A program made the translations under genes and the position numbers. From NCBI GenBank assembly GCA_045807285.1, contig JBJMHR010000021.1, positions 90,612 through 154,611 on the forward strand: a stretch of DNA of 64,000 bases, given 5' to 3'. The notes beneath the pieces were generated by a model that had not been told where the DNA came from, ran no database searches, and saw nothing but the letters and a program-made list of their open reading frames with translations. Shown piece after piece: positions 1 to 64,000 of this stretch (position 1 is the first letter of the stretch; every line of letters starts with the position of its first letter). The stretch is from Actinomycetes bacterium. Its GTDB lineage: Bacteria > Actinomycetota > Actinomycetes > JAWWOW01.

Positions 1-1560
1 GCCTGTCCACCGGCTGACCCGGCCAAGACCGGGCCGAAGACGCTGCCCGCAGCTGACCCGCCGAAGCTGCGACGAGACAAGATCCTCACCGTCGAAGACC
101 AGGACACCGGGCTCAACGTGCTTGCCAACGACGGGTCGAGCGCCGGACCGCTGACCTTGGTGTCGGTCTCCGACCCGCCGCACGGCAGCATCGCGTGGCT
201 GCCGTACGGGTGGGTGACCTACCGACCTGACAACGGGTACGTCGGATTCGACCAGCTGACCTACGCCGCAAAGGATGCGGCCGGTCAGGTCTCGACCGGG
301 GGCATCGTCGGCATCCGAATATGCAACGTGCCGGCGACCGCGGATGCGGTCTCACTTGTCGGCACGTTCAACCACCGGGTGGGCTTCCGATGGCGTGACC
401 ACGCGACGGCGCCGATCGGCGACAAGCTCGGCCTGTGGTCTTTCACGCAGCCGAGCCACGGGCGCACGGGCATCGTCGGGGACCAGCTCGTCTATGAGCC
501 CGCGCGCGGTTTCAGCGGTGTCGACCACTTCACCTACACGGTGACCGACGGCCAAGGATTCTGCTCGACGGCACCGGTCACGGTGCGGATACCAGTCGCC
601 ACCGAGGTCAGTCCGGTGCCACCCATCAGCCGCTCGCCAACGCCAACCCTGCCGGAGACGGGACCGCCGGGTCTCGGTTGGCTCGTCCTCGCGGGGCTCC
701 TATGCGTGGGCCTGGGGAGCAGCGCTGTGGTCGCGGGCCGCATCTGCAAACCGCGGGCGGCGCCGCACTCACGATTGGCGCGGCGGCAGTTCATCCATCG
801 CGGTCAGGATTCGACTGGCCCGCCAGCCGACCAGCACCGAGAGGCCGAACAACACGAGGGGCAACGCGAGAAGCCAGGAAGGTGCGTGAGTGCCGGCAAC
901 CCGCAGGCTCACCACAAGCGCGACCGCCACTGCGGTGATGCGGTGCGCCCACCGCCGCCACGTGGAAGCCGACGTCTCACTCGCCCAGACCCGACCTCGA
1001 ACGGCGGGATCGGCGACGACCTGCCGACGAGTGCGCAACCACGCGATCTCGTCAGCAGCGACCTCGGCACCGGCTTGCTGAAGCTCGTGCACTGCTCGCG
1101 CCGGGTCCCGCGTGCGCAGTCCCATCCCGTCGATGGTGGCTCCTTGCGGCGACAGTGTGTCCCCGCGGGTGAACGGCAAGTCGAGATGGGTGTTGTAGGC
1201 CGCGAGCCGCCGCAGCGGCGGAACCCGGACCGGGTGGTCCAACACGACGAGGATGTTCGGTTCGAGGAAGGTCCAGGTGGTCGGAAACGACGGCAGGGCA
1301 ATCGGTTCTTCGAACAGCTCCGCGTCGTCGTCGAGAGCGCCGGTGCCCAGCGTGTCGTCAAGGCGGACCACCGCGATGCTGCGCGTGGGTACGACGATCG
1401 GCTGATCCCCGAAGTACGCGGGCAGCCGCACCTCGAGGTTCTTGTCCACGATCACCATCGATGGCGGCCGCCGGCTCAGCGCGAAGCGGCGCAGGCCGAG
1501 GTCGCGCGCGTTCTGGTCCCGCCGCAGCCACACCGCGCGACGGGCCGCCAGGTGACGTAG
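1..1560 (+). CDS. LPXTG-anchored surface adhesin, C-terminal part (5' end outside window), with cadherin/Ig-like tandem repeats
   Basis: The frame is open from nt 1. Two ~95-aa repeats are present (NVLANDGSS...PDNGYVGFDQLTYAAKD and VYEPARGFSGVDHFTYTVTDGQG). They are followed by LPETG (nt 649-663), a hydrophobic helix and an RICKPR basic tail, which is a classic sortase sorting signal. There is no in-frame stop until 1560, so the true 3' end is uncertain; the functional end is expected near nt 770. Confidence 0.6.
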   Translation, partial: ACPPADPAKTGPKTLPAADPPKLRRDKILTVEDQDTGLNVLANDGSSAGPLTLVSVSDPPHGSIAWLPYGWVTYRPDNGYVGFDQLTYAAKDAAGQVSTGGIVGIRICNVPATADAVSLVGTFNHRVGFRWRDHATAPIGDKLGLWSFTQPSHGRTGIVGDQLVYEPARGFSGVDHFTYTVTDGQGFCSTAPVTVRIPVATEVSPVPPISRSPTPTLPETGPPGLGWLVLAGLLCVGLGSSAVVAGRICKPRAAPHSRLARRQFIHRGQDSTGPPADQHREAEQHEGQREKPGRCVSAGNPQAHHKRDRHCGDAVRPPPPRGSRRLTRPDPTSNGGIGDDLPTSAQPRDLVSSDLGTGLLKLVHCSRRVPRAQSHPVDGGSLRRQCVPAGERQVEMGVVGREPPQRRNPDRVVQHDEDVRFEEGPGGRKRRQGNRFFEQLRVVVESAGAQRVVKADHRDAARGYDDRLIPEVRGQPHLEVLVHDHHRWRPPAQREAAQAEVARVLVPPQPHRATGRQVT

Positions 1561-2001
1561 GCCGGCAAGGCCGAGCGCGCTGCCAATGGCAGCGATCAGG
1601 GCAACGAGCGCCATCACGGCCACGCCAAACCCGAGCTGCACCGGGTCATTGGCCTCTCGGTCGGTCCGGACGCGTCCATCGTGCGTGATGACCGTGACCG
1701 GGTCTCCGACGTGGTAGTCGCTGACCTCGTTATCGAGCCAAATCGTGGCGCGCTTGGGATGACCGCGGTCGGCGTACGTGACCACGATGCGGCCGCCGTC
1801 GAAGAAGTTCCATGACTGCGGCTGGCGCAGCCCGACGACGGAGCCGACGTGCCGGTCGCCATCCCGCAGGTCCCGGTCACCGCGCACGGTGGTCCAGACG
1901 AAGAAGACGACCGCGACGAGCACGGTGAAAAGCGCTGAGGCAGTGACCAGCCGCAGGAGCCGGGCCGTCCGGGCAGCGTGCGCCGTAGGGGAACCCGACA
2001 C
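769..2001 (-). CDS. Membrane protein with DUF3592-like N-terminal domain, bPH-like region and two C-terminal TM helices
   Basis: The 410-aa ORF has protein-like composition. It has an N-terminal TM followed by a YHVGDPVTVITHDGRV beta-rich motif typical of DUF3592, then VIVDKNLEVRLPAYFGDQPIVV (PH-like), then two hydrophobic helices at the C-terminus. The competing plus-strand frame here is R/Q/H/P-rich junk. Confidence 0.55.
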   Translation of the reverse strand: MSGSPTAHAARTARLLRLVTASALFTVLVAVVFFVWTTVRGDRDLRDGDRHVGSVVGLRQPQSWNFFDGGRIVVTYADRGHPKRATIWLDNEVSDYHVGDPVTVITHDGRVRTDREANDPVQLGFGVAVMALVALIAAIGSALGLAGLRHLAARRAVWLRRDQNARDLGLRRFALSRRPPSMVIVDKNLEVRLPAYFGDQPIVVPTRSIAVVRLDDTLGTGALDDDAELFEEPIALPSFPTTWTFLEPNILVVLDHPVRVPPLRRLAAYNTHLDLPFTRGDTLSPQGATIDGMGLRTRDPARAVHELQQAGAEVAADEIAWLRTRRQVVADPAVRGRVWASETSASTWRRWAHRITAVAVALVVSLRVAGTHAPSWLLALPLVLFGLSVLVGWRASRILTAMDELPPRQS

Positions 2002-2014
2002 AGCCGCCCTCCGG

Positions 2015-3415
2015 TCACCGCAGCGGTTGGAATACCACCGACCGCTTCACAACGTCGACCTCGGCCAGCCGAACCTTGATCTCCTGACCAAGTGGCAGAT
2101 CCGCGCCGTCGATGCGCCCGCGCACGGCCGGCTCGGCCAGCTGCACCTCCCCGGCCCGGCCGCGCGCCTCAACAACGACACCGTCGAAGACCTCGCCCAC
2201 GTGGCCGGACAACAGCAAGGCCTCGGCGAGATCGACCACCGCCCGGTCAACCCGATGGGCGCGCTGGTCACTGCCGGCCATGACCTCTGGGAGCACGGGC
2301 AACGCCGCACGCGCCCAGTCCGGGACTGCATGTCCAGCGCAGATCGCCAGGCACACCTCGCTGACATAGCGGTCGCCGAGACGTCGCAGCGGAGCGGTCG
2401 CATGTGCGTAGGGCGCCGCAACAGCCGAGTGCGTCGTCAGCGCCGGGGCACTGCCGTCGAAGGCGACGTACGCGGCACCGCGGAACAGGACCGACGCCAG
2501 CCGAAGCAGGGCGGCGTCCGCGGGCACATTGGGATCGAGTCGTCGCACGACATCGGCGTACGACGAACCCTCGGGCCACGAGACGCGTAAGGCGCCGGCG
2601 CTGCGACGCAACGAGGCCAGCGTCTCCGGGTCGGGCGGGGGCATCGTGCGCAGCAGCCCCACTTTCGCGGACAGCATGAGCTGTGCCGCAGCCATACCGG
2701 TGAGCAAGGACAGCTGGGCGTTCCAGTCCTCCACCGGCAGTGGCGCGCGGTAGTCCAGTTGCCAGTCGGTCCCGCTGCCGACGACCTGCTGCTCCGGCAC
2801 CGGCAACGAGACGCCACCGCGGGCGCGCTCACGTTGTTGCCGCACGGTGCCGACGTCGCGCAGGAGCCGGAAGGTCTCGCCGGCACGCAGTGACGGGTAG
2901 TCGAGCTGTCCCCGGCTGCGCACCAGAGCACGGCGTACGTCGGTCGCTGTCGGCTCACCGTCGCCGTCAAGCTCGACCCGCCACAGGACGGCAGGCCGGT
3001 CCTCGTTCGGGAGCAGGCTGGCGGCACCTTCCGACAATGACGGCGGATGCAGCGGGATGCGCCCGTCCGGAAGATAGAGCGTCTCTCCACGACGGCGTGC
3101 CTCGGCGTCGACGCACCCATTCGGTGCGACGAACGCGGCGACGTCCGCGATGGCGTACCAGACAACGAACCCGGTGGGGCTGCGCTCCAACGCGAAAGCC
3201 TGGTCGAGGTCGCGCGATCCCGGCGGATCCAGCGTCACGAGCGGCAGGTCGGTCGCGTCGCGACGTTCCGCTCGCCATGCGGTTGCCGTCGCTGCCGCCC
3301 CGGCTTCGGTCAGCACGTCGGCCGGGAAGGCCGCGGGCAACTCGAGCGCCGCCCGCAGTTGGGCGAGTGGCCCGTCGATGTCAGGGCCGCGCAGAGTTGT
3401 GGGTCGCACGTGCAC
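2015..3415 (-). CDS. RNB-domain ribonuclease (RNase II/R family) with C-terminal S1-like domain
   Basis: LVTLDPPGSRDLDQAF...YAIADVAAFV...GETLYLPDGRIPLHP matches RNB catalytic motifs. The C-terminus GEVFDGVVVEARGRAGEVQL...IKVRL is S1-like. Confidence 0.8.
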   Translation of the reverse strand: MHVRPTTLRGPDIDGPLAQLRAALELPAAFPADVLTEAGAAATATAWRAERRDATDLPLVTLDPPGSRDLDQAFALERSPTGFVVWYAIADVAAFVAPNGCVDAEARRRGETLYLPDGRIPLHPPSLSEGAASLLPNEDRPAVLWRVELDGDGEPTATDVRRALVRSRGQLDYPSLRAGETFRLLRDVGTVRQQRERARGGVSLPVPEQQVVGSGTDWQLDYRAPLPVEDWNAQLSLLTGMAAAQLMLSAKVGLLRTMPPPDPETLASLRRSAGALRVSWPEGSSYADVVRRLDPNVPADAALLRLASVLFRGAAYVAFDGSAPALTTHSAVAAPYAHATAPLRRLGDRYVSEVCLAICAGHAVPDWARAALPVLPEVMAGSDQRAHRVDRAVVDLAEALLLSGHVGEVFDGVVVEARGRAGEVQLAEPAVRGRIDGADLPLGQEIKVRLAEVDVVKRSVVFQPLR

Positions 3416-3431
3416 CTCGCGACCTTAGAAG

Positions 3432-4097
3432 TCAGGCGAGAACAGCAGCGGCGCGACCATGGTGCGCCAAGCCTTCGCGACGGGCTACGCGGATCGACCA
3501 GACCACCGTCAACGTGACGGCCAGGCAGGTGAGGCCCGGGTTGAGGACTGTCTTCGCCAGCACGAAGGCGTTGGCGGACAACGTCAGCAACAACGTCAAC
3601 GTGATCGCCGCGTTGACCATGAGAACGCTGGCCCAGAACAGGGTGAGACCGCGGAACAACCGTTGTACGCCGTGCCGGTTGGCATCTTGCTCACGCAGCG
3701 GGCAGAACTGCACGGCGAGCTTGTTGACGAGCGGACGGCCGACCATGACCGAGCCGAAGAACGCCAACGAAACCGCAGCGGTACCGAAGACCGGCTGCAG
3801 GAAGTAGATGAAGGTGCTTCCACTGCCGATGCTGGCGATCGTCCGAGCCGTCAGGCCGAGCATGGCGACCACGACCAGCGTGGGCACCGGCCGCCCGCGT
3901 GCGATGCGTCGAAGGATGAGGGCCGCCGCATAGCCCAAGGCGGCGAACAACGCCGGCCACGCGCCGGCAAAGTGCCAGACGACGAAGAAGATCCCGGACG
4001 GTATGACGGTCGCTTCCACCACACGCGGGATCACATGGTGGGTCACGACCTGTCGGGGCCGAAGGCCGTCCCCGAGCACGGGAAGGTGGGCAGTCAC
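3432..4097 (-). CDS. Integral membrane protein (5-6 TM), function unknown
   Basis: 221 aa and strongly hydrophobic, with several predicted helices. No catalytic motifs were recognised. Confidence 0.5.
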   Translation of the reverse strand: MTAHLPVLGDGLRPRQVVTHHVIPRVVEATVIPSGIFFVVWHFAGAWPALFAALGYAAALILRRIARGRPVPTLVVVAMLGLTARTIASIGSGSTFIYFLQPVFGTAAVSLAFFGSVMVGRPLVNKLAVQFCPLREQDANRHGVQRLFRGLTLFWASVLMVNAAITLTLLLTLSANAFVLAKTVLNPGLTCLAVTLTVVWSIRVARREGLAHHGRAAAVLA

Positions 4098-4482
4098 AGC
4101 GCGAGGCCTCCAGTTCGTGCGGCCGGAGGATGCCGATGTGCTGCATGCTCGGGTATGTCGTGATTCAACGTATGCCCTAGGTATCGGAACGACCAGGCAG
4201 GTGATGAAGTGCCGAGCCGGTCAACTTCGATCAGGCCTCGAAGCGCTAGCTCATCCCCAGGCTCGGTCAGCAAATGTCTCGGGCGGGACGGATCTGGCTC
4301 AAGTTTTCGTCGAAGTTGTCCCATGTACACCCGCGGATAGGTGACACGAGGCGGTAGTTCGCTCCGCGCCCCCCTCGCGAGTGGGATCGTGTCAGTCGGC
4401 GGCGCGAGATCTTTACCGTTTGAACGGAAGACTTCAGTCGACGTGACCTGAGCAGCGACGGGGCCTGAGAGGTACATCTCGC

Positions 4483-5190
4483 ATGAAGGGCGAGCTCGCC
4501 AGAGTCCTCACGGACGCAGCGACCGAGGCGGTGCGTCCGTTGCAGCGAGCGGACGCGATCCGGCCGACGACCGGTGGCCCGGCCGGCAACGCTCGGCTGA
4601 CGGCGTGGGTCGGCACGGCACTGCTCGTCGTATTCCTGCTCGAAGGTGTGACGCTCCTGTCGTTGCACAACATGCTGACGCTGCACATCGTCGTCGGGAC
4701 CGCGCTCGTTCCGCTCGTCTTCCTCAAGACGCTGACCACGGGTTGGCGCATAGTCCGCTATTACGGAGGCGATCCGGACTACCGCCACGCCGGCCCTCCG
4801 TCACTCGCGTTCCGTGTGCTCGGCCCGGTGGTTGTCCTCGCGGGCTTCGCCGTGCTCGGCACGGGTTTGGCACTCATCCCGCTCGGCGCGTCGAGCTTTC
4901 GGTCAATCGTCACGATCCACGGTGCCCGCGTTAGCCCGTTGACCTTGCACAAGGCAGCGTTCATCGGTTGGTTCGCCATCACAGCTCTGCACGTGATCGG
5001 TCGGCTGGTCCGCGCAGGTCAGCTAATGGGAATCGGCGAGCGTTCCCACCGCGTCGTACCTGGCACGTGGGCTCGCGCCGTTGTCGTCATCGTCGCTCTC
5101 GCCGGTGGCCTCGTCGCGGGTGTCGCTGTCAATAGTGCGTCACATACGTGGACGAACGGCTCGCTCACCACGGAAAACGGCAACACCTAG
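4483..5190 (+). CDS. Integral membrane protein, function unknown
   Basis: 235 aa with about 5 hydrophobic helices. It follows a 385-bp non-coding leader. Confidence 0.5.
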   Translation: MKGELARVLTDAATEAVRPLQRADAIRPTTGGPAGNARLTAWVGTALLVVFLLEGVTLLSLHNMLTLHIVVGTALVPLVFLKTLTTGWRIVRYYGGDPDYRHAGPPSLAFRVLGPVVVLAGFAVLGTGLALIPLGASSFRSIVTIHGARVSPLTLHKAAFIGWFAITALHVIGRLVRAGQLMGIGERSHRVVPGTWARAVVVIVALAGGLVAGVAVNSASHTWTNGSLTTENGNT

Positions 5191-5316
5191 GGCCGCTTGC
5201 CCCACGCTTCGGGCCTGTCCACGGCTCCGTGACACCTACTGCGTCCATCACGCGCATTGCCTCGTCGTCGGTGTCCCGTTCTATGAATTACGGGCGGGAG
5301 GGCACATCATCGTTAC

Positions 5317-7035
5317 GTGACGCAAACAGACGCGCCAGCGACGACGGTCCCGACCTCGCCGCTGCTCGAGCGCGTTCGGCAGGGCGTCATCGGCGACCAC
5401 GAGGTGATCGACGGGCCGTACGGCCCACGGCGAGTGACCTACGCCGACTACACCGCGTCCGGGCGCGCACTCGACTTCATCGAGGACTTCATTCGCGACG
5501 AGGTGCTGCCGCGCTACGCGAACACACACACCGAGAGCTCCGGCACCGGGTTGCAGACGACCAGGCTGCGCGAGGACGCCCGTGAGGTGATCCGGGTCGC
5601 CATCGGCGGTGATGAAGACACACTCGTCATCTTCTGCGGCTCCGGTGCCACCGGCGCCGTCGACAAGCTGATCGGCATCCTGAACCTCCGCATCCCCGCC
5701 GACCTCGACGACCGTTACCGGCTCTCCGACGCGATTCCGCCTGACGAACGGCCTGTCGTGTTCATCGGGCCCTACGAGCATCACTCCAACGAGTTGCCCT
5801 GGCGCGAGTCGATCGCTGACGTCATCGAGATCAACGAGGACCCCGACGGGCACGTCGACCTCGCAATGCTTGCGGAGAAGCTGCAGGACTACGCCGAGCG
5901 CCCGCTGCTCATCGGCAGTTTCTCCGCGGCGTCCAACGTCACGGGCATCCGCACCGACACGGCCGCCATCTCCGCGTTGTTGCATCAGCACGGTGCGCTG
6001 TCGTTCTGGGACTACGCCGCGGCTGCGCCGTACATCCCGATCACGATGGGCTCACCGGCGACCGGTCCGGACTACATGGACGCGGTGTTCATCTCGCCGC
6101 ACAAGTTCATCGGTGGTCCGGGCTCACCCGGCGTACTCGTCGTACGACGCGACCTGGTGGGTAACCGCGTGCCGACGGTTCCGGGTGGCGGGACCGTTGC
6201 CTATGTGAACCCGAGCGAGCAGCAGTACCTCGCCGACCCGGTGCTGCGCGAGGAAGGCGGCACGCCGAACATCATCGGCTCGATCCGCGCCGGACTGGTC
6301 TTCCAGCTGAAGGAAGCCGTCGGCACGGACCTCATCCAGGCGCGCGAGGAACGGTTCTGGCAACGCGCTCTGTCGGCATGGCGCAACCACCCCAACATCG
6401 TCCTGCTCGGTGACACCAAAGCCGCGCGCCTGTCCATCGTGTCCTTCGTGGTGGGCTACGGCCGCGGATACCTGCATCACAACTTCGTCGTCGCGCTGCT
6501 CAATGACGTCTTCGGGATCCAGGCCCGTGGCGGCTGCTCGTGCGCTGGGCCGTACGGGCACCGACTGTTGGGCATCGACCTCGACCGGTCGCATGCTTTT
6601 CAACGTGAAATCACGAACGGCTGCGAGGGCATCAAGCCGGGCTGGACACGCGTCAACTTCAACTACTTCATCTCGGACGCGGTCTGCGACTACGTGGTCG
6701 ACGCCGTACAGCTCATCGCCGAGCACGGGTGGAAGTTGCTCACCGACTACACCTTCGACCCGACCACAGGACTCTGGCATCACCGCGCCGCGCCGACAGA
6801 GCCGCCGATCCGGCTCACCCAGCTTGGGTACGACGACGCCGGGCAGCTGCGGTATCCAACACACCACAGCCGCGCCGACGAGAGTGCGCTGGCGGGATAC
6901 CTAGACGCAGCCCGACGGTTGTTCGCGCAGCGGGCAGACACCGCGGTGTGGAACGACAACGAAGCGAGTGCACTGGGCGATGATTTCGAGACGTTGCGCT
7001 GGTTCCCGCTTCCGGCCAGGTGCCTGCAGCCCTGA
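5317..7035 (+). CDS. Aminotransferase class V-fold PLP-dependent enzyme (cysteine desulfurase-like, long form)
   Basis: Contains the ISPHKFIGGPGSPGVLVV PLP-lysine motif, plus ANTHTESSGTG and GGCSCAGPYGHRLLG. The 572-aa length with a C-terminal extension is typical of the actinobacterial long NifS-like family. Confidence 0.85.
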   Translation: MTQTDAPATTVPTSPLLERVRQGVIGDHEVIDGPYGPRRVTYADYTASGRALDFIEDFIRDEVLPRYANTHTESSGTGLQTTRLREDAREVIRVAIGGDEDTLVIFCGSGATGAVDKLIGILNLRIPADLDDRYRLSDAIPPDERPVVFIGPYEHHSNELPWRESIADVIEINEDPDGHVDLAMLAEKLQDYAERPLLIGSFSAASNVTGIRTDTAAISALLHQHGALSFWDYAAAAPYIPITMGSPATGPDYMDAVFISPHKFIGGPGSPGVLVVRRDLVGNRVPTVPGGGTVAYVNPSEQQYLADPVLREEGGTPNIIGSIRAGLVFQLKEAVGTDLIQAREERFWQRALSAWRNHPNIVLLGDTKAARLSIVSFVVGYGRGYLHHNFVVALLNDVFGIQARGGCSCAGPYGHRLLGIDLDRSHAFQREITNGCEGIKPGWTRVNFNYFISDAVCDYVVDAVQLIAEHGWKLLTDYTFDPTTGLWHHRAAPTEPPIRLTQLGYDDAGQLRYPTHHSRADESALAGYLDAARRLFAQRADTAVWNDNEASALGDDFETLRWFPLPARCLQP

Positions 7036-7264
7036 TCGCCGCCGCATCACACCCGTGCAGGATCTGTCACCAGGCGAGAGCAGTGCGGACAGGCGGCAAT
7101 CCCGTCCGGATCGAACTCGCCTTCGGCCGGCAGCACGATTCGGCCGGCACCACAAAGGGCGCGCCGTTGCAGCCGCTTGCGGATGACCGCGTGCCGCCTG
7201 CCGTCGGTGCATATGCCCACTTTGTAGGCCGCTCGCGTCACTAAAAGGACACCGCCTCTTCTTG

Positions 7265-7316
7265 CTTGCCGACCGGCTAGCAACGATTCTTGGGTAGGTT
7301 ACCCGGTGTCGGCAAG
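7265..7316. promoter_or_regulatory. Inverted repeat CTTGCCGAC-N34-GTCGGCAAG (inner GCTAGC palindrome) immediately upstream of tetR start
   Basis: Read directly: 7265-7273 is the reverse complement of 7308-7316. It lies 12 nt upstream of the TetR ATG, so it is a candidate operator or leader hairpin. Confidence 0.35.
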
Positions 7317-7327
7317 CGGGAGGTGGA

Positions 7328-7963
7328 ATGCCGGAATCCCCGTCAGTTGTCTCGCTGACGCCCAACCCGGGGACCCGGCTGGCGATCCTTGCCGCCGCGA
7401 GGGAGCTGTTCGAGGAGCGCGGCTACGACGCCACCTCACTCCGATTGATCGCCGAGAAGGTCGGGACGACCAAAGCGGCGGTGTACTACCACTTTCCGGC
7501 CAAGGAACAGATGCTGCTGGAGCTCACCCGGCCCATGCTCGATGCGTTCGCGGATCTGGTGGCGCGATTTCGCTACGCCGGTGCTGGCCGATCGGAACCG
7601 CTGTCGGTCCTCGAGTCCTATCTGGATCTGTTCCTCGATCACATGGGTGTCGTCGGGTTGCTGGCGCGCGAACCGGCGACGCAGCACCACCCCGACATCG
7701 GTCGGCGGCTGCGACTGCTCGCAGAGGCGGTTCAGCAGCACATGGCGGGCGACGAACCCACAGATGAGAGCCTGACGCGCGCCGCATGCGCCATGGGTGT
7801 CATCCACGCGGTCTCGAGCCTCACGCCGGGCACGGCGAGCTCGCAACGGTCAATCGTGCTCGCCGCCGCAGCCGCCGCACTCTCGGCTACGTCGGCTGCG
7901 TCCCCAACCACCGGTCCGAGGCGGAAGCGACCCCCAGCCCGCACAGCTGTCCGACGCTCATGA
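7328..7963 (+). CDS. TetR/AcrR family transcriptional regulator
   Basis: N-terminal HTH LAILAAARELFEERGYDATSLRLIAEKVGTTKAAVYYHFPAKE. Confidence 0.85.
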   Translation: MPESPSVVSLTPNPGTRLAILAAARELFEERGYDATSLRLIAEKVGTTKAAVYYHFPAKEQMLLELTRPMLDAFADLVARFRYAGAGRSEPLSVLESYLDLFLDHMGVVGLLAREPATQHHPDIGRRLRLLAEAVQQHMAGDEPTDESLTRAACAMGVIHAVSSLTPGTASSQRSIVLAAAAAALSATSAASPTTGPRRKRPPARTAVRRS

Positions 7964-7966
7964 GCA

Positions 7967-9355
7967 TCAGCTGGCGCGCCGGATCGGCCTGACGACAAGG
8001 AAACCGCCGGCAACAAGGAGAACCACTCCCCCGGCCAGCAGGCCGAGCGCCACCCACTTCAACGCAGGGAACGTTGCACCGATGTCGCCGCGGAAGTGCA
8101 CGCCTGGTGCCGCGTTGGCGTTCATCACCACGACCGACCAGTCACCACTCTGGGCATGCCACGCGATCGACTGCCGGTCGGAGCCCGCTGCACTGGCGGC
8201 CCAGATTCCGGCCGCCGCCGGCGGCACCGGCGGCGTGCGGTTCCCCACCAGCGTCGTCGAGCTGTGACCGGCGAAGTCATGCAGCGTCGTGTGCGGCACG
8301 CCGGCGAGGTAACCGTCGACCTGGTCGCTGCGGCCGATCCCGACGAATGTCGGAGTCGCACCGGTGCCCGTGACGCGAACGCGCACAGTGCCGAGAATGC
8401 GGCCCTGCCAGCCCGAGTCGAATCCCCTGTTCCCGAAGCTCACGCGCTCGCTGGTCACGGCGTACCCGCCGCTGTTGAAGCTCGATGTGTTCGACGTGAC
8501 GTAACCGTCCGTCCGCGTCGTCTGCGCCCACAGGGCAACGCCACCGCCTGCAAGCAGGCCGAGGGACAACAGGGTGATTAACACACCAACGACCACGCTG
8601 ACGATGCGACCGGCGGTCCAGCCTCCGCGCGGTTGGCCAGACCCGGGCACAGCATCGGGTGCGGCGGCCGGCCCGGCCGCGGGCATCGTCAACGTTGCGC
8701 CCGGCTCGTGTCCCCCCATGTCGAGCCGGAACGGCGGATATTCGTCGGTCATCAAGGCGGCGTACGACGCGACCCGCAATGCCCACCTGTTCATGCCGAG
8801 CACGAAGTCGAAGATGGATGTCGGATACCGGCCGGTGAACAGCAACGCGACGCCAGCGAACAAGGCGAGCAGGCCGACGAGACCACCGGGAACACCGGCT
8901 GTGTGAGCGTCATGCGTCGCCACCCACACCCCGCCGCCGAGAAACACACCGACGATGAGGTAGTGCGGGATCGCGAGCAGCCACCACTTCACCAGCGCAA
9001 GCCCGCGCGACAAATGCTCCGGATAGGCAATCTCGAGTCGCGCCGAGTAGTCGGGTACGTCCTTCAGCGTGAACGGCGGATAGCGGTCGGTCGCCAGCGC
9101 ACCGAACGTGTAGTAGTGCACCCGCCACGTCCACCGAAGCACGCCCACATTGAAATCGAAGATCCCCCGCGGATAGCGCCCGGTGAACAGGATGCCGAAG
9201 AACGCGACGATGCTCGACAGCACGAAGGCGACCCACAAGAACACGAGCAGGACGTAGTGCGGAATCGCCATCAGCCACTTGACCAGCCAGAGCCCTCGCG
9301 ACAGTTCTGGGTCCAGCGTCGCCTCGACGCGAACCGGATATGTGCCCACACTCAT
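7967..9355 (-). CDS. DUF4389 domain-containing membrane protein (two DUF4389 repeats)
   Basis: The motif LVKWLMAIPHYVLL...FFGILFTGRYPRGIFDFNVGVLRW is duplicated (second copy LVKWWLLAIPHYLIV...LFTGRYPTSIFDFVLGMNRW). The C-terminal region carries a TM helix. Confidence 0.75.
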   Translation of the reverse strand: MSVGTYPVRVEATLDPELSRGLWLVKWLMAIPHYVLLVFLWVAFVLSSIVAFFGILFTGRYPRGIFDFNVGVLRWTWRVHYYTFGALATDRYPPFTLKDVPDYSARLEIAYPEHLSRGLALVKWWLLAIPHYLIVGVFLGGGVWVATHDAHTAGVPGGLVGLLALFAGVALLFTGRYPTSIFDFVLGMNRWALRVASYAALMTDEYPPFRLDMGGHEPGATLTMPAAGPAAAPDAVPGSGQPRGGWTAGRIVSVVVGVLITLLSLGLLAGGGVALWAQTTRTDGYVTSNTSSFNSGGYAVTSERVSFGNRGFDSGWQGRILGTVRVRVTGTGATPTFVGIGRSDQVDGYLAGVPHTTLHDFAGHSSTTLVGNRTPPVPPAAAGIWAASAAGSDRQSIAWHAQSGDWSVVVMNANAAPGVHFRGDIGATFPALKWVALGLLAGGVVLLVAGGFLVVRPIRRAS

Positions 9356-9521
9356 GAGACTCGCCTCCCTGCGCTACCACGTTCTCGCGGCAACGACGTA
9401 CCGACTAGAGGCCTTTCGTCAGCAGTTACGTACGACGGCGCCGGGTCCTCCACGCTGCAAGCGGTGAGTTTGCGCCCCCGCAACCGTCTGTACTTCGAAC
9501 CTGTCTTCCGGAGGTACGCCG

Positions 9522-9773
9522 GTGCCCAGCGACGCTCAGTCCCCAGTAGGGGCGACCCGCGTCGAGTTGATGGACGGCGCGGCGTGCGTGGTCACCTGGC
9601 CGCTCGGCGGGGCGAAGCGCGACCTGGCACTGGTCGACCTGCTCGCCCGGCTCCAGCTCGGCGCCGGCCGGCTCGGCTGGCGCATCCAAGTGCGCGACGT
9701 GGATGAGCAGCTCCGCGCCTTGCTGGAGATGGTCGGGCTGACCGAAGTCCTAACCCTCGAGCCGAGGCGGTAG
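9522..9773 (+). CDS. Small hypothetical protein (83 aa)
   Basis: GTG start at 9522 preceded by a GGAGG SD at 9509-9513. Composition is protein-like. It is convergent with the sigma factor gene with a 24-bp overlap. Confidence 0.3.
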   Translation: MPSDAQSPVGATRVELMDGAACVVTWPLGGAKRDLALVDLLARLQLGAGRLGWRIQVRDVDEQLRALLEMVGLTEVLTLEPRR

Positions 9774-10715
9774 CCCGAACGCGGCGAACAGCCGCGTGTC
9801 GAGGAAGTGATGCAGCCCGATGAGTTTCTCGCCGTCGGTCTCGATCACTTGGATCGCAAACGGGTCCCATGTGTTCGGGCCGCTCACTTTGTACGCACCG
9901 AACGCGGCACAACCGTTCGCGTACGTCGGGATGAGTCGCGATCCCTCGCAGGCAGCACCCTGCCCGGTGTACCACTTCGCGATGTCCTCGAGTGTGTTCA
10001 GCCACAGCGGGAACGGCGGCATGTCGAACACTGCATCGTCACGGATCAACGCAACCAGGCTCTCGATGTCGTAACGCTGAAAAGCGTCGACATACTTCGC
10101 CAGCAGCTCCTGCTGGTGGGCGTCAATCCGACCCGGCGACTCTGTCGTCACGTCGCTCTCCGCGAGGGTCGCCCTCGCCCGCTGCAACGCGCTGTTCACC
10201 GATGCGACGCTCGTCTCGAGGAGCTCGGCCACCTCGGTCGCCTGCCAGCGAAGCACCTCACGGAGGATGAGCACAGCGCGCTGCTTCGGCGGAAGATGTT
10301 GCAGGGCCGCGACGAAGGCCAGCCGCACCGTGTCACGTTGGGTGGCCAGCTCGGCCGGATCGGCCTCGATCGGGAGCACGCGCTCATCGGCGATCGGTGA
10401 GACCCAGGTGCTCTCCGGGCTTGCGGCAGGCAGCGGTGTGTCCGCCGACCACGGGCTGGAGAGGTCGACCGGCTGTGCGCGCCGGCCGGAGCTCCGCAGC
10501 ATGTCGAGGCAGACGTTGGTCGCTATCCGGTAGAGCCACGAACGGAATGCAGCGCGTCCCTCGAACTGGTCGATGCTCTTCCACGCGCGCAACAGCGTTT
10601 CCTGCACGCCGTCCTCGGCCTCGAAGCCGGAGCCCAACATGCGATAGCAGTAGCCGGTCAGCTCGCGTCGATGCGCCTCGAGCTCGCGCTCGAGGTCGAA
10701 TTCCGTCGTCGTCAT
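9750..10715 (-). CDS. RNA polymerase ECF sigma factor, ECF41 (SigJ-like) with C-terminal SnoaL-like extension
   Basis: Sigma region 2 (LTGYCYRMLGSGFEAEDGVQETLLRAW) and region 4 (LPPKQRAVLILREVLRWQATEVAELLETSVASVNSALQRAR) are present. The C-terminal ~120 aa has an NTF2/SnoaL-like fold (YVDAFQRYD...NGCAAFGAY), as in the ECF41 family. The ORF extends to 10745; an ATG at 10715 (MTTTEF) is the alternative start used here. Confidence 0.85.
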   Translation of the reverse strand: MTTTEFDLERELEAHRRELTGYCYRMLGSGFEAEDGVQETLLRAWKSIDQFEGRAAFRSWLYRIATNVCLDMLRSSGRRAQPVDLSSPWSADTPLPAASPESTWVSPIADERVLPIEADPAELATQRDTVRLAFVAALQHLPPKQRAVLILREVLRWQATEVAELLETSVASVNSALQRARATLAESDVTTESPGRIDAHQQELLAKYVDAFQRYDIESLVALIRDDAVFDMPPFPLWLNTLEDIAKWYTGQGAACEGSRLIPTYANGCAAFGAYKVSGPNTWDPFAIQVIETDGEKLIGLHHFLDTRLFAAFGLPPRLEG

Positions 10716-10773
10716 GGGCCGACAGCGTACGTCGAGTTCGGTCACCGATGACTCCTTGCGCCGCGAGTTGGGG

Positions 10774-12255
10774 TCAGGCTGTTTCGCAGTACGCCGGACG
10801 CATTCCGGCGGCCGGGGCGGTGGCGGGCGCGGCGGCAGCGGTGTGCTTCGGACGCGGGGTGCGGAACATCAGCGCCCCGACCGCGATGGCGGCAAGCACC
10901 AAGCCGGCCCCAACGAGGAAGGCGAGGTGGTATCCGCCGGTCAAGGCAGCCGCTGTGGGGTGACCGGCGCCGAGCAGGTGTCCGGCTCGCGCGGTCGACA
11001 GGGTCGCCAGCACGGCCAAGCCCAACGCGCCGCCGGCCTCGGCCGTCGTGTTGACCAGACCGGATGCGAGCCCCGCCTCCTCCGGTGCAACGCCCTGCAT
11101 CGCAAGACCCATCAAGGCGGGGAAGCAGACACCGGCACCGAGACCCATGAGCGCGGTCGCCGGGAGCACGTCGCGCACGTAGTTGCCGGCAACCGGAGCC
11201 TGCGCGAACAGCACCATCGCCAACGCGATGACCGCGAGGCCTGCCAGGACCGATGCCTTTGCACCGAAGCGCGTGATCAGCCGCTCGGAGTAGCGCAACG
11301 ACAAGACACCCATGACGACGCAGGTCGGCAGGAATGCGAGCCCTATCTGCAGCGCGCCGTACCCGAGAACACTCTGCAGGTAGAGCGAGCCCAGGAAGAA
11401 CATCCCGAACATCCCCGCAGTGCCGAGTGTCTGGACGATGTTGGCTCCTGCCACGGTGCCGAGCTTGAAGATGCGCAACGGCATGAGCGGCGTCGTGGCT
11501 GTTGCCTCGCGTACAACGAATCCAGCCACGAGCACGACCGTGCACGCCAGGCCAGCAATCGTCGTCAGGGACGTCCAACCGCTTTCTGCTGCCGGCTTCA
11601 CGATCGTGAACACGCCCACCATCAGCGCGCCGGTGACGAGCAATGCCCCCGGTACGTCGGCACCGGCGCGCATCCCGATGCCTGTGTCGTTGTCGATGTA
11701 GCGCGTCGCGAGCACAGCAGTGACCAACCCGATCGGGACGTTGACGAAGAAGATCCAGTGCCAGTTGATCGACTGCGTCAGCGCGCCACCGGCGAGCAGA
11801 CCGACCGAGCCGCCGGCAGAGGCCACGAAGCCATAGACGCCGATCGCCTTCGCCTGCTCCCGCGGCTCCGGGAACATGGTGACGATCATCCCCAGGATGA
11901 CCGCTGACGTCATTGCACCGCCCACACCCTGCAGGAAACGAGCGCCGACCAGGACCGACTGGCTCTGCGCCAACCCACACAGCAGTGAGGCGCCCGTGAA
12001 AAGCGCGAGACCGGCGAGGAAGACGCGCCGGCGGCCGACGAGGTCCCCCAACCTGCCGGCAAGCAGGAGCAGCCCACCGAACGAGATGAGGTAGGCATTC
12101 ACGACCCAGGCGAGACTGGAAGTGGAGAAGCCGAGATCCGCCTGGATCGAGGGCAGCGCGACATTCACCACGGTGACGTCCAGGACGATCATCAGCATCC
12201 CGATGCAGAGCACGTACAGCGCGACCCAGCGACTGCGGTCCGAGTTCGTCGTCAT
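10774..12255 (-). CDS. MFS transporter, DHA2 (EmrB/QacA, 14-TMS) drug:H+ antiporter family
   Basis: Contains VLDVTVVNVALPSIQADL and the GRLGDLVGRRRVF motif, with 14 hydrophobic segments over 493 aa. Confidence 0.85.
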   Translation of the reverse strand: MTTNSDRSRWVALYVLCIGMLMIVLDVTVVNVALPSIQADLGFSTSSLAWVVNAYLISFGGLLLLAGRLGDLVGRRRVFLAGLALFTGASLLCGLAQSQSVLVGARFLQGVGGAMTSAVILGMIVTMFPEPREQAKAIGVYGFVASAGGSVGLLAGGALTQSINWHWIFFVNVPIGLVTAVLATRYIDNDTGIGMRAGADVPGALLVTGALMVGVFTIVKPAAESGWTSLTTIAGLACTVVLVAGFVVREATATTPLMPLRIFKLGTVAGANIVQTLGTAGMFGMFFLGSLYLQSVLGYGALQIGLAFLPTCVVMGVLSLRYSERLITRFGAKASVLAGLAVIALAMVLFAQAPVAGNYVRDVLPATALMGLGAGVCFPALMGLAMQGVAPEEAGLASGLVNTTAEAGGALGLAVLATLSTARAGHLLGAGHPTAAALTGGYHLAFLVGAGLVLAAIAVGALMFRTPRPKHTAAAAPATAPAAGMRPAYCETA

Positions 12256-12324
12256 ACCGCATCAGACGAGTCGGCCGCGGGAAACTCATCGCCAGGGGCG
12301 GACCGTCGTACGATCGCGGACCGG

Positions 12325-12843
12325 ATGAAGTTCTCGTTCGCCACTGAGGCCGACCTCGCGGCCGTGCACGCGCTGGTGGAGTCCGCATACCGTGGCGAGA
12401 GCAGCCGGGCGGGTTGGACGACGGAAGCTGATCTGGTCGATGGGCCGCGGACGAGCGTCGACGAGCTACGGGCCATCATCACGGCCCCCGACAACGCCTT
12501 TCTGCTCGCAAGGGACGGCGCCGGGAGTCTCCTCGCGTGTTGCCACCTGCAGCGTCGAGGTGACGCGCTGTACTTCGGGATGTTCGCCGTCGACCCCACC
12601 CGGCAAGCCGACGGCGTCGGCACGGCGATGCTCGCGGAAGCCGAGCGGATCGCTCGCGACCTGTGGCGGCTCCCCCGTGTGACGATGCAGGTCATCGAAG
12701 CGCGCACCGAGCTGATCGACTGGTACGCACGCCGCGGCTACCACCAGACCGGCAACGCGTTGCCGTTCCCGTACGACGTGCAGGCGCGCACCGGTCCGCG
12801 GATCGCGGGGCTTCGGTTGGTCATGTTGGAGAAGGCGCTCTAG
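12325..12843 (+). CDS. GNAT family N-acetyltransferase
   Basis: 172 aa. The acetyl-CoA motif RQADGVGTAMLAEAE is present together with the GNAT fold pattern. Confidence 0.85.
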   Translation: MKFSFATEADLAAVHALVESAYRGESSRAGWTTEADLVDGPRTSVDELRAIITAPDNAFLLARDGAGSLLACCHLQRRGDALYFGMFAVDPTRQADGVGTAMLAEAERIARDLWRLPRVTMQVIEARTELIDWYARRGYHQTGNALPFPYDVQARTGPRIAGLRLVMLEKAL

Positions 12844-13634
12844 GGCAGCAACTTGGCGCGGAGCCGCTCGACGTCGCTGTCGTCGTACCCGTGAGCCTTC
12901 AACCAGCTGAGGACCCCGTCATACCGCGCGTCGAGCTGCTGCAAGAACGCCAGCATCGTCTCCGCGCGTGGCTTGTGCACGTCAGCCGGCATCTTGTCCA
13001 GATCCGCGGCGTAGGTCTGGGACGCCGCCAACCGCGCCATGATCGCGTCGATGCGTTCGCCACTCGCGACGTAGTCCTCGACGATCGCCTCGGGGAGCAC
13101 GTTCACGACTGACAACGCCAACGCGATGACGACACCGGTGCGGTCCTTGCCTGCAGCGCAATGCACGATCGCTGCTCCCGGTGCACCGGCGATAGCGCGC
13201 AAGGCACCGACAACGCTGTCGGGCCGATCAGTGACGTAGCCGAGGTAGTACGCGCAGACCGGATCATCCGGGTAGTGCGCCAAGACGTGCTCGCGACGTT
13301 CAGCCAACCCGAGCAGCCCGTCGGCGGCAGCGTCGGTGGCGCGGCCGGCCTCGGGGATGACGGACTGATGGACGAAGGTCAGCGAGCCGACGTGGGTCAG
13401 TGGCCCCGGTCCCTCCAGCTCGACCTCACCCGAGCTGCGGAGGTCGACCACGGTCGAGACGCGGAGATCTTCGACCAGGTGGCGGACGTCGCCGGGGGTC
13501 AGCCCTTGCAGGTTGTCCGCGCGCACGACACGACGGTGCGCGGTCTGCCCACCATCACGGGTTGGCAAGCCGCCGACGTCGCGAACATTGACCGCGCCCT
13601 GCAGATCCACCCAACTCATGCGCTCCATCCTCAC
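12840..13634 (-). CDS. Protein-tyrosine phosphatase (low-MW atypical/dual-specificity type, CX5R)
   Basis: Contains the active-site motif HCAAGKDRTG (CX5R P-loop) and an N-terminal DLRS...E region, as in the Tyr/Ser phosphatase family. Confidence 0.85.
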   Translation of the reverse strand: MRMERMSWVDLQGAVNVRDVGGLPTRDGGQTAHRRVVRADNLQGLTPGDVRHLVEDLRVSTVVDLRSSGEVELEGPGPLTHVGSLTFVHQSVIPEAGRATDAAADGLLGLAERREHVLAHYPDDPVCAYYLGYVTDRPDSVVGALRAIAGAPGAAIVHCAAGKDRTGVVIALALSVVNVLPEAIVEDYVASGERIDAIMARLAASQTYAADLDKMPADVHKPRAETMLAFLQQLDARYDGVLSWLKAHGYDDSDVERLRAKLLP

Positions 13635-13742
13635 AGCAGATCAATTGCCACAGCGCCGGTGAACGATTAAGGTTCGAATTACTAGATTTCCCCCTTCCGG
13701 GGTGGCGCTCCGGTCCCTGGCGACGCTCCCGTCCGAGAGACG

Positions 13743-14144
13743 GTGAGGCCAGTGGGACCGACGAAGCAGTCGGAGATTCCGACGGACACTCATATGGCGC
13801 GTCTCACTGCCGACGCTATTGACGGCGACGTAACCGGCGACGCGCTGCCCGTCGTCTGGCTCATGCTTGGCCACGTCGACTACGCGCGCCTTGGCGATCT
13901 GCGTTGGCAACTCCACGATCTGCTCACTCGCGAACCCTGTCGAGTCGTCGTCGACCTCACCGACCTCGACGGCGAGAGCGAACTGACCGTGTTCGCAGTG
14001 CTCGTCAACGCGGACCGGCTGACACATATGCGGGCAAGTGAGTTGATGGTCGTCAAACCCCCGGCACGATTTCGACGAGCGATGGGTGTGTCCGGTTTGC
14101 GCGAGCTACGAGCACAACCAGCGGAGCAGTGTCCGCCCACCTAA
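13743..14144 (+). CDS. STAS-domain protein (anti-sigma-factor antagonist-like)
   Basis: VVDLTDLDGESELTVFAVLVNADRL resembles STAS/SpoIIAA. The start is uncertain (GTG at 13743 or ATG at 13794). Confidence 0.5.
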   Translation: MRPVGPTKQSEIPTDTHMARLTADAIDGDVTGDALPVVWLMLGHVDYARLGDLRWQLHDLLTREPCRVVVDLTDLDGESELTVFAVLVNADRLTHMRASELMVVKPPARFRRAMGVSGLRELRAQPAEQCPPT

Positions 14145-14149
14145 CAAAA

Positions 14150-14312
14150 GCAACCTATTAAGCGATGACCTTGGGGTAAGGTCGACGAGGAAAAGAAACG
14201 ATGCATTCCAGCGTGTGCTCGACGCTCTTACCAACGTTCTATACGTAACGGTTTCGGACGAGCGGCTGCACCAGACCCCGGCGGCCCTCCCTCAAGCGAG
14301 GGGCCACCCCCC
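14150..14312. promoter_or_regulatory. AT-rich (~50% GC) island upstream of atypical LuxR gene
   Basis: This is the lowest-GC stretch in the window (aacctattaagcgatgacc...gaaaagaaacgatgcattcc...ttctatacgtaacgg). Confidence 0.3.
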
Positions 14313-14996
14313 ATGCACGTTGTGAATGGAAATCCCACGAAGACGCTGAGCACACCGACCGAAGCAACAGGCCGGGGCGGTACTCGACGCACCCGAGTTG
14401 CCGTGGTCAGCCGTCAGGTTCTCGTGAGCGGCATGCTGCGCCCAGCGCTGGAACAACATGACGGCATTGACGTCGTGCTCGACATTGAAGACCCGTTCGA
14501 CGGCTTTCCCTTGCTGGAAGCAGCAAACCCGGACGTCGTGCTCCTGTGGACCGGGTCGGGCCACGTGCAGACGGTGATCCGCGCGTTGGCCGAGCGACTG
14601 GAAAACGTGAAAGTGATCGTGCTCAGCGGATCGACAACGAACGAGTTGGTCGCCCAGGCGTTCGACGCGGGCGCCAGCGGCTGCATATCGCTTCGGCTGC
14701 CGCTCTCCGCCGTGGTCGAGGCCATCGCCGCCGGCGGCCGGCCGCGGTCACGCCCAAGCACCGCGGTGCCCACACCTCGGCGTACCAGAGAACCGGACCG
14801 AAGCCAGTACCTGACCAACCGTGAACGCGAAGTGCTCAGCCGCATCGCTGATGGGGAATCGACCCGCGGCATTGCCTCCGACTTCGGTGTATCACTCGCC
14901 ACCGTGCGCACGCACACGCAAAACATTCTCATGAAGCTAGGCGTTCACTCGAAAGTCGAGGCGGCCGCGTACGCGGTGCGTAACAACCTGAGTTGA
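14313..14996 (+). CDS. LuxR/NarL-family DNA-binding protein with atypical (pseudo-)receiver domain
   Basis: The C-terminal HTH LTNREREVLSRIADGESTRGIASDFGVSLATVRTHTQNILMKL is LuxR type. The N-terminal region has an REC-like fold but lacks the acidic pocket: VVSRQ replaces the DD pair, and W sits at the phospho-acceptor position (PDVVLLWTGSG). Confidence 0.8.
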   Translation: MHVVNGNPTKTLSTPTEATGRGGTRRTRVAVVSRQVLVSGMLRPALEQHDGIDVVLDIEDPFDGFPLLEAANPDVVLLWTGSGHVQTVIRALAERLENVKVIVLSGSTTNELVAQAFDAGASGCISLRLPLSAVVEAIAAGGRPRSRPSTAVPTPRRTREPDRSQYLTNREREVLSRIADGESTRGIASDFGVSLATVRTHTQNILMKLGVHSKVEAAAYAVRNNLS

Positions 14997-15769
14997 GGCA
15001 TATGTTGGCCGATGCCGAGAAACGGCGTCGCGGGAGCTCCGAGCTCCCTGGCCCGATCCTGCTCGCGCACGAGCTGCGCTCGCACCTCGCCGCGATCATG
15101 CTTGCCTCCTCACATCTGCGCCACCTGACCGCGAGCGCTGCGGACGAAGACGTCACGCGCGCATTGACGACGATCGACAACGCGGTAGGACGCGCGACGG
15201 AGCTCACGACCTGGGTGACGGATTCGGTGGCGGATCTCCTCGAGCCGGTATCCGATGGACAGTCCGCGCTTCCTGGCGTGCCCCGTAACTCTCACGTCGA
15301 CCTTGTCAAGACCGTCACGGACGTCGTTTCGGATCTTCGGCGGATCATTCCCCAGCAGGACGTCCGCGTCGCCGTGTCAGATCACGTGGCCGCGTTGGGC
15401 GACGAGGTCCGCATCCGCGCAATTCTGACGATCGTGATCCTGAACACCGCGCGCCGTTCCACCAACGGCACTGCGATCGATGTCACCGTGTACCGGGAGA
15501 AAGCAACCGCGCAGGTGGTCATTGCGTCGGCGTCCTGGCGACCCGGTCAGGCCGAGATCGACGCACTGTTGCTGCCGTTCAGCGCCATGGAGTCGACGAT
15601 CTCCCTCGACCTCGGGTCCCCGCCGAAACGAGTGGCGACCGGATCGAGCGCAAGTACCGGCTCGGTTCGCGCGGCAAGCATCGATGGTCATGTCGGCGTC
15701 ATCGTGCGCATGCCACTGGGGCGTCTCGCAGTGCCGGATGTGCCCCGGCCCAGCAGCCCGGCGTTATGA
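14993..15769 (+). CDS. Histidine-kinase-like protein without transmembrane sensor (HisKA H-box, degenerate ATPase)
   Basis: H-box LLAHELRSHLAAIM followed by an N-box-like ILTIVILNTARRS. No hydrophobic segments. The start overlaps the upstream stop (TTG at 14993, or ATG at 15002, in the same frame). Confidence 0.6.
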   Translation: MRHMLADAEKRRRGSSELPGPILLAHELRSHLAAIMLASSHLRHLTASAADEDVTRALTTIDNAVGRATELTTWVTDSVADLLEPVSDGQSALPGVPRNSHVDLVKTVTDVVSDLRRIIPQQDVRVAVSDHVAALGDEVRIRAILTIVILNTARRSTNGTAIDVTVYREKATAQVVIASASWRPGQAEIDALLLPFSAMESTISLDLGSPPKRVATGSSASTGSVRAASIDGHVGVIVRMPLGRLAVPDVPRPSSPAL

Positions 15770-15866
15770 CCCCCCTCGTCTCGTTCATCTGACGGATGCT
15801 GCCGCCACGACTGCGGCCGTAGCCTCGGCGAAGAGCCAACCCGCCCATTGCAAGTGAGGAGTTGGG

Positions 15867-16121
15867 ATGGATCTCTCAGCGAGCGACGACGTCACTGACC
15901 TCAGCGTCAACTCTGGTGAGCGGCGGCGATACAACCGCCGTCGGCCCGAGTCACAACCATCTCCGCCGTACTTCGCCGTGTTCGAGCGTATGGCTGAGTC
16001 GTTGGAAGCGATCGTCAGCTTGCTGGACATCGGCATCAGCGAGGCGAGAGAGCGTCAAGCGGAGCAGCTGCCAAGGGTCGAGCGCCCGAACCTGCCAAGT
16101 CAATCCGGACCCGGGCGATAA
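15867..16121 (+). CDS. Small hypothetical protein (84 aa), acidic Ser/Asp-rich N-terminus
   Basis: ATG with a near-perfect SD (GAGGAG, 7 nt upstream). It sits directly upstream of the first sulfotransferase gene. Confidence 0.4.
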   Translation: MDLSASDDVTDLSVNSGERRRYNRRRPESQPSPPYFAVFERMAESLEAIVSLLDIGISEARERQAEQLPRVERPNLPSQSGPGR

Positions 16122-16193
16122 CCGCCCGCTTGAACGTCCGTAACCGGGCATTCGGCGCTCTGCGCTAGGAGACGCTCATCCGGGGAGGACCTC

Positions 16194-17111
16194 GTGCTGC
16201 CCAACTTGCTCGTCATCGGTGCAGCGAAGGCCGGCACGACAAGCTTGTGGGCGTATCTGGACGCGCACCCGGACGTGTTCATGGCGCCGGACAAGGAACT
16301 GCACTTCTTCGACCTCGACAGCAACTGGAGTCGCGGCGTCGATTGGTACGCCGGTCACTTCGACGGCAGCGACGGCTACGCGATCGTTGGCGAAGCCACC
16401 CCGGCCTACGCCCGGTACCCCCACCGGCCGAATGCAGCGGAACGTGCCGCAGCCGTGGTACCGGATGCGCGGCTCATCTATCTCGTCCGCGACCCGGTGG
16501 AGCGTGCGCGTTCCCACGTCGTACACGAGATGCGTCACGGCCGCGAGCGGCTCGACCTCGCCGCTGCGTTGTCGGCGAACCCGATGTATCTCGACACCAG
16601 TCGCTATGCCATGCAGCTACGGCAATGGCTGGCTCACTACCGGCGCGAAGCCGTGCTCGTGGTCGAGAGCGAGAGATTGCGTTCTGACCCGGAGACCACG
16701 CTGCGCAGCATCTACCGCTTCCTGTGTGTCGAGGAGCTCGTGCTGCCGGACACGATCGTCGTGAACGAGTCGGCGCAGGCGCTTCGGAGCAGCCCGCGGT
16801 CCCAGCGACTACGCACCAGGAGCGGTGTCCGCACCCTGGCTGCGGTCACCCCTCGCACCTTGCGAGCGGGCCTGAAGGATCGCATCAGGAAGCGCGAACA
16901 CGCACGCGCCCTCGGCGCCGCGATATCACCAGAGCTGCGCGCACAGCTGCTCGAACAGCTTCGACCGGATATCGAAGCACTGGCCGCATTACTGCCGCCG
17001 ACGTTCACCGGCTGGGGCTTGCTCGGCGAACAAAGGACGGCAACAACCGGCGCATTTGTATCAGGGGGAGCCGTTCGAGGCTCCTCGTTAAGCAGCGAGG
17101 AGGCGAGCTGA
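16194..17111 (+). CDS. Sulfotransferase family protein (PAPS-dependent, Sulfotransfer_3-like)
   Basis: 5'-phosphosulfate-binding loop LLVIGAAKAGTTSL. KELHFFD...NWSRGVDWY block. 3'-phosphate-binding motif LIYLVRDPVERARS. Confidence 0.8.
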   Translation: MLPNLLVIGAAKAGTTSLWAYLDAHPDVFMAPDKELHFFDLDSNWSRGVDWYAGHFDGSDGYAIVGEATPAYARYPHRPNAAERAAAVVPDARLIYLVRDPVERARSHVVHEMRHGRERLDLAAALSANPMYLDTSRYAMQLRQWLAHYRREAVLVVESERLRSDPETTLRSIYRFLCVEELVLPDTIVVNESAQALRSSPRSQRLRTRSGVRTLAAVTPRTLRAGLKDRIRKREHARALGAAISPELRAQLLEQLRPDIEALAALLPPTFTGWGLLGEQRTATTGAFVSGGAVRGSSLSSEEAS

Positions 17112-18076
17112 TGAGCGCTACACGGATCAAGAGCCGTCGGGCGGCGGCCGTCTGCCGAGCCGTGGCACCGCTCAGCGTGGCTGCGACCGTTTTCGCCATG
17201 GCAGCACCAGCGCATGCCACCTCAGCTGCACATAGCGACGGGTTCGACCCTGGCCTCCCGGAGCCGGTTGCCGTCGCGACGAGTGGCGACAGCCCCGGAA
17301 CCGGATCCGCCTCGGACCCGGGGAACGGGCTGTCGTCCACCGCCGCTCCGGCGGCGACGCCGACGCCTGGCAGCGGTCGCTGGGCGCATCGACAGCAGGA
17401 GCAGAGTCCGGGGCAACAAACCGTGTCGCACCCCGCGCCGGCTGGCCACGTGCCTGCACCCGCGCCGGCCGCCACACCATCGCCGCAGCCGTGCCCGCCT
17501 CCGCCACCGCAGCACCACGACAACGGTGACCACGGCTTCTTCACGGTCAAGATCACAAATCAGCCCAGCCACCACTTCCTCGTGACGCTGACGTTCCAGT
17601 GCTATGACAAGAACGAGACGCAACACGCAAAGGTGGGCTTCACCGGTGTCAGCCCCACGGGCGACGGCGTACCGGTCAAGATCCTGAGCGGTACGACGAC
17701 CTTCAGCTTCGTCGGTCACCGGTCGACGGCCATTGTCGACGCGGTCCAGGCCTATGTGCTCGATCCCACGGTGCTTGGTCCTTCGGTTGCCAACCAGTGG
17801 CATGTCCGCATCAACGTGCCGATCACGCCGGACGAAAGCGCATCACGTGCTGCTCTCGTCGTACTCGGCACCGGACCCGAGCCGACGCCTACCGTGCTCC
17901 CGTTCCACCGCATCCTCGGGGAGCAGCAGGTCCCACCGCCCAGCGGCAGCAGCCTTCCCTCTACCGGCTTGTCGTCAGTGCCTGCGTACGGCATCGGCGC
18001 CGTGGCCATCTCGACGGGCTTGTTCTTCCTGGTCGTCGGCGCCCGGCCCACCCGCAAGTACAAGCACCGGAGGTAG
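17111..18076 (+). CDS. LPXTG-type cell-wall-anchored surface protein with Pro/Ser/Thr-rich linker
   Basis: The ATG overlaps the stop of the upstream gene (TGATG), and AGGAGG lies upstream. Sec signal peptide ...AMAAPAHA/TS. A ~110-aa P/S/T/G-rich low-complexity region. A beta-rich domain. C-terminal LPSTG + hydrophobic helix + RPTRKYKHRR tail. Confidence 0.7.
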   Translation: MSATRIKSRRAAAVCRAVAPLSVAATVFAMAAPAHATSAAHSDGFDPGLPEPVAVATSGDSPGTGSASDPGNGLSSTAAPAATPTPGSGRWAHRQQEQSPGQQTVSHPAPAGHVPAPAPAATPSPQPCPPPPPQHHDNGDHGFFTVKITNQPSHHFLVTLTFQCYDKNETQHAKVGFTGVSPTGDGVPVKILSGTTTFSFVGHRSTAIVDAVQAYVLDPTVLGPSVANQWHVRINVPITPDESASRAALVVLGTGPEPTPTVLPFHRILGEQQVPPPSGSSLPSTGLSSVPAYGIGAVAISTGLFFLVVGARPTRKYKHRR

Positions 18077-18082
18077 CCCGGG

Positions 18083-18928
18083 ATGACCCCGGGCCGCCTG
18101 CCCACCTTCTACGTGGTCGGGGCCATGAAGAGCGGGACGAGCAGCCTGCACCGGGCGATCGCCGCGCATCCGGACGTGTTCATGTCCACGCCCAAAGAGC
18201 TGCATTACTTCGTCGAAGATCGCAACTGGCAACGTGGCGTGCAGTGGTACGCCGAGCAGTTCGCGCCTGCAGACGGGGCCCTCGCTATTGGCGAAGCATC
18301 GGTGACCTACACGCAGATGCCCTACCGCCCAGGCGTGCCCGAACGGATGGCCGCGCTCACCCCGGAGGCGCGCATCATCTATCTCGTTCGACACCCCGTC
18401 GAACGGATGCTGTCGCATTACCGACACAACCTCGCGTGTGGCCGGGAGAGCCGCGAGCCGGACGCGGCGTTCGAGCGACGCGGCAACTACCTTGCCTTCA
18501 GCCGGTATGGCACGCAGCTCCGCTATTACCAGGACCGGTTTCCACCCGAGCAACTGCTCGTCCTGCCGGCGGAGCGCTTCTTTACCGATCCGGTCCGCGT
18601 GGTGCGTCGAATCTGGACATTTTTGGGCCTCCCGCCGAGCGACGTGGACGTGCCATCGGTTCTCATCAACGCGACGAAAGACCGCCCCGCCCCAGTCGCA
18701 GCGGCTCGGCGATTACGGCACTCCAAAGGTGTCGCCGGCGCCTGGAATGTCTTACCGAAAACTGTGCGCGCCCGTGTGAAGAAGGCTGTTCCGCGCAGCG
18801 CAATGGGCACCCAGCAACTCACGCTGAGTGTCGCCGAGCGACAGCGCATCCAGGATCTCCTCCGCCCCGAAGTGGCGATGATTGCGCCGTACGTCGACGG
18901 GCCGTTCGACCGCTGGGAACTGGTGTAG
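18083..18928 (+). CDS. Sulfotransferase family protein (paralog 2)
   Basis: FYVVGAMKSGTSSL P-loop. KELHYFVEDRNWQRGVQWY. IIYLVRHPVERMLSHY. Confidence 0.8.
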   Translation: MTPGRLPTFYVVGAMKSGTSSLHRAIAAHPDVFMSTPKELHYFVEDRNWQRGVQWYAEQFAPADGALAIGEASVTYTQMPYRPGVPERMAALTPEARIIYLVRHPVERMLSHYRHNLACGRESREPDAAFERRGNYLAFSRYGTQLRYYQDRFPPEQLLVLPAERFFTDPVRVVRRIWTFLGLPPSDVDVPSVLINATKDRPAPVAAARRLRHSKGVAGAWNVLPKTVRARVKKAVPRSAMGTQQLTLSVAERQRIQDLLRPEVAMIAPYVDGPFDRWELV

Positions 18929-19010
18929 CAAGCCGCGTTACGGGTTAGACTCACACCGACGACGAGGCCATGTCCGGTCCCTGCATCCTCGGCAATTTCC
19001 CGCCTGAAGG

Positions 19011-19457
19011 ATGACCGCCATGAGACCTGGCTCACCAGATTCACCATGCTTACGCGATGGCAACCTATTGCTGACCATCGGCCTCCCGGCTCTTCTCGTG
19101 TCGGTTCCCACCGCACGAGGGTTTGCCGCCCACGCGTGCGAAGAGTTCGGCGTGAGCACTGACTCGACGGAACGCGTCGAGCTCGTTGTATCCGAACTGT
19201 CGGCGAACGCTGTCAAGCATGCGGGTGGCGCCTTTCACCTCGCGCTGATCAAGACGTCCGCCGGAGTGCTCGTGGAGGTCGAAGACCCGCTCACCTGTGC
19301 TCCCCCGGTCGCCAGCCGTCCGGATGCAGATGCCGAGACCGGTCGAGGGCTGCAGGTTGTCGAGCAGCTATCCGACGACTGGGGCTGCGAGGCGCTGCCG
19401 GACGGCAAGCGCATGTGGGCACAGGTGCGGGATCAACCGCTCGTGACGACGACCTGA
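19011..19457 (+). CDS. Anti-sigma regulatory factor-like Ser/Thr kinase (RsbW-like HATPase_c)
   Basis: ELVVSELSANAVKHAGG (N-box) and GRGLQVVEQLSDDWG (G-box), about 148 aa. Confidence 0.65.
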   Translation: MTAMRPGSPDSPCLRDGNLLLTIGLPALLVSVPTARGFAAHACEEFGVSTDSTERVELVVSELSANAVKHAGGAFHLALIKTSAGVLVEVEDPLTCAPPVASRPDADAETGRGLQVVEQLSDDWGCEALPDGKRMWAQVRDQPLVTTT

Positions 19458-22243
19458 TCCATCTTCCCGGTGTACTGATCGCCGCCGTCGTCCGCACCGG
19501 ACGGGTCGAACTTCGCGGAAATCGACATCGGTGACTTGTTGGCAATGGCCCCGATGGAGGTGTTCTTGGCCTTGACCGAGCCACCGTCCACCTGAACGCT
19601 CACCGACGAAGTGCTAAACGTGCAGACGATCGTGTGCCAACTGCCCTTGGAGAGACTGTTCGCGCTCAACAGGTCGCCGGGACCGGCCTTCCCGTTGGTG
19701 TAGCAGCGCGCGTGGCCGTCTTCCATGATCTCGATCTTCCAGTCCTGGTCGTCGCTGCCCAGGCCTTTGCGGAGCAGGTCGAAGTCACCGACGGCAGCGG
19801 AGGGCCACGCGTCGAACCTCAGGTGCAGGCTGACGGTGAACTTCTTGGTTCCCGGGTTGAGGCTCGAGGAGTGCGGAACGAGCACTCGTGACATCGACCC
19901 GTCGACCTTCGGAAACCCATATGCAATCGCGGCCGAGTGGTCGGCCTGACCGATGGCGACGTTGCGCAGCGTGCCGTCGTTCCCGTAGCCGCTCGAGTCA
20001 TGCATCGTCCCGTCTGCGCCGTCCGCCATGGACCAGTTGGCCACTGTGACGGCACCCGGGCTGCCCACGACCGTGCCGGTGGGCTGCGACATCGCGGACG
20101 TCGAGCTCTGCCCGTACTTGTCCGTCACAGTGACACTGACGGAGATCGTGGTGGCGTCGTCGTACGTTCGCACGAGATAACTCGGGGCCGTGCTCCCGGA
20201 CTCTTCCGGTGCGCATGTGTTGGCATCGGTGCATTGCTGCCACAGATACTGGAACGTCAAGTCGCCAGGCTGGTATGTGTAGCCGTTGTCACTCGGCGCC
20301 CAGCCTCCGGGCGTCGCCGACAGCGTGTCCCCAACCTCAGCAGTTCCCTGTATCGCCGGCAAAGCTGTGTTCACCGGTCCGGTCCCAACGACGACTCCGC
20401 TGGGCGCGGTGTACGCCGTCACCGTGTTGACCGTGTTCGACCTCGTGACGGCGACGACGACGACGCTGTCGCGGTCGGCGTCCACCAACGTGTACTGGGC
20501 CGGTGTTCCGGAGTTCGCGAACACGCCGGTACAGGTGGAGACGTCGGGCGGTACGACGCCTTGCGGGCAGCGCAGCCAGGTGTACGCCGGATCACTGACG
20601 TTCGTCCCGGACCAGGTGCCGGGCGAGACCGTCAACGTCGACTGCACCGCCGTGGCACCGCTGACCGACGGGTTGACGACCACGGCAACAGGTGCGGGCG
20701 CCACCGGCCCTTGCGACGGTGCCGGCGCCGACCCGGTCGAGCTGGCGTCATTGTGACCGGTGACGACGACACGCACGTAGTCGCCGACATCACCGGGACC
20801 GAGGGTGTAGGTGTCGAGCGTCGCGCCCGTGAGATCCGTCCAAGCGGCGTTGTCCGGCGAGGTCTGCCACTGGTAGGTGAACGTCACAGTCGGCGTACCG
20901 CTCCAGGTCCCCGGAGTGGAGGTCAATGTCGCCCCGTCGACCAGCGCGCCGCTCATCGACGGCACTGCGGTGTTGACGGGAGCCGCTGCGCGGGCGACGT
21001 TCGTGCTCGCAGAGGGCGTCGACGCGCTGCCGTCAGCGTTCGTCGAGGTCTCGAGTACCCGGATCGTGTGTCCGACGTCCCCCGACACGAGCGTGTAGCT
21101 CGAGCCGGTTGCCCCGGCGATCGACGTACAAGCAGCGCCGGTGCTATCGCATTGCTGCCAGTTGTGCAGCAACGGCCCCTGGTTGGTCCAGGTACCGACG
21201 GTGACGTGCAGGACGGTGCCGTCAAAGGGCGACGGTTTGTCGATCGTCGGGGGCGCGTTGTTGACCGGCGGGTTAGGGCCGGTGACGACGACGGCACTCA
21301 AGGCGCTGTTCGCCGCCCCGGCGGGGTTCGTCCCGTTCGAGGCGGTGACCGAGAGAACGAGCGTGTCCCCGATGTCGGCGGCCGCAGGGGTGTAGGACGC
21401 CTTCGTCGCGCCGGAGATCGGCTGGCAGTTCGCCCCGACCGAGTCACAACCGTTCCATTGGTAGGCGTAGGTGAACGGAGGCGTGCCGTTCCAGGACCCG
21501 GGCGTCGATGACAACGACTGGCCTGATGTCGGTGTGCCAACGGTAGTGGGGAGCGAGTTGTTCGTCGGCGGCGCGGCTGCGATCAATGCGGTCGACGCCG
21601 ACGTTGCGTTCGAGCTGCCGGCCGTGTTGGTGCCGGTGACCCGAAGCTGGACCGTCTTACCCACATCTGCGTGTGCGAGCTGGTAGGTCGACGCCTTGGC
21701 ACCGCTGATCGAGGAACAGGTCCCGTTGAGGCAGCGCTGCCACACATACGTGAACGTGATCGGGGTCTGCCCGGTCCACGTCCCGTTCGTCGAGGACAGC
21801 AACGCGCCGTCAGTCGGCGTACCGGACACCGTCGGGGCAGCCGTGTTGGCCGGCGCCGCGCCGGCGGTCACAGCGGTGCTCCGGGCGGAGAACGCGGTCT
21901 TGCTGCCCGCCGAGTTCGTCGCGATCACGCGAGACCGCAGCTGCTTGCCTTTGTCCGCGGCGACCACCACATAGGTCGTCGCCGCGGAACCCGAGATGTT
22001 GCTGCACGACCCACCGACAACGCAGCGCTGCCACAGGTAGGTGAACGTCGGCGCGGGACTGCCGGACCACGTGCCGGCTGTCGTCGCCATCGCCTGGCCG
22101 ACCGTCGGCTGGCCGCTCAACACAGGCGCCGTCGTCAACTTCGGCGCTGTCGCGGCATGTGCCTGCCCGGCGGGGATCGCAATGGCGACGGCAATGACGG
22201 CAGGCGAGAGAACGCGTGCCCACTTTCGGCTCGCGTCAGCCAT
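19433..22243 (-). CDS. Secreted protein with seven ~88-aa Ig-like repeats and C-terminal LamG (concanavalin-A-like) domain
   Basis: Signal peptide MADASRKWARVLSPAVIAVAIAIPAGQAHA. Seven repeats with a conserved T.GxWxG.P..TFTY.WQRC...C..I.GA motif. The C-terminal ~200 aa has the Laminin_G_3 pattern (SGYGNDGTL...FTVSLHLRFDAW). Confidence 0.7.
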   Translation of the reverse strand: MADASRKWARVLSPAVIAVAIAIPAGQAHAATAPKLTTAPVLSGQPTVGQAMATTAGTWSGSPAPTFTYLWQRCVVGGSCSNISGSAATTYVVVAADKGKQLRSRVIATNSAGSKTAFSARSTAVTAGAAPANTAAPTVSGTPTDGALLSSTNGTWTGQTPITFTYVWQRCLNGTCSSISGAKASTYQLAHADVGKTVQLRVTGTNTAGSSNATSASTALIAAAPPTNNSLPTTVGTPTSGQSLSSTPGSWNGTPPFTYAYQWNGCDSVGANCQPISGATKASYTPAAADIGDTLVLSVTASNGTNPAGAANSALSAVVVTGPNPPVNNAPPTIDKPSPFDGTVLHVTVGTWTNQGPLLHNWQQCDSTGAACTSIAGATGSSYTLVSGDVGHTIRVLETSTNADGSASTPSASTNVARAAAPVNTAVPSMSGALVDGATLTSTPGTWSGTPTVTFTYQWQTSPDNAAWTDLTGATLDTYTLGPGDVGDYVRVVVTGHNDASSTGSAPAPSQGPVAPAPVAVVVNPSVSGATAVQSTLTVSPGTWSGTNVSDPAYTWLRCPQGVVPPDVSTCTGVFANSGTPAQYTLVDADRDSVVVVAVTRSNTVNTVTAYTAPSGVVVGTGPVNTALPAIQGTAEVGDTLSATPGGWAPSDNGYTYQPGDLTFQYLWQQCTDANTCAPEESGSTAPSYLVRTYDDATTISVSVTVTDKYGQSSTSAMSQPTGTVVGSPGAVTVANWSMADGADGTMHDSSGYGNDGTLRNVAIGQADHSAAIAYGFPKVDGSMSRVLVPHSSSLNPGTKKFTVSLHLRFDAWPSAAVGDFDLLRKGLGSDDQDWKIEIMEDGHARCYTNGKAGPGDLLSANSLSKGSWHTIVCTFSTSSVSVQVDGGSVKAKNTSIGAIANKSPMSISAKFDPSGADDGGDQYTGKMDQVVVTSG

Positions 22244-24509
22244 CGAGTCCTCGCGTTTCAGTTGGGTCTCGACTTGACAGAGTGGTCAGGCGCCGGATTC
22301 GTACGACGAGGCGCCCAGCAATCCGGACAGCACGGCGCCGCTGGAGCCCGGCCCCGTCACCGAGCAACCGAGGCCAGCTGACGCTCAGCCGGTGCTGCGT
22401 CCGGAGCAGGTGCTGCCGCCACCGCGGCAGCCGGCGGAGTTGGTCGAAGCTCAGCCCGACGTAGGGCTGCCAGGCAGTCCGGTATCCCAGGCCGTACGCG
22501 TTGACAGGCAGGTCGCCGGGGAAGCCCGGGGGGGGTCCCGCGATGTCGTAGGAGTCGCGGAAGCCGCGCGGCGGGTCGGCGTACCGGTGCAGGAACTCGA
22601 AGTCGACGACGTAGACGCGGCCAGTGGCCGTAACGATCAGGTTGCCCGGCGTGAAGTCGATGAGCGCGACCCCCTGCGCGAACAGGTACTCCGCGACGGC
22701 CATCGCCTCGTGCACCACGCTCAGGGGCAGCAGACGTGGATGCCTACGGTCGAAGCGCAGCGTGTTCTCGCGGTACGGAAGTACGACGGAGTCCGCGTCC
22801 GCACTCACGAGCGGAAGGAGCTGGCGGCTACCGGGCGCAAGCTGCTCGGCAACGAACCGCTCGCGGGCGGCGAACCGCTCACATCCCGGTCGAAATCGCT
22901 TCCGCACCTGCAAGTCACCATCGTGCGCAACAAGCTCGATGCGGGCCCGTCGCCCGTGCGCCGTGAGCTCACGGATGCAGTCCGGCGCGGGGGCAAATGC
23001 CGCCGTCAGCTGTTCGGTTCGGCTGATCAGCCGGCGCGCGAGCCGCGGCAGCGCGCACTTCAGATAGTCGACGGCCTCATCGGCGTTGTCGCTCGAATGC
23101 AGGATGTTGCACTGCTCGGAGGCGGCCCGGGTCGCGTTGAACTCATCGCGGATCTCGCGCTTCACGAGCAAGCGAGCGTTGCCGAGCGCGGGCCACGTCT
23201 GCCGCCTGCGCGCGTCCACCGGAGCCGGCATGACGTCGACGGCGACGACGACGATCGCTGGCGGGCCGCCCGAGATGGGATACGGCCCGCGTTCCCAGTT
23301 CCCACCGCGAACCGCGGTGGCGACACGATCTCTCGCCGCGCAGTCGAGCGGGCTCGTGTGCAGCACGGTGAAGCCCTCGGCTGCGATGCGCGCGACGATG
23401 CCGTCGACCGCACCGGCAGCCACCGCCTGCTCGCGGATGAAGAAGACGGCGAGACCGTCAACCGCGTCTCCCGTCGGCCGGCTCGCGAGCTGCGCCGCCC
23501 ACGGGTTGATGACGGCCAGCCGATGCAGCACGTCCCGTGACGGTCGCAGGCCGTGCTCGCTCAGGACTGCGTCGAGTTCCTGCAGCGATCGAGGCGGCTC
23601 GATGCCGGCAACCGTCGCCGTTCGAGCCAGCGCGGTGAGGTAGTCGTGGTCGCGGCACTGCTCTGGCGCGTCACCGCGGTGCACGGGCAAGCCGCTCGCT
23701 GCCCCCTTGTGGTAGGCGACGTGGTAGGCGAGCGCCAGAAACGCGTCATGCGGGTTCGGCACCGGAAAGCGGCCGCGGAGCAGCTCGGCGCGCGCCACGA
23801 TGCGCTGCGCGAGCCGCGGCGGAAAGTAGGCCATTGCCTGGAAGTCGGTGCCGGGTAGCCCGGACACCGAGTAGACGTCGCATGGTTCGGTGCCGGGCCG
23901 CTCCGCGAGCACTGCGTCGACCAGCGGAAGGTCCTGATCGCGCACGAGCAGGTCGAGGTCCTCCCCCGGCGGCAGGTCCGGTAGGTCGTCGTACCACCGA
24001 AGGACGACGAACTGCGCGCCCGCCGCCGTCAACCGGTCGAGGAACCCGCCGGGGCCGTCCGCGGCGGAGTACCACCGTCGCGCCGTCGGCTCGCGTTGAC
24101 GCACCACAGAGAACAGGTCGGCGCGCACCGCCGAGTCGGCAAGGTTCACCTGACCGCATGCCTGCAACCTGCCGCGGGCGAGGTCGCGGCGGATTCGGAC
24201 GATGCCCGCTGGCCGGGCGCGGGTGCGCAGGACCGCGACGTGCGCTGCACCGCTGAGGTCACGGAACCGCAGGCCGGCCACGTTGACTCGTGGATCGAGC
24301 AGTACGACGTCCGTGCTCGAGCGCCGTACCCGAGCGGGCCAGTCGGCATCCGGAGGCACCACTAAGCAACGCTCGCCCCATGTCCGCAGCAGCAGTCCGG
24401 ATACGCGGTCGTCCGCCGTCACGGCGATCAACCGCCCGCGGCCGCTGGCGGCGGCAGCAAGAGCGCCGGTCCGCGCCGGTTCTGCGACAGCAGTGCTCAT
24501 ACGAGACAC
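22236..24509 (-). CDS. Large cytoplasmic protein: N-terminal NTP_transf_5-like nucleotidyltransferase domain fused to C-terminal Kdo/WaaP-like kinase-fold domain
   Basis: N-terminal AGAQFVVLRWYDDLPDLPPGEDLDLLVRDQD matches the uncharacterised nucleotidyltransferase (hhLKG...DhDLLV) pattern. C-terminal LIDFTPGNLIVTATGRVYVVDFEFLHRY matches the protein-kinase-like HGD..PGN...hDFE catalytic/Mg loops. Confidence 0.55.
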   Translation of the reverse strand: MSRMSTAVAEPARTGALAAAASGRGRLIAVTADDRVSGLLLRTWGERCLVVPPDADWPARVRRSSTDVVLLDPRVNVAGLRFRDLSGAAHVAVLRTRARPAGIVRIRRDLARGRLQACGQVNLADSAVRADLFSVVRQREPTARRWYSAADGPGGFLDRLTAAGAQFVVLRWYDDLPDLPPGEDLDLLVRDQDLPLVDAVLAERPGTEPCDVYSVSGLPGTDFQAMAYFPPRLAQRIVARAELLRGRFPVPNPHDAFLALAYHVAYHKGAASGLPVHRGDAPEQCRDHDYLTALARTATVAGIEPPRSLQELDAVLSEHGLRPSRDVLHRLAVINPWAAQLASRPTGDAVDGLAVFFIREQAVAAGAVDGIVARIAAEGFTVLHTSPLDCAARDRVATAVRGGNWERGPYPISGGPPAIVVVAVDVMPAPVDARRRQTWPALGNARLLVKREIRDEFNATRAASEQCNILHSSDNADEAVDYLKCALPRLARRLISRTEQLTAAFAPAPDCIRELTAHGRRARIELVAHDGDLQVRKRFRPGCERFAARERFVAEQLAPGSRQLLPLVSADADSVVLPYRENTLRFDRRHPRLLPLSVVHEAMAVAEYLFAQGVALIDFTPGNLIVTATGRVYVVDFEFLHRYADPPRGFRDSYDIAGPPPGFPGDLPVNAYGLGYRTAWQPYVGLSFDQLRRLPRWRQHLLRTQHRLSVSWPRLLGDGAGLQRRRAVRIAGRLVVRIRRLTTLSSRDPTETRGLDG

Positions 24510-25240
24510 GGCGCGAGGGCGGCTTGCTTGACCGCTTGCTTCGCGCTGTCTGCTGTTTTGTTCGCTGCCGTCACCACGCCGGAGGCCTGCCGAACGACAT
24601 CGGAGGTGACCTTGTCGTTGGCGGCGATCGACGCGTGCACCGAGTCGACGACCTTCGAGGGCCCGGTGACCAGTGGGTGCGCAGCGACCGCGTTGTACAG
24701 CACTTCCAAGGCCTGCAACGCACGGATGCGTGCCTTGCCATAGTCGGCGCGGGCGCTCCGCACACCCGTCACGGCGTGCGCGATCGAGGCGAGCTGAGCG
24801 CGGGTCGGTCGAAGCGCCTTGTCAGCAGCACGGGAGGCAGCGAAGGACGCGGCACAGTCGCCGGCCTGGCCGGCTGAGTAGGCCCGCCCGATCTGACGTT
24901 GGACCGCAGCGATCTCGGCCGTGAAGCGGCCCATGGCGGGACCCAGCCCGGACTGTGAGCCCCGCGCGCGCACCGCTGCCGCGGCGGCGTCGAGCGCGCC
25001 GAGGGCATCTTCGACCGATGCCTGCGCCCGCACGAGATCCGGCGGGCGGCCGGCGTTTCGCCGCACTGAGCCGATCGTGCCGGGCGCCGGCGGTGCCGGG
25101 GCCGGTGCCGTCGTGCGAGTGGTCGGGGCGGCCTGTGGCTTCAGGGCATGCCCGCTCGATCCGCTGCCGGCACCACATGCCGTCACGCCGAGGGCGATTC
25201 CCGCGACCACAGCTGCAGCGCTGCGGGTGAGGGTGCTCAC
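24497..25240 (-). CDS. Ala-rich secreted lipoprotein, function unknown
   Basis: The GTG start at 25240 overlaps the epimerase stop (GTGA). The lipobox is LGVTAC. The rest is alpha-helical and Ala-rich. The ORF-track N-terminal extension to 25522 is rejected as R/H-rich junk. Confidence 0.5.
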   Translation of the reverse strand: MSTLTRSAAAVVAGIALGVTACGAGSGSSGHALKPQAAPTTRTTAPAPAPPAPGTIGSVRRNAGRPPDLVRAQASVEDALGALDAAAAAVRARGSQSGLGPAMGRFTAEIAAVQRQIGRAYSAGQAGDCAASFAASRAADKALRPTRAQLASIAHAVTGVRSARADYGKARIRALQALEVLYNAVAAHPLVTGPSKVVDSVHASIAANDKVTSDVVRQASGVVTAANKTADSAKQAVKQAALAPCLV

Positions 25241-26265
25241 TTGTCCCTGACCTGAGGTGTCGTGATGTCGACGCTCTGGGCGCCGACCATGCGTTCGGGC
25301 TTGGCCAACCACCGGACGTCGCGGCGGTGCCGATGCCAATGCACCTGCTCGGCGATGCCGGCGCGCAGTGAGACGTGCGGCGTCCAGCCCAACAACTGTG
25401 CAGCTCGACTGATGTCGGCGGCTGTCTTGTCCACGTCGCCCGCTTGCGCAGAGACGGTTTCGCTGTCCACCGCCAGGCCAACGGCCTGCGAGATGATCCG
25501 TAGCAGTTCGTTCACCGTGCATGCGCCGCCGCCTGCGATGTTGACGGTGGTGCCTGGCGGCAGGTCGGTCGCCTCGCCCGCACGGATCGTGGCAGCGACG
25601 GCATCGAGCACGAAGGTGAAGTCGCGGACCTGCTCCCCGTCACCGAAAACCATGGCCGGGTGCCCGTCGAGTGCCGACTCGATGAACCGGTGGATGCCCA
25701 TGTCCGGCCGCTGCCGCGGTCCATAAACGGTGAAGTAGCGCAACGAAGTTGTCGGGACGCCGTAGTTGGCGGCGTACAGATGACACAGGTGTTCGGCCGC
25801 GAGCTTGGTCACGCCGTAGGGGCTGTGCGGTGCCGGTAAAGCGTGCTCGTGGGTCGGGTAACCAGCGGCGTTGCCGTACACCGACGAGCTCGACGCGTAG
25901 ACGAACCGCGTCAGGGAGTCAATGTGCCGGCACTCTTCGAGGAGGCGTTGCGTGACCATCACGTTCTGTTCGACGTAGCCCCTGAACCCTCGCTCCCACG
26001 ACGGCCGCACACCGGGTTGGCCGGCCAGGTGGAAGACGACCTCGGCCCCGGACAGGATCGAGCGCAGTTCGCTGCGACCGAGGTCGCGAGCGAGGAACTG
26101 GAAACGTTGGTGCGTGAGGTACGGCGCGATGTTCTCCTGCTTCTGCGCCGGGTCGTAATAGGGGGTCAGCGCGTCCACGCCGACGACATCGTGCCCGGCG
26201 CCGAGCAGCCGCTCGACCAGAAAGCTCCCGATGAAACCGGCCGCCCCCGTGACGACGACTCTCAT
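25237..26265 (-). CDS. NAD-dependent epimerase/dehydratase (UDP-sugar 4-epimerase-like, extended SDR)
   Basis: VVTGAAGFIGSFLVERL Rossmann motif. YASSSSVYG and the YGVTK catalytic YxxxK. Confidence 0.85.
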   Translation of the reverse strand: MRVVVTGAAGFIGSFLVERLLGAGHDVVGVDALTPYYDPAQKQENIAPYLTHQRFQFLARDLGRSELRSILSGAEVVFHLAGQPGVRPSWERGFRGYVEQNVMVTQRLLEECRHIDSLTRFVYASSSSVYGNAAGYPTHEHALPAPHSPYGVTKLAAEHLCHLYAANYGVPTTSLRYFTVYGPRQRPDMGIHRFIESALDGHPAMVFGDGEQVRDFTFVLDAVAATIRAGEATDLPPGTTVNIAGGGACTVNELLRIISQAVGLAVDSETVSAQAGDVDKTAADISRAAQLLGWTPHVSLRAGIAEQVHWHRHRRDVRWLAKPERMVGAQSVDITTPQVRDK

Positions 26266-26280
26266 GTCGGTTCCCCCGGC

Positions 26281-28008
26281 CTACTCGGCCCGCACGCGGC
26301 GCGTACTGCTCGTCGCCGGTGGCAGCCGTCGCAGCTTTGCGGCGGCGGACCGCCCGGTCGGCTGCTCCTCCTCCTGCTCGACCGCTCGCGGACGAGGTAC
26401 GCCCGCGTCGAGGTCGATGGACACCCGTGGGCCGAGCGGTGCCCAACCCTTCTCGCCCAGGCCGACCAGACCCATGCAGGGCAGGTTCAGCCGGCGAAGA
26501 TCGAGCACCGATGCATGCAGTCCGGCACGCGTTGCGTGCCCGACCCGGGCCACGACAACGCTCGAGTCGGCGGCGCTCACGAGCGGGATGACCTCGCCGG
26601 AGCTCATCATCGGCGGGCTGTCGACGATGACGATGCCGACCTCAGCCAGCTGCGCGAAGATCCCGGTCAGTGTTGCCCGCATGAACGACTCCGCGGGGTT
26701 ACGGTCCGAGCCGCCCGATGGCAACAGGTAGCTGTTCGGACCCACCTCGACGAGGAGCTCGCGCGCATCGTGCGCCGTACCGTCAACGAGCTCAGCGAGC
26801 CCCGGGCGTGCCAACGTCCGGTGCACCCGGTCGAGCGTGCGATCGCGGAGGTTCGCCGAGACGACGACGACCGTTCGTCCCTGGTTCGCGAGCGACTGTG
26901 CGAGGTTCAACACAAAGGTCGTCTTGCCGCCGCCGTCCTCGGGACTCAGGATGGCGAGCACCTTGACCGACGTACCGAGGCCCGCGAGCTGCAACGCGCT
27001 GCGGGTCCGTTGGATCGCTTCGGCCGCAGGGCTGTGCGGCTTGGCGTTGACGGCGATACGGCCACCTCGAACGCTGGCCATGGTCGGAATCACGCCGAGC
27101 AGCGGCAACCCGGTGAGGGCTTCCGCCTCGGCCGAGGACGCGAGCCGCCGACGCAACGCCTCGACCACGCACGCGGTACCAACGCCGACGAGCAGTCCGA
27201 GCACGAGCCCGGCAACGAGCAGCACACGGCGGCTCGTCGGGTGCTGCACGGTGCGCACGATGACCGGGCCGGCGACGGAGGTCGGCAGGCCCTTCAGCGA
27301 CTGCTGTGCCCGCGCGCTGCTGAGTGCGGAAACGGTGGACTCGTACGCCTTGGTGGCGACCTGTAGCTGCGCAGCGGTGAGCGCGCTCGTGACATGGCCG
27401 GCGCTGGCCTGGCGCTCTGCGTCAGCCTGACGCGACCAGGCAGCGACCTCCTTGAAGTCGCTGTTGGACTGCGCCGTGAGCGTTGCCACCAGCGACGCTT
27501 GTGCCGCCGTTGCCGCCTTGTTCCGACTGGCGACGTACGTCGCGACGTACGCGCGGATCACCCGACCGGTCAACCCGGCATCGTGATCAGTGAAGGTCAG
27601 GTCGACCCACGTCGTCCCGGTGACAGGCTTGGCGCTGAGCTTCGACAGGCCGCTCACACCTGAGTTCGCCTTGTTTGTCTGGTCGAGGTGACCGGCACGT
27701 GCGCCCAGTGACTTCAGCGCAGCCGCCATCACCGTCGGGTCGGCGTACCGGGCGACACCGTTGCCGCTGTTGCCGCTTCGCGTGGTCGACGTACCGGCGG
27801 AGGCCGCCTTCTCCGAGCCGAACGCCTTGATGTCCACGCGTTGCGAGGCGGCGTAGGTGCGCGTGTTCGTCGTGACCAGCGGGACCACAAGGGCACCGAG
27901 CAGGCCGCCCAGGGCCACCGAGACCAGCACGATGACGCGATGGCGCCAGGCCGCACCGAGGTAGTCGCCGAGCGCCGGCGTGGGATTCATCGACTCATAG
28001 GTCGCCAT
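26281..28008 (-). CDS. Polysaccharide co-polymerase / BY-kinase (Wzc/CpsD-like) homolog lacking C-terminal Tyr cluster
   Basis: N-terminal TM + Wzz-like periplasmic region + second TM. P-loop LSPEDGGGKTTFVLNLA and Walker B VIVDSPP. The C-terminal 60 aa contain no Tyr. Confidence 0.8.
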   Translation of the reverse strand: MATYESMNPTPALGDYLGAAWRHRVIVLVSVALGGLLGALVVPLVTTNTRTYAASQRVDIKAFGSEKAASAGTSTTRSGNSGNGVARYADPTVMAAALKSLGARAGHLDQTNKANSGVSGLSKLSAKPVTGTTWVDLTFTDHDAGLTGRVIRAYVATYVASRNKAATAAQASLVATLTAQSNSDFKEVAAWSRQADAERQASAGHVTSALTAAQLQVATKAYESTVSALSSARAQQSLKGLPTSVAGPVIVRTVQHPTSRRVLLVAGLVLGLLVGVGTACVVEALRRRLASSAEAEALTGLPLLGVIPTMASVRGGRIAVNAKPHSPAAEAIQRTRSALQLAGLGTSVKVLAILSPEDGGGKTTFVLNLAQSLANQGRTVVVVSANLRDRTLDRVHRTLARPGLAELVDGTAHDARELLVEVGPNSYLLPSGGSDRNPAESFMRATLTGIFAQLAEVGIVIVDSPPMMSSGEVIPLVSAADSSVVVARVGHATRAGLHASVLDLRRLNLPCMGLVGLGEKGWAPLGPRVSIDLDAGVPRPRAVEQEEEQPTGRSAAAKLRRLPPATSSTRRVRAE

Positions 28009-28029
28009 GGTTCCTCCATGTGGACGAAG

Positions 28030-28932
28030 TCATGCGATGCCCCACCCGTCGAACGGGCCGCGCACGTAGGGACGGATACGTCGGACGTCAACGGCCAGCC
28101 GGGACTGCAACTCGGCACGTACGTCCGGGGAGATCTCCACCATGTCTTGCAAGTCCGGTTGCAGCGCTTCGCGCCGTCGCAATCGGGTCTTGACGGTGCC
28201 TGGGAGCGCCCGCGCTACGCCTTGCAACACGGGATGACCGACAGCGCGTGGTCGGGTACGGAAGCGCGTCGCTCGGTTCAGGTGTGGTACGTCGTTGCGG
28301 GGCACCCATGACGTGTCGACGCCCAGGAAGCCGAACACTTCCCGCATCGCCGCGCGTGGCTCCTGCCAGAGCCATTCCGACGTGATCACGCAGACCCGAC
28401 CGGCCGGGTAGTGCTCCAACCACTGATCGAGCTGCAGCGCGTAGGAGCTTGCGTCCACGTACTTCGGTTGGCCGAGCAGCGCGCCGCCCGCGGAGCCGTA
28501 CCGGCCGATCCGCGACCAGCCCGCCGGCGGCGTGCCGACCACCGCGCGGCGCACGTCGTGCTCGTATTGCGACCGCATGCGCTCGATCGGCTCGCGTACG
28601 ACGTACACCAGGCGCGCTTGCGGAACGACCGACGCGGCACGCCCGGCGACGCCGGCGAGCTGCGGGCTCTGCGTGTACGTGACGGAGGCCTCACCGCGAA
28701 CCGCTTTATGTGCGCCCTTGGTGAACTGCTGCGCGTACCACGGCACGCCCTGGCGCCAGTTGCGCTCAGCGACGAAGAAGTGCAGCTCCTTCGGCTGGGA
28801 CATGAAGATCTCGGGGTGCTCGGACAGGGCCTGGTGCAGGCTCGTCGACCCGGCACGCATCGCGCCGATCACAAGGAGGTTGGGCAACGTGGTTGCGCTT
28901 GCGGCGGCGGTCATAGCTTGCTGGACTGCCAT
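28030..28932 (-). CDS. Sulfotransferase family protein (paralog 3)
   Basis: LLVIGAMRAGSTSL. KELHFFVAERNWRQGVPWY. LVYVVREPIERMRSQY. Confidence 0.8.
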   Translation of the reverse strand: MAVQQAMTAAASATTLPNLLVIGAMRAGSTSLHQALSEHPEIFMSQPKELHFFVAERNWRQGVPWYAQQFTKGAHKAVRGEASVTYTQSPQLAGVAGRAASVVPQARLVYVVREPIERMRSQYEHDVRRAVVGTPPAGWSRIGRYGSAGGALLGQPKYVDASSYALQLDQWLEHYPAGRVCVITSEWLWQEPRAAMREVFGFLGVDTSWVPRNDVPHLNRATRFRTRPRAVGHPVLQGVARALPGTVKTRLRRREALQPDLQDMVEISPDVRAELQSRLAVDVRRIRPYVRGPFDGWGIA

Positions 28933-30092
28933 TTCGTGTCCACGTGCAACGGCGCGAGACGCACGATCGCCTTGGGCACCGACTGCAGGGCCGGCCCGGT
29001 CACCTCGAACCGCCGCGCTGGGTGCCAGGGAAGGATGTCGCGCTTGCGGTCGAATACGCCGACCCAGAGGCAGTAGCTGCCGCGCGGCAGCGGCAGGTGG
29101 TCGATCACGCAGGAGATCTCTGTCTCGCCTGCGGCGAGCTGCTCATCGCGTCGGACGACGAAGATCGGGGTGGCCGTTCCTTGGCTGACGCCGATCACGA
29201 CGTTGGCCTGCGTGGCCCACGGTGCCTCGACGATGAGTGACACTGTTAGTGATTTGCCCGTCGTGGGCACGCTGCGTCCGGGACCGCTGACCTGCGCCTT
29301 GAGCAGCTGCAGCAGACCGTCGACCGGGATGTTGAGCTCGGCCGCCTCCTCCACCGAACGGCGGTAGTGCCCGAGCACCTCGGAGACCGGCCCGTCCTGC
29401 TGCACCTCGCCCTGGTCGAGCCAGATCCCCCTGGTGCAGGTCGCCTCCACCGCTGCGAGGTCGTGGCTGACAAACACCAACGTCGTACCGGTGGACAGCA
29501 CTTCGCGCATCCGGGTGAGGCACTTCTGCTGGAAGGACGCGTCGCCCACGGCGAGCACCTCGTCGACGAGCAAGATGTCCGGCTCGAGGAAGGCCGCAAC
29601 GGCGAAACCGAGCCGCATCTGCATACCGCTCGAGTAGAACTTCACCTGCCGGTCGATGGCCTCGGGGATCTCCGAGAAGTCCACGATCTCGTCGAACCGG
29701 CGCGCGACCTCCTTGCGCGGCAGCCCGAGCAGCGAGCCGTAGACGTAGATGTTCTCCCGACCGCTCAGGTCAGGAGAGATGCCGGCCCGCACCTCGATGA
29801 GCGCGCCTACCCGCCCAGCGGCCGCGACACTGCCGGCGTACGGGTACATCACGCGCGTGAGCAGCTTCAACAACGTGGACTTGCCGGAGCCGTTCGCGCC
29901 GAACAGGCCCACTGACTCGCCGGGCTCGGCCCGTAGGTTGATGTCGCGCAGCACCATGCGGTAGCGCGTGTCCAGCTCGCCCTTCATCTTGCGCGACATC
30001 CGGTCGACGTGGTCGCGCAGCAACATGCGATGACGGTCAGCCCGGAATCGCTTCCACACGTGGTCAGCGCGGATTTCGCCCTCACGCAACAT
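28911..30092 (-). CDS. wzt: ABC transporter ATP-binding protein, O-antigen/teichoic-acid export type (Wzt-like) with C-terminal carbohydrate-binding extension
   Basis: Walker A GANGSGKSTL. Signature YSSGMQMRLGFA. Walker B ILLVDEVLAVGD. About 150 aa beyond the NBD resembles Wzt_C. Confidence 0.85.
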   Translation of the reverse strand: MLREGEIRADHVWKRFRADRHRMLLRDHVDRMSRKMKGELDTRYRMVLRDINLRAEPGESVGLFGANGSGKSTLLKLLTRVMYPYAGSVAAAGRVGALIEVRAGISPDLSGRENIYVYGSLLGLPRKEVARRFDEIVDFSEIPEAIDRQVKFYSSGMQMRLGFAVAAFLEPDILLVDEVLAVGDASFQQKCLTRMREVLSTGTTLVFVSHDLAAVEATCTRGIWLDQGEVQQDGPVSEVLGHYRRSVEEAAELNIPVDGLLQLLKAQVSGPGRSVPTTGKSLTVSLIVEAPWATQANVVIGVSQGTATPIFVVRRDEQLAAGETEISCVIDHLPLPRGSYCLWVGVFDRKRDILPWHPARRFEVTGPALQSVPKAIVRLAPLHVDTKWQSSKL

Positions 30093-30936
30093 CGGCGATG
30101 CCGCCTTCGAGCCGTTTGAAGAGCCAGTAGCCCACGACGAACAGCGAGCTTGAGACCAGGGTGGCCACGCCGAGCATCGGCCAGTCGGGCGCTTGGTTGT
30201 ACAGAACCGTCCTGCGGTAGCCGTCGATGACCACCGCGAGCGGGTTGATCACCTGGTAGAGCGTTCGCATGCTCGCAGGGACGTCGGCCAGGCTGTAGGC
30301 GACAGGGGTGGCGAACAGGCCCAGCTGCAGAAAGACCGGCAATGCGTACCGCAGGTCACGCAGGTACACGATGGTGATTGCCGCGAACAGCGTCAGCCCG
30401 AGCGTCAGCAGGACTTGCACGATCATGAACAACGGCACATACACCGAGGCGGGCTGCGGCGAGGTCTGGAAGATGAAGAACAGCGCCACGAGTCCGCTCA
30501 GCGCCATAGTCGTGTCGACGGCCGCCACCAGCATGGACCCGATCGGGAAGACCTCCCGCGGGCAGTAGACCTTGTTCAGCACCGGCACGTTGTTGACCAG
30601 GCTGAGACCGCCGACGTTCAGGCTGCTCGAGAAGAACGTCCACGGCAGCAGACCGAGGTACGAGAAGAGCGCATAGTGAGTGGTGCCGTGGTTGACGTGT
30701 GCAATGCGCTGAAAGAACAAGGTGAAGACGAGCATCAGAGCTACCGGCGTCAGTAGCGCCCAGGCAACGCCCAAGAAGGCCTGCTTGTAGCGCACCCGGT
30801 AGTCGCGTTCGGCCAACGTCCAGATGAGCTCGCGCGATTTCCAGAGCTCACGAACGGACGTGACGACGCCCGTGCGACGTCGAAATCGCAGGGATGCGGG
30901 CGGGCCGTCGAGGAGAGTGGCCGCGGCGGTGGTCAC
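30082..30936 (-). CDS. wzm: ABC-2 type transporter permease (Wzm-like)
   Basis: Six TM segments. The LAERDYRVRYKQAFLGVAWALL ABC-2 N-terminal motif is present. It overlaps the wzt start by 11 nt. Confidence 0.85.
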   Translation of the reverse strand: MTTAAATLLDGPPASLRFRRRTGVVTSVRELWKSRELIWTLAERDYRVRYKQAFLGVAWALLTPVALMLVFTLFFQRIAHVNHGTTHYALFSYLGLLPWTFFSSSLNVGGLSLVNNVPVLNKVYCPREVFPIGSMLVAAVDTTMALSGLVALFFIFQTSPQPASVYVPLFMIVQVLLTLGLTLFAAITIVYLRDLRYALPVFLQLGLFATPVAYSLADVPASMRTLYQVINPLAVVIDGYRRTVLYNQAPDWPMLGVATLVSSSLFVVGYWLFKRLEGGIADVA

Positions 30937-31048
30937 GCTCGAACAGAGACAGGGCGGTCTGCCCTGATACGTCGCAGCCGGCGTGTATCACTCAGTGGCT
31001 GTCTCGGCTCTAGTCGGCGCTGACACAAGTGCACGACCAGGAGGCGAG
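30937..31048. promoter_or_regulatory. Divergent intergenic control region between wzm-led minus operon and pqqD-like-led plus operon
   Basis: 112 bp. Perfect hairpin/palindrome CAGGGC-ggtct-GCCCTG at 30950-30966. AGGAGG SD at 31038-31043. Confidence 0.4.
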
Positions 31049-31447
31049 ATGCTGCGGCCGCGCAAGTTCTTCGGATCGACGCAGTCCGCTCGCAACCGAC
31101 GCGCAGAAGAGCCGGCGGCACGACGCTGCTGGGCTACGCCGTCGGTGCACACCTTGATGGACATCGCGAAACTTCCTCGTGCCGGCGACTACGACCTCGA
31201 GCGGCGTACACCTGTCGTGCGCGAGTGGGACCTCCTGGGTTACGGCGTCCTCATGACGCTCGACGGTGTACTGCACGCGCTCGACCCGATCGCGTACCGC
31301 GCCTGGCAGCTGCACAAGCAGCACCGCCCGGACGATGAAGTCGCTTTCGCACTCACGGCCGAGTGGGAGGTCGACTACGACCTCGCGCACCGGGGCGTCA
31401 CCGCCGTGCTGAGCAGACTGGGCGAACCCGCTGCAGCTGGTGTTTGA
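31049..31447 (+). CDS. PqqD-family (RRE) peptide-chaperone-like protein
   Basis: ATG at 31049 with an AGGAGG SD at 31038-31043. The C-terminal 80 aa (WDLLGYGVLMTLDGVLHALDPIAYRAWQL...DDEVAFALTAEWEVDYDLAHRGVTAVLSRL) fit the PqqD fold pattern. The ORF-track start at 30983 lacks an SD. Confidence 0.6.
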   Translation: MLRPRKFFGSTQSARNRRAEEPAARRCWATPSVHTLMDIAKLPRAGDYDLERRTPVVREWDLLGYGVLMTLDGVLHALDPIAYRAWQLHKQHRPDDEVAFALTAEWEVDYDLAHRGVTAVLSRLGEPAAAGV

Positions 31448-32321
31448 CGTGATCGAGCTCACCGGCATACCGACCCAACGGGGCCAGCTCGAGGACCTCT
31501 GGCTGGAAGTCATGTTCGACTTTCTGGGCACCACCGTCTGTCTGGTCTCAGCGAACATCGAGCACATCCAGCACTGGTGCGCGGTCTACTCCGAGTTCCG
31601 CGTCCCCCGGCGCTCCGCCGACGTCACGGTCCGGGTGAGCGATCGCGTCTCGAAGATCGCGCCGCGTGGTGTGACACTGGAAACCGGCGAAAGCATCTCG
31701 GTCTGGGACGGACGGGCACCGTTGATGCCGCCGCTGCGCGCACCGGGACTGGACCGCTACATCTACCTGCAGGGTGCCGCAACCGGCCGGGCCGGGCATG
31801 CAGCACTGATGATCGGCGGCCCCCGCTCGGGCCGTACGACGCTCGCCACCTCATCTGCCGCACGCGGGGCGCGGCTGCTCGCCGACGACCTGATCCCGCT
31901 CGACCCCGACGACCTCCTCGCCATGCCGTGGCCCAAGGCGCTTGCGCTCCCCAGCGACGTGCTCGTACAGCTCGGCGTGGACCCCAGCCTGCCCGGCCTG
32001 GTTCCCTTCGTCACCCGGGCCGGTGACCTGCGCTGGCGGATCGCACCGTCCGCACTCTTCGGCAAACAACTCGCGCGGGTGCCAACCGACGTTGCGGCCG
32101 TCGTGTTCATGGAGCCGACCGGGCAGGAGCCAACCGGACTGAGCGACGTCTCCCCCGGCGAGGCCTTCGAACGGCTCGTGCGGCATCTCGAGGTCCGGCC
32201 GGTCGACCGCGAGCGGACCACCGACGCGCTCGTGCGGCTCTGCCGGCGCGTGCCCACGCTCGCGTTGCGGCCCAGCACGCCTGCAGACGACGCCGCGCTC
32301 ATCGATGCGCTGCTCCGCTGA
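31440..32321 (+). CDS. HprK-related kinase-like protein (HPr kinase C-terminal domain homolog)
   Basis: MIGGPRSGRTTLATSSAARGARLLADDLIPLD matches the HprK P-loop/GxRLVADD signature (GDSGVGKSE...GHRLVADD). An 8-nt overlap with the upstream PqqD-like gene indicates translational coupling. Confidence 0.6.
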   Translation: MFDVIELTGIPTQRGQLEDLWLEVMFDFLGTTVCLVSANIEHIQHWCAVYSEFRVPRRSADVTVRVSDRVSKIAPRGVTLETGESISVWDGRAPLMPPLRAPGLDRYIYLQGAATGRAGHAALMIGGPRSGRTTLATSSAARGARLLADDLIPLDPDDLLAMPWPKALALPSDVLVQLGVDPSLPGLVPFVTRAGDLRWRIAPSALFGKQLARVPTDVAAVVFMEPTGQEPTGLSDVSPGEAFERLVRHLEVRPVDRERTTDALVRLCRRVPTLALRPSTPADDAALIDALLR

Positions 32322-32340
32322 CGGGTGACGAGGAGGTGAC

Positions 32341-33528
32341 GTGACACAGACCGTCGCACCTGCGACATCGCGTGTGCAGGGCGCTGCACGCGTCCGGGTC
32401 CTACACGTCATCACACACCTCGACCACGGCGGCGCCCAGGACAACACCCTGCTGACGGTCGCCGGGCTCGACCACTCGGCATACGTCGTCGACGTCGCCG
32501 CCGGACCGGGCGAGCTCGAGGCTTATGCCCGGACCATCGCGCACGACGTGCGCATCCTGCACAGCCTCAAGCGCCCGCTGCTCGATCCCGGCGCCATCCA
32601 GACATTTCAGCAGCTCGCCGCCATGAGCCGCGACTACGACATCGTTCACACGCACGGCTCCAAGGCCGGCGTGCTCGGTCGGCTGGCCGCGCGTATGTTG
32701 CACGTGCCTGTCGTCGTACACACGGTGCACGGGATGCCGGTGAACGACTTCATGGGCCGAACACAGCGACGGATACTGCTGGCAGCCGAACGTACAGCGG
32801 CTCGGTGCGCCGACGCGATCATCTGCGTCTGCGAGGAGAACCGGCAGGAAGCGCTCGACCTTCGGATCGCGAAGCCACGGCAACTGCGCGTCGTCGTCAG
32901 CGGCATCGACGAACGATCGGTCACCGCGGGCGTCGGGGCGCGCGTGCGGGCTGAGCTCCGCATACCGCCAGACGCGCCCGTCGTCGGCAGTGTCACGCGG
33001 CTGATGGAGCAGAAGGCACCCCTCGACCTGATTGCGGCGATGCGCACGGTCGTCGAGGAGCGCGGCGATGCGCACTGCATGGTCGCGGGCGAGGGGCCGT
33101 TGTACGACGCCGTCATAGCGGCCGCCCGGGACCACGCCCGCATCCATGTGCTCGGTTACCGCGATGACATCGCGGACATCATCGCTGCGACCGACGTGGC
33201 GGTGTACAGCTCGCTATGGGAGGGCCTCGGGCGCGCGCTGACCGAGTCCGTCCTAGCCGGCCGCCCGGTGGTCGCTACCGCCGTAAACGGCGTGCCGGAC
33301 CTCGTGCGCGACGGCGTGACGGGATATCTCGTGCCACCCCGTGACCCCGCGCTGCTCGCGCGTCGCACCCTGGATGTGCTTGCGCTACCGGACCGTGGCG
33401 TGGCGATGGGCGCGGCCGGCGCGGCGAGCGTCCGGGGCAAGTACGGCGTCGAACAGATGGTTGCCGGGATCGATGCGACCTACCGCGAGCTACTGGAAAC
33501 CAAGAACGTTCGGGTGCCGCCATGTTGA
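32341..33528 (+). CDS. Glycosyltransferase family 4 (GT-B, retaining)
   Basis: GTG start with a GAGGAGG SD. GGAQ N-terminal motif and the E-x7-E region (EGLGRALTESVLAGRPVVATAVNG). 395 aa. Confidence 0.85.
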   Translation: MTQTVAPATSRVQGAARVRVLHVITHLDHGGAQDNTLLTVAGLDHSAYVVDVAAGPGELEAYARTIAHDVRILHSLKRPLLDPGAIQTFQQLAAMSRDYDIVHTHGSKAGVLGRLAARMLHVPVVVHTVHGMPVNDFMGRTQRRILLAAERTAARCADAIICVCEENRQEALDLRIAKPRQLRVVVSGIDERSVTAGVGARVRAELRIPPDAPVVGSVTRLMEQKAPLDLIAAMRTVVEERGDAHCMVAGEGPLYDAVIAAARDHARIHVLGYRDDIADIIAATDVAVYSSLWEGLGRALTESVLAGRPVVATAVNGVPDLVRDGVTGYLVPPRDPALLARRTLDVLALPDRGVAMGAAGAASVRGKYGVEQMVAGIDATYRELLETKNVRVPPC

Positions 33529-34829
33529 TGACGCTCCTCGCCGCAACGACGGCAGCGCTGCCGCTGCTCGTGCCACGTGGGCCCGGCAACACCGCGCCGG
33601 TCGACATCTTCGCGGCGCTTTTCGTGCTCGCAGTCGTTGTGCAGACCCTGCTGTCACGTCGGCGCGGCATCGTCGTGCCCGCCGCCGGCCCGCTGTTGCT
33701 GATCGCGCTCGTCAGCGCCAGCGCAGTGCTCTTCAGCGTCGCCCCCGGCACCGGGCTGCTGAACCTGCTGATCGAGGCATACCTCGTCGCACTGCTCTGG
33801 GCGGCGTGCAGTGAGCTTCGTGGCCGACCGGACCGGATGGCCGTGATCACCTCGGTCTGGGCGGTCGCCGCCGTCTTCTGGGCCTTCCTGCTGGTAGGAA
33901 CGCAGTGGCATCTGTTGCCCGGGGGCCTGCAGCACCTGCTGCTCGAGAACGACAGCTCAGGACGTGCCGCAGCCGCCGCGCGCAATCCCAACCTCGCCGC
34001 GAGCTTCCTCGTCACCTCTGTCTTCGTTGTAATGGCCTCGCCCTGGCCGCGATCGCGCCTCGTCCGCGGCGGTATCTACGCCTGGCTGATGACAGCGGTC
34101 GTGGTGTCGGGCTCCAACGGCGCGCTGCTGGGAGCCGCCGCGGGCGGCGTACTTCTGCTGGCCTTGCGGATCATCCGCCGGTCGTCACGGATCGGTCGGT
34201 CGCTCGTGCGCGCCTCGGTCGCAGTTGCCGCCGGCATCGCGATCTTCGCCGTGGCTGAGGCATCGCCCACCGTCAACCAGGCGACAGCGGACAAGATCGC
34301 GCAGAGCAGTCACAGCAACGGCGCCTTGCGCGACAACGTCGGGCGCATCAACAACAGCGTGTCGACACGGGTGTCCATCTGGTCGTCAGCGCTGCACGGC
34401 GGCTTCGACCACAGTGCGCTCGGCGTCGGGGTCGGCGAGGCGCAGACGATCCAGGTCGGCGGCCAGGCGCTCGGCAAGAGTCTGCACAACGACGTGCTCG
34501 CCTTCCTGCTCGAGCGCGGCGTCGTCGGACTTGCTGCTCTCCTGCTTCTCGTCGCCGTCGTGCTGCGGTGGAGCAGCCGACTCGCGCGGGCCGGACCCGT
34601 GCGCATCGACGGCCGACTGTGGCGCCTGCAAGGGCTGGCGGCAGCAGTCACCGCGAACCTCGTGATCTCGCTGACCCACGAGTCATACCACTTCCGGCAC
34701 CTGTGGCTGTTGCTCGCTCTCGTGTGGGCCGCTTCCGATCTCGTCGCGGTGAGGTCACCGGCACGAGTCCCCGCACCGGCGCGATCGTTCGTGCCGGTGC
34801 CGATGCGGAGCATCCGTGTACCGGCCTGA
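33522..34829 (+). CDS. O-antigen ligase/polymerase (Wzy_C) family membrane protein
   Basis: About 11 TM helices. Wzy_C loop with GSNGALLG...SLHNDVLAFLLERGVVG. A 7-nt overlap with the upstream GT4 gene. Confidence 0.7.
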   Translation: MLMTLLAATTAALPLLVPRGPGNTAPVDIFAALFVLAVVVQTLLSRRRGIVVPAAGPLLLIALVSASAVLFSVAPGTGLLNLLIEAYLVALLWAACSELRGRPDRMAVITSVWAVAAVFWAFLLVGTQWHLLPGGLQHLLLENDSSGRAAAAARNPNLAASFLVTSVFVVMASPWPRSRLVRGGIYAWLMTAVVVSGSNGALLGAAAGGVLLLALRIIRRSSRIGRSLVRASVAVAAGIAIFAVAEASPTVNQATADKIAQSSHSNGALRDNVGRINNSVSTRVSIWSSALHGGFDHSALGVGVGEAQTIQVGGQALGKSLHNDVLAFLLERGVVGLAALLLLVAVVLRWSSRLARAGPVRIDGRLWRLQGLAAAVTANLVISLTHESYHFRHLWLLLALVWAASDLVAVRSPARVPAPARSFVPVPMRSIRVPA

Positions 34830-35724
34830 CCGCAAAGTCGGCTTGCTCACCGGTGCGGACGGGCCGGCGTTCGCGATCGACCAGGCCACGCTCGACGACA
34901 TCGGCCTCGAGGTTGTCGAGACGAACGGAGCCCTGCCATTGCAGCTGCCGCGACGACAGGTCGTCGTCAGCGAAAGCGCGCTCGAAGACACCAAGACAGC
35001 CGACCGGCTGGCGTCGTTAGCCCTCGGCGGCCTGCACGTCATCCGGTTCGCGGACTACTACGAGCGGCGGCAACGCCGCGTGCTGCTGGATGCGGTGGAC
35101 GAACGCTGGTTCTTCTTCGACACGCCCCTGCGGGCGCGACCGGCGTACTCCATCTTCAAATCGGTGACGGACCTGGTCGCGGGTCTCGTCGGCTCGTTGC
35201 TCGTGCTGTTGGTGATCCCGTTCGTCTGGGTTGCCGTCCGGCTCGACGACGGCGGCCCGATGCTGTTCCGGCAGGAACGCGTCGGCCTTCGCGGCCACAC
35301 CTTCGACATCTGGAAGTTCCGCACGATGCACGTCGACGCCGAGGCCGCCGGTCCATCGTGGGCAAGCGCAGCCGACGAACGCATCACTCGCGTGGGTCGG
35401 TTGCTGCGACTCAGCCGGCTCGACGAGCTGCCGCAATTCTTCAACGTCATCGCGGGCCAGATGAGCCTGATCGGACCGCGGCCGGAACGCCCCGTTTTCG
35501 TCCGTACGCTCGGTCGAGCCATCGCGTACTACGACCGGCGGCACATGACCAGGCCCGGGATCACGGGCTGGGCCACCGTGCGGTTCGGGTACGGCGACAG
35601 CGTCAACGACAAGTGGCGCTCACACGCCTACGACCTGTACTACCTGAAGCACCGGTCGATCCGGCTCGACCTCGAGATCCTCGCCCGCACCGCCATCGTG
35701 ATGCTGCTCCGGCGCGGGCAATGA
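34816..35724 (+). CDS. Polyprenyl-phosphate glycosyl-1-phosphate transferase (bacterial sugar transferase, WbaP C-terminal-domain type)
   Basis: One TM. Contains PMLFRQERVGL, FDIWKFRTM, DELPQFFNVIAGQMSLIGPRP and RPGITGWA motifs (PF02397). Confidence 0.85.
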   Translation: MYRPDRKVGLLTGADGPAFAIDQATLDDIGLEVVETNGALPLQLPRRQVVVSESALEDTKTADRLASLALGGLHVIRFADYYERRQRRVLLDAVDERWFFFDTPLRARPAYSIFKSVTDLVAGLVGSLLVLLVIPFVWVAVRLDDGGPMLFRQERVGLRGHTFDIWKFRTMHVDAEAAGPSWASAADERITRVGRLLRLSRLDELPQFFNVIAGQMSLIGPRPERPVFVRTLGRAIAYYDRRHMTRPGITGWATVRFGYGDSVNDKWRSHAYDLYYLKHRSIRLDLEILARTAIVMLLRRGQ

Positions 35725-36578
35725 TCGCCACACGTGCGGAAACGCCGCGGATCTCCGTCGTCATGACGGTCTACAACGGCGAGCGTTACATTTCCGACGC
35801 CATCGAGAGCATCCAGCAACAGAGTCTGCGCGACTTCGAGCTCATCGTGGTGAACGACGGCTCGACCGACCAAACCACGGGGATCCTCGCTGCTCTCGAC
35901 GACCCGCGCGTGCACGTCATCCAGCGCCCGCACGTGGGGCGGGTGCCGGCGCTGAACGAGGCACTGTCGCGGTGTCGCGCGCCGTACGTCGCGAACCTGG
36001 ACGCCGATGACGTGGCCCTACCGGGTCGGCTCGAATGGACCACGGAGTTCCTCGACGCACACCCCGACACAGTCGCGATCGGTTCGGGTTGGGAGCCCTA
36101 CGTGCAGTCGCCCAGCCGGGCCCCGCGACGGCTGCCGCGCAGTGACCGCGCGATCCGGTGGAGCTTCTTGTTGCGCAACCCGATGTTCAACAGCTCGGTC
36201 ACATATCGCACCGACGCACTACGCGCGATCGGTGGATTCTCGATGGCGTACGCCGACCGCCTGCACGACGCCGATGCGGTGTTGCGCATCGCAAGCCACG
36301 GCCGGCTGCGCAACCTCGATCAGGCACTGTCGGCGCGCCGGCTGCATGAGCTCCAGCACTTCGCCCGAGTCGACGCCGGTCGCCGGGCCGCGCTGCACGC
36401 TCAGATGCGGTGGCGGGCGGCAAGCCTGCTCGGCTTTCCGCCGTACCTCCGACCGCTGGCCTACACCGTCGCGACCGTGGCAGCGACCCGGTCGCTATTC
36501 GTCATCGGCGTGCTCGGTCGCAACGGCCGGGTCGACCGACGGCGGGCGGTCCGGCCGGCACCTGCCGAGGCGCGGTGA
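35721..36578 (+). CDS. Glycosyltransferase family 2 (GT-A)
   Basis: ATGA overlap start. ISVVMTVYNGERYISDAIESI...ELIVVNDGSTD and DADD motifs. Confidence 0.85.
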   Translation: MIATRAETPRISVVMTVYNGERYISDAIESIQQQSLRDFELIVVNDGSTDQTTGILAALDDPRVHVIQRPHVGRVPALNEALSRCRAPYVANLDADDVALPGRLEWTTEFLDAHPDTVAIGSGWEPYVQSPSRAPRRLPRSDRAIRWSFLLRNPMFNSSVTYRTDALRAIGGFSMAYADRLHDADAVLRIASHGRLRNLDQALSARRLHELQHFARVDAGRRAALHAQMRWRAASLLGFPPYLRPLAYTVATVAATRSLFVIGVLGRNGRVDRRRAVRPAPAEAR

Positions 36579-37762
36579 AAGTTCTCTACGTCTGCCTCGA
36601 CCCGGGCATCCCGGTGGGGTCGGCAAAAGGTGCATCGGTGCACGTCTGCGAGATGATCCGGGCGCTTGCGCAAGAGGGTCATGAGACGGCGCTGATCGCC
36701 CGTGAGGTCGTGGCCACCCCTGTCGCGCCGAGCCTGGTCACCGAGCTCGGCCCGCCGCCGCACGGTCGTCGCCTGCCACTCATCGGGGCGGCGGTCATGC
36801 GGTACGACGACAGGCGGGTTCGCCGTGCAGTGTCGGCAGCACTACGCCGGTTCGGACCTGACCTCGTCTACGAGCGGTACGCCCTCGGGCGCTCGGCGGT
36901 TGGCTCCATCGCGCGCAGGCACGGCGCCCGCCGGCTGCTCGAGGTCAACGCGCCGCTCGTGGCCGAACGCGCGCTCGTTGCCGGACGGAACCCGAGTGCG
37001 GCTGCAACCGCTGCAGAACAGGCGACGTGGCGTAGCGCCGACCTCGTCGTCGTGCCGTCCCATCCACTCGCCGACCTCGTCCGCAGTGCGGGGCAGCGAA
37101 ACGTCGTCGTCGCGCCGAACGCCGTCGACCCAGATCTGTTCACGCCTACGACCGGCTCGTCGACCGCGCTGCGCGAAAGGCTCGGACTGACCGACCGGCT
37201 CGTGGTCGGCTTCGCCGGTAGCGCCCGGATCTGGCACGACCTGCCGACGCTGGTTGCCGCGGTCGCGATGCTGCCAGCGCGGATGCGCGCCGCTCTGCTG
37301 GTGATCGGCGCGTCCCCACCCGAGGACGTCGTGTCCGATGCGACGCGTCGCGGCGTTGTACTCATCGCGACCGGGCCACTGCCCCATCAGGCCGTACCCG
37401 CACATCTGGGTTGCGTCGACGTCGCGGTCGCAAGCCTGCGGCCGGATCCGAACCTGTCCTACTTCTCGCCGTTGAAGGCCCTCGAATACCTCGCGTCCGG
37501 TTGCCCGACGGTGGTCGCAGACGTCGGCGACCTGCGCGCGCTCGCCGAATGCGGTGTCGCGATGTCCTATCGTGCCGGCGAAGCTGCGAGCCTGGCAGCG
37601 GCAGTGACCAGAGTCGCCAGCGATGCGAGTCTCCAACAACGGCTCCGCGAGGCGGGCCGTGCGTATGCGTTGACGCGCACATGGCGCAACGTCGCTGCGA
37701 TGGTGGTACGGGCGAGGAACGACTCCATCGCCCGCACCGATGAGCCAGTGAGCACCTCATGA
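36575..37762 (+). CDS. Glycosyltransferase family 4 (second copy)
   Basis: GTGA overlap start. MKVLYVCLDPGIPVGSAKGASVHVCEMIRAL N-terminus. C-terminal EX7E-like region (SPLKALEYLASGCPTVVADVG). Confidence 0.8.
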   Translation: MKVLYVCLDPGIPVGSAKGASVHVCEMIRALAQEGHETALIAREVVATPVAPSLVTELGPPPHGRRLPLIGAAVMRYDDRRVRRAVSAALRRFGPDLVYERYALGRSAVGSIARRHGARRLLEVNAPLVAERALVAGRNPSAAATAAEQATWRSADLVVVPSHPLADLVRSAGQRNVVVAPNAVDPDLFTPTTGSSTALRERLGLTDRLVVGFAGSARIWHDLPTLVAAVAMLPARMRAALLVIGASPPEDVVSDATRRGVVLIATGPLPHQAVPAHLGCVDVAVASLRPDPNLSYFSPLKALEYLASGCPTVVADVGDLRALAECGVAMSYRAGEAASLAAAVTRVASDASLQQRLREAGRAYALTRTWRNVAAMVVRARNDSIARTDEPVSTS

Positions 37763-38895
37763 GCTCCGCAAGGCCGTCAAAGGTCGCGGCTGTCGCCATG
37801 TCCGCCGGTGTGCTGTTCGGGCTCATCGGCTGCGCAGGCTCGCCGCACCCGAAAGCGCCGGTCGTGACGACACCGCCCACGGCGTCCGCGTCGCCGACAC
37901 CGTTGCGGACTGCGGGCTTCGCGTTCGGCTTCTACTCGGCCGGGTTGCGGCTCGTGGACTGTTACGGCACCTGCCGGCCCGGCACGAAGGAGTACGCCGA
38001 GCAGCAGGCCAACCGGCAACGGATGGCGGACCTGCAGGCAAAGCACGTCACGTTCGTGACGAACAACGAGAGCCTCGTGAAGGTGTACCGCCACTACCCG
38101 GATGCGGTGCTGACCTACCTCAACGAGCTCCATGCGCACCACATCCGGGTGTCGTACTCCGCCGCCTCGGGCGCCGGCATGTGGTTCACGCATGGTGTGT
38201 TCGATCCGACCGCCGCGCGAACGGCATTCGCCCGGACCGACCTGAACCACGACGGGGTGTCCGACCTCGACGGCCGACTGGACTTGCTCTACCAAGGCCA
38301 CGAGGTGCTGGAGTGGGCCACACACGCGCAACGCGTGCAGATCTACCGCGTGGCCAAGAAGTGGTTCCCGCACACGCCGGTGGCCTTCTACTACGCCGGC
38401 ATGTACCGGCCGTTCGACCCTGCCTGGGCGAACCGGTCACATGCCGGTGGCCCCGGCGGCGTCTGGCGTGACTACGCGTACGGCCCTGGCGAGGCCGACG
38501 TCGTCCTCGTCAACGTGCGCCGCAATGCAACACCGGACACGCTCGACAACGTGGACGAGGGGGGCGGCGGCTTCAATGCGGCCGCCTTCGCCGCAGCCGC
38601 ACGCAAGACTGTGGACGTCGTGCACCGCAGCACACCGAGTGTGCCGATCTTCGTCTCGACGAACATCGCGAGCGACACTGCGATGGCGAGCAATCCGGCG
38701 GCGATGTGGAGTGCCACCGATCTCACCTCGTGGTACCACGCGCTTGCTGCCATTCCGGGTGTCGCCGGAGTGCAGCTGCGCAGCTACGGGCGCTTCACGT
38801 ATGACCTCGCGAATCCGCGCTACTCCGGTCAACAGGCCACCTGGAGCAGCCTCGGCGCGCTCGCCGCGCGGCACCCGACCAAAGGATCGCTATGA
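37759..38895 (+). CDS. Secreted lipoprotein of unknown function (possible glycan-processing enzyme)
   Basis: ATGA overlap start. Lipobox LIGC. 378 aa with a globular W/Y-rich domain. No motif recognised. Confidence 0.55.
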   Translation: MSSARPSKVAAVAMSAGVLFGLIGCAGSPHPKAPVVTTPPTASASPTPLRTAGFAFGFYSAGLRLVDCYGTCRPGTKEYAEQQANRQRMADLQAKHVTFVTNNESLVKVYRHYPDAVLTYLNELHAHHIRVSYSAASGAGMWFTHGVFDPTAARTAFARTDLNHDGVSDLDGRLDLLYQGHEVLEWATHAQRVQIYRVAKKWFPHTPVAFYYAGMYRPFDPAWANRSHAGGPGGVWRDYAYGPGEADVVLVNVRRNATPDTLDNVDEGGGGFNAAAFAAAARKTVDVVHRSTPSVPIFVSTNIASDTAMASNPAAMWSATDLTSWYHALAAIPGVAGVQLRSYGRFTYDLANPRYSGQQATWSSLGALAARHPTKGSL

Positions 38896-40118
38896 CGATG
38901 GTCTACGTGCTCGGGGCCTTTCCCAAAGTCTCCGAGACATTCATCTCCGGAGAAATCGCCGAGCTACGGCGCCGGGGCGTAGACGTCACGGTCTTCTCGC
39001 TGAGACACCCCCTGGAGCCGGGGCCGGCGCAGCCGGAGGACGCCGCGATCCTCGACTGCACCACCTACCTACCGGTCGGGCGGCGCGGGACGTTGTGCAT
39101 GGCGGCCGAGGTGATGCGACTGTTCGCTGAGCATCCCGGTCGTGCCACCGGCACAGCGTGGTGGGCGCTACGCCGCGCGATGACCGCGATGAGCAGGGGC
39201 GACCTGCTTCGATTCGCGCAGGCCGCCTACATCAGCCGCCGACTGCCCGAGTCAGCGGAACACCTGCACGCGCACTTCGCGCACGGTCCGGCCACGTGCG
39301 CGGCCATGGTGTCCCGGCTCTGCGGCGTGCCCTACTCGTTCACCGCACATGCGCGGGACATCTTCGAGTACGCCGACAAAAGGTCCGTGCGCGACAAGGT
39401 AGCCACGGCACGAGTTGTCATCGCGATCAGCGAGCACGGTGGTCGTCGCGTTGTGGAGCTCGCAGGTGACCGCCATGCCGACCGCGTTCAGATCGTGCCC
39501 AACGGCATCGACTTGACCCGGTTCGCGCGGCGAGCGACCGAACCGACCGGGCCACCCCGCGTGCTGTGCGTGGGTCGCTTGGTGGAGAAGAAGGGCCAGG
39601 ACACGCTGCTGCGCGCAATCGGGATGCTCGCCGACGAAGGGCGCATGGTGCAGTGCGAGCTCATCGGTGCGGGTCCGCTCCGGGCCGAGTTGGAGCGGAC
39701 TGTCCACTGGCTCGGCATCGGCGCCCACGTGAGCTTCCGTGGTTCGCTCGATGCCATCGGAGTGCGGGCGGCGTACGACGCAGCAACCGTGTTCGCGCTG
39801 CCTTGTCAGACCGACTCTCACGGCGACCAGGACGGCCTGCCGGTGAGCCTCGTCGAGGCCATGGCGGTGGGCGTCCCGGTGATCAGCACCGGGATCGCTG
39901 GGATCCCGGAGCTCATCACCGACGGCGTCTCCGGGTTGCTCGTCGAGCCACACGACGCGCGCGGGTTGGCGGACGCGATTGCGCGCGTGATCGACGAGCC
40001 CGCCCTGCGCCGCTCGTTGACACATGCAGCACGGCAGGTCGCCGAGGCATACGACCGGACCCTGACCACCCAGCGCCTGCTGCAGGCCACCGGGATGGAG
40101 TACGCCCGTGCCCAGTAA
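38892..40118 (+). CDS. Glycosyltransferase family 4 (third copy, WcaL-like architecture)
   Basis: ATGA overlap start. N-terminal FPKVSETFISGEIAELRRRG. C-terminal DGLPVSLVEAMAVGVPVISTGIAGIPE. Confidence 0.8.
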   Translation: MTMVYVLGAFPKVSETFISGEIAELRRRGVDVTVFSLRHPLEPGPAQPEDAAILDCTTYLPVGRRGTLCMAAEVMRLFAEHPGRATGTAWWALRRAMTAMSRGDLLRFAQAAYISRRLPESAEHLHAHFAHGPATCAAMVSRLCGVPYSFTAHARDIFEYADKRSVRDKVATARVVIAISEHGGRRVVELAGDRHADRVQIVPNGIDLTRFARRATEPTGPPRVLCVGRLVEKKGQDTLLRAIGMLADEGRMVQCELIGAGPLRAELERTVHWLGIGAHVSFRGSLDAIGVRAAYDAATVFALPCQTDSHGDQDGLPVSLVEAMAVGVPVISTGIAGIPELITDGVSGLLVEPHDARGLADAIARVIDEPALRRSLTHAARQVAEAYDRTLTTQRLLQATGMEYARAQ

Positions 40119-41028
40119 CCGGAGCCGTGACCGGTCGGAACCGGTCGTCACGTTCTGCGTCGTCGGCGCGGGCAAGGCCGGGACGACGTGGCTGTTCGAG
40201 GTGCTGAGAGCGCATCCGGACGTCGTCATGGCGCGGGCCAAGGAAACGATGTACTTCGACGCGCAGTACGGCCGCGGCGTCGAGTGGTACCACTCGATGT
40301 TCCCTGCTGATGCGGTCGCGCCGACCGGTGAGGTCTCGAACACCTACCTCACTGCACCGTCCGCGCCCGCGCGAATAGCGGCGTACAACCCGCAAATGCA
40401 GCTCATCGCCTTGCTGCGTGACCCAGTGGACCGGGCGATGTCCAACTACCTCTTCTTCCTGCGCAACGGGCAGGTGCGCGGTTCGTTCGAGGAGGCGCTG
40501 GAGGCTCGGCCGGACCTGCTCGACCACGGCTTTTACGGACGCCACCTGCAGAACTACCTCGGGCACTTCCCAATGTCAGCCGTGCATCTCGAAGCGTTCG
40601 ACGACTTGGCGGCCGACCCGCACTCCGTTGCCGCGCGCGTGCTCACTCATCTGGGCTTGCCGGACACAGAGATACCGGCCGTCGCGGGCAGCCAGGTGCT
40701 TGCCGCGAGCGCACCGCGCAGCCGCGCAGTCGCGGCAGTGATGAAGAGCGGCGCCGTCATGGTCCGGCAGCTCGGTGCACCTGGCTTTGTCACCCGCGTC
40801 AAACGCGGGTCGCTGCCGCGGTATCTGTACCGGCCGCTCTCCGCCCGTCCCACGATGTCGCCGGAGACATCGGCCCGCTTGCGCGAGCTCTACACCGATG
40901 ACGTCGAGCTGCTCACGACATTGACGGGCCGCCACTGGGCGGACCTGTGGTGGGAACGCGAGCACGGAAAAGCCCTCGGGCGGAGCGACGGTCTCCCGTC
41001 CGCCCCGCCCGAGGGTGTCAGGCTCTAG
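40108..41028 (+). CDS. Sulfotransferase family protein (paralog 4)
   Basis: FCVVGAGKAGTTWL. KETMYFD...GRGVEWY. LIALLRDPVDRAMSNY. Confidence 0.8.
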   Translation: MPSNRSRDRSEPVVTFCVVGAGKAGTTWLFEVLRAHPDVVMARAKETMYFDAQYGRGVEWYHSMFPADAVAPTGEVSNTYLTAPSAPARIAAYNPQMQLIALLRDPVDRAMSNYLFFLRNGQVRGSFEEALEARPDLLDHGFYGRHLQNYLGHFPMSAVHLEAFDDLAADPHSVAARVLTHLGLPDTEIPAVAGSQVLAASAPRSRAVAAVMKSGAVMVRQLGAPGFVTRVKRGSLPRYLYRPLSARPTMSPETSARLRELYTDDVELLTTLTGRHWADLWWEREHGKALGRSDGLPSAPPEGVRL

Positions 41029-42857
41029 TAGCCGTGCCCTGAAAGCCAGGCCGACTTCGCACTGTTCCAGACGTTGATGTCGTTGGTCATCGTGACGCCC
41101 GCCGGCAGCTTGCCCGGGTAAGGCTTGCTGCTGGTCCACACGAACTTCACATTGGTGAACGTGCCGGTCGGCCAGCTGTCGGCGCACTCATGGTTGCCGT
41201 AGTCCTGCCGGATGACGACGTTCTTGAGGTTGACCGGGCCGTGGAAACCGTCCATCTTCCACATCGGGCCGTTGGCCTTGCCGTTGATGACCCACTGCGT
41301 GCAGCTGCCGCCGGAGGTGCTTCCCGGCTCGGGCTGCACGTAGAACAGCGAGTCCTGGATGTCGACCTTGAACGCCTTGGTGCTGCCGTTGGAGGACCGC
41401 CACGAGATACCGGTGTGGCAACCGTCGAACAGGCTGTCCCGCACGATCAGATCTCCGTGCGTGATGTCGGAGATGCAGTCGTCGCGCGTGTACGTCTCGT
41501 ACACACCGTCGTACGTCACCGGCGCAGAGTTCCAGGTGCGAATACCGTCGACGCCAGCGTTGTCGATCCGGACGTCCTTCAGGTACGCCGACCCGTTGAG
41601 CGTGACGCCGGCACCGTTGCAGCACTGCTTCATCTGCCACCACTTGATCGTGCGGTCGATGTTGCTGTTCACGGTGACACCGACCAGGCAGTTGCTGGAT
41701 CCGTTGAGCGTGACCGGGGTCAGGCTGCTCGTGGTCTCCGTGTACGTCGCACCACGACCGTCGTACGTCGTGCTGCTTGCGCCATCGCTGAACGTCGAGC
41801 CGCTGTGCATGGTCACGGTGTGCGTCGGGCAGGTGGTCGGCACTGTGCCACCGGAGGTGGGCGGCGACTGACCGGGCACCGGGCTACCACTCGGCGACGG
41901 CTGCGGACTCGGGCCACCACTTGGCGGCGGAGTCGGCTGACCGGTCGGGCTCGTCGACGGCTGCGGGGACGGATTGGAACCACCGGAGTGCGCCGCAGTC
42001 CAGCGAGCCTTCGCGTTGTCCCACACGCTGACGTCGCGGGTCATCGTGACACCGGCCGGCAGCTTGCCCGGGTACGGCTTCGAGTTGTTCCAGACCAGCC
42101 AGACGTTGTTGTACGTGCCGCTGGGCCACGTGTCGACGCACTGGTAGTTGGCAAGGTCCATGCGGATCACGACGTTGGTGACGGTGACGCCCTTCTGGAC
42201 GCCGTCCATCTTCCACATCGTGCCGTTGTCCTTGCCACCTTGGACCCACGACTTGCAGTTGCCGCCGCCGCCGTGGTCAGTCATCGGCTTGATGTAGAAC
42301 AGGCTGTTCTGCACGTTGACGGCGAACGGGGTGTGGTTGTTGTTGTTCGTCGACCGCCACGAGATGCCCGTGTGGCAACCATCGAACAAGCTCCCGCGCA
42401 CATCAAGGGCCCCGTGCGTGATGTCGGAGATGCAGTCATCACGAGTGTCCGTCGAATGGGCACCGATGATGGTCGTCGCGGCATGGTTCCAGGTACGGAT
42501 GCCGTCCACGGCGATGTTCTGGGTCCGCGCGTTCACCAAGGTGACGTTTCCGGAATCGACCGTTATGGCAGCGCCGTTGCAACACTGCTTCAGCTGCCAC
42601 CAGGTCTGGCTCGCCGGGAAGTTACCGGTGACGCTGACGCCGGCATAACACTGGTTGTTGCCGGAGACCCGGATGGGGGTCAGGTTGCTTTTGCTCTGCT
42701 GGTAGGTGCCGCCGTTATGCGCACTCGTTCCAGCTGGGCAGGCTGCGCTCGGTGACGACGTCGTCGCGTTCGAGTGCGCCAACAACACCGCGGCCGGGCC
42801 AACGATTGGCGCCGTCAGCGCCAGCGCGCTTACCGCCTTGACCAACCCGATTCGCAT
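41025..42857 (-). CDS. Secreted protein with two tandem homologous Cys-rich ~240-aa domains separated by a Pro/Ser/Thr linker
   Basis: Signal peptide. Domain 1 (aa ~35-285) and domain 2 (aa ~345-610) share WWQ.KQCCNGA...VDGIRTWN...RDDCISDITHG.L.VR.SLFDGCHTGISWRS...GKLPAGVTMT. The linker is PSPQPSTSPTGQPTPPPSGGPSPQPSPSGSPVPGQSPPTSGG. Confidence 0.6.
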   Translation of the reverse strand: MRIGLVKAVSALALTAPIVGPAAVLLAHSNATTSSPSAACPAGTSAHNGGTYQQSKSNLTPIRVSGNNQCYAGVSVTGNFPASQTWWQLKQCCNGAAITVDSGNVTLVNARTQNIAVDGIRTWNHAATTIIGAHSTDTRDDCISDITHGALDVRGSLFDGCHTGISWRSTNNNNHTPFAVNVQNSLFYIKPMTDHGGGGNCKSWVQGGKDNGTMWKMDGVQKGVTVTNVVIRMDLANYQCVDTWPSGTYNNVWLVWNNSKPYPGKLPAGVTMTRDVSVWDNAKARWTAAHSGGSNPSPQPSTSPTGQPTPPPSGGPSPQPSPSGSPVPGQSPPTSGGTVPTTCPTHTVTMHSGSTFSDGASSTTYDGRGATYTETTSSLTPVTLNGSSNCLVGVTVNSNIDRTIKWWQMKQCCNGAGVTLNGSAYLKDVRIDNAGVDGIRTWNSAPVTYDGVYETYTRDDCISDITHGDLIVRDSLFDGCHTGISWRSSNGSTKAFKVDIQDSLFYVQPEPGSTSGGSCTQWVINGKANGPMWKMDGFHGPVNLKNVVIRQDYGNHECADSWPTGTFTNVKFVWTSSKPYPGKLPAGVTMTNDINVWNSAKSAWLSGHGY

Positions 42858-42891
42858 GATGACTAGTCCCTTCCGATGGGGTGCTTGGGCC

Positions 42892-42946
42892 TAGTGGGCT
42901 ATACGACGCGTGCGCAAAATTGCTTTAGTGGGTGTACGCAAGTGAC
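42892..42946. repeat. Direct repeat TAGTGGG-N2/4-TACG...CGCA (two copies, 34 bp apart) in divergent promoter
   Basis: tagtgggctatacgacgcgtgcgca at 42892-42916 and tagtgggtgtacgca at 42926-42940, read directly. Confidence 0.3.
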
Positions 42947-43151
42947 CCGAACGGCCTAACTCATGGACGACATGCAGCGCGTATCCGGCATAACGACGCG
43001 TCCTAGGTGCCCAAAGTCGCGAACTACGTCACGCCCGTAAAGCACTACCGCTCTTGTGGTCATTTGGGTGAGTGCGTCCACCGACGTTTCTATGACGACG
43101 CAGCGTCACCACTCTCTTAATCTGCTCGCTCAGCACTTGGAAAGGCGAGCA

Positions 43152-43511
43152 ATGTCCGTTCCACGTCGGGGTTACCCGGTCCACGGCGACCAGCCGCGGA
43201 TCGTCGACGTACCAGCCCCTCGCGACCGTCAGCTCAACCACCGGCGGTGGACGGAACTGGTCAACCAGCTGTTACCCCCGTTGTGGAGTGCTCTCAGCAC
43301 TGAGCGTGCTCCGGTGGAGATGCGGCACGAGGCCTGCGTGGTCGCTTGGTTGCGGCTCACGCAACAGCCGGAGGTCGTGACTGAGGCAGACACGGCAACG
43401 TGGCTGCTCACGACCGCACGCATCGAGCTGGGCCGGGTGCTTGCTCGCTACGAAATGGTTGCCCGCGAGGTTCTCAGGAACCCGCGCGGAGACAAAGGAG
43501 CCCTGCCGTGA
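43152..43511 (+). CDS. Sigma-70 region-2-like small protein (truncated ECF-sigma-like)
   Basis: RWTELVNQLLPPLWSAL...HEACVVAWLRL resembles sigma regions 2.1-2.2 only. Its stop overlaps the start of the downstream ECF sigma gene (GTGA). The ORF-track start at 43056 is an alternative. Confidence 0.4.
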   Translation: MSVPRRGYPVHGDQPRIVDVPAPRDRQLNHRRWTELVNQLLPPLWSALSTERAPVEMRHEACVVAWLRLTQQPEVVTEADTATWLLTTARIELGRVLARYEMVAREVLRNPRGDKGALP

Positions 43512-44113
43512 CCGTTGTGACCGTCGACGCTGAAGACCTCGTACGACGTGCTGGGACCGGAGACCGGACCGCGTGGACGGGCCTCGTCGACGCCTACGCC
43601 GGGATGATCTTCAGCATCGCCCGCTCGCACCGGCTCAGCGAGGCAGACGCGACGGACGTCAGCCAGACCACGTGGTTGCGCCTGATAGAGCATCTCGACC
43701 GGATCAACGACCCGTCGCGCGTGGGTGCCTGGCTCGCGACGACGGCCCGGCGCGAGAGCCTGCGCGTCATCGGCATCTCCTCACGCCAACTGCCGACCGG
43801 CGAGAGCACCGAGCTCGAGCCACGCATCCGTTCTGACGTCGAGCTCGACGCAGCGTTGCTCGCCAGCGAACGCGACGCTCGGCTGCAGAAGGCGCTCGCG
43901 CAGCTGCCGGCACGCTGCGTCACGATGCTCCTGCTGCTCACGGGCGATGACGCGCTGAGCTACCAGGAGATCTCCGAACGCCTGGGCATGCCGGTCGGAT
44001 CGATCGGCCCGACCAGGGCCCGGTGCCTGCAGAAGCTGCGGGTAATCCTCGACGAGATGGATGCCGAAGACGCCGAACCGGCAGCCCACGTAGGAGTACG
44101 TGTGCAAGCATGA
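43508..44113 (+). CDS. RNA polymerase ECF-type sigma factor
   Basis: Region 2 (WTGLVDAYAGMIFSIARSHRLSEADATDVSQTTWLRLIEH) and region 4 (LPARCVTMLLLLTGDDALSYQEISERLGMPVGSIGPTRARCLQKLR). GTG start at 43508; the ORF track gives 43400. Confidence 0.75.
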   Translation: MTVVTVDAEDLVRRAGTGDRTAWTGLVDAYAGMIFSIARSHRLSEADATDVSQTTWLRLIEHLDRINDPSRVGAWLATTARRESLRVIGISSRQLPTGESTELEPRIRSDVELDAALLASERDARLQKALAQLPARCVTMLLLLTGDDALSYQEISERLGMPVGSIGPTRARCLQKLRVILDEMDAEDAEPAAHVGVRVQA

Positions 44114-44167
44114 GCCCCACCGCTAGGACCGCACCACAGACCAACCACCCAGCAGTGCCCAGTCCAC

Positions 44168-44584
44168 GTGTCGAGGGGTGACCGAACGGTCATGGAACCC
44201 GTGCCGGAGGTCGTGCGCCAAGCGGCGTTGCAGGCTTTCGACTTGCGTGTCCCCGATGCAGAGCTCGCCGAGCTCATCTACGACCCCCTGCTGGACGCCG
44301 ACGGCTCGCAGCTGCACGGGGGCGAACGGGTACTGCACTTCTCGACGGGTCAGGACAGCGTGATGGTTGGCGTCACGCACCTGCAAAGCGGCTTGCGCCT
44401 CACGGTCGCGCTCGTCCCACCCTCGACCGCTCGGGTCGAGCTACGGAACCCGACCGACAGCTGGCATCTCGTCGCCAACGAACTCGGTCGGCTCTGTGTC
44501 GACTCGGTCCCGTCCGGCCCGGTCAGCCTCGTCATCCGCCGCGAGGGCGTCCGACCGATCCAGACCTCGTGGGTGCGCATCTAG
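44168..44584 (+). CDS. Hypothetical protein (138 aa)
   Basis: Protein-like composition downstream of the ECF sigma gene. It overlaps the convergent LuxR gene by 144 nt, so one of the two 3' ends is probably over-extended. Confidence 0.35.
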   Translation: MSRGDRTVMEPVPEVVRQAALQAFDLRVPDAELAELIYDPLLDADGSQLHGGERVLHFSTGQDSVMVGVTHLQSGLRLTVALVPPSTARVELRNPTDSWHLVANELGRLCVDSVPSGPVSLVIRREGVRPIQTSWVRI

Positions 44585-45328
44585 GTCGATGGTCCGGTCC
44601 TCGTCCGAGTAGCCGGGCGAACCGTCGGTGAACAGCCGTCGCCCCTCGGCTGCTGCTTGCAGCTGGCTGTGCACGTCCAGCTTCCCCATGATGTGTTGAA
44701 GGTGCGTGCGCACAGTGTGCTGTGACAGACCGAGCGTGCCGGCGATGTGTCGGCTGCTCCGACCGTTCGACAGCAGCCGCAGGACCTCTTGCTCGCGCGG
44801 TGTCAGCCGGGCCATCTCGAGCGCTTGAGCTGACGCGACCGCCTGGCTCAGATGCAGCTGGGCGAGAACGGGTTGGGCAAGGTGGCTGGGCAGCACGAAT
44901 CCCCCGGCCAAGACCTGGCGGATCGCGGACAGCAACGTCTCCGGCTTGGCGTCCTTACCGCAGAAGCCGTGCGCGCCGAGCTGGAGCGCACGCGCGATCG
45001 TCGCCACGTCCTCGCTGCCACTCAGGATCAGAACTTTGACCGCCAGCCCCATGTGGCTGAGCGCCTCCACAACGGTGAGACCGTCACCACGGACGTCATC
45101 CAGCCCCAGATCGAGGACCAGCAGATCCGCACCCTTCCGGACCAGCCGCAGCGCCTCGTCCGCGTCGTACACCGCCTCGACGCTGCCGACCTCGGGCAGG
45201 TCGATCAGGTAGGGCACGAGCGCGTCCGTGAAGACCCGGTGATCGTCACAGACGACCACTCTCAGGCCAGATGACAGCACGCTTGACTCCGAGCATCGGG
45301 ACGGCGCGAATCGCACCAGGACACGCAC
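44441..45328 (-). CDS. LuxR/NarL-family response regulator (canonical receiver) with ~70-aa C-terminal tail
   Basis: Receiver motifs VVVCDDHRVF, DLLVLDLGLDD and KVLILSGSED. HTH LTPREQEVLRLLSNGRSSRHIAGTLGLSQHTVRTHLQHIMGKL. Confidence 0.7.
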   Translation of the reverse strand: MRVLVRFAPSRCSESSVLSSGLRVVVCDDHRVFTDALVPYLIDLPEVGSVEAVYDADEALRLVRKGADLLVLDLGLDDVRGDGLTVVEALSHMGLAVKVLILSGSEDVATIARALQLGAHGFCGKDAKPETLLSAIRQVLAGGFVLPSHLAQPVLAQLHLSQAVASAQALEMARLTPREQEVLRLLSNGRSSRHIAGTLGLSQHTVRTHLQHIMGKLDVHSQLQAAAEGRRLFTDGSPGYSDEDRTIDLDAHPRGLDRSDALAADDEADRAGRDRVDTEPTEFVGDEMPAVGRVP

Positions 45329-45394
45329 CGTCGCACGTTTCCGGCAGATCGGTGTACTGCATCTGCACTAGATGGGGCCTCGTATTCGCGGTGC

Positions 45395-46246
45395 ATGACG
45401 TATCTGGCCGAGCGGTCACGTTCTCTCCGAGGCGTGCTCCCGACGTTCGCAGTGATCGGCGCCATGAAGGCCGGCACAACGGCTGTTTACCGCGGGCTGA
45501 GCGACCATCCCGACGTTTTCATGTGTACGCCGAAGGAACCGCAGTTCTTCACCACGCGGTGGGAGCGCGGTTTGCATTGGTACGAAGGTCTGTTCGCCGC
45601 CGCGGGCAACGCGCTCGCCCGCGGGGACGCATCTACCAGTTATACGGACTTTCCTCGCAAATCGGATGCGGCTCGGCGGATGGCGCTGATCGTGCCGGAC
45701 ATCCGGCTGGTGTACGTCGTACGCGACCCGGTCGCACGGATGCGGTCGCACTACCGCCACCGGGTGGCCCAGGGGGTGGAGACACGTCCCATCGAGCGCG
45801 CGTTGCTGGACGAGCGTTACCTGCTACGCAGCAGCTACGCCTTGCAGATCGAGCAGTACGCCGCAAAGTTTCCGCGGTCGCAATTACTGGTCCTTGACGC
45901 AGCTGACCTCCTGGCCGGCGGCACGAGTTGGTCGCGCTTGTTCGAGTTCATCGGCGTTGGCGCGCTCGACGCTGCACCGCTTCTGCCGCGCGCAAACGAA
46001 ACGGCCGCGCGGCTAGAGATGCGCCCGGCCGCAAGAGCGCTGCGGCAACGGGCCAAGGGGACGACGCTCTATCGCCTGGCGCCGGCACGCGCGCGCACCG
46101 TTGCGCGCAGGTTCGGCCGCAGGCCGCCTTCCGAGCACGACGATGCGACGATCAGCGCGGATCTATGTGCAGAGATCCGCGCGCGGTTGCACGACGACGT
46201 CGAGCAGTTCGCGGAGATGACCGGAATCCGGTTCAAGGAGACCTGA
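45395..46246 (+). CDS. Sulfotransferase family protein (paralog 5)
   Basis: FAVIGAMKAGTTAV. KEPQFFTTRWERGLHWY. LVYVVRDPVARMRSHY. Confidence 0.8.
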   Translation: MTYLAERSRSLRGVLPTFAVIGAMKAGTTAVYRGLSDHPDVFMCTPKEPQFFTTRWERGLHWYEGLFAAAGNALARGDASTSYTDFPRKSDAARRMALIVPDIRLVYVVRDPVARMRSHYRHRVAQGVETRPIERALLDERYLLRSSYALQIEQYAAKFPRSQLLVLDAADLLAGGTSWSRLFEFIGVGALDAAPLLPRANETAARLEMRPAARALRQRAKGTTLYRLAPARARTVARRFGRRPPSEHDDATISADLCAEIRARLHDDVEQFAEMTGIRFKET

Positions 46247-47090
46247 ACCGACGCTGCAACACGAGCTGCGTCACAGCCAGACCGACGACGAGCCCGGCGG
46301 CCAGCACCCAGATAAGCGCCTCGGAGGCGTGCCGCCCGGTGGTCGTCACCTGCGAGTCGACCGCGTTGGCCGCGTTCACCTCGCGGAAGCGCTGCTGTTT
46401 CCACACCGCCTGCTGCGTGTGCACCACAGCAGCGGGCGCTGCTGAGATGCGACGTGCCGGCTGGGAGGGCGCATGCGCAACAGCTCGCTTCGCCGCGGGT
46501 CGCTTTGCCGCGGTCGTTTGCGTTGCGCGCACGTGTCTCGTCGCGCCCGGACCTGTTTTCACCGAAGCGTGCCCGGATGTGGCGGCGCTGCCATATCGGT
46601 CCACGAAGTCCATCGTGTTCCAGGCCCAGCTGCCCGCGTCGTCCACTGCGATACCGAGGTAACGCAGATGTCTGTCCAAGATGTTCGCGCGATGCTCGGC
46701 CGAGTTCATGTACGCCTTGAACAAGCCGTCCGGATCGTTCGGCAGACCCTGGCCGACGTTCTCGGCCACGTCGGTCGCGCTCGCCGAGCCGTGACGTTGC
46801 AGCTCAGGAATGAGATCCGGGTTGTGACTGAGCGCGCGCTGTCGCGCCAGCTGCGCCGTCCATCCTGCGGCGACCGTCGTCGTACCGGAGACGATGCGGA
46901 GCGGCGCGACGCCATGTTGGGCGCGGGCGCTGTTGACGAGCTGTGCGAGCCGCGAGGCGTAGGCCGAAGCGGTGTACGTCGACGACGCGGAGGCAGTCGC
47001 CGCGCCCGCAACGGATCCGAGCAACGTGACCAGCAAGAGCACGCCGGCGGTGGTCGTGAAGCGACGGAAGAAGCGTGCGGAGGCTGCCAT
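46233..47090 (-). CDS. CAP (SCP/PR-1-like) domain protein, secreted with C-terminal membrane anchor
   Basis: Signal peptide. YASRLAQLVNSARAQHGVAPL...HNPDL...GENVGQG...YMNSAEHRANIL CAP motifs. A C-terminal hydrophobic helix. Confidence 0.7.
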   Translation of the reverse strand: MAASARFFRRFTTTAGVLLLVTLLGSVAGAATASASSTYTASAYASRLAQLVNSARAQHGVAPLRIVSGTTTVAAGWTAQLARQRALSHNPDLIPELQRHGSASATDVAENVGQGLPNDPDGLFKAYMNSAEHRANILDRHLRYLGIAVDDAGSWAWNTMDFVDRYGSAATSGHASVKTGPGATRHVRATQTTAAKRPAAKRAVAHAPSQPARRISAAPAAVVHTQQAVWKQQRFREVNAANAVDSQVTTTGRHASEALIWVLAAGLVVGLAVTQLVLQRRFRSP

Positions 47091-47153
47091 GCCTTCGGGC
47101 CTCGACGAGGATGCACTACTTCTTAACTAGTCGCTCCCTAGTCATTCACTGAA

Positions 47154-47960
47154 GTGCGGGCCGACAAAACCCGACATACGGGAAAGCCGGGCGTAAGGTT
47201 CCGCGACGTGGCGCGGGTTCTTGTCACGGGCGGCACGGGGACGCTCGGCCGCGAGCTCGTCCCGCGCTTGCTCGCCGAGGGCCACGATGTGCAGGTCCTG
47301 TCGCGCAGTAGCCATCCGGAGATCGACCGCCGCGCCGCGGCCGTCCAAGGTGACGTTCTGTCGCCCGAGCAAGTACTGCGCGCGGTGACCGGTTCCGACG
47401 CCGTCGTACATGCCGCAACGGGTCGACGGCACGTTCGGGCCACCGAAGTCGAAGGCACACGCCACGTGGCCGAAGCGGCGCGCCGCTGCAACGCACATGT
47501 CATCTATGTCTCGATCGTGGGCGTCGACCGGCACCGCTTCCCCTACTACCGCTATAAGTACGCCGCTGAGCAGGAGCTGGTCGCCTCAGGAGCGGCTTGC
47601 ACTGTCCTTCGCGCGACGCAGTTCCACCCGCTAATCGCCGCGTTCCTGTCGCGCGGGCTGTTCATCCGTACGCCGAGGCTCGCGTTCCAGCCGGTCGACC
47701 CGGCTGAGGTTGCCGCCCGGCTGACCCAGCTGGTCTCCGCCAGGCCGGCCGGATATGCGCCGGACTTCGGTGGGCCCGAGGTGCTTTCGATCAGGAACAT
47801 CGTAAGGACGCGAGCCGACATCACGGGCCGCCGGGCACGACTGGTGCCGACGCCGGGTGTCGGTTTTCTCCGCGACTTCGACGCCGGGACACAGCTCTGC
47901 CCAGATCACCGCGAGGGAACGGTGACCTGGGCAGAGTGGCTGGCGAGAGTTACTGGTTGA
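47154..47960 (+). CDS. NAD(P)H-binding SDR-family protein (NmrA/atypical SDR-like)
   Basis: VLVTGGTGTLGRELVPRLLAEGHDVQVLSR Rossmann motif. Confidence 0.75.
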   Translation: MRADKTRHTGKPGVRFRDVARVLVTGGTGTLGRELVPRLLAEGHDVQVLSRSSHPEIDRRAAAVQGDVLSPEQVLRAVTGSDAVVHAATGRRHVRATEVEGTRHVAEAARRCNAHVIYVSIVGVDRHRFPYYRYKYAAEQELVASGAACTVLRATQFHPLIAAFLSRGLFIRTPRLAFQPVDPAEVAARLTQLVSARPAGYAPDFGGPEVLSIRNIVRTRADITGRRARLVPTPGVGFLRDFDAGTQLCPDHREGTVTWAEWLARVTG

Positions 47961-48513
47961 GCACGGCCTCGACTTCGAGGAGCAGCGTGACCTTGTCGGA
48001 GACGACGACGCCGCCGGCCTCGATGGCGCCATTCCAGCTGATGCCGAAGTCCTGCCGGTTGATCTCACCGGTGGCGGTGAAGCCGGCCCGGATGCCGCCG
48101 AACGCGTCCGGCGCGAAGCCGCCCAGCTCGAGGCGCAGCGGCACCTCGCGTGTGACGCCGTGCAGGGTCAGCTCGCCATCGACGATGTAGTTGTCGCCGT
48201 CCTTGCGGATGCCGGTCGAGCGGTAGGTCATCTTCGGGTGCGTCGTCACGTCGAAGAAGTCAGCGGAGCGCAAGTGGTCATCGCGCTGTTGGTTGCCGGT
48301 GTCGATCGAGCTCAGGTCGATCTCCGCCGTCGCCACGGAGTCCAATGGGTTGGCCGCCGTGACAATCTCACCGGTAAACGTGCCGAACTTGCCCCGAACC
48401 TTGCTCACCATCATGTGCCGGACCGAAAAGCCAACCTCGGTGTGCACCGGGTCGATCGTCCAGGTCCCCGCCACATAGCCCGGAATCCCAGTCTCCAGAA
48501 CCGTCGTGGTCAT
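47950..48513 (-). CDS. YceI family protein
   Basis: WTIDPVHTEVGFSVRHMMVSKVRGKF...TGEINRQDFGISWN YceI-like beta-barrel motifs. The start is taken at MTTTVLE (ATG 48513). Confidence 0.85.
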   Translation of the reverse strand: MTTTVLETGIPGYVAGTWTIDPVHTEVGFSVRHMMVSKVRGKFGTFTGEIVTAANPLDSVATAEIDLSSIDTGNQQRDDHLRSADFFDVTTHPKMTYRSTGIRKDGDNYIVDGELTLHGVTREVPLRLELGGFAPDAFGGIRAGFTATGEINRQDFGISWNGAIEAGGVVVSDKVTLLLEVEAVLNQ

Positions 48514-48539
48514 TGCCTTCTCCCTTTGCCGTGGCCTTG

Positions 48540-48597
48540 TTGGTTGAACTCTCAACCAGTGCCGTCACCCTAGCCGAACCTGCTTGAAGGTTCAACT
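48540..48597. promoter_or_regulatory. Two palindromes (TGGTTGA-actc-TCAACCA and TTGAA-gg-TTCAA) in yceI/marR divergent intergenic region
   Basis: Read directly at 48540-48559 and 48585-48596. This is a candidate MarR operator. Confidence 0.35.
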
Positions 48598-48616
48598 ATT
48601 CCCGTAGACTGGGTCC

Positions 48617-49099
48617 GTGGCCAGGCAGCAGAAGCACACAAGGTGGCTCTCCCACGAGGAGCAGCGAGCCTGGCGCGCCTTCCTGACGGCCCACCGCCTG
48701 CTGTACGGCGCCATCGAGGCCCAGCTGCAGAGCGCCGCTGACATGCCGCACAACTATTACGAGATCTTGGTCCGGCTCTCCGAGGCCCCGGACCGAGAAC
48801 TCCGGATGAGCGAACTGGCCGAGGCCTCTATCTCCAGCAAGAGCCGGATCTCCCACGCCGTGGCCCGGCTGGAGGAGCGAGGCTGGGTCCGTCGCACCGA
48901 CTGCGCCAGTGACCGCCGGGGGCAGCTCGCCCAGCTCACGGCCAAGGGCTTCGCCGCTCTCGAGGAGATCGCCCCCGGACACGTGGAGTGCGTGCGCTCC
49001 TCTTTGTTCGACGCGCTCACCCCGGCGCAGGTCAAGCAGCTTCGTGCCATCAGCGAGGCTGTCGTCGAGCAGCTGAACGACGCCGAGCCCTGCGACTGA
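48617..49099 (+). CDS. MarR family transcriptional regulator
   Basis: Winged-HTH region YYEILVRLSEAPDRELRMSELAEASISSKSRISHAVARLEERGWVRR. Confidence 0.85.
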   Translation: MARQQKHTRWLSHEEQRAWRAFLTAHRLLYGAIEAQLQSAADMPHNYYEILVRLSEAPDRELRMSELAEASISSKSRISHAVARLEERGWVRRTDCASDRRGQLAQLTAKGFAALEEIAPGHVECVRSSLFDALTPAQVKQLRAISEAVVEQLNDAEPCD

Positions 49100-49199
49100 C
49101 GGCAATTCGTCAGCACACGCACAGGGGCTGCCCAGATTCGACGCGCACCCTCCTCGTCAAGCGCCGCTACCGCAGGCGGCACCAGATGAAGGAGTGATC

Positions 49200-49631
49200 A
49201 TGGAACGGAAACGAATTCTCGGGGCGACCGGCCTGCTCGCGGCCGGTGCTGTGGCCGGCGGCATCGTGGCCAGCACGCTGTCGGCGTCGGCCGCCGATAG
49301 CGCGGCCACGGCCAAGACGGCGACAACGACCACGACGGCTGCCGCACCGGTCCGCTCCGACGAGACCCAGCTCACCGGTAGCAGTGCGGCGAAGGCCAAG
49401 GCTGCAGCCCTCGCCGCGGTGCCGGGTGGCACCGTCTACCGCGTCGAAACCGACGCCGGCGATGCGGCGTACGAGGCACACATGCAGAAGGCGGACGGCA
49501 CGCCCGTGACAGTGAAGCTCGACAAGAACTTCACGCTCGTGCGGGCCGAGACCGGCATGGGTCTCGGCGACCCACGGCCTGCCAACGCGCCAGAGCCCCC
49601 GCCGCCGCCGAAGCAAAGCGGCAGCGCCTGA
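49200..49631 (+). CDS. PepSY domain-containing secreted protein
   Basis: ATG at 49200 with a GAAGGAG SD. Signal peptide. AKAKAAALAAVPGGTVYRVETDAGDAAYEAHMQKADGTPVTVKLDKNFTLV fits the PepSY pattern. Confidence 0.65.
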   Translation: MERKRILGATGLLAAGAVAGGIVASTLSASAADSAATAKTATTTTTAAAPVRSDETQLTGSSAAKAKAAALAAVPGGTVYRVETDAGDAAYEAHMQKADGTPVTVKLDKNFTLVRAETGMGLGDPRPANAPEPPPPPKQSGSA

Positions 49632-49725
49632 ACAAACGGGCGGTCTCGGTCGTTATAGACGGAAGGGGCGGTCGCTCGCGTATCCCCCGGCGCGGCGACC
49701 GCCTTCTTTCTGATATGCCACTGCC

Positions 49726-50196
49726 ATGTCCGAACCGGGGTCGAATCTGCGATTCAGCCGGGCCGAGCTGGACGAGGCGTTCCAGCACTTCCAAGACGTC
49801 TCCGCGCGCTGCGCGAAGGACCAGCAGTGGCGCGAGTGGTCGGAGCTGTTCACCGAGGACGCGACCTACATCGAGCACCACTTCGGTGAGTTCCACGGTC
49901 GCGAGGAGATCTACAACTGGATCCAGACCGTGATGAACCAGCCATTGTCCAAGGAGATGACCGAGTTCCCGATCGAGTGGTATGTGATCGACGAGGACCG
50001 CGGGTGGGTCATCTGCCAGGTCTGGAACCGCATGAACGACCCCGGCGACGGCTCGGTGCACCAGGCCTACAACTTCACATTGCTGAAGTACGCCGGCGAC
50101 AACCAGTGGTGCTACGAAGAGGACGTCTACAACCCGCTCAAGTTCGAGGAGATGATCCGCGGCTGGGCCGAGGTGCGGGCGCAGCACTCGGCCTGA
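49726..50196 (+). CDS. NTF2-like (SnoaL-like) family protein
   Basis: 156 aa. Contains WSELFTEDATYIEH and the hydrophobic-core pattern of the NTF2 superfamily. Confidence 0.7.
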   Translation: MSEPGSNLRFSRAELDEAFQHFQDVSARCAKDQQWREWSELFTEDATYIEHHFGEFHGREEIYNWIQTVMNQPLSKEMTEFPIEWYVIDEDRGWVICQVWNRMNDPGDGSVHQAYNFTLLKYAGDNQWCYEEDVYNPLKFEEMIRGWAEVRAQHSA

Positions 50197-50298
50197 GCCG
50201 ATCAGGGGACGCCCAACCGGATTAGCCTCTGTTCGCTACGTGGGAAATGATCAAAAGGTCCGATTCAGCGGGTCGCTCGGCACGTCGACTTAGTACGA

Positions 50299-52302
50299 GT
50301 GACGGACGAGACTGCGCGCGGGCAGGACATCGGGAAAAGGCGCGCAGGCGACACCGGCTGGGCAGCCCGAATCTGGGCCGAGCTGCCCCGCGGGCGCACC
50401 TTGCCCGAGGCCTCGTGGCGAGTGCGGCATCGCGCCGTCGTTGCTCTCCTCATCGCCCATGCCGTGGTCCTCGGCATCGTGGTCGTCGCGATACACGCCC
50501 CGGCCTTCTCCGCCGTCGTCGACGTCGCCGTTCCGGCTGTCGGGGCTTACACCGCTTCGCGCCGGAACTTGTCGCGCAACGTACGCAGCTCAATCGCAGC
50601 AGTCAGCCTGATGTTGACCTCGACCGTCGTCGTACATCTCATGCACGGCCTGATCGAAGCCCACTTCCACTTCTTCGCGATGATCCCGATCGTCGCGCTG
50701 TACGAGGACTGGGTGCCGTTCGGTCTCGCGGCGGCGATCGTGCTCCTGCATCACGGAGTGATGGGGACGATCGACCCGCAGTCCGTCTACAACCATGCAT
50801 CGGCAACCGGACATCCCTGGCGCTACGCGTTCATCCACGCAGCCTTCTTCGCGGCCGCATGCATCGGCAGCGTCATCAACTGGCGCCTGCACGAGAAGTC
50901 ACGGGAGGTGGAAAAGGATCTGGCCGCGCAGATGCGTTATCGCGCGCTGCACGACTCACTGACGGGGCTGCCGAATCGTGCGCAGCTGTTGCAGCACGCG
51001 CAGACCCTGCTCGAAGATGCCGCCGCGGACCGGATCGCCGTGCTGATGGTCGACCTTGACCGATTCAAAGAGATCAACGACGCGCTCGGGCATGCGGCCG
51101 GCGACAAGCTGCTCGCAGAGATCGGCCCCCGCCTTGCCGGTGCGGTGCGCAGCGGCGACCTGTTCGCCAGGTTGGGCGGCGACGAGTTCGCTGCCGTGTT
51201 GGGCGGCGCCAACGCAAATGTCGCCATCGACGTGGCCCAGCGCTTGCTGAACGTGCTCGAAGAACCCGTCGAGGTCGACGGAGTGCGCTTCAACGTCGAC
51301 GCGAGCGTTGGCATCGCGGTGATCCACGCGAGCGAGTGTGAGGACATCAGCACGCTGTTCCGGCAAGCCGACATCGCGATGTACACGGCCAAGCGCGAGC
51401 GAAGCGGCTTCGCGCTCTACCACACCGACCAGGACACGCTGACCCGCGAAGGCCTGATGCTGCTCGCGGAGCTGCGCCAGGCGATGGCACGCGACGAGAT
51501 CGTTCTTCACTACCAGCCCAGGGTGATGCTGCCCGGCGGCGAGCTCGACGGCGTCGAAGCGCTCGCCCGTTGGCAGCACCCGACGCGTGGGCTGCTCGCT
51601 CCGAGCGAGTTCATCCCGATGGCGGAGAGCACCGGGCTCATCGTGCCGCTGACCCTCCACATCCTCGACGTCGCAGTGGACCAGATGTGCGCCTGGCAAG
51701 CGGCCGGGCACGAGTTCACCGTTGCGGTGAACCTCTCGCCGCGGTGCCTGGCCGACCCGGATCTGCCCCGGCAGATTCTGTCGCGCATCCACGACCTCGA
51801 CCTGCCCTCGGACTGGTTGCGCCTCGAGATCACCGAGAACACCCTCGCCCACAACCCGGAGCGTGCGCAGGCAACGCTCACTGCGCTGGCCGCATCAGGC
51901 ATCCGGATCTCCATCGACGACTTCGGTACCGGTTACTCGTCGATGGCCTACCTCAAGCGGCTTCCCGTGGACGAGCTGAAGGTGGACCGGTCGTTCGTTG
52001 CCGGCATGCTCGTCCACGTCGACGACGAAGTGATCGTGCGGTCGGTCGTCGACCTCGGCCACAACCTCGGCCTCACCGTCGTCGCCGAAGGAGTCGAGGA
52101 CCAGGCGACCCAAGACGCACTGACAGCGATCGGCTGCGACGTGGTGCAGGGCTTCTACACGGGACGGCCGATGACGGTCGACTTCTTCAACGCCTGGTTG
52201 GCCGAGCGATCCGCCGCCACGGAGGCCGCCGAACTGAGCCCGAGAGCCGCGCTCCCCCGACCGCGGCAGGGCGTGCACCGCTACGCGGCGGTTGTCGGTT
52301 GA
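50299..52302 (+). CDS. Membrane-associated GGDEF/EAL domain protein (c-di-GMP cyclase/phosphodiesterase)
   Basis: N-terminal ~6-TM sensor. GGDEF (RLGGDEFAAVL). EAL (LHYQP..., EITENT, DDFGTGYSS, KVDRSF). Confidence 0.9.
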   Translation: MTDETARGQDIGKRRAGDTGWAARIWAELPRGRTLPEASWRVRHRAVVALLIAHAVVLGIVVVAIHAPAFSAVVDVAVPAVGAYTASRRNLSRNVRSSIAAVSLMLTSTVVVHLMHGLIEAHFHFFAMIPIVALYEDWVPFGLAAAIVLLHHGVMGTIDPQSVYNHASATGHPWRYAFIHAAFFAAACIGSVINWRLHEKSREVEKDLAAQMRYRALHDSLTGLPNRAQLLQHAQTLLEDAAADRIAVLMVDLDRFKEINDALGHAAGDKLLAEIGPRLAGAVRSGDLFARLGGDEFAAVLGGANANVAIDVAQRLLNVLEEPVEVDGVRFNVDASVGIAVIHASECEDISTLFRQADIAMYTAKRERSGFALYHTDQDTLTREGLMLLAELRQAMARDEIVLHYQPRVMLPGGELDGVEALARWQHPTRGLLAPSEFIPMAESTGLIVPLTLHILDVAVDQMCAWQAAGHEFTVAVNLSPRCLADPDLPRQILSRIHDLDLPSDWLRLEITENTLAHNPERAQATLTALAASGIRISIDDFGTGYSSMAYLKRLPVDELKVDRSFVAGMLVHVDDEVIVRSVVDLGHNLGLTVVAEGVEDQATQDALTAIGCDVVQGFYTGRPMTVDFFNAWLAERSAATEAAELSPRAALPRPRQGVHRYAAVVG

Positions 52303-52841
52303 TGCTCGGCGTGGCAGCTACAGCGCACGCAACCTGGTTGTCGCGACACGCAGCGCATCTCGCGCTCCTCGGCGTACCGACCGCGCTGATCGGCGCGATC
52401 GGGCTACGCGCCGATCTGCAGGAACGGCTGCGGCGTCGTTCGCCTGCACGACGGCGCGGCCGCATGCTCGTGCTGTTCGCCTGTCTGTGCTCACTAGGCG
52501 CAGCGAGTGTGCACGCCGTCGTCTGCCCGCAGCACTTCGACGAGGCCACGATCTACGGCTTGTTCTTCCTCTGCGCGGCGTCGGTGCAAGTCGCCTGGGC
52601 TGTGTGGACCTGGCTGCGCCCCTCGCGCTGGCTGCTCGTCTCGGGCGCGGTGGGAAATGCGCTCGTCGTCGCATTGTGGGCGTTCACGCGGACGTCCGGC
52701 GTTCCGCTCGGGCCAGGGCGCGGTGAGGTCGAGGCGACCGGGGCACTCGACATGTTCGCCACGACCTTTGAGATCGGCCTGATCGTCTGTGCCGTGGTTG
52801 CGCTGCGCCCCAGCTTTCAGCGAGTCGGCCGCCCGGTGTGA
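52302..52841 (+). CDS. Small integral membrane protein (4 TM)
   Basis: The ATG overlaps the GGDEF-EAL stop (TGATG). It is hydrophobic and 179 aa. The ORF-track 5' extension to 51570 is rejected. Confidence 0.5.
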   Translation: MLGVAATAHATWLSRHAAHLALLGVPTALIGAIGLRADLQERLRRRSPARRRGRMLVLFACLCSLGAASVHAVVCPQHFDEATIYGLFFLCAASVQVAWAVWTWLRPSRWLLVSGAVGNALVVALWAFTRTSGVPLGPGRGEVEATGALDMFATTFEIGLIVCAVVALRPSFQRVGRPV

Positions 52842-52872
52842 CACGGCCAGTTCGCGCGGCCAGACTGACCGG

Positions 52873-53805
52873 ATGAGCGGTCCGGTCTCCAAGCGTGACG
52901 TGCCCGACGAGCCGGAGGCCGCGAAACCCGCTACGTCGCCGGTCCTGGAGCTATCACCCAGCCGCGAGGCGACCGTCGGCGTCACGACGGTGCGCCGCGC
53001 CTTGCCCCAACGACCTCGGCGCACGGTCGGTGCCTGGTGCTTCGCGGACCACTTCGGCCCGGCCGGGCCGGGTCGTTCGATGGCAATCGGTCCGCACCCG
53101 CACATCGGGCTGCAGACCGTGACCTGGCTGATGGCCGGCGAGCTCCTGCATAGGGACAGCCTTGGGTCCGAACAGCTCATCCGGGCCGGACAGCTGAACC
53201 TCATGACCGCCGGCCGCGGCGTGGCGCACGCCGAAGAGCACCCGCCGAGCTACGACGGCGCTATGCACGGCGTACAACTCTGGGTGGCACAACCTGAGTC
53301 GACGCGACACGGTTCCGCCGCGTTCGAGCATCATGCAGACCTGCCCCAAGTCGACATCGGTGCTGGCTTTGCAACTGTGCTGCTCGGGGGGTACGCCGGC
53401 GCCCTCTCTGCGGCGCGTACGGACACTCCAATCGTCGGTGTCGTCCTCGAACTCGCTGCGGGTAGCGCCGAGCTGCCGCTTCACCGCGCCTTCGAGCACG
53501 CGTTCGTGGTCACCGAAGGCGCGCTACACCTCGCCGATCGAGTCGCACCGCCCGGCGTACTCGCCTATGTGGGCCAAGGTCGCGACAACATCGACATCAG
53601 GGTGCGAGAGCCGACTCGGGCCTTGTTGCTCGGCGGCGAGCCGTTCCCCGACCACGTGCTCATGTGGTGGAACTTCGTCGCACGAACGCGAGACGAAGTC
53701 GACCTCGCCACCAAGGAGTGGAACGCAGAAAGCGAGCGGTTCGGCATCGTTCCATCAGTATTGGAGCGCCTCGCAGCGCCGCCGACGCCTTGGCGAACCG
53801 CCTGA
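52873..53805 (+). CDS. Pirin family protein (bicupin)
   Basis: Metal-binding motif GPHPHIGLQTVTWLMAGE...HRD. The start is taken at MSGPVSK (ATG 52873). Confidence 0.85.
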   Translation: MSGPVSKRDVPDEPEAAKPATSPVLELSPSREATVGVTTVRRALPQRPRRTVGAWCFADHFGPAGPGRSMAIGPHPHIGLQTVTWLMAGELLHRDSLGSEQLIRAGQLNLMTAGRGVAHAEEHPPSYDGAMHGVQLWVAQPESTRHGSAAFEHHADLPQVDIGAGFATVLLGGYAGALSAARTDTPIVGVVLELAAGSAELPLHRAFEHAFVVTEGALHLADRVAPPGVLAYVGQGRDNIDIRVREPTRALLLGGEPFPDHVLMWWNFVARTRDEVDLATKEWNAESERFGIVPSVLERLAAPPTPWRTA

Positions 53806-53810
53806 CGAAG

Positions 53811-54371
53811 TCAGGACGGACCGGCGAAGTCGACCGCCTTCGTCTCGACCGTCCCGCCAACACGGCCGGGCGCGGTCTGGTCCTTCCAGTAGAGGTTCGT
53901 GTGCGCGATGACCTGGTCGGGCGGCGGCGCGCCCCAGTCGCTCAGGTCCTCCGTCGTGTGCGCATCACTCACAAGCGTCGCGTCGTACCCCCGCACCATT
54001 GCGCCGTGCAACGTCGAGCGGATGCAGGCGTCGGTCTGCGCGCCCACGACGACGAGCCGCCCGACCCCGAGCCCCGACAACACGTTCTCGAGGTCGGTGG
54101 CCTCGAACGAGTCGCCATAGTTCTTCTGCACCATCGGTTCGGCGTCGTCGGGACCGAGCTCGGGCACGATCCGCCACTCGTCGCTTCCCTGTTCTAGTTG
54201 CCCGTCAGAGTGCTGGACCCAGATCACCGGCACCTGTTCACGCCGCGCCCTGTCGACCAGGTTGTCGATGTTCGCGACGACCGAGTCACGTTCGTGGGCC
54301 CCGGCGACGACGCCGTTCTGTACATCGATGACGAGGAGTGCGGTGTTCGGGCGGTTCTCGAGCGTTGTCAT
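53811..54371 (-). CDS. Isochorismatase-family cysteine hydrolase
   Basis: ALLVIDVQNG...VVVGAQTDACIRSTL catalytic Cys motif. ATG at 54371 with a GAGGAAAGG SD. Confidence 0.85.
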   Translation of the reverse strand: MTTLENRPNTALLVIDVQNGVVAGAHERDSVVANIDNLVDRARREQVPVIWVQHSDGQLEQGSDEWRIVPELGPDDAEPMVQKNYGDSFEATDLENVLSGLGVGRLVVVGAQTDACIRSTLHGAMVRGYDATLVSDAHTTEDLSDWGAPPPDQVIAHTNLYWKDQTAPGRVGGTVETKAVDFAGPS

Positions 54372-54385
54372 GACCTTTCCTCTTG

Positions 54386-54682
54386 TCAGGAAGCGAGCAA
54401 TGGTGCGTATTCGTCGTGCTCGTTGATGAAGTCCTCGATGAACGGGCAGGTCGGTGTCACGGACCAACCACGGTCGCGGGCCATGTCGAGAGCTGCCGCG
54501 GCCAGCCGGCTACCGAGACCGTGACCCTCGAACTCGTCGCGCACCTCGGTATGGATGAACTCGATCCGGCCGGGGCGCAGCCGGTACGTCACGAACCCGG
54601 CGAGCGCACCGTCCATACGCACTTCGTACTGATGTGCTTCTGCGTTGTCAACGAACTCGACGTGCTGCTCCGGCGTACTCAT
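54386..54682 (-). CDS. Small GNAT-fold N-acetyltransferase (YjdJ-like)
   Basis: 98 aa. Contains HTEVRDEFEGHGLGSRLAAAALDMARDRG. Confidence 0.75.
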   Translation of the reverse strand: MSTPEQHVEFVDNAEAHQYEVRMDGALAGFVTYRLRPGRIEFIHTEVRDEFEGHGLGSRLAAAALDMARDRGWSVTPTCPFIEDFINEHDEYAPLLAS

Positions 54683-54690
54683 GCGAGGTC

Positions 54691-55590
54691 CTAACGATTG
54701 AGACGAGGAACGACTTCTTCGGCCAACAACTGCAACGTCGATCGGCTTACCCGGTCATGCAGGAAGAACACGAAGAACGTGACGCCCTTGTCGACGGCCT
54801 CCAACAGCCGAGGTACGACGGCGTCAGGCGTGCCGATGTGTTCGCTCGCGTGCAGACCCCAGGCATCCCCACCGAAGCGCCGCTCCGCGAGCTTCGTCAC
54901 CTCGGCGACCTCGGCCTCAGTCCGTGCCAAGGCGAGTACCGACTCGGTCGACAACCGGATCGTTGCGGGGTCGCGTCCGACACCGGCACAAGCCTTGTGC
55001 AGTAGCGCGATCTTCTCGTCGAGCTCGGCCAGTGAGTACGTCGGACAGTTCCACCAGTCGGCGTAGGTCGCCACCAGTTCGAGCGTCCGCGCTCCCCCGC
55101 CACCGACGACGATGGGCGGGCGGGTCGGCGTACGGGGATTGTTCGGTACGTCGTGCGTCCCGGCGAACATCCGCGTCACGACATCGAGCGTGCCTTCGAG
55201 GCGCTCTGTTCGTTCGGCGAAGCTTCCCCACGGAAGGCCGCCGGCGCGGTGCTCATCCTCAACCGATCCGCTACCGACCCCCAGGAGCAACCGACCGCGC
55301 GAGACCGCGTCGAGCGTGCTCGCCATCTTCCCGAGCAGCACCGGGTGGCGGAAGTTTGCGCACAGAACGAGATGGCCCACGTGCAACGTCGATGTCTGGG
55401 CGAGCAACGCGGTAGCGAGGGTCCAGCCCTCGAACGTCGGCAGATCCATGCCTTCGAAGTAGAGATGGTCGAACAACCACATCGAATGAAAGCCGAACTC
55501 CTCGACCCAGAGCGCGCGTTCGAGGATCTCGTCGTAGCCGAAGCCGATCTGCGGCAGGTAGATGCCGACTTCGACCCGATTGTCAGTCAT
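54691..55590 (-). CDS. LLM-class flavin/F420-dependent oxidoreductase
   Basis: VGIYLPQIGFGYDEILERALWVEEFGFHSMWLFDHL luciferase-like TIM-barrel N-terminus. ATG at 55590 (MTDNRVE) overlaps the amidase stop. Confidence 0.85.
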   Translation of the reverse strand: MTDNRVEVGIYLPQIGFGYDEILERALWVEEFGFHSMWLFDHLYFEGMDLPTFEGWTLATALLAQTSTLHVGHLVLCANFRHPVLLGKMASTLDAVSRGRLLLGVGSGSVEDEHRAGGLPWGSFAERTERLEGTLDVVTRMFAGTHDVPNNPRTPTRPPIVVGGGGARTLELVATYADWWNCPTYSLAELDEKIALLHKACAGVGRDPATIRLSTESVLALARTEAEVAEVTKLAERRFGGDAWGLHASEHIGTPDAVVPRLLEAVDKGVTFFVFFLHDRVSRSTLQLLAEEVVPRLNR

Positions 55591-56932
55591 CGAAACCGGG
55601 TGCATGCCGCTGCCACGGTGCGAGCCGCTCGAGCTGCCCGGCCAACGCGAGCAACGCCGCCTCACCCCCCGCCGGTGCTGCGATCTGGACCGACAACGGC
55701 ACACCAGCTGTCGAGTGCATGCCCATCGGTACCACGATCGCCGGGTAACCAGCGAGGTTCCAGGCGTTCGTGAACGGCGCATACCGCGCGTTCGCGTTGA
55801 CGTTGCGCAGCCAGCTTCGTTCACCCCAGCGCACCGCGGCGATCGGTGGTCGCGCCAAAGCGGGCGTCACAACCACGTCATACGACGCGAAGAACTTCCC
55901 CAGGTGAGCACGCCATCGTTCACGGGCGTCGTTGCTCGGCCAACCGCGTCGCTTCATGAACCGGCCCACCGCCGCATGCCGGCGAATGCTCGCCTGCAAC
56001 TTGGCGCGGTCGCCGAGGTTGGCATCGTCGTCGGTGCCCGCCGTCCAACGCACGATGGCTGCGGTGCCGAAGCGGGTGGTGTAGGGCATCCGCGCGGCCG
56101 TGACGGTGTGACCGGCCGACGAGAGCAGCTCTCCCGCCCGGCACGCAGCACCGACGTAGTCCTTGTCCGTCACCAGCCCGACAAGTGGCGAGTTGGTCGC
56201 GATCGCAACCCGTAGCGACGGCACCTTGTCAGTGGTCGCCAGCTCGGGCGTGGCGGCCAGCACGGAGAGCACCAACGCTGCGTCGGCGACGGTTGTCGCC
56301 AGCACACCGTTCTCCGCCATCCCGTACCACCCGTTGGCACCGAGGTCGACCGGCACGAGACCCGCCCCTGGCTTGATGCCGACAAGACCGCAACACGCAG
56401 CCGGGATCCGGACCGATCCCATGCCGTCGTTGCCATGCGCCACCGGCACCATGCCGGCCGCCACTGCCGCTGCGCTTCCACCGGAGGAGCCACCCGGCGT
56501 GCGCTCCGTGTTCCACGGGTTGCGGCTCACGCCGAACGGCGAGTCGGTGGCGCCGAAGACACACAGCTCCGGCACCCGCGTCTTCCCCACGACGACCGCG
56601 CCGGCCGCGCGCAGCCGCCGAACGACTTCGTGGTCGGCTGGTTGCGGCTGCTCCGGTGTCGACAAGCTGCCGTCGCGGGTCGGCTCACCGGCAACGTCGA
56701 CGTTGTCCTTGATCGCAATCGGTACGCCGGCTAAGGGCAGTCCTGCCCCGACGTCCACCATCTCGGCCTCGGCCGGTGCACGGTCGCCGCGGACGAGCTG
56801 GAAGGCGTGGGTCCCGTCGTCGTGCTTCTCGATCCGTCGTAGTGCTTCCTCGGTCAGCTCGCGGGGTGACACGTCGCGCCGCCGGACTGCGTCGGCGATG
56901 GCGGTCGCGGTCCACTCCACGGGCACAGGCAT
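55583..56932 (-). CDS. Amidase (amidase-signature family)
   Basis: GGSSGGSAAAVAAGMVPVAHGNDGMGSVRIPAACCG AS signature with Ser-cisSer-Lys. Confidence 0.9.
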   Translation of the reverse strand: MPVPVEWTATAIADAVRRRDVSPRELTEEALRRIEKHDDGTHAFQLVRGDRAPAEAEMVDVGAGLPLAGVPIAIKDNVDVAGEPTRDGSLSTPEQPQPADHEVVRRLRAAGAVVVGKTRVPELCVFGATDSPFGVSRNPWNTERTPGGSSGGSAAAVAAGMVPVAHGNDGMGSVRIPAACCGLVGIKPGAGLVPVDLGANGWYGMAENGVLATTVADAALVLSVLAATPELATTDKVPSLRVAIATNSPLVGLVTDKDYVGAACRAGELLSSAGHTVTAARMPYTTRFGTAAIVRWTAGTDDDANLGDRAKLQASIRRHAAVGRFMKRRGWPSNDARERWRAHLGKFFASYDVVVTPALARPPIAAVRWGERSWLRNVNANARYAPFTNAWNLAGYPAIVVPMGMHSTAGVPLSVQIAAPAGGEAALLALAGQLERLAPWQRHAPGFDD

Positions 56933-57142
56933 GTCGCGGACTATGCCAAACCGGTTTGATCGTTATCGTTGCCGGCATGCGAGGGGACCGGGTCGAGATC
57001 GTCGTCGACGCCGGAGGCGAAACCCGCACCTACACGATCGCCGCGACGAAGGCCGGCCGCCGCGTCGAGATCACGACCGCCCGCGGCCAGGTCCAGGTTG
57101 CCGAAGTGACGCGCGGCGGTACCGCCGTGCGCACCGGCTATT

Positions 57143-58432
57143 TCATGGCTGCCCGGGTGATCGCGCTGGTCGAGCATCCGGCCGAGCAACCGGACGCCGG
57201 CTAGCCACGTCGGTCCGCACGGCCGGCAGGTGTACGACGAAAACCGCACCGACGGCGGAGTCGGCAACCTCGACCGAACCACCATGCGCGTTCGCCACAT
57301 CACGAACAATCGCGAGTCCCAGCCCGGCTCCGCCCACAGTCCGAGTACGCGCGTCGTCGAGCCGCGTGAACCGATCGAAGATCCGCACCCGGTCACCGGC
57401 CGGCACGCCCGCCCCGTCATCACCAACAGTGAGAACGGCCATGCCGTCCACAACGTGCAGGGTCACCGTCACAGCGCGCTCGGCATGCCTCGCGGCGTTG
57501 TCGAGCAGGTTGCGGACGAGCCGTGCCACAGCTGGCGCGTCACCACTCACCTGCGCCGCAGAGACACCGCGCGAGTCAACGCTGACACCGGTGACCGACC
57601 GCAGCCGGGTGACCTCGGAGAAGACCACGTCGTCGAGGTCGAAGACGCGGCGCGTGAGCGGACGACCGTCCTCCAGTCGTGCCAGCTGCAACAGATCGTC
57701 GGCGAGCCGGGCGACGCGGTCGACACCGGCGATCAGCATCGGCGCGGTCTCGCGCCAAAGACCGTCGTCCGGTTGCGCGGCTGCGACCTCGATCTGCGTG
57801 CGCAACGTTGCAAGCGGGCTGCGCAGCTCGTGGGCGGCGTCGGCGACGAACTCGCGCTGCCGCCGTGCTGCGACCTCGACCGGCCGCAGCGCGCGGCCGA
57901 CCAAGACCCAGGTCGTGACCACGAGGATTCCGATGATGACCGGCAGCCCGCCGACGACGGCGAGCTGCAGCCGCCGCAAGACAGCGCGTTGGTCGTCATC
58001 CGGCACGGCGGCGTAGACCAGTCGACCATCAGCTGCCGCCACAACGGCGACGCGGTAAGAGTCGGCGGCATCCGGCACCGGTACACGACGCACGGAGTGC
58101 ACCGGCGTTCCGCCCCGCGGCACGAATGTGAACAGGCGGCCCACGCCTTGCAGGTTCGGCGTACCCGCCACCGGAGTTCCGGTCGCGTTGACGATCTGGA
58201 CGATGTTGTCCGCCTCGCCCGTCGTCGGCAGCACACCATTCACCGCAGGAAGGCGCGCGACCTCGCGTGCCCGCTCTCGTGCGGTCGTGTCGACCGATCC
58301 GCGCAAACTGTGCCCGACGCTCCAGACCAACAAGCCGGCGGCAATGCACAACGCGACCGTCATGACCAGCGACGCAGCAAGCGTCAGGCGGGCGCGTACG
58401 GACCGGAGACCCGGCCACTCCCGCACGTTCAC
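57143..58432 (-). CDS. Two-component sensor histidine kinase (periplasmic sensor, HAMP, HisKA, HATPase_c)
   Basis: Two TM helices. H-box AHELRSPLATL. N-box LVRNLLDNAARHA. G-boxes DDGAGVP and GGAGLGLAIV. Confidence 0.9.
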   Translation of the reverse strand: MNVREWPGLRSVRARLTLAASLVMTVALCIAAGLLVWSVGHSLRGSVDTTARERAREVARLPAVNGVLPTTGEADNIVQIVNATGTPVAGTPNLQGVGRLFTFVPRGGTPVHSVRRVPVPDAADSYRVAVVAAADGRLVYAAVPDDDQRAVLRRLQLAVVGGLPVIIGILVVTTWVLVGRALRPVEVAARRQREFVADAAHELRSPLATLRTQIEVAAAQPDDGLWRETAPMLIAGVDRVARLADDLLQLARLEDGRPLTRRVFDLDDVVFSEVTRLRSVTGVSVDSRGVSAAQVSGDAPAVARLVRNLLDNAARHAERAVTVTLHVVDGMAVLTVGDDGAGVPAGDRVRIFDRFTRLDDARTRTVGGAGLGLAIVRDVANAHGGSVEVADSAVGAVFVVHLPAVRTDVASRRPVARPDARPARSPGQP

Positions 58433-59110
58433 CTAACCACCGTCCGCACGCATGCGGTAGCCACCGCCGCGGACCGTCTCGATGGACTGCCGGCCGAACG
58501 GCACGTCGATCTTGCGTCGCAGGTAACCGACGTACACCTCGACGATGTTCGGGTCGCCGTCGTAGTACTCGTCCCACACGTGTTCGAGCATCTCGGTCTT
58601 GCTGATCACGCGGTCCGGACTGCGCATCAGATACTCGAGTACGGCGAACTCGCGACTCGTCAGCTCGATCAGGCTCTCCCCGCGCGTGCAGCGCCTGGTT
58701 GCCGGATCGACACACAGATCACCTGCGGCCAGCCGAGCGGGTCGTTCCGGCGCGCCGCGACGTAACAGCGCGCGCAACCGGGCGACGAGCACGACGAACG
58801 AGAACGGCTTGACGAGGTAGTCGTCGGCGCCGAGGTCCAGCGCATCCGCGATGTCGTGCTCGCCGTCCTTCGCCGTCAGCATGAGAACGGGCGTCCACAC
58901 GCCGGCGCGGCGCAGCCGGCGCAGGACCTCGTAGCCGGACAGCCCCGGCACCATGATGTCGAGCAGGATCGCGTCGTAGCACGGGTCGCTCGCGCGGATC
59001 AGCCCTTCGGTGCCGTCGGGCACCACGTCGACGGCGAAGTTTTCGTCCGCCAGCCCGCGCGCGATCGCAGCAGCGAGCGCGGTCTCGTCTTCGACGACGA
59101 GTACGCGCAT
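58433..59110 (-). CDS. OmpR-family response regulator
   Basis: Receiver VLVVEDE...LDIMVPGLSG...K. Winged helix EFAVLEYLMRSPDRVISKTEMLEHVW...YVGYLRRKID. Confidence 0.9.
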   Translation of the reverse strand: MRVLVVEDETALAAAIARGLADENFAVDVVPDGTEGLIRASDPCYDAILLDIMVPGLSGYEVLRRLRRAGVWTPVLMLTAKDGEHDIADALDLGADDYLVKPFSFVVLVARLRALLRRGAPERPARLAAGDLCVDPATRRCTRGESLIELTSREFAVLEYLMRSPDRVISKTEMLEHVWDEYYDGDPNIVEVYVGYLRRKIDVPFGRQSIETVRGGGYRMRADGG

Positions 59111-59198
59111 CCGACCCCCTGAGTCAACGTCTCCAGGGTGTCACGATGCGCGACGAGCGCTGAAGCTGCGCTGAGAACGGCGCCGTGGAGTTGCCGGG

Positions 59199-60101
59199 CT
59201 AGTTGAAGCCCGGCGAGGGGCAAGGGTTGAACTCGACGAGGCAGTACTGGATCAGCCGTCGCAGCTCAGGCATGTTCCATGTGTTCCAGAAGTCCCCGTG
59301 CAACGTGTAGACCGAGCCGGACGACAACGTGATCGCTTCGTCGTAGTAGCCGGCCGTGCCGCCTGGGTCCGGCGGACCCGGAACCGTTGGTACGTCGAGC
59401 TTCGCGGTCATCGCGATCTCGGGGATGTGGACGGGGAAGCCGGCCGGGCAGACACCCTGATGGCTGCTGTACGCGACATGCGACTGATGGTCCGGCGAGT
59501 CCAGGTCAGTGCCGTTCCAGCAGTCGGGGAACCACACCTTCATCACCAACTTGTAGCCGTTGGTGCAGACCGGCGGCTTCGCTGACCACGCGCCCTTGTG
59601 GCCGTCGTGCGGGATCCGACAGGCCCACTCGACGACTTTGAGCGACTGCGCCGATGTCGCCTTGGGGTTGCCCGCCAGCATCTTGAAGCCGAGCGGGTAC
59701 GCGCGGATGTCCTTGTGTCGTCCGATGTTGCGGTAGTAGATGGTCTCCGCGTAGACGTGCACCTTCTTGCCGTTGCGATAGACCGTCGGCGTCCAGTAAC
59801 CGGCAGTGTCGAGCGGACGGTCGCACGACGTTGTCGACGCCTGCATCGAGCGCACTGTCGAGTCGGCGTCCGTCGAGTCAGATCCGTAGAAGTCATGCAG
59901 GTGGCTGTCGCCCGGCTCACCCGGGTGCGCGATCGGATCGTCGGGCAGCCGATGGCTCAGGTGGCACGTGACGATGAACTCCGGACCGTACGGGTCGTCA
60001 GGGCTTGCCTTGGCCGTCCCACCTGCCAACAAGCCCAGAACAGCGGTGGCAGCACTACCGGCAGCCGCCAGCCGCCAGGCATTCCGGATCCCACGACGCA
60101 T
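59199..60101 (-). CDS. DUF1996 domain-containing secreted protein
   Basis: Signal peptide. SHLHDFYG motif and the Cys pattern typical of DUF1996. Confidence 0.7.
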   Translation of the reverse strand: MRRGIRNAWRLAAAGSAATAVLGLLAGGTAKASPDDPYGPEFIVTCHLSHRLPDDPIAHPGEPGDSHLHDFYGSDSTDADSTVRSMQASTTSCDRPLDTAGYWTPTVYRNGKKVHVYAETIYYRNIGRHKDIRAYPLGFKMLAGNPKATSAQSLKVVEWACRIPHDGHKGAWSAKPPVCTNGYKLVMKVWFPDCWNGTDLDSPDHQSHVAYSSHQGVCPAGFPVHIPEIAMTAKLDVPTVPGPPDPGGTAGYYDEAITLSSGSVYTLHGDFWNTWNMPELRRLIQYCLVEFNPCPSPGFN

Positions 60102-60263
60102 ACCAACCTCCCCCGGTGGATATCGCCCAGGAGGCTAGCGCAATCAGGCGGTAACCACCCGGAACCTTCCAATAGCGGTCAGCACCGCGGCGAGGACCGC
60201 CGCGAGGGCGAGCCTGGGGAAACGCTGGGAGTCCGCTGTGAAGTGATCTGGTTGGCTTTGTCC

Positions 60264-60743
60264 ATGACCTATCCCCCACCGGGCTATGGCGGCGACAGCG
60301 GTGAGATCAACGCGACATACCGCCCGGTGGGCACAGCGCCGGAGCTGGTGTACGGCGGTGGCAACCTCGCGCACTACCTCGCGACCGGCGCATCGACGGA
60401 CGGGCGCTTCGGGTTGTATCGGTGGGAGATGGGAGCTGACCCGGTCGGCCCCGCGCCCCACTTTCACCGCGCGATCTCGGAGTCGTTCTACGTCCTCGTC
60501 GGCAATGTGCGGATCTTCAACGGCAACGAGTGGATCGACGCGGAGCCGGGAGATTTCGTGCACGTGCCGGAGGGCGGCGTGCACGCGTTCCGCAACGAGT
60601 CCGGTGCGCCCGCAACCATGCTGCTGCACTTCGCGCCCGGCGCGCCGCGCGAAGGCTATTTCGAAGGGCTCCCCAAACTCGGCGAGATGACCGACGACGA
60701 GCGCGAGGCGTTCTTCATCTTCCACGACACGTTCTGGGTATAG
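60264..60743 (+). CDS. Cupin domain protein
   Basis: PHFHRAISESFYVLVG...GDFVHVPEGGVHAF cupin motifs 1 and 2. The long ORF-track N-terminus (from 59598) is antisense to the DUF1996 gene and is rejected. Confidence 0.7.
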   Translation: MTYPPPGYGGDSGEINATYRPVGTAPELVYGGGNLAHYLATGASTDGRFGLYRWEMGADPVGPAPHFHRAISESFYVLVGNVRIFNGNEWIDAEPGDFVHVPEGGVHAFRNESGAPATMLLHFAPGAPREGYFEGLPKLGEMTDDEREAFFIFHDTFWV

Positions 60744-60751
60744 GCCCGGGG

Positions 60752-60919
60752 ATGCCACTGAGTCCGCAGGACGTGCGGAACGTCCGCTTCACCACGACCC
60801 GCTTCCGGCCCGGGTACGACGAGGACGAGGTCGATGCGTTCCTCGACAAAGTCCTGGCGGAGCTCGAACGGTTGCGACGGCGCATCGATGAACTCGAACG
60901 CACTCAACGGGACAGGTAG
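60752..60919 (+). CDS. Mini DivIVA-domain protein (55 aa)
   Basis: MPLSPQDVRNVRFTTTRFRPGYDEDEVDAFLDKVLAELERL is a classic DivIVA N-terminal domain. Confidence 0.65.
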   Translation: MPLSPQDVRNVRFTTTRFRPGYDEDEVDAFLDKVLAELERLRRRIDELERTQRDR

Positions 60920-62028
60920 CGACGAGCGCCGGCGTAGTACCGGAACGAGGAAATACGAACGATCCTGATCGCTGCGCCCGTGTGTGGTGCGTCGAGCACC
61001 GAGTCGTTGGCGAGGTAAAGCCCGACGTGCGCGACCGGTCCGTCGGCCGCTTCACGGAAGAACACGAGGTCGCCGGGCATGAGGAGCGAACGTTGAATCG
61101 GGATGCCATGCGCGCCTTGTTGGCTTGCGTCGCGCGGGAGCGTCGTACCAAAAGCGGCGTAGACCGCGTAGGTGAGCCCCGAGCAGTCGAAGCCGAAGCC
61201 CGAAGTCCCTCCCCAGAGGTACGGCAGGCCCATGAACCGCTCCGCCTCGTTCACGATGTCTTTCCCAGTGACCGTTGATGACCCGCGACCCGTGGGCGCG
61301 ACCATGAGCGAAGCGGGGTCCACTGCTGCCCGGCGACCCCCGAGCAGGCCGACGACGATGTACGCCGGGGCGGCCCGAAGAACCGGCAGCCGCGTGTCGT
61401 AAGAGAGCTCCATGAGGCGGGTCCCTGCGGGCCCGTGCCGCGTCCAACCACTCCACGCCCATGTTGTGGCGGAACGCACGACGACGGACCTCGCCGAGCG
61501 GACTGGCGCGCTACCGGTGAGCTGACGAGAAGGCAGCCAGCCCGGGTACCCGCGCGGATCCAGGTTGGTGGGTTGGCTCGGAACGACGACCTTGCGCCAC
61601 GATCCGCTGCGACCCACTACCCGTACTTCGGTCCCGTAGATCGCCTGCGTCGGCTCCCTGCCGGTCAACCATCGTTTCTCCGGCACCGTCATGCCCCGGA
61701 TCCAGGCCCGTGGGTTCGCCGGCGCACCGATGGCCGAGCCGTCCAACGGACGGGGAAAAGACGGGTTCGACCACAACGGCGCAACGCTGACAGCGATCCA
61801 GCAGGTGCCGCCGCGGCACGGCAGCGGTGCGCCAGCCGGTTGCGCGGCTGCGCGACGCGAAGGTGGTGACGGCGCGGACGCCGATGCTCCAGCGCGATGG
61901 TGGTCTAGCGAGGCGCCCGCATCGACGGTCCCCGCGCGGGAGCCGCAGCCGGCAACAGCGACCGCGACGGCTATCGAGATAACGGCGCGCACAGGCCCAC
62001 CGTGCACGCCCGCGGGCGCCGTCGACAA
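60904..62028 (-). CDS. NlpC/P60 (C40) family peptidoglycan endopeptidase lipoprotein
   Basis: Lipobox VAGC. SH3-like middle region. C-terminal FDCSGLTYAVY...HVGLYL Cys-His catalytic motifs. Confidence 0.85.
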   Translation of the reverse strand: MSTAPAGVHGGPVRAVISIAVAVAVAGCGSRAGTVDAGASLDHHRAGASASAPSPPSRRAAAQPAGAPLPCRGGTCWIAVSVAPLWSNPSFPRPLDGSAIGAPANPRAWIRGMTVPEKRWLTGREPTQAIYGTEVRVVGRSGSWRKVVVPSQPTNLDPRGYPGWLPSRQLTGSAPVRSARSVVVRSATTWAWSGWTRHGPAGTRLMELSYDTRLPVLRAAPAYIVVGLLGGRRAAVDPASLMVAPTGRGSSTVTGKDIVNEAERFMGLPYLWGGTSGFGFDCSGLTYAVYAAFGTTLPRDASQQGAHGIPIQRSLLMPGDLVFFREAADGPVAHVGLYLANDSVLDAPHTGAAIRIVRISSFRYYAGARRYLSR

Positions 62029-62055
62029 GAACCCTGCGGACAGCTCCGCAAGCCC

Positions 62056-63702
62056 TTACCCGGGTGAGTTCGACGGTGGGCTGCCGGCGCGACAGCGCAC
62101 TGCGGCGTACGCGCCGAAGCCGGTAACCAGCGTGAAGACCGCGAGCAACGCCCAGTAGGTGACGGCCGCCGAAGCACCCAGACCGGCGTAGGGCGATGCG
62201 GACGTGGTGAGCGCGGAGACATGCAGGTGCCGTGCGATCGCCTCGAAGGCCCACCGGTCCGACATCACGGCGGAGATGGCTCGGCCGGCGCCCGCCATGA
62301 CCGGGATCGGAACCATCGCGCCCGAGAAGAGGACGGCCGGGAAGCACAGCATGGGAAGCGCGAGTGCGGCCTGGGCCGTGGAGGTGACCGCCGCCGAGGC
62401 GAGCAAACCGAGACACAGCGCGGCCACAGCGTTGACGCCCATCGTGAGGTTCAGTCCGAGGAACGCGCCCGCCGACAGCTCGGGGATCCGGTCGAGCGCT
62501 CGCAGTACGCCGATCATCGTGACGTTGACGAGAAGCAGGATCGGAGTGAGCAGCGCCACTTTCGACCCGAGGTAGGCCCCTATGCGCATGCCGGCGTACC
62601 GCTCCCGACGCAGCACGGACACTTCGGTGGTCACTTGGAGCAGTCCGAAGGTCAGGCCGAAGAAGAAGCCGGAGAAAGACAGCCAGTAGGCAACTTGGAT
62701 CGCTCCTGTCGGGTCGGCACCGGCGTCGAAGGCGCCGGGCCGGAACAAGACCGCGAACATTCCGATAACAGCCGCCGGTGACCCCAACAGGATCGCGAGC
62801 GTCAGTCGGTTCCGGGTCAGGATCTCCCCGGCGCGTCGGGTGAGCGTCCACCATTGCCGCAAAGCACTGGGCCGATCGGCAACGCGACGACGCCGCGGCG
62901 TCGACGGCGGACGAACGGCAGACTGCGTGATGTCAGAGCGGGATACGACGGGCTCGACCTCGGCCAGCCATTGGAACAGCGCCATGAACGTGCGCTGCCC
63001 GAGTTGGTCGAGCACTTCGCCGGGCGACCCGACGGCGACGACCCGGCCCCCTGGCGCGACAACGATGGCGCGGTCACTTCGCTCGATGTCAATCATGTTG
63101 TGTGTTGTGAAAACGACGGTGCTCCCTGCGGCACTCATCCGGTGCAGGTAGTCGATGAGGTCCGCGGCGACGGCAGGGTCGAGCCCGCTCGTCGGTTCGT
63201 CGAGAAAGCAGACCTCGGGACGGGCGAGGATCTCGACGGCAATGTTCGCCCGCTTACGCTGCCCGCCGCTCAGCGAATGCACCGGGACACCACCGTGCGC
63301 GGTGAGTCCAAGAATGTGCATCGCGTCGTCGACCGCCGCGTCGATCATCGCGGGCGGTGCCGCCATACGCAGGCTGGCTGCGTATCGGAGCGTACGACGC
63401 AGCGGCAGCTCGCCATGAAGGATGTCATCTTGCGGGACGAACGCGACACCGATGGGACTGATCGCGCCGTCGATGTCGAAGGTGACCGTCCCGTGTTGCG
63501 CCGGCGCGATACCGGCGAGGGCAGCGAGCAGTGTCGTCTTGCCGGCACCGCTGGGCCCGATGACCGCAGTCAGCTGCCCGGGCGCGATCTGCAGCGAGAT
63601 GTTGTCGAGGGCAACGCCCCCGCCACGATGGCGCGTCGTGAGGCCGCTCGCAGTGATCCGGGCGCCCTGTCCGCTCGGCGCCACGGTTTCCAGTGTGGTC
63701 AC
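62056..63702 (-). CDS. ABC transporter fused ATP-binding/permease protein (ABC-2 type)
   Basis: N-terminal NBD with GPSGAGKTTL, LSGGQRKR and FLDEPTSGLD. C-terminal 6-TM ABC-2 permease. Confidence 0.85.
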   Translation of the reverse strand: MTTLETVAPSGQGARITASGLTTRHRGGGVALDNISLQIAPGQLTAVIGPSGAGKTTLLAALAGIAPAQHGTVTFDIDGAISPIGVAFVPQDDILHGELPLRRTLRYAASLRMAAPPAMIDAAVDDAMHILGLTAHGGVPVHSLSGGQRKRANIAVEILARPEVCFLDEPTSGLDPAVAADLIDYLHRMSAAGSTVVFTTHNMIDIERSDRAIVVAPGGRVVAVGSPGEVLDQLGQRTFMALFQWLAEVEPVVSRSDITQSAVRPPSTPRRRRVADRPSALRQWWTLTRRAGEILTRNRLTLAILLGSPAAVIGMFAVLFRPGAFDAGADPTGAIQVAYWLSFSGFFFGLTFGLLQVTTEVSVLRRERYAGMRIGAYLGSKVALLTPILLLVNVTMIGVLRALDRIPELSAGAFLGLNLTMGVNAVAALCLGLLASAAVTSTAQAALALPMLCFPAVLFSGAMVPIPVMAGAGRAISAVMSDRWAFEAIARHLHVSALTTSASPYAGLGASAAVTYWALLAVFTLVTGFGAYAAVRCRAGSPPSNSPG

Positions 63703-64000
63703 TTCGTGCCTCCCAAGGTCAGCACTGTCTCGAGGTAGGTGGACTGGATGGCGACGTCACCTGTTCGGTGCGTGTCGTGAGCTCGGGCGAGGTCGGCGAG
63801 GTCGGCGGCGAGCTTGCGCTGGTCGGCCGGGCCGAGGGCGTCGAAAGCCTTCAACGTCGGCCCGTACCAGCGGCGGAAGAACGCGACGAACGCCTCCGCC
63901 GACTCGTACCGGAACGTGCACACGCGCTCGGTCGAGTTGGCCTTAGCGACATGAGAGCCGAACAGCGTCGCCAGATGGTCGGTGCTTCCCCACAGCAGCG
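63699..64000 (-). CDS. Class I SAM-dependent methyltransferase-like protein, C-terminal fragment (5' end beyond window)
   Basis: The frame is open to the window edge. The FRYESAEAFVAFFRRWYGPTLKAF pattern resembles the C-terminus of small-molecule SAM methyltransferases. ATGA overlap with the ABC gene start. Confidence 0.4.
   Translation of the reverse strand, partial: LLWGSTDHLATLFGSHVAKANSTERVCTFRYESAEAFVAFFRRWYGPTLKAFDALGPADQRKLAADLADLARAHDTHRTGDVAIQSTYLETVLTLGGTK

Follow-up and report, generated by a model that had tools for sequence, protein, structure and literature searches.

Enzymes that tailor surface polysaccharides set the chemistry, chain length and export of these polymers and, thereby, antigenicity, phage receptors and envelope properties. 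The LPS kinases WaaP and KdkA phosphorylate glycan hydroxyls, the nucleotidyltransferases (NTases) ANT(2'') and LnuA act on sugar hydroxyls, and FKRP and LicD use CDP-activated donors, while NahK and AmgK are APH-fold anomeric kinases. Nucleoside diphosphate kinases (NDKs) have a ferredoxin-like beta-alpha-beta-beta-alpha-beta fold with a helix hairpin; to the best of our knowledge, an NDK-like domain has not been reported as the fixed partner of an NTase or in glycan assembly, and a literature search for such a case returned no report. WbdD (E. coli O9a and K. pneumoniae O3) is a cytoplasmic multidomain tailoring enzyme of an ABC-transporter-dependent pathway (PMC3482155, PMC11231755), in which it acts as a kinase-methyltransferase chain terminator (PMC3482155), and Wzt reads the terminal caps through a carbohydrate-binding module (PMC11231755). 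In the pseudomycoidin lasso-peptide cluster, a hexose is installed on a phosphoserine jointly by the kinase PsmK and by PsmN, an “uncharacterised NTase” for which ANT(2'') 4xje served as the modelling template (PMC6993621).

The protein examined here is encoded in a stretch of DNA of 64,000 nucleotides (the window), and its likeness to WbdD extends to an N-terminal alpha/beta domain and to a eukaryotic-like kinase followed by a long C-terminal helix. WbdD, however, possesses neither an NTase nor an NDK-like module, and its N-terminal domain is an active SAM methyltransferase, whereas that of the window protein is without conserved residues. Furthermore, unlike WbdD, the family to which the window protein belongs also occurs without a kinase and in Wzx/Wzy clusters. 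PsmN differs from the window protein in targeting a peptide phosphoserine and in being without an NDK-like partner.

Domain architecture of the window protein

Like all features for which positions are given below, the gene lies on the minus strand of the window (22236..24509), and its open reading frame (ORF) of 757 aa runs from a GTG at 24509 to a TGA stop at 22238-22236. An ORF of this length had been reported here in the initial annotation, and both motif strings quoted there are indeed found in the translation (AGAQFVVLRWYDDLPDLPPGEDLDLLV, residues 163-189; LIDFTPGNLIVTATGRVYVVDFEFLHRY, residues 616-643). The alternative in-frame ATG at 24500 yields a 754-aa form that is 100% identical to an NCBI MAG protein (P0001, “hypothetical protein, Actinomycetes bacterium”), and this ATG is more likely to be the true start than the GTG. 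The operon coupling that had been described is also present: starting from the GTG the gene overlaps the upstream lipoprotein gene by 13 nt, which becomes a 4-nt ATGA start/stop overlap (24497..24500) if translation starts at the ATG, and its last 8 nt (ATGGCTGA, 22236..22243) are shared with the beginning of the Ig-like/LamG gene downstream. The ORF is not a chance one, because its codon-position GC is gene-like (GC1 0.76, GC2 0.53, GC3 0.83) and because a homologue search recovered 122 homologues and an exhaustive profile search 1,353 representatives of 50%-identity clusters.

The gene product is a cytoplasmic protein of four modules, which, according to profile searches and an AlphaFold2 model of the whole protein (mean pLDDT 91.1, pTM 0.87), are arranged in the order N-terminal alpha/beta domain, Pol-beta-type NTase, NDK-like domain and minimal RIO/APH-like kinase, followed by a long basic helix. 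None of the curated Pfam or NCBIfam cut-offs is reached by the window protein. The earlier description as a bifunctional fusion of an NTase with a kinase-fold domain thus identified two of the modules correctly but overlooked the NDK-like domain (~350-495) and the N-terminal domain (~24-140); “bifunctional” is incomplete since a third conserved catalytic module, with His471, is located between the NTase and the kinase.

The N-terminal domain (residues ~24-140; 24090..24440) is Rossmann-like, with alternating beta and alpha elements in the model, and is probably non-catalytic. It occurs in 151 of the 254 family members (59%), and its alignment contains no invariant columns. No relative was found in the PDB (best E-value 0.45) or in Pfam; the domain shows no SAM-binding glycine-rich motif, and no match to a methyltransferase was detected.

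The NTase domain, together with its helical subdomain, comprises residues 141-345 (23475..24089) and has the alpha/beta core fold common to solved NTases. The DxD metal-binding motif is formed by D184-L-D186 inside PGEDLDLLV (23952..23960), while D211 (23877..23879), which the model places on the following strand (208-214), is, judging from general NTase architecture, the candidate third carboxylate. These residues are conserved in 247 (D184), 249 (D186) and 250 (D211) of 254 members. PF14907, the family proposed in the initial annotation, is the sole Pfam match of the NTase segment (16.1 bits, E 0.0088, residues 181-203, covering the DxD motif), but the score is below the Pfam gathering cut-off of 31.2 bits. 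A search with the whole protein gave no match to PF14907, which is matched by 9 of 44 family members at E<=0.1 (best E 5.5e-5). Because of these scores, the window NTase is considered a distant relative of PF14907 and not a member. Sequence identity with ANT(2'')-Ia, LnuA and the MenT toxins is 12-13%, and these are single-domain proteins that function in resistance or toxin-antitoxin settings, not in glycan assembly. The phosphotransferases LicD, fukutin and FKRP show a weak structural likeness to the window protein without a sequence match, and they are supplied with donors by a separate cytidylyltransferase instead of an NDK-like domain.

For the NDK-like domain (residues ~350-495; 23025..23462), profile searches against the PDB returned almost exclusively nucleoside diphosphate kinases (best E 3.7e-4). 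The sole Pfam match of this segment is PF00334, the NDK family, with 17.3 bits (E 0.0045) against a gathering cut-off of 27 bits; 9 of 44 family members match PF00334 (best E 0.0028). The elements of the model (E353-359, H368-377, E381-387, H390-403, E417-424, H445-459, E470-472, H476-486) fit the order of those in NDK. His471 (23097..23099), in N468-x-x-H-S-S-D474, is aligned with the phospho-accepting histidine of NDK and lies, within an N-x-x-H-[GS]-S-D catalytic motif, on the equivalent strand; in the profile alignment “NvlHSsD” pairs with “NLIHASD” of the Mimivirus NDK. Of the 248 members with this domain, 246 retain H471, 246 retain D474 and 242 retain N468. The position of NDK Lys12 is taken by R359, and K450 and R454 fall near the phosphate-binding arginine of NDK. 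The domain differs from NDK in being highly divergent, in carrying a unique invariant R-G-G-N-W-G-R-G-P loop and in never being free-standing, since it is always fused after the NTase. Structure searches with the whole model listed kinases only, NDK not being among them, and hhalign against a single, approximate human NDK sequence gave a probability of only 18.6%.

The minimal protein-kinase-like domain (residues ~505-695; 22425..22997) has a bilobal kinase fold, with K537, E550, D618, N623 and D636 (of DFE) conserved in 154, 153, 147, 143 and 153 of 155 members, respectively. The structures nearest to it are those of protein and RNA kinases (Rio, PknB); its best Pfam match is APH, a family of small-molecule kinases. 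The model and the structure search indicate that the C-lobe helices used by protein kinases for peptide substrates are missing. From the RIO, Bud32 and Ark1 kinases and from APH it differs in its fusion behind an NDK-like domain and in the basic helix that follows it, and it has no functional link to ribosome biogenesis. Of the Kdo/WaaP-like kinase that had been proposed for this segment, the kinase fold, which is common to WaaP and KdkA, stands. The assignment to PF06293 does not: neither the whole protein nor the kinase segment has a match to this model even at E<=10, it is missing from the Pfam tally of 44 family members, and it is not among the top structural matches. The arginine-rich C-terminal helix (residues 696-745; 22275..22424), a single helix in the model, might serve in membrane or partner binding.

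Size, distribution and modular make-up of the family

The family of the window protein is large, extends over many phyla and has no name. A tblastn search of a collection with one genome per species confirmed 232 genomic stretches, with carriers in Actinomycetota, Bacillales, Planctomycetota, Cyanobacteria, Gemmatimonadota and Proteobacteria. Of 254 members, 248 contain the NDK-like domain and 61% the kinase, and the architectures comprise N-domain, core and kinase (78 members), core and kinase (76), N-domain and core (67) and the core alone (27). The pair of NTase and NDK-like domain is the constant core of the family, to which the N-terminal domain and the kinase are independently optional additions. 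Conservation is at least 92% in each of the three catalytic centres and at least 97% in those of the NTase and the NDK-like domain. Further fusions join the core to the glycosyltransferases GT41 and GT4, to an FkbM methyltransferase and to a flippase, i.e., TPR-GT41-FkbM-core (P0237), TPR-GT41-core-kinase (P0246), GT4-N-core (P0178) and Wzx flippase-core-kinase (P0051). The core is without a name or a Pfam model even though it is widespread, and a single chain can carry three nucleotide-using active sites. Carriers have been cultured in Cellulosimicrobium, Georgenia, Planococcus, Actinotalea and Lacipirellula, candidates being C. cellulans NBRC 15516, P. citreus DSM 20549, A. caeni and L. limnantheis, which makes the family directly testable.

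Genomic neighbourhood

In the window, the gene belongs to a tightly packed operon in which intergenic gaps and overlaps do not exceed 22 nt. Pfam searches identified the operon genes upstream of it (24497..30936) as Wzm (30082-30936), Wzt (28911-30092; 393 aa), a sulfotransferase (28030-28932), a Wzz/P-loop protein (26281-28008) and an epimerase (25237-26265); the lipoprotein gene (24497-25240) lies directly upstream of the gene studied here. The gene order from Wzm to the lipoprotein is also found in the two closest relatives (loci L007 and L008). The downstream gene (19433..22243) encodes a protein of 936 aa that is secreted and contains Ig-like repeats and a Laminin_G_3 domain (Pfam IG_AIR9, SCAB-Ig and Laminin_G_3) and is a conserved downstream partner only in these two relatives.

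Across the family, the gene immediately upstream codes for a GT2 in 13 and for an ABC ATPase in 8 of 42 loci, and the gene immediately downstream codes for a GT2 in 8 and for Wzx in 3 of 36 loci. Within 10 kb, GT2 genes occur in 18, GT4 genes in 17 and Wzt-like genes in 13 of 44 locus clusters, and many family members are found in Wzx/Wzy-type clusters. A Kdo-kinase/GT2 fusion is encoded as a separate protein near a short-form family member in locus L006.

Possible functions

Because the family adjoins genes for the building and export of sugar chains, the enzyme is likely to decorate a cell-surface polysaccharide with a phosphate-based group. The more specific reading that we favour, at somewhat less than even odds, is that of a glycan-tailoring enzyme at the cytoplasmic face of the membrane, which would carry out phosphate-centred chemistry on a polyprenol-linked glycan before its export; this is suggested by sequence, model and analogy. 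The kinase domain would phosphorylate a sugar hydroxyl, as do WbdD, WaaP and KdkA, and the NTase would move a nucleotide-derived group onto a sugar hydroxyl or onto the phosphate made by the kinase, for which ANT(2'') and LnuA, FKRP and LicD and, with its phosphoserine acceptor, PsmN provide precedents. The NDK-like domain may convert NDP to NTP for the NTase via a phospho-His471 intermediate. The modified glycan would then be exported by the Wzm/Wzt ABC transporter of a cluster that appears to be devoted to a sulfated glycan, and in the window operon the product may double as a non-reducing-end cap that licenses export.

Within this scheme, the NTase and the NDK-like domain could form a two-step unit, in which the phospho-histidine of the latter makes NTP in cis and the Pol-beta NTase nucleotidylylates, pyrophosphate-activates or caps the lipid-linked glycan. 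This is doubtful, with a chance of perhaps one in four. If true, it would represent a chemistry of glycan modification so far undescribed, present in more than 1,000 protein clusters and at least six phyla; in the window operon, a kinase and the export of a sulfated polymer by an ABC transporter would be coupled to it. Such new chemistry would extend glycan biosynthesis by one type of reaction and put the NDK fold to a new use.

An NDK dedicated to a neighbouring NTase would fit equally well with the supply or regeneration of nucleotide sugars, in which the kinase would form a sugar-1-phosphate, as do NahK and AmgK, the NTase would convert this with NTP to an NDP-sugar, and the NDK-like domain would recycle the NDP released by GT2 and GT4 enzymes, providing a dedicated donor pool for the cluster. 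The constant pairing of NTase and NDK-like domain would be understood best if NTP were both produced and consumed in cis, GT2 genes are the most frequent direct neighbours, and the small-molecule kinases of APH provide the best Pfam match of the kinase segment. Moreover, kinase-pyrophosphorylase fusions are known from sugar salvage, i.e., FKP (PMC11982464) and glucuronokinase/pyrophosphorylase (PMC3938481). Yet the kinase is missing from 39% of the members, and the Wzx flippase and TPR-GT41 fusions, as well as the basic C-terminal helix, suggest a membrane-bound glycan and not soluble precursors as the substrate. The sugar-1-phosphate nucleotidylyltransferases known to us all have the PF00483-type fold, which differs from that of Pol-beta, and we know of no Pol-beta NTase whose acceptor is a phosphate monoester on a free sugar. 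It seems, overall, rather unlikely that supply is the function, at about one chance in five; if it were, it would account for the way in which some clusters ensure their supply of nucleotide-sugar donors.

Less probable again, though specific to the window, is a role as chain terminator, in which the kinase, with or without the NTase, would cap the non-reducing end of the polymer and halt elongation, the cap being recognised by the C-terminal domain of Wzt as in the WbdD paradigm (PMC3482155, PMC11231755). The gene shares an operon with Wzm/Wzt, Wzt has a C-terminal extension of ~140 aa, inspection of the cluster revealed no second kinase and no methyltransferase, and in the model a long helix follows the kinase. 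However, the match of the extension to Wzt_C is weak (E 0.19), and the helix comprises ~50 residues, the extended coiled-coil ruler of WbdD being far longer (PMC11231755). WbdD is also not among the top structural matches of the model, a cap might just as well be made by the sulfotransferase adjoining Wzt, and an Actinotalea locus contains a separate WbdD-like methyltransferase-APH protein beside its family member. Because many members are located in Wzx/Wzy-type clusters, where a terminator is not needed, termination cannot be the general function.

The initial annotation had connected the protein to a PqqD-like and an HprK-like gene across the divergent promoter, proposing that the bifunctional NTase/kinase acts with this pair, in an “HPr-rel-A” type of context, on a peptide or pathway intermediate. 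The two genes are indeed divergent in the window and syntenic in L007 and L008, and in lasso-peptide clusters an HprK-type kinase and a PqqD-like B1 protein are found together with an uncharacterised NTase and, in some cases, a sulfotransferase (PMC8498205, PMC6993621), i.e., a comparable kinase and NTase tailoring. The link is, however, not a property of the family, since a PqqD-like gene occurs within 10 kb in 1 and an HprK-like gene in 2 of 44 dereplicated loci. Both window proteins score below the curated cut-offs (HprK-like against TIGR04352, 35.3 versus 200 bits, E 6.4e-9; PqqD-like, 21.9 versus 23.4 bits), and the pair heads a glycosyltransferase/Wzy_C/Bac_transf operon. No lasso or other RiPP machinery was found in the window, with neither a lasso cyclase nor a B2 protease among its genes. 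We consider this association improbable.

Hardly better placed, and if anything a shade more improbable, is an enzyme that phosphorylates or nucleotidylylates a protein before export, either the co-translated Ig-like/LamG protein or another protein of the cluster. The 8-nt translational overlap with the LamG gene, the presence of LamG proteins near the short-form member in L006 and the resemblance of the kinase to Rio and PknB would be consistent with this. Still, 4 of 44 locus clusters have an Ig-like/LamG homologue within 10 kb and 2 of 36 loci have one directly downstream, and the minimal kinase is without the C-lobe helices for peptide substrates. The target, moreover, has a signal peptide and would need to be modified in an unfolded state in the cytoplasm. 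A toxin or defence-type NTase (MenT- or AbiEii-like), for which PADLOC gave weak kinase-loop matches only and for which neither an antitoxin-like partner gene nor a homologue on a plasmid was found, can scarcely be credited because of the genomic context, which is consistently that of glycan biosynthesis.

The gene and its modules

The open reading frame at 22236-24509 (minus strand) is a real gene, with homologues numbering in the hundreds in homologue and profile searches and a codon-position GC that is normal for a genome of ~68% GC. Translation from a GTG start gives 757 aa; if it begins instead at the in-frame ATG at 24500, the product has 754 aa and is identical to P0001, an NCBI MAG protein whose sole annotation is ‘hypothetical protein, Actinomycetes bacterium’. 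The overlap with the upstream lipoprotein gene is a classic ATGA for the ATG start and 13 nt, as reported in the initial annotation, for the GTG start. Its other observations were likewise confirmed, i.e., the 8 nt (ATGGCTGA) shared by the stop and the start of the downstream Ig-like/LamG gene, and the two peptide strings it quoted, which were located at residues 163-189 and 616-643.

A scan of the whole protein against Pfam gave zero matches, and one against NCBIfam gave weak matches only, to the kinase loop of lanthionine synthetases (LanL/LanKC). Because these whole-protein scans were uninformative, domain-wise scans and family-wide tallies were used. An AlphaFold2 model built from an alignment of 44 full-length homologues (mean pLDDT 91.1, pTM 0.87) and the alignment itself divide the protein into four predicted modules plus a tail. 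The first (residues ~24-140) is an alpha/beta domain without a single invariant position and without a relative in the PDB (best E 0.45) or Pfam, which we treated as non-catalytic. Its family consensus V-L-D-V-G-A looks like methyltransferase motif I, but this is mere resemblance; lacking both a relative and an invariant residue, it was rejected as a methyltransferase and retained as an ‘alpha/beta domain’.

Residues 141-345 form a Pol-beta-type nucleotidyltransferase (NTase) with a helical subdomain. Its sole Pfam match, PF14907, is sub-threshold (E 0.0088; 16.1 bits versus a cut-off of 31.2) and is shared by 9 of the 44 relatives (best E 5.5e-5). Of 254 family proteins, 247-250 keep the Asp triad D184, D186 and D211, and H263, H267 and K268 are conserved to the same extent; together with the fold, the triad bears out the earlier assignment to the NTases. 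The earlier assignment of a Kdo/WaaP-like kinase was right at the level of the fold, but the kinase segment of the window protein did not match PF06293 at any threshold. This minimal protein-kinase-like domain (residues ~505-695) has the kinase domain of ThurKC as its top Foldseek match; the family profile reached E 1e-7 against Ser/Thr kinases of the PDB, 25 of the 44 relatives matched Pkinase, and among Pfam models the segment itself matched APH best (E 3.3e-4), then Kinase-like and ABC1. K537, E550, D618, N623 and D636 are all present and are kept in 143-154 of the 155 members with a kinase. The tail (residues 696-745) is, by sequence and model, a long single helix rich in arginine.

The initial annotation described two domains, NTase and kinase; both are present, but the segment between them (residues ~350-495), which sequence profiles and topology suggest to be like nucleoside diphosphate kinase (NDK), had been missed. 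In a search of the entire set of PDB sequences, the profile of the segment matched nearly exclusively NDKs (best E 3.7e-4), in an alignment that is colinear at both ends and that places N468-x-x-H471-S-S-D474 onto the NDK catalytic motif N-x-x-H-[GA]-S-D, which is thus present in the protein. The sole Pfam match is PF00334 (E 0.0045), a match shared by 9 of the 44 relatives. The model shows strands and helices in an order that fits the NDK fold as generally known and places His471 on strand four. Of 248 members, 246 keep H471 and 246 keep D474, and K450 and R454 are equally conserved; R359 presumably occupies the place of Lys12 of NDK, and an invariant loop, R-G-G-N-W-G-R-G-P, has no counterpart there. 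An hhalign comparison with a single human NDK sequence, on which we place no weight, aligned only the N-terminal beta-alpha-beta unit (18.6% probability).

Family size and composition

An exhaustive profile search with an alignment of short homologues (N-domain, NTase and NDK-like domain) returned, at E<=1e-3, 1,353 representatives of 50%-identity clusters, 709 of which reached E<=1e-30, and tblastn of one-genome-per-species data confirmed 232 stretches encoding a relative. Relatives occur in the Actinomycetota (Georgenia, Cellulosimicrobium, Janibacter, Actinotalea, Pengzhenrongella) and in Bacillales (Planococcus, Lentibacillus), Planctomycetota, Cyanobacteria, Gemmatimonadota, and Proteobacteria; a plasmid search gave zero homologues. 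Among 254 collected members, for which domain presence was cross-checked pairwise, the NTase was present in all 254, the NDK-like domain in 248, the kinase in 155, and the N-domain in 151. The NTase/NDK-like core was accompanied by both other domains in 78 members, by the kinase in 76 and by the N-domain in 67, and stood alone in 27. From these tallies, the NTase and NDK-like domains are the constant unit and the kinase is an accessory.

We read the protein as working like known glycan-tailoring enzymes, but it belongs to none of the curated families. It falls within the structural and catalytic-residue definitions of Pol-beta NTases and protein-kinase-like enzymes; matches to PF14907, PF00334, and Pkinase/APH are below the cut-offs, as is that of the HprK-like protein of the window to TIGR04352. 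None of the homologue records, in any source, carried a functional name for the family, and literature searches on PF14907, NTP_transf_5 and ‘NDK-like domain’ returned nothing on it. The component folds are already known, but their fixed NTase/NDK-like pairing in glycan clusters appears to be undescribed.

Genomic context and possible function

Family loci (88, dereplicated to 44 locus clusters) were compared using neighbour genes called by a longest-ORF rule with Pfam confirmation. The gene immediately upstream encodes a GT2 in 13 of 42 cases, an ABC ATPase in 8 and an epimerase in 4; that immediately downstream a GT2 in 8 of 36, a Wzx flippase in 3 and a LamG/Ig protein in 2. Using the window’s own proteins in tblastn, GT2 was found within 10 kb in 18 of the 44 clusters, GT4 in 17, Wzt-like in 13, epimerase in 9, Bac_transf in 7, sulfotransferase in 4-5, and Ig/LamG in 4. 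The core is also naturally fused to TPR, GT41 and an FkbM methyltransferase, to TPR and GT41 (the kinase being present as well), to GT4, and to a Wzx-type flippase. Apparent fusions of 1,200 aa in Planococcus were discarded as a stop read-through artefact, their downstream part being a separate Wzx-type flippase gene. The loci inspected in Actinotalea, Longimicrobiales and others are clearly clusters for polysaccharides, some with Wzm/Wzt and some with Wzx/Wzy, and a distant short-form member has a Kdo-kinase/GT2 fusion and two LamG proteins in its vicinity. The association with glycan assembly and export genes, physical fusions included, is firm.

One confidently modelled chain carries three conserved, predicted nucleotide-using active sites, and we tentatively favour a phosphate-centred scheme of glycan tailoring. 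The protein, which lacks a signal peptide and would use ATP and NTPs as substrates, is probably cytoplasmic; the flippase and glycosyltransferase fusions and the basic helix suggest that it acts on a membrane-bound, polyprenol-linked glycan. The kinase would phosphorylate a sugar hydroxyl, as does that of WbdD (PMC3482155). The NTase may transfer a group derived from a nucleotide, either to a hydroxyl of the sugar or to the phosphate made by the kinase. Sugar hydroxyls are the acceptors used by ANT(2'') and LnuA. The ‘uncharacterised NTase’ PsmN, for which the same ANT(2'') structure served as modelling template, adds a hexose to kinase-made phosphoserine (PMC6993621, PMC8498205). The NDK-like domain would supply the NTP via phospho-His471.

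The neighbouring glycosyltransferases also enter the main rival, in which the protein is a nucleotide-sugar supply module composed of an anomeric kinase, a pyrophosphorylase-like NTase and an NDK regenerating the NDP they release; we consider this rather unlikely. In the ABC-transporter operon of the window, the product of the favoured tailoring scheme may double as a terminal cap that licenses export, following an established paradigm (PMC11231755); since many members reside in Wzx/Wzy clusters, this role is not general for the family. A WbdD-like chain terminator specific to this operon seems quite improbable. Wzt has an extra C-terminal domain (149 aa, 28914-29360, minus strand) whose match to Wzt_C is no better than E 0.19; it may represent a cap-binding module that has diverged. 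At the Actinotalea caeni locus, a Wzm/Wzt (Wzt_C) cluster, the family member is followed by a GT2 gene and then by the gene of a further, WbdD-like protein of 559 aa (13314-14993 of that locus), which matches methyltransferases and APH weakly, so the family member is not simply a substitute for a WbdD-type terminator.

The link that the initial annotation drew to the PqqD/HprK pair (HPr-rel-A context) was not upheld and is very unlikely: the pair is syntenic in the two closest relatives, but within 10 kb PqqD-like and HprK-like proteins occur in only 1 and 2 of the 44 clusters, respectively, and both window proteins are below the curated cut-offs. That the LamG protein, a neighbour in few loci, is the target of modification is likewise highly improbable. 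A MenT-like toxin is scarcely credible, PADLOC matches for a defence or toxin role being kinase-loop noise only; a lasso/RiPP role was rejected as the window’s genes include no cyclase and no B2 protease.

The local cluster

The gene is the seventh of eight closely packed minus-strand genes, in the order Wzm, Wzt, sulfotransferase, Wzz/P-loop protein, epimerase, lipoprotein, family member, and Ig-like/LamG secreted protein. The divergent plus-strand operon encodes PqqD-like and HprK-like proteins, a GT4, a Wzy_C ligase-like protein, a Bac_transf initiating transferase, a GT2, a second GT4, an unknown protein, a third GT4, and a sulfotransferase. The exact gene order is retained in the two closest relatives (64% and 50% identity); in one of these (L008) a fused ATP-sulfurylase/APS-kinase replaces the lipoprotein directly upstream of the family member. 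The conserved order and this enzyme indicate that the cluster makes a sulfated glycan by the ABC-transporter route. Together with four sulfotransferase genes in one ~25-kb cluster (16194-17111, 18083-18928 and 40108-41028, plus strand; 28030-28932, minus strand), the enzyme points to a heavily sulfated glycan, which to our knowledge is unusual for Actinomycetota.

The PqqD-like (30983-31447) and P-loop HprK-like (31440-32321) genes, both on the plus strand, head a glycosyltransferase/Wzy_C/Bac_transf operon, not a peptide-maturation cluster. The O-antigen-ligase-like Wzy_C protein (33522-34829, plus strand) lies in a monoderm actinomycete cluster with Wzm/Wzt and a Bac_transf initiating enzyme, a layout reminiscent of clusters for the O-glycosylation of S-layer proteins; the glycan could be accepted by the Ig/LamG or LPSTG proteins. 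The former (19433-22243, minus strand) is a secreted protein of 936 aa with ~7 Ser/Thr-rich Ig-like repeats (AIR9/SCAB-Ig type) and a C-terminal Laminin_G_3 domain, and its gene has an atypical composition (GC1 0.56 < GC2 0.61). The latter, a surface protein (17108-18076, plus strand, within a listed ORF at 16724-18076), carries a signal peptide (MSATRIKSRRAAAVCRAVAPLSVAATVFAMAAPAHA), and its C-terminus has an LPSTG sortase motif, then a membrane helix and a basic tail; its gene has a sulfotransferase gene on either side, and the protein could carry the glycan while anchored in the cell wall.

The Wzz/P-loop (BY-kinase-like) protein (26281-28008, minus strand) has no obvious C-terminal tyrosine cluster; a Y_phosphatase3 tyrosine phosphatase (12840-13634, minus strand) is encoded ~12.6 kb away. 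At the end of the glycan cluster, a 610-aa ORF (41025-42857, minus strand) with a strong GC3 (0.87), a low GC1 (0.51) and no Pfam match may encode another repetitive secreted protein.

Follow-up and report, generated by a model that had tools for sequence, protein, structure and literature searches.

The locus described here very likely makes and exports a sulfated cell surface glycan, judging from its genes. It lies in a window of 64 kb (the whole stretch of DNA analyzed; GC content, 67%) from an uncultured soil actinomycete (NCBI MAG "Actinomycetes bacterium"; locus tag prefix ACJ735), a name taken from the NCBI entry of a protein 100% identical to the 757-aa protein of the locus. We consider it probable that the locus is the export module of an ABC transporter-dependent pathway for this glycan and that a basic carbohydrate-binding-type domain (CBD) at the C terminus of the ATPase Wzt docks the sulfated part. 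The putative epitope of the CBD may be a cap that ends the chain or a sulfate that recurs within it, and nothing in the data separates the two. ABC-dependent sulfated capsules with cluster-encoded sulfotransferases (STs) have been documented in Cobetia and Vibrio (PMC11766843, PMC11641403). The features of the locus are listed in Table 1.

Table 1. Predicted features of the glycan locus (window coordinates)
Feature	Position	Strand	Basis
Sulfotransferase ST1	16194-17111	+	Pfam
Sulfotransferase ST2	18083-18928	+	Purpose-built ST HMM, E=4e-105
Secreted Ser/Thr-rich protein, Ig-like repeats and C-terminal LamG	19433-22243	-	IG_AIR9, SCAB-Ig, Laminin_G_3; signal peptide
757-aa protein, kinase-like domain (aa ~505-695), long basic C-terminal helix	22236-24509	-	AlphaFold pLDDT 92.5
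Small lipoprotein-like ORF, start approximate	24497-25240	-	Translation and L081 counterpart; no Pfam match
NAD-dependent sugar epimerase/dehydratase	25237-26265	-	Pfam Epimerase E=2e-57; NCBIfam partial
Polysaccharide co-polymerase/tyrosine autokinase (Wzc-like)	26281-28008	-	NCBIfam EpsG, eps_fam, Wzc partial; Pfam AAA_31
Sulfotransferase ST3	28030-28914 (alternative ATG 28932)	-	Sulfotransfer_3 and Sulfotransfer_1 above cutoffs
wzt C-terminal beta-sandwich domain (aa ~258-393)	28914-29321	-	New sequence family, Wzt-type CBD (predicted)
wzt nucleotide-binding domain (aa 1-244)	29361-30092	-	ABC_tran E=7e-20; A. aeolicus Wzt E=5e-55
wzm, ABC-2 permease	30082-30936	-	Pfam ABC2_membrane E=1.3e-8; NCBIfam galactan_ABC_perm partial
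PqqD-like small ORF, divergent from wzm	30983-31447	+	PqqD E=2e-4, below threshold
HprK-related kinase A-like gene	31440-32321	+	TIGR04352 E=6e-9, below threshold
GT4 glycosyltransferase	32341-33528	+	Glyco_trans_1_4 E=1.5e-31
Wzy_C-family polytopic membrane protein, 10 predicted TM segments	33522-34829	+	Wzy_C E=2e-12
Initiating polyprenyl-phosphate sugar-phosphate transferase	34816-35724	+	Bac_transf E=2e-59; EPS_sugtrans E=1e-83
GT2, GT4, lipoprotein (37759-38895), GT4	35730-40118	+	Pfam; GT2 and middle GT4 starts approximate
Sulfotransferase ST4	40108-41028	+	Sulfotransfer_1 E=6e-16
Sulfotransferase ST5	45395-46246	+	Purpose-built ST HMM, E=3e-104

The wzt open reading frame (28911 to 30092, minus strand) encodes 393 amino acids from an ATG start and has a GC3 of 0.89. 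Pfam ABC_tran covers residues 48 to 179. The nearest solved nucleotide-binding domains (NBDs) in a PDB search are those of A. aeolicus Wzt (6amx and 7k2t; E of about 1e-55 over residues 44 to 244), followed by TarH/TagH (E = 1e-44 to 1e-50) and also mycobacterial Wzt, and the NCBIfam models for TagH and galactan Wzt match partially, under their equivalog cutoffs. The NBD similarity and the Walker A, signature, and Walker B motifs, together with the adjoining wzm gene in the operon, place the protein among the Wzt/TagH-type ABC-2 exporter ATPases. The wzm stop and wzt start overlap by 11 nt, and of the 80 genome loci with relatives of the C-terminal domain, 75 have wzm ahead of wzt. Hinge-helix Tyr243 aligns with the Tyr at residue 233 of chain 7k2t_A; since TarH, which has no CBD, carries a Tyr at the matching position, this residue does not discriminate.

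After the NBD comes the extension of about 150 residues reported in a preliminary description of this DNA (residues ~245 to 393, about 149 residues). That description had proposed that a terminal sulfate could serve as the export cap, an idea that could not have survived the lack of a CBD fold; modeling the C-domain for comparison with Wzt CBDs returned a beta-sandwich. By two independent methods, it is structurally most similar to Wzt CBDs, which occupy this place in their proteins too, and the predicted jelly-roll/beta-sandwich, directly following the NBD, is superimposable on 2R5O, 5HNO, and 6O14. All sequence routes failed. The sole family match, to Pfam Wzt_C (PF14524), reached 12.3 bits against a cutoff of 30.4 (E = 0.17), a profile of the C-domain family retrieved no Wzt CBD from the PDB sequences, and hhalign against canonical actinobacterial Wzt_C gave a probability of 4%. 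The tie of the modeled domain to known CBDs is structural only, and we classify the domain as a previously unclassified, divergent member of the carbohydrate-binding type and a putative binder. Wzt CBDs form a structural class in which the dimer is stabilized by exchange of the C-terminal strand; the monomer prediction has a C-terminal strand at residues ~385 to 392, with an invariant Trp.

Relatives of the C-domain occur in 80 GTDB genome loci and in 80 metagenome loci retrieved by an alignment-based scan (a metagenome scan with the lone CBD sequence found nothing). At least 160 loci carry the domain family, and the full cluster type is present in about 15. Counts from an exhaustive search of representatives were left out, as its profile had kept about 80 NBD positions and the counts were mostly NBDs. 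The conserved C-domain motifs are GVSEGPATPIF, LPLPRGR, LLPWHP, and PRAIVRLAPV..W. Loci with and without an ST have identical invariant residues, most of which lie in loops and in the C-terminal strand, and the family is also found beside NRPS genes (L017, L025, L033, and L047). These motifs, which ST-free and NRPS-adjoining loci share, may serve dimerization or NBD contact instead of ligand binding. In the window's cluster family (n = 16), the CBD has a net charge of +2.25. The value is -2.5 for other loci with an ST (n = 48) and -4.1 for those lacking one (n = 97); the comparison uses raw values that ignore kinship, and many of the contigs are truncated. Basic positions specific to the cluster family include the beta6-beta7 loop, D348-R-K-R351, which corresponds to the cap "trap loop" of A. 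aeolicus by strand order, not by residue-level superposition. Among the first 80 loci, no basic residue was specific to those with an ST; the charge signal emerged only once the window's own cluster family was sampled.

The gene following wzt is indeed an ST, as had been described. ST3 scores 50.7 bits with Sulfotransfer_3 (cutoff, 27) and 44.4 bits with Sulfotransfer_1 (cutoff, 22), and GAMRAGSTS and VVREPIERMRS in its translation, which we take to be the 5'-PSB and 3'-PB PAPS-binding motifs, place it among the PAPS-dependent sulfotransferases. Its overlap with wzt exists too, but the 22 nt originally given hold for the most upstream ATG only. The second ATG, at 28914, creates a classic 4-nt ATGA overlap with the wzt stop. 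Because the orthologs in L081 and L082 begin exactly at this 4-nt overlap (ATGA and GTGA, respectively), the true overlap is probably 4 nt. Such coupling would secure coexpression of ST3 with wzt, and it is kept across syntenic loci to about 50% identity, the identity being that of the kinase-like protein that led to L082. Orthologs of ST3 directly follow wzt in L001, L081, L082, and L086; wherever it occurs, the ST3 orthogroup (bootstrap support, 37/50) comes directly behind wzt. A single clade of all wzt-proximal STs was not supported; this wider grouping received 11/50, and the ST3 orthogroup alone had support. ST3 is the best candidate for the maker of the sulfated epitope that the CBD putatively reads.

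ST3 had been counted as the third of three paralogs, whereas the window has five, with pairwise identities of 30 to 39%. None of the five has a TM segment, and ST3 also lacks a signal peptide. That there are five suggests that sulfate is placed along the chain. The slot of the small lipoprotein-like gene inside the operon is taken in L082 by a PAPS synthase (PUA_2, ATP-sulfurylase, and APS_kinase domains); together with the five old paralogs, this synthase favors heavy internal sulfation. The occurrence of STs next to wzt varies among loci. In L087, L090, L092 to L094, and L144, the ST downstream of wzt is convergent and belongs to the ST5 orthogroup. In L093, L103, and L144, the only ST accompanying the similar CBD is convergent and comes from the ST5 or ST4 orthogroup, and in L046 wzt is followed directly by the co-polymerase gene, with no ST at that position. 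Of 10 close CBD relatives, 8 have a co-directional ST after wzt, compared with 3 of 53 distant ones; this comparison is confounded by shared ancestry. A distinct Sulfotransfer_3 subfamily sits immediately after wzt in L008, L016, and L041. More than half of the loci in the wider CBD family have no ST within 10 kb and show the same invariant motifs, and family-wide the adjacency of ST and wzt is not above random placement (7 observed versus 5.3 expected). We also considered that a methyltransferase replaces the ST in ST-free loci, but only 4 of 124 neighboring proteins there have a methyltransferase domain.

In the model we favor, the Bac_transf protein would prime polyprenyl phosphate, and the GT4 and GT2 enzymes would build the chain at the cytoplasmic face, as their family functions suggest. 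The five soluble PAPS-dependent STs, ST3 included, would sulfate the lipid-linked glycan before export, since PAPS is cytoplasmic and the STs carry no export signals. Wzm2Wzt2 would then export the finished chain, with the net-basic C-domain most likely docking an anionic, sulfated part of the glycan and thereby licensing transport. Outside the membrane, the Wzy_C protein would ligate the glycan to an acceptor, and the tyrosine-kinase co-polymerase may modulate the process.

Pfam confirms the Wzy_C-type protein of the preliminary description, according to which its presence left the assembly mode ambiguous between ligase and polymerase. It is the cluster's only polytopic protein besides Wzm, has orthologs in L001, L081, L082, L103, and L144, and gave no sequence match in the PDB. 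A Wzy polymerase requires a Wzx partner that delivers repeat units, whereas a ligase works downstream of any exporter. A Wzx-type flippase is absent from all 64 kb of the window, whose only large polytopic proteins are the Wzy_C protein and an MFS transporter. S-layer glycan synthesis in Gram-positive bacteria relies on a primer of the WbaP type, Wzm/Wzt, and an oligosaccharyltransferase with Wzy_C (PMC2943079). Because Wzx is missing from the window and the same trio serves the S-layer pathway, the protein is best read as a putative ligase or oligosaccharyltransferase, and the ambiguity tilts toward the ligase.

In the cap hypothesis, ST3 would sulfate the acceptor hydroxyl of the nonreducing terminal sugar and stop growth, the basic, unclassified CBD would read this terminal O-sulfate, and capped chains alone would be exported. 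We regard this as plausible but unlikely; several observations are in its favor. All characterized CBD-bearing Wzt proteins read a terminal cap, namely, methyl, methyl-phosphate, or Kdo (PMC11231755; PMC9445017). Neither the cluster nor its syntenic relatives gave a Pfam match to a methyltransferase, a WbdD-like kinase-methyltransferase, or a Kdo transferase; in contrast, in Actinotalea L084 a canonical Wzt_C has a methyltransferase+APH protein as its partner. The terminator gene wsaE of Geobacillus stearothermophilus overlaps wzt in the same manner as ST3 (PMC2943079). The constant position of the ST3 orthogroup, the excess of co-directional STs among close CBD relatives, the second Sulfotransfer_3 subfamily at the same place, and the basic CBD with its DRKR loop add to this. 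Common ancestry, however, confounds the close-relative statistic, and the loop equivalence comes from strand order. The five divergent paralogs point to general decoration of the chain, the loci with only a convergent ST of another orthogroup (L093, L103, and L144) or with none (L046) count against the cap, the motifs are unchanged in ST-free loci, and adjacency across the family is near its random expectation. No coiled-coil ruler protein was identified either, ST3 being a single domain without a coiled coil. The cap hypothesis receives partial support: the coupling, the lack of another terminator in the cluster and its syntenic relatives, and the basic CBD stand, and they fit sulfate at the chain end or along it.

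Two further explanations dispense with sulfate recognition. One, which we judge quite improbable, is that the C-terminal sandwich is a structural or regulatory appendage, for instance for dimerization or NBD control, and that the ST lies next to wzt because modification genes are packed in the operon. The invariant residues, the same with or without an ST, the NRPS-adjoining loci, the lack of a consistent alternative terminator in ST-free loci, and the lack of sequence homology to proven CBDs would all be consistent with an appendage. Against it, Wzt CBDs rank top by both structural methods at the same protein position, and the net charge varies with whether a locus has an ST, as would not be expected if the role of the domain were purely structural. 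The other explanation invokes the second terminator candidate of the cluster besides ST3, the 757-aa protein, which would act like WbdD and add a phosphate or phospho-derivative as the cap. Its protein-kinase-like fold (Foldseek matches to Rio2, LanKC, and eukaryotic-type protein kinases), the 50 residues of its basic C-terminal helix, and its retention in the operon of L001, L081, and L082 recall the kinase part of WbdD-type terminators (PMC3482155; PMC11231755). However, the homolog in Actinotalea L084 coexists with the methyltransferase+APH protein and canonical Wzt_C and is therefore not that locus's terminator, and the L085 homolog sits with LamG/PKD proteins, with no Wzm/Wzt. One of the 122 homologs, a few of which match Pfam Pkinase, is fused to a Wzx-type flippase domain, and the gene occurs in only 1 of the 80 genome loci with this CBD family. 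The L084 and L085 contexts disfavor the protein as a WbdD-like terminator, a reading that we consider very remote. Docking of a sulfated part of the glycan by the CBD remains the reading we prefer.

Among known systems, the capped O-antigen exporters (Escherichia coli O9a/O8 and Klebsiella pneumoniae O12, with WbdD or WbbB and the Wzt CBD, and A. aeolicus WzmWzt) share the wzm-wzt pair, the close NBD, and a C-terminal beta-sandwich of about 140 residues at the same position, to which the E. coli, K. pneumoniae, and A. aeolicus CBDs are the nearest structures. There and, as the genes suggest, here, chain synthesis is finished in the cytoplasm ahead of export. In contrast to those systems, the window's CBD has no Pfam Wzt_C homology, neither a methyl, methyl-phosphate, or Kdo terminator nor a coiled-coil ruler was found, the CBDs of the cluster family are net basic with STs as the neighboring modifiers, and the operon includes a tyrosine-kinase co-polymerase. 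Nor is the product lipopolysaccharide, given a Gram-positive-type actinomycete as the host. The slg cluster of G. stearothermophilus (WsaP, Wzm/Wzt, WsaE, and WsaB) is likewise Gram positive, ABC dependent, and WbaP-type primed, with overlapping stop and start codons of wzm, wzt, and the next gene, a Wzy_C-domain protein as the final transferase (predicted here), and a linked surface protein gene. Its wzt-overlapping gene encodes a methyltransferase-rhamnosyltransferase and its cap is 2-O-methyl, whereas the window has a single-domain ST, no rml genes, and a different CBD sequence family.

The sulfated capsules of Cobetia and Vibrio (KpsMT type) and the synechan of Synechocystis (xss; Wzx/Wzy type) also have ST genes inside the polysaccharide cluster and embedded PAPS synthesis genes (here, in L082). 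Sulfation has to be cytoplasmic in all of them, and the Cobetia and Vibrio exporter is an ABC transporter. Unlike the window, these systems use KpsMT without a CBD or Wzx/Wzy, their sulfate decorates repeat units with no export-licensing role proposed, and their hosts are Gram-negative bacteria or cyanobacteria, not Actinomycetota. The mycobacterial galactan exporter Wzm-Wzt (Rv3783/Rv3781) and TagGH/TarGH belong to the same ABC-2 subfamily, give the best NCBIfam partial matches and strong PDB matches, and export polyprenyl-linked polymers in actinobacterial or Gram-positive hosts. Their substrates are not sulfated, and the solved TarH/TagH and mycobacterial Wzt chains (260 to 280 residues) are too short for such a C-terminal sandwich.

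Few bacteria other than cyanobacteria and some marine Gammaproteobacteria are regarded as producers of sulfated polysaccharides (PMC8205485, PMC11766843). The locus and its relatives predict heavily sulfated surface glycans in uncultured soil actinomycetes that would leave the cell through a Wzm/Wzt pump whose putative substrate-reading domain belongs to a new sequence family. To our knowledge, no sulfated polysaccharide from Actinomycetota has been characterized. Mann, Kimber, and Whitfield reportedly compiled a census of CBDs and predicted terminator chemistries in 2019 (Glycobiology 29:822). If the basic CBD reads sulfate, it would represent a fourth export-licensing chemistry beside methyl, methyl-phosphate, and Kdo, and a small natural sulfo-glycan-binding module would become available, with a set of STs, for engineering sulfated polymers. 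Were the cap hypothesis true, the locus would provide the first sulfate-gated checkpoint of polysaccharide export and, in bacteria, a counterpart to the way in which sulfation terminates the chains of animal glycosaminoglycans. Even when read conservatively, the data suggest that Pfam Wzt_C overlooks a large actinobacterial branch of CBD-bearing exporters.

The wzm-wzt-ST order recurs in related metagenomic loci. The operon is conserved in L001, L081, L082, and L086 and has a rearranged layout in L087 to L094, L103, and L144; the co-polymerase gene comes after the ST in all syntenic loci. The LamG protein gene is the last of the operon and follows the kinase-like gene in L081 and L082 as well. 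On the plus strand, the genes from the GT2 gene to the last GT4 gene have orthologs in L001, L088, L090, and L093, and the PqqD-like and HprK-related pair recurs in L081.

Residues 44 to 244 of the wzt product make up its ABC nucleotide-binding domain (NBD), which belongs to the Wzt/TagH subfamily (Pfam ABC_tran, E = 7e-20). Among solved structures, it is closest to Aquifex aeolicus Wzt (E = 5e-55), followed by TarH/TagH and mycobacterial Wzt, and the reading frame has a GC3 of 0.89 in a window of ~67% GC. The extension past the NBD, previously put at ~150 aa, measures ~149 residues. As described, a sulfotransferase (ST) gene overlaps wzt downstream, and its product (28030-28932) scores above both Pfam cutoffs. 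The 22-nt overlap reported in the preliminary description holds for the most upstream ATG of this gene, ST3 (position 28932). However, a second ATG at 28914 gives an ATGA overlap on the wzt stop, and the ST3 orthologs in two related loci (L081 and L082) begin exactly at that 4-nt overlap (ATGA and GTGA). Given these ortholog starts, the real overlap is probably 4 nt.

The extension did not receive a family assignment, the only hit being Wzt_C at E = 0.17 and 12.3 bits (cutoff of 30.4 bits). A homolog search with the extension alone returned 21 relatives, all metagenomic and at most 57% identical. An AlphaFold model built on their alignment (pLDDT 85.6) predicts an eight-stranded beta-sandwich preceded by a hinge helix. 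In a Foldseek comparison of this model with the PDB, the top 14 matches were all Wzt carbohydrate-binding domains (CBDs), from A. aeolicus (8dky and 6o14; root mean square deviation of ~3.2 Å) and Raoultella terrigena O12 (5hno and 5hnp); a further match was Escherichia coli O9a (2r5o). The proposal that this region reads an export signal depended on a CBD-type fold, which these structural matches thus support. At the sequence level, a family profile of the domain found no CBD among PDB sequences, and hhalign gave a probability of 4% for a relationship to canonical actinobacterial Wzt_C. As modeled, the domain represents a new sequence family within the Wzt-CBD structural class.

Features of the window and of related loci (L numbers); positions are those of the window unless a locus is named
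Feature	Position	Strand	Remarks
Operon with wzt		-	Order: wzm, wzt, ST3, co-polymerase/tyrosine kinase, epimerase, small lipoprotein, 757-aa kinase-like protein, secreted Ig/LamG protein
Divergent operon, genes 1-5		+	PqqD-like ORF, HprK-related kinase, GT4, Wzy_C protein, Bac_transf primer
Divergent operon, genes 6-10		+	GT2, GT4, lipoprotein, GT4, ST4
wzm (ABC-2 permease)	30082-30936	-	Precedes wzt; wzm stop/wzt start overlap, 11 nt
wzt	28911-30092	-	ORF, 393 aa
ST1	16194-17111		
ST2	18083-18928		
ST3	28030-28914	-	
ST4	40108-41028	+	
ST5	45395-46246		
Co-polymerase/tyrosine autokinase (Wzc-like)	26281-28008	-	
Kinase-like protein	22236-24509	-	757 aa
Secreted Ig/LamG protein	19433-22243	-	936 aa; ~nine Ser/Thr-rich Ig-like repeats, C-terminal LamG
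PqqD-like small ORF and HprK-related kinase A-like gene	30983-32321	+	Divergent from wzm; both below family thresholds
Same pair	L081 2146-3439		Divergent from wzm
Secreted protein	41025-42857	-	610 aa; two ~270-aa Cys/Trp-rich modules, Pro/Ser-rich linker between
Tyrosine phosphatase (Y_phosphatase3)	12840-13634		
Regulators (ECF-type sigma factor, LuxR-type response regulator, GGDEF-EAL protein)	43400-45328, 50299-52302		Flank the cluster
PUA_2/ATP-sulfurylase/APS-kinase fusion	L082 8289-10004		Also in L083; between epimerase and kinase-like gene of orthologous wzm-wzt-ST operon
NRPS genes (C-A-T-TE modules)	L017 6681-10634, L025 5688-12884, L033 9387-15218, L047 10450-14769		Convergent, after wzm/wzt
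Wzt with Pfam Wzt_C	L084 3337-4551		
Methyltransferase+APH (WbdD-like) protein	L084 13314-14993		559 aa

Five ST paralogs, not three as first counted, lie inside 30 kb, an unusually dense set for a bacterial locus. They share 30 to 39% pairwise identity, and ST1, ST2, and ST5 are located 10 to 17 kb away on either side. The window ORFs scanned gave no methyltransferase, and the part of them scanned with Pfam gave no PAPS synthesis gene. In L082, a bifunctional ATP-sulfurylase/APS-kinase gene (PAPS synthase) fills the small-lipoprotein slot, tying the operon directly to sulfation. The glycosyltransferases of the cluster belong to GT4 and GT2 only.

The Wzy_C protein had left the assembly mode ambiguous between ligase and polymerase. 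No Wzx-like flippase was found in the whole 64-kb window, where the Wzy_C protein and an MFS transporter are the only large polytopic proteins, and wzm/wzt is the sole exporter in the cluster. The Gram-positive S-layer glycan pathway, in which WsaB, a Wzy_C protein, acts as the final oligosaccharyltransferase (PMC2943079), matches the cluster in its ABC exporter, WbaP-type primer, and Wzy_C protein. For these reasons, the Wzy_C protein is best read, by analogy, as a ligase, although some ambiguity stays because a wzx could be unlinked.

A family alignment search yielded 80 loci with the domain in GTDB genomes, almost all from uncultured Actinomycetota (Acidimicrobiia, Solirubrobacterales, Frankiaceae, Jiangellaceae, and Mycobacteriales), and 80 further loci in metagenomes. 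The full window arrangement is kept in a Frankiaceae MAG (L001) and two JGI contigs (L081 and L082). In the rearranged loci (L087-L094, L103, and L144), the orthologous primer, GT2, lipoprotein, Wzy_C, and co-polymerase genes are co-directional with wzm-wzt. The four loci with NRPS genes (Solirubrobacterales and Acidimicrobiia MAGs) have wzm/wzt with the same C-terminal domain family, which hints that the exporter family might also handle nonpolysaccharide or lipopeptide-linked products.

The best-supported account of the locus is that a sulfated actinobacterial surface glycan is made through an ABC-transporter-dependent pathway, with the divergent basic CBD of Wzt probably docking a sulfated part of the glycan; the wzt-ST observation is confirmed with two corrections, to the overlap and the number of STs. 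No link of Wzt or its CBD to sulfate was found in the literature searched; Mann, Kimber and Whitfield (2019), whose census lay outside that search, reportedly predicted new terminator chemistries. The caps that Wzt CBDs are known to recognize are methyl, methyl-phosphate, and Kdo (PMC11231755, PMC9445017, PMC3482155), and sulfated capsules are made by ABC-dependent (Kps) pathways with cluster-encoded STs in Cobetia and Vibrio (PMC11766843, PMC11641403).

The preliminary description had suggested that a terminal sulfate, added by ST3, could be a chain-terminating cap that the CBD reads to license export. We regard this as a live and testable but rather unlikely possibility. Among close CBD relatives (identity of at least 54%) with enough downstream sequence, a co-directional ST follows wzt in 8 of 10, compared with 3 of 53 among relatives with identities of no more than 50%. 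The ST3 ortholog group (window, L001, L081, L082, and L086; bootstrap 37/50) always lies immediately downstream of wzt, as does a distinct Sulfotransfer_3 subfamily in L008, L016, and L041. The close-relative enrichment is, however, confounded by vertical inheritance of a single operon type, and across ST-containing genome loci an ST occupies the +1 slot no more often than expected by random placement (7 observed, 5.3 expected). In L093, L103, and L144, the CBD is 45 to 55% identical, yet the sole ST is convergent and belongs to the ST5 or ST4 ortholog group, and in L046 wzt is followed directly by the co-polymerase gene. Dense sulfation along the chain would also lead one to expect features such as the five ancient ST paralogs and the PAPS synthase of a sister operon.

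The CBD itself is net basic in this cluster family (charge of +2.25; n = 16) compared with other ST-containing loci (-2.5; n = 48) and ST-free loci (-4.1; n = 97) (P = 3e-9 and 5e-5 [by Mann-Whitney tests, which ignore kinship]). Among the basic positions specific to this family are R314, K392, and the beta6-beta7 loop D348-R-K-R351, which precedes the invariant W355. By strand order only, this loop and W355 match the "trap loop" and later Trp that form the cap pocket of A. aeolicus Wzt (PMC9445017). The sulfate cap is further favored by the lack of an encoded alternative terminator in the locus or its syntenic relatives; by contrast, an Actinotalea cluster with canonical Wzt_C has a methyltransferase+APH protein. 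The terminator gene wsaE likewise overlaps wzt in the Geobacillus S-layer glycan cluster (PMC2943079). Against it, 45 of the 80 genome loci of the wider family lack an ST within 10 kb, including the close CBD relatives L003, L004, L005, and L010, and the invariant motifs are common to all. Methyltransferases hardly substitute in ST-free loci (4 of 124 neighbors), which, together with the NRPS partners, implies that the domain family as a whole has no single cap chemistry.

The 757-aa kinase-like protein was also considered as a terminator. In its model (pLDDT 92.5), a protein-kinase-like domain is accompanied by a basic C-terminal helix of 50 residues. One homolog occurs in Actinotalea (L084) alongside a separate WbdD-like protein, another lies beside LamG/PKD proteins without Wzm/Wzt (L085), and a third carries a fused Wzx-type flippase domain; these contexts argue against a terminator role. 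The ~750-aa family (P0167-P0286; L084 and L085) is widespread and unannotated in Actinomycetota, Planctomycetota, and Gemmatimonadota. Its N-terminal region is enzyme-like and conserved, with invariant D184, H267, RGGNW401-405, and HSSD471-474, and its genes tend to adjoin LamG-domain secreted proteins and polysaccharide genes. The Actinotalea locus (GCA_009733795.1) looks like a textbook capped-glycan system and serves as a contrast.

A Wzc-like co-polymerase/tyrosine autokinase accompanies wzm/wzt-CBD exporters in 26 of the 80 genome loci (Actinomycetota); such a pairing normally goes with Wzy-dependent pathways. The window also encodes a tyrosine phosphatase. The PqqD-like/HprK-related pair, kept in L081, resembles the pairs of peptide-recognition element and kinase in lasso-peptide clusters. 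The 610-aa secreted protein had no Pfam or NCBIfam match and no homolog in any related locus. The secreted Ig/LamG protein, whose gene closes the wzt operon, is also found in L081 and L082; by analogy with S-layer proteins, it could be a glycan acceptor, or else a lectin. The regulators flanking the cluster may control glycan production.

Follow-up and report, generated by a model that had tools for sequence, protein, structure and literature searches.

RRE (PqqD-fold) proteins are the main class-independent marker in mining for peptide natural-product clusters, and HprK-like partners of RREs are taken as peptide kinases. The HPr-rel-A system comprises HprK-related kinase A (TIGR04352), a PqqD family peptide chaperone (TIGR04353) and HprK-related kinase B (TIGR04355), and is associated with an NTP_transf_5 (PF14907) nucleotidyltransferase. 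Its PqqD-fold protein adjoins an HprK-related P-loop protein, as in the locus presented here. The same two-protein pairing is provided by ScmC (HprK-like) and ScmD (PqqD-like) of the SynChlorMet system and by similar radical-SAM RiPP-type cassettes. In lasso-peptide biosynthesis, the C-terminal Ser of the precursor is phosphorylated by HprK homologues, and genes for NTase-like/kinase-like proteins and for sulfotransferases also accompany the lasso clusters of Firmicutes (PMC8498205). HprK/P itself carries the signature (I,L,M)E(I,V)RG(I,L,M,V)G(I,V)(I,L,M) (PMC2937029). The literature searched contained nothing usable on HPr-rel-A, TIGR0435x or an RRE with an HPr kinase, no paper in which such a pair is described in an exopolysaccharide context, and no record of a free-standing PqqD-like protein acting outside RiPP biosynthesis.

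Here, we describe a PqqD-like/HprK-like gene pair that has a fixed place as the first two genes of a polysaccharide operon, for which no precursor was found and whose ATP-binding loop is eroding. The pair is located in a 64-kb stretch of DNA (hereafter, the window) that contains 642 stop-to-stop ORFs.

The PqqD-like and HprK-like gene pair

ORF1 (31049..31447, plus strand) runs from ATG to TGA and encodes 132 amino acids; the Shine-Dalgarno sequence AGGAGG (31039..31044, plus strand), read off the sequence, is located 4 nt before the ATG. The extension to GTG-30983 has a GC3 of 0.45, a value typical of non-coding DNA, compared with 0.77 within ORF1, and we therefore place the true start at 31049. 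ORF2 (31440..32321, plus strand; GTG to TGA) encodes 293 amino acids and overlaps ORF1 by 8 nt (GTGTTTGA). Both ORFs, the strong Shine-Dalgarno sequence and the overlap are thus as recorded in an earlier note on this DNA. NCBI lists a product of 290 aa for ORF2 (P0001), which implies a start at GTG 31449, 1 nt past the ORF1 stop codon; the two genes are tightly coupled under either start. Overlaps of 4 nt (L005, L006, L013 and the P0012 locus) or 20 nt (L001) are present in related loci and, together with the overlap in the window, support the translational coupling that had been claimed for the two genes.

The ORF1 protein consists of a variable basic N-terminus (aa 1-29), a conserved motif, TPxVHTLLD (aa 30-38), and the RRE core (aa ~55-125). 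Its match to Pfam PF05402 (E 1.6e-4, 22.4 bits) stays 1 bit short of the gathering score of 23.4; the same domain is part of the precomputed annotation of all eight non-identical homologues, and NCBI names the protein 'PqqD family protein'. When compared with solved RRE structures, the ORF1 family profile (A3) shows homology spanning the domain, with the best match to TbiB1 (E 4e-5, residues 14-80 of 91), followed by TfuB1 (E 0.0035) and PqqD 3g2b (E 0.048). TIGR04353 (PqqD_rel_X) did not match ORF1 at E<=0.1; among 13 relatives of ORF1, two matched this model (E 0.0077) and eight matched lasso_PqqD_Strm. As judged from these profiles, ORF1 is a PqqD-family protein with an RRE fold, of the peptide-chaperone type, and nearest to the lasso-peptide B1 chaperones, in agreement with the PqqD fold proposed for it before.

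ORF2 matches TIGR04352 with 35.3 bits (E 6.4e-9) and only over aa 105-249, which does not reach the curated cut-off of 200 bits. Its homology to members of the HprK-related kinase A superfamily extends over the full length of the protein: alignment to 40 outgroup HprK_rel_A-type proteins covered 273 columns (hhalign; probability 100%, E 2e-46), and an HMM built from these outgroup proteins alone recovered ORF2 as its sole match among the 642 ORFs of the window (E 8.8e-49). The fold is that of the catalytic P-loop domain of HprK/P, and the AF2 model, which was built on 13 sequences and is of moderate confidence (pLDDT 75.7), retains the strand-loop-helix arrangement of a P-loop. The HPr kinase/phosphorylase model TIGR00679 (hpr-ser) gave no match for ORF2. 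We conclude that ORF2 has a PEPCK/HprK fold and is related to the HprK-related kinase A superfamily over its full length, although at great sequence divergence. The HprK-likeness asserted in the earlier note therefore holds, as does, in the model, the P-loop geometry whose lack would have spoken against it. Of the two motifs quoted there, GGPRSGRTT occupies aa 126-134 and GARLLADDLIPLD occupies aa 143-155. ORF2 is strongly conserved as a whole, with 47 invariant columns in alignment A1; conserved residues specific to the clade include W46, W89, PP97-98, R200, and H249.

Clade rarity and decay of the Walker-A loop

In a set of 1.8 billion representatives, the clade of the pair has ~20 sequences, each from an actinomycete MAG. 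Its rarity is also evident from 13 matches among 5.8 billion proteins, from 11 representatives that matched at E<1e-30 in a set of 1.84 billion, and from a genome scan that found the locus in one of 185,579 GTDB species. A metagenome scan yielded only one outgroup locus (L010), in which two HprK-like genes and a PqqD-like gene are accompanied by the C-terminus of a SPASM radical-SAM protein and by a Cys-rich ORF of 62 aa, and the nearest outgroup context of ORF2 is thus a radical-SAM RiPP-type cassette. Among the 40 outgroup proteins, 11 match ScmC, some match TIGR04352, and five match FomB, a small-molecule kinase (best E 3e-11; E 0.22 for ORF2 of the window). Two further candidates were discarded: an apparent PqqD-HprK fusion (P0294) is a frameshifted read-through, and a 274-aa protein in an Actinotalea locus is not HprK-like.

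The Walker-A loop of ORF2 (GGPRSGRTT, aa 126-134; 31815..31841, plus strand) is degenerate, as seen in model secondary structure, alignments, column statistics, motif checks, and the tree. In the outgroup (n=40, mean identity 20%), the Gly-Lys of this loop forms the sole invariant columns and GK is present in 40/40 proteins. ORF2 of the window lacks this invariant pair and carries arginine at the lysine position (G131-R132), a substitution that the earlier note had overlooked. Across the clade (n=20), the position is occupied by K in ten proteins, R in five, L in two, and Q, T and V in one each, giving a column entropy of 1.98 bits and a variability above that of 66% of columns. The neighbour-joining (NJ) tree requires at least seven independent losses of the lysine, and four P-loops of the clade are fully degenerate. 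Likewise, the near-invariant histidine of the superfamily (LHAAA) is replaced by Gln111, and a regular-expression search found neither the HprK/P Walker A motif GxSGxGKS nor the HprK/P signature in ORF2 or any other clade member. The PqqD-like gene is still located beside ORF2 genes that have lost the lysine, i.e. in the window (R), P0026 (L), and P0023 (Q). Given the repeated loss of the ATP-binding lysine, the pair is probably a binding or regulatory accessory rather than a classical kinase, and the earlier suggestion of an active modifying kinase loses ground.

Some clade members, or all of them through the arginine, may still transfer phosphate or use PPi/Pi like HprK/P. An active RRE-guided Ser/Thr kinase, in which ORF1 would bind a segment of a peptide or protein and ORF2 would phosphorylate it as the lasso-peptide kinases do, would be in line with the homology of ORF2 to the HprK-related kinase A superfamily, the P-loop geometry predicted around the degenerate loop, and the proximity of the ORF1 RRE to lasso B1 chaperones. 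The canonical GxxxxGKT loop is also retained in half of the clade (GK[ST] in 10/20). Arg132, the many losses of the lysine, the four degenerate loops and the exchange of the superfamily histidine for glutamine all argue in the opposite direction.

The glycan locus and the search for a substrate

Pfam agrees with the earlier description of the pair as the head of a 10-gene plus-strand glycosyltransferase/sulfotransferase operon. The remainder of this operon (32341..41028, plus strand) encodes a GT4, a Wzy_C-family membrane protein, a Bac_transf phosphoglycosyl transferase, a GT2, a GT4, a 378-aa protein without assignment, a further GT4, and a sulfotransferase, and its gene order recurs in L001, L003, L005 and the P0012 and P0030 loci. 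The divergent operon (19433..30936, minus strand; Pfam and NCBIfam) encodes Wzm, Wzt, a sulfotransferase, a PCP/BY-kinase-like protein, an epimerase/dehydratase, a 341-aa protein without assignment, a 757-aa multi-domain protein, and an Ig/Laminin-G surface protein, and is syntenic in L001, L003, and L005. Wzt has 393 aa, with Pfam ABC_tran only at residues 48-179 and ~200 C-terminal residues outside Pfam domains.

Seven loci have usable flanks (the window, L001, L003, L005, L006, and the P0012 and P0030 loci), and GT4, Wzy_C and Bac_transf are encoded directly downstream of ORF2 in all seven. In six of these, wzm/wzt are located opposite the pair; in L005, a sulfotransferase takes this place instead. 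The minimal P0012 locus is reduced to the pair, GT4, Wzy_C, Bac_transf, and wzm/wzt. Among the ten homologous glycan loci in which the upstream region could be judged, eight have kept the pair, which answers the objection, raised in the earlier note itself, that the pair might be absent from such loci. In L014 and the P0030 locus, both of which are divergent, ORF2 is present and no PqqD-like gene is recognisable; ORF2 can therefore apparently function or persist alone. The divergent intergenic region contains a palindrome, TGATAC-N14-GTATCA (30965..30990), 59 nt upstream of ORF1, which is unique in the window, had no match in 100 shuffles, and recurs as exact copies in the corresponding position of L001, L003, and L005. 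It probably serves the operon headed by the pair as an operator or promoter.

The 757-aa protein (22236..24509, minus strand) combines Rossmann-like, NTP_transf_5-like, NDK-like and protein-kinase-like domains with a long C-terminal helix and had been put forward as the third member of a trio with the pair. Its match to NTP_transf_5 (PF14907) has an E value of only 0.22, and four of 45 homologues match this family (best 5.5e-5). The gene is located 6.4 kb away from the divergent promoter, and the family is found in many phyla without the pair (L007, L008, L009, L011, and L012). The protein is a member of the locus but has no specific tie to the pair, and its place in a trio is not supported.

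With respect to a substrate, no conserved ORF of 25-130 aa was found outside the known genes of five syntenic loci, in keeping with the previous statement that no obvious precursor-peptide ORF is present; peptides below 25 aa or with genes at a distance would escape this screen. Pfam and NCBIfam detected no RiPP core modifying enzyme (cyclase, rSAM, YcaO, LanM etc.) in the locus genes scanned (19.4-42.9 kb), which encode glycan, transport and sulfation functions and proteins without assignment only. The basic N-terminus of ORF1, previously named as a candidate peptide, is ruled out as a substrate because it is absent from the orthologues of L003, L005, and the P0012 locus. The C-terminal tail of the PCP/BY-kinase-like protein is likewise rejected as a conserved Ser/Thr target because the tails are not conserved, having no Tyr in the window and L001 and YY in L003 and L005. 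A small ORF upstream of an ECF sigma factor is conserved, but resembles a sigma region-2 fragment and was dismissed as a precursor. The small ORF at 15867 (84 aa), also named as a candidate in the earlier note, is located 15 kb from the pair and beyond the reach of the related loci compared, in which it has no counterpart.

These results bear on the active kinase as well, the targets of which would be a small precursor (resulting in a RiPP-like product decorated with glycan) or a protein of the pathway or the cell surface, for instance the LPSTG protein, the Ig/Laminin-G protein or the PCP/BY-kinase-like protein with its tail. While NTase-like/kinase-like proteins and sulfotransferases are encoded both here and at Firmicute lasso clusters, the five syntenic loci share no conserved ORF of 25-130 aa, neither the ORF1 N-terminus nor the PCP tail is conserved, and the scanned genes include no lasso cyclase or protease, no radical-SAM enzyme and no other RiPP core enzyme. 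We consider an RRE-guided kinase unlikely, though it deserves to be kept in mind.

A possible accessory of glycan assembly and its relation to known systems

We favour, at somewhat less than even chances, that glycan assembly has recruited the RRE-(pseudo)kinase pair from the RiPP machinery, to serve as an accessory that binds peptides or proteins. The pair would trace back to RREs paired with HprK-like proteins in RiPP-type cassettes for peptide modification and, now fixed and co-translated, would be an accessory of a locus for sulfated-glycan assembly with ABC-transporter export, which here comprises Wzm/Wzt, GT4, the Wzy_C-family protein, the phosphoglycosyl transferase, further glycosyltransferases, and several sulfotransferases. 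Phosphotransfer chemistry may have been relaxed or lost in the clade (Arg132 in the window), which would make a stoichiometric cytoplasmic complex the most likely mode of action. We infer that ORF1 and ORF2 interact physically, and that the complex binds peptide, acts non-catalytically and is linked to glycan assembly. Within it, the RRE would bind an extended peptide segment, more likely to come from the tail or a loop of a protein of the pathway or the cell surface than from a dedicated precursor, and the HprK-like partner would supply a binding or scaffolding surface, possibly still with a phosphate or nucleotide pocket. Such a complex might have an assembly or regulatory function in the initiation or polymerisation of the glycan, and the alternative offered in the earlier note, a regulator or primer for the glycan pathway, is closer to this reading. 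A more far-reaching version, to which we attach little probability, is that an RRE has been recruited outside peptide natural products and that the RRE-pseudokinase complex couples a protein's peptide segment to sulfated-polysaccharide assembly, either by selecting or priming a protein or peptide acceptor (for a bacterial glycoconjugate that is proteoglycan-like and possibly phospho-linked) or by switching the initiating transferase or the polymerase in response to a peptide.

WbdD-type proteins are terminators in Wzm/Wzt pathways, and ORF2 could be a functional analogue of them, acting as a kinase on a sugar, on a lipid-linked intermediate or on the non-reducing chain end, with ORF1 as its structural partner. 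The inclusion of FomB in the superfamily and the ABC-transporter route with its 393-aa Wzt are compatible with a small-molecule or glycan kinase. However, the decay of the P-loop speaks against any essential kinase chemistry, the PqqD family is known from family descriptions only as peptide chaperones, and the protein-kinase-like domain of the 757-aa protein would fit a WbdD-like role better, which renders such an activity improbable. There is only a slim chance that the pair is a RiPP-cassette remnant being lost from the operon head without any glycan role: catalytic residues are eroding, the PqqD-like gene is missing from two divergent loci and the clade is extremely rare, but both ORFs are intact with coding-type GC phase, their position and coupling are kept in orthologues down to 42% identity, the 47 invariant columns of A1 include clade-specific ones, the upstream palindrome is conserved, and the minimal P0012 locus retains the pair though most other genes are gone.

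These findings have consequences beyond this locus. RRE-based genome mining can flag loci other than RiPP clusters, and the K-containing and K-less orthologues form a natural series for studying HprK-like function after kinase loss. The pair also points to an unrecognised accessory factor in actinomycete ABC-transporter-type glycan assembly, at a rare and heavily sulfated glycan locus. Its practical weight is limited, as the clade is tiny and known from metagenome-assembled genomes only.

Compared with HprK/P and PEP carboxykinase, ORF2 has no sequence-level HprK/P match (E about 1) and lacks the Walker A lysine. The lasso systems are nearer: the B1 RREs TbiB1 and TfuB1, along with the NCBIfam lasso_PqqD models, are nearest to the ORF1 family profile, and the HprK-homologue kinases of the paeninodin type belong to the same superfamily as ORF2. 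In contrast to lasso clusters, the kinase motif of the window is degenerate and no Asn-synthetase-like cyclase, B2 protease or precursor was found. The assignment of the pair to the HPr-rel-A module in the earlier note stands for the folds and families of both ORFs and is not supported for membership in the system. ORF2 aligns over its full length to proteins matching TIGR04352, but scores 35 instead of 200 bits against the equivalog and has not retained the Walker lysine and the conserved histidine. ORF1 does not match TIGR04353, and the 64-kb window contains no HprK-B-like (TIGR04355) or second PqqD-like gene. Moreover, the HPr-rel-A genes form a stand-alone cassette, whereas the pair is part of a polysaccharide operon. 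SynChlorMet-type cassettes differ from the window by their radical-SAM/SPASM enzyme and Cys-rich small ORF, in place of which the pair has glycosyltransferases, Wzm/Wzt and sulfotransferases as neighbours; yet it is in a cassette of this type (L010) that the nearest outgroup relatives of ORF2 reside.

Structure and family of the coupled pair

The plus-strand glycan operon begins with two coupled genes, a PqqD-like gene (ORF1) and an HprK-like gene (ORF2). ORF1 (31049-31447, + strand, ATG to TGA) encodes 132 aa and is preceded by AGGAGG 4 nt 5' of its ATG; extension to the GTG at 30983 would add non-coding sequence (GC3 0.45, versus 0.77 within ORF1). ORF2 (31440-32321, + strand, GTG to TGA) encodes 293 aa, its first 8 nt being shared with ORF1. 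The NCBI annotation of the same MAG ('Actinomycetes bacterium', 209-kb contig) gives a 290-aa product, which implies a start at GTG 31449, 1 nt past the ORF1 stop. Since the overlap is 4 or 20 nt in relatives, coupling is conserved, with some doubt left about where exactly ORF2 starts.

Residues 69-125 of ORF1 match Pfam PqqD (E 1.6e-4; 1 bit below the gathering score); PF05402 is present in all close homologues, and the NCBI name of the ORF1 protein is 'PqqD family protein'. A family profile (n=13) matches the solved lasso-peptide RREs TbiB1 (E 4e-5, nearly full chain) and TfuB1 (0.0035), as well as the PqqD structure (E 0.048). In the NCBIfam scan, the lasso PqqD chaperone model is matched by 8 of the 13 members and the HPr-rel-A PqqD model by only two, weakly. 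Judged by these profiles, ORF1 is a genuine RRE-fold protein outside every curated subfamily. N-terminal to the RRE core, TPxVHTLLD (aa 30-38) is kept in all family members; the basic N-terminus (RRKxxGR) is restricted to close relatives.

The Pfam scan of ORF2 gave no match, and NCBIfam TIGR04352 (HprK-related kinase A) was matched at E 6.4e-9 with 35 bits, the cut-off being 200. When 1.84 billion representatives were searched exhaustively with a profile, a tight clade emerged, with only 11 members at E<1e-30, followed by a score gap and ~6,000 distant relatives. Forty of the latter, taken as an outgroup, match TIGR04352 (40/40), kinase B (36/40), HprK/P (20/40), ScmC (11/40) and FomB (5/40). 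Profile-profile comparison aligns the ORF2 clade with this outgroup over its full length (probability 100%, E 2e-46), and an HMM built from the outgroup only finds ORF2 as its sole match among 642 window ORFs (E 8.8e-49), so that the earlier note's assignment of ORF2 as HprK-like, with P-loop geometry, stands. All clade members come from actinomycete MAGs (by label Actinomycetes, Frankiaceae and Mycobacteriales); of 185,579 GTDB species representatives, one carries the clade.

Decay of the ORF2 P-loop

Across the 40 outgroup proteins, whose mean identity is 20%, the Walker-A Gly-Lys are the sole invariant columns. Among 20 clade sequences the lysine position holds K in ten, R in five (including R132 of the window), L in two, and Q, T and V in one each; 66% of all columns vary less than this one. 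Four P-loops have become unrecognisable (ADASLRTA, GEEATRTS, GFGVDTTS and ERALVSPL), and on a neighbour-joining tree the lysine was lost in at least seven separate lineages. Moreover, a His that is nearly invariant in the superfamily (LHAAA) is Gln in most clade members. In P-loop enzymes, Lys to Arg usually keeps nucleotide binding and cripples phosphotransfer; Lys to Leu, Gln or Val abolishes phosphotransfer. On the simplest reading, selection in the clade maintains something other than catalysis.

We tentatively favour a role of the pair as a binding accessory or regulator of glycan assembly with lost or relaxed phosphotransfer: the co-translated RRE and HprK-like proteins would form a complex that binds a peptide or protein and acts on glycan initiation or polymerisation. 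The data show the homology, the synteny and the P-loop decay; the interaction of ORF1 with ORF2, the ligand and the pathway role are what we infer here. Half of the clade keeps the Walker lysine, and an active RRE-guided Ser/Thr kinase is an unlikely but serious alternative. Less likely again, given the same substitutions, is ORF2 as a kinase of glycans or small molecules, which might terminate the chain. That the pair is a decaying passenger is improbable: P-loop apart, conservation of ORF2 is good (47 invariant columns in alignment A1), and clade-specific invariant positions include W46, W89, P97-P98, R200, H249 and P272.

A probable sulfated-glycan locus

Pfam and NCBIfam confirm the earlier statement that a 10-gene glycosyltransferase/sulfotransferase operon opens with the pair, its further genes being GT4, Wzy_C-family, Bac_transf phosphoglycosyl transferase, GT2, GT4, an unknown, GT4 and sulfotransferase. 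The divergent minus-strand operon contains wzm, wzt, a sulfotransferase, a PCP/BY-kinase-like protein, an epimerase, a 341-aa unknown, a 757-aa protein and an Ig/Laminin-G surface protein. This architecture recurs in the orthologous loci L001, L003, L005 and L006, with ORF2 identity down to 42%. In a minimal locus (P0012), one arm consists of just wzt and wzm, and the other of the PqqD-like gene and ORF2 with the GT4, Wzy_C and Bac_transf genes, an ECF sigma module coming next; this locus defines the core association of the pair with GT4, Wzy_C, Bac_transf and wzm/wzt. The PqqD-like gene lies immediately 5' of ORF2 in eight of the ten loci with an assessable upstream region, including some whose ORF2 lacks the lysine (R in the window, L in P0026, Q in P0023); in two divergent loci, L014 and the P0030 locus, it is missing or was not called.

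Just 5' of the PqqD-like gene lies a perfect palindrome, TGATAC-N13/14-GTATCA (window 30965-30990; L001 9540-9565; L003 9569-9593; L005 4681-4706), preceded by a second conserved block, (G/A)ACAGAG, by ~15 nt. It is unique in the 64-kb window, has no match in 100 shuffles, and is kept in loci whose proteins share only 40-70% identity; it is probably an operator or promoter element.

The 757-aa unannotated protein (22236-24509, - strand; model pLDDT 91.8, high confidence) combines an N-terminal Rossmann/methyltransferase-like domain with NTP_transf_5-like, NDK-like and protein-kinase-like domains and a long C-terminal helix. The earlier note's label, NTP_transf_5 plus kinase, holds in part: among 45 homologues, Pkinase is matched by 13, NTP_transf_5 by four (best 5.5e-5) and NDK by four, the window protein itself reaching only E 0.22 with NTP_transf_5. 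The invariant motif N..HSSD is similar to the active site of NDK. The family, for which Pfam has no model, numbers more than 120 proteins from several phyla; they come from Actinomycetes, Planctomycetes and Gemmatimonadota-type MAGs and are mostly encoded in polysaccharide loci. Because it has no PqqD-like or HprK-like neighbours in five other contexts, and its gene, seventh in the minus-strand operon, lies 6.4 kb away from the divergent promoter, the protein belongs to the locus and is not the co-inherited third member of a peptide-modification module that had been proposed.

Since the locus and its surroundings carry at least five sulfotransferase genes (16194-17111, 18083-18928, 28030-28932 on the - strand, 40108-41028 and 45395-46246), its product is very probably a sulfated glycan. 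Together with a fused bifunctional ATP-sulfurylase/APS-kinase in L003 (2171-3886), which replaces the 341-aa gene, they point to a heavily sulfated actinomycete polysaccharide. The 341-aa ORF (24497-25522, - strand) has a GC phase of 0.75/0.64/0.70, atypical among its neighbours, and a counterpart of only 251 aa in L001; its start or frame may be mis-set. Sulfotransferase genes also flank, on both sides, a surface-protein gene (16724-18076, + strand) whose product has an LPSTG sortase motif at its C-terminus, besides a signal peptide and a Pro/Ser/Thr-rich region. A 610-aa secreted protein (41025-42857, - strand), in which a Pro/Ser-rich linker connects two homologous repeats of ~250 aa, matches nothing in Pfam or NCBIfam, and has a similar gene at the equivalent place in L005 and L006.

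Candidate substrates and comparison with RiPP systems

Comparison of all 25-130-aa ORFs from window positions 12-47 kb with four syntenic loci returned only alternative-frame shadows of known genes. The 84-aa ORF at 15867, at a position beyond the span of the retrieved loci, stays a candidate. A small ORF just 5' of the ECF sigma-factor gene (43400-44113) is conserved (window ~43180-43511, + strand; L001 18367-18696; L003 19436-19663) and was rejected as a substrate peptide, as its sequence is like that of a sigma region-2 fragment (WLRLT...WL.TAR.E); in L001, L003 and the P0012 locus, too, the small ORF, the sigma gene and a downstream ORF come as a trio after the glycan operon. The tail of the PCP/BY-kinase-like protein is not conserved and was likewise rejected. 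This protein (26281-28008, - strand) has a Walker A GGGKTT and lacks a C-terminal tyrosine cluster in the window and L001; the L003 and L005 tails carry a YY pair.

The nearest outgroup context of ORF2 among the loci retrieved is a metagenome contig (L010, 1-2801) encoding a SPASM radical-SAM C-terminus, an HprK-like protein, a 62-aa Cys-rich ORF, a second HprK-like protein and a PqqD-like protein. This compact RiPP-type cassette is akin to SynChlorMet and HPr-rel-A, two curated systems; the models of both are matched by outgroup proteins. In lasso clusters, HprK homologues phosphorylate the C-terminal Ser of the precursor (PMC8498205). The window pair is best seen as derived from RiPP-type peptide-modification pairs and relocated into a glycan operon. 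Both folds, PqqD/RRE and HprK-like, and their pairing were already known; new are the fixed place of the pair in a polysaccharide operon, with no RiPP core enzyme among the locus genes scanned (19.4-42.9 kb) and no conserved precursor ORF of 25-130 aa in the syntenic loci, and the repeated loss of its Walker lysine.
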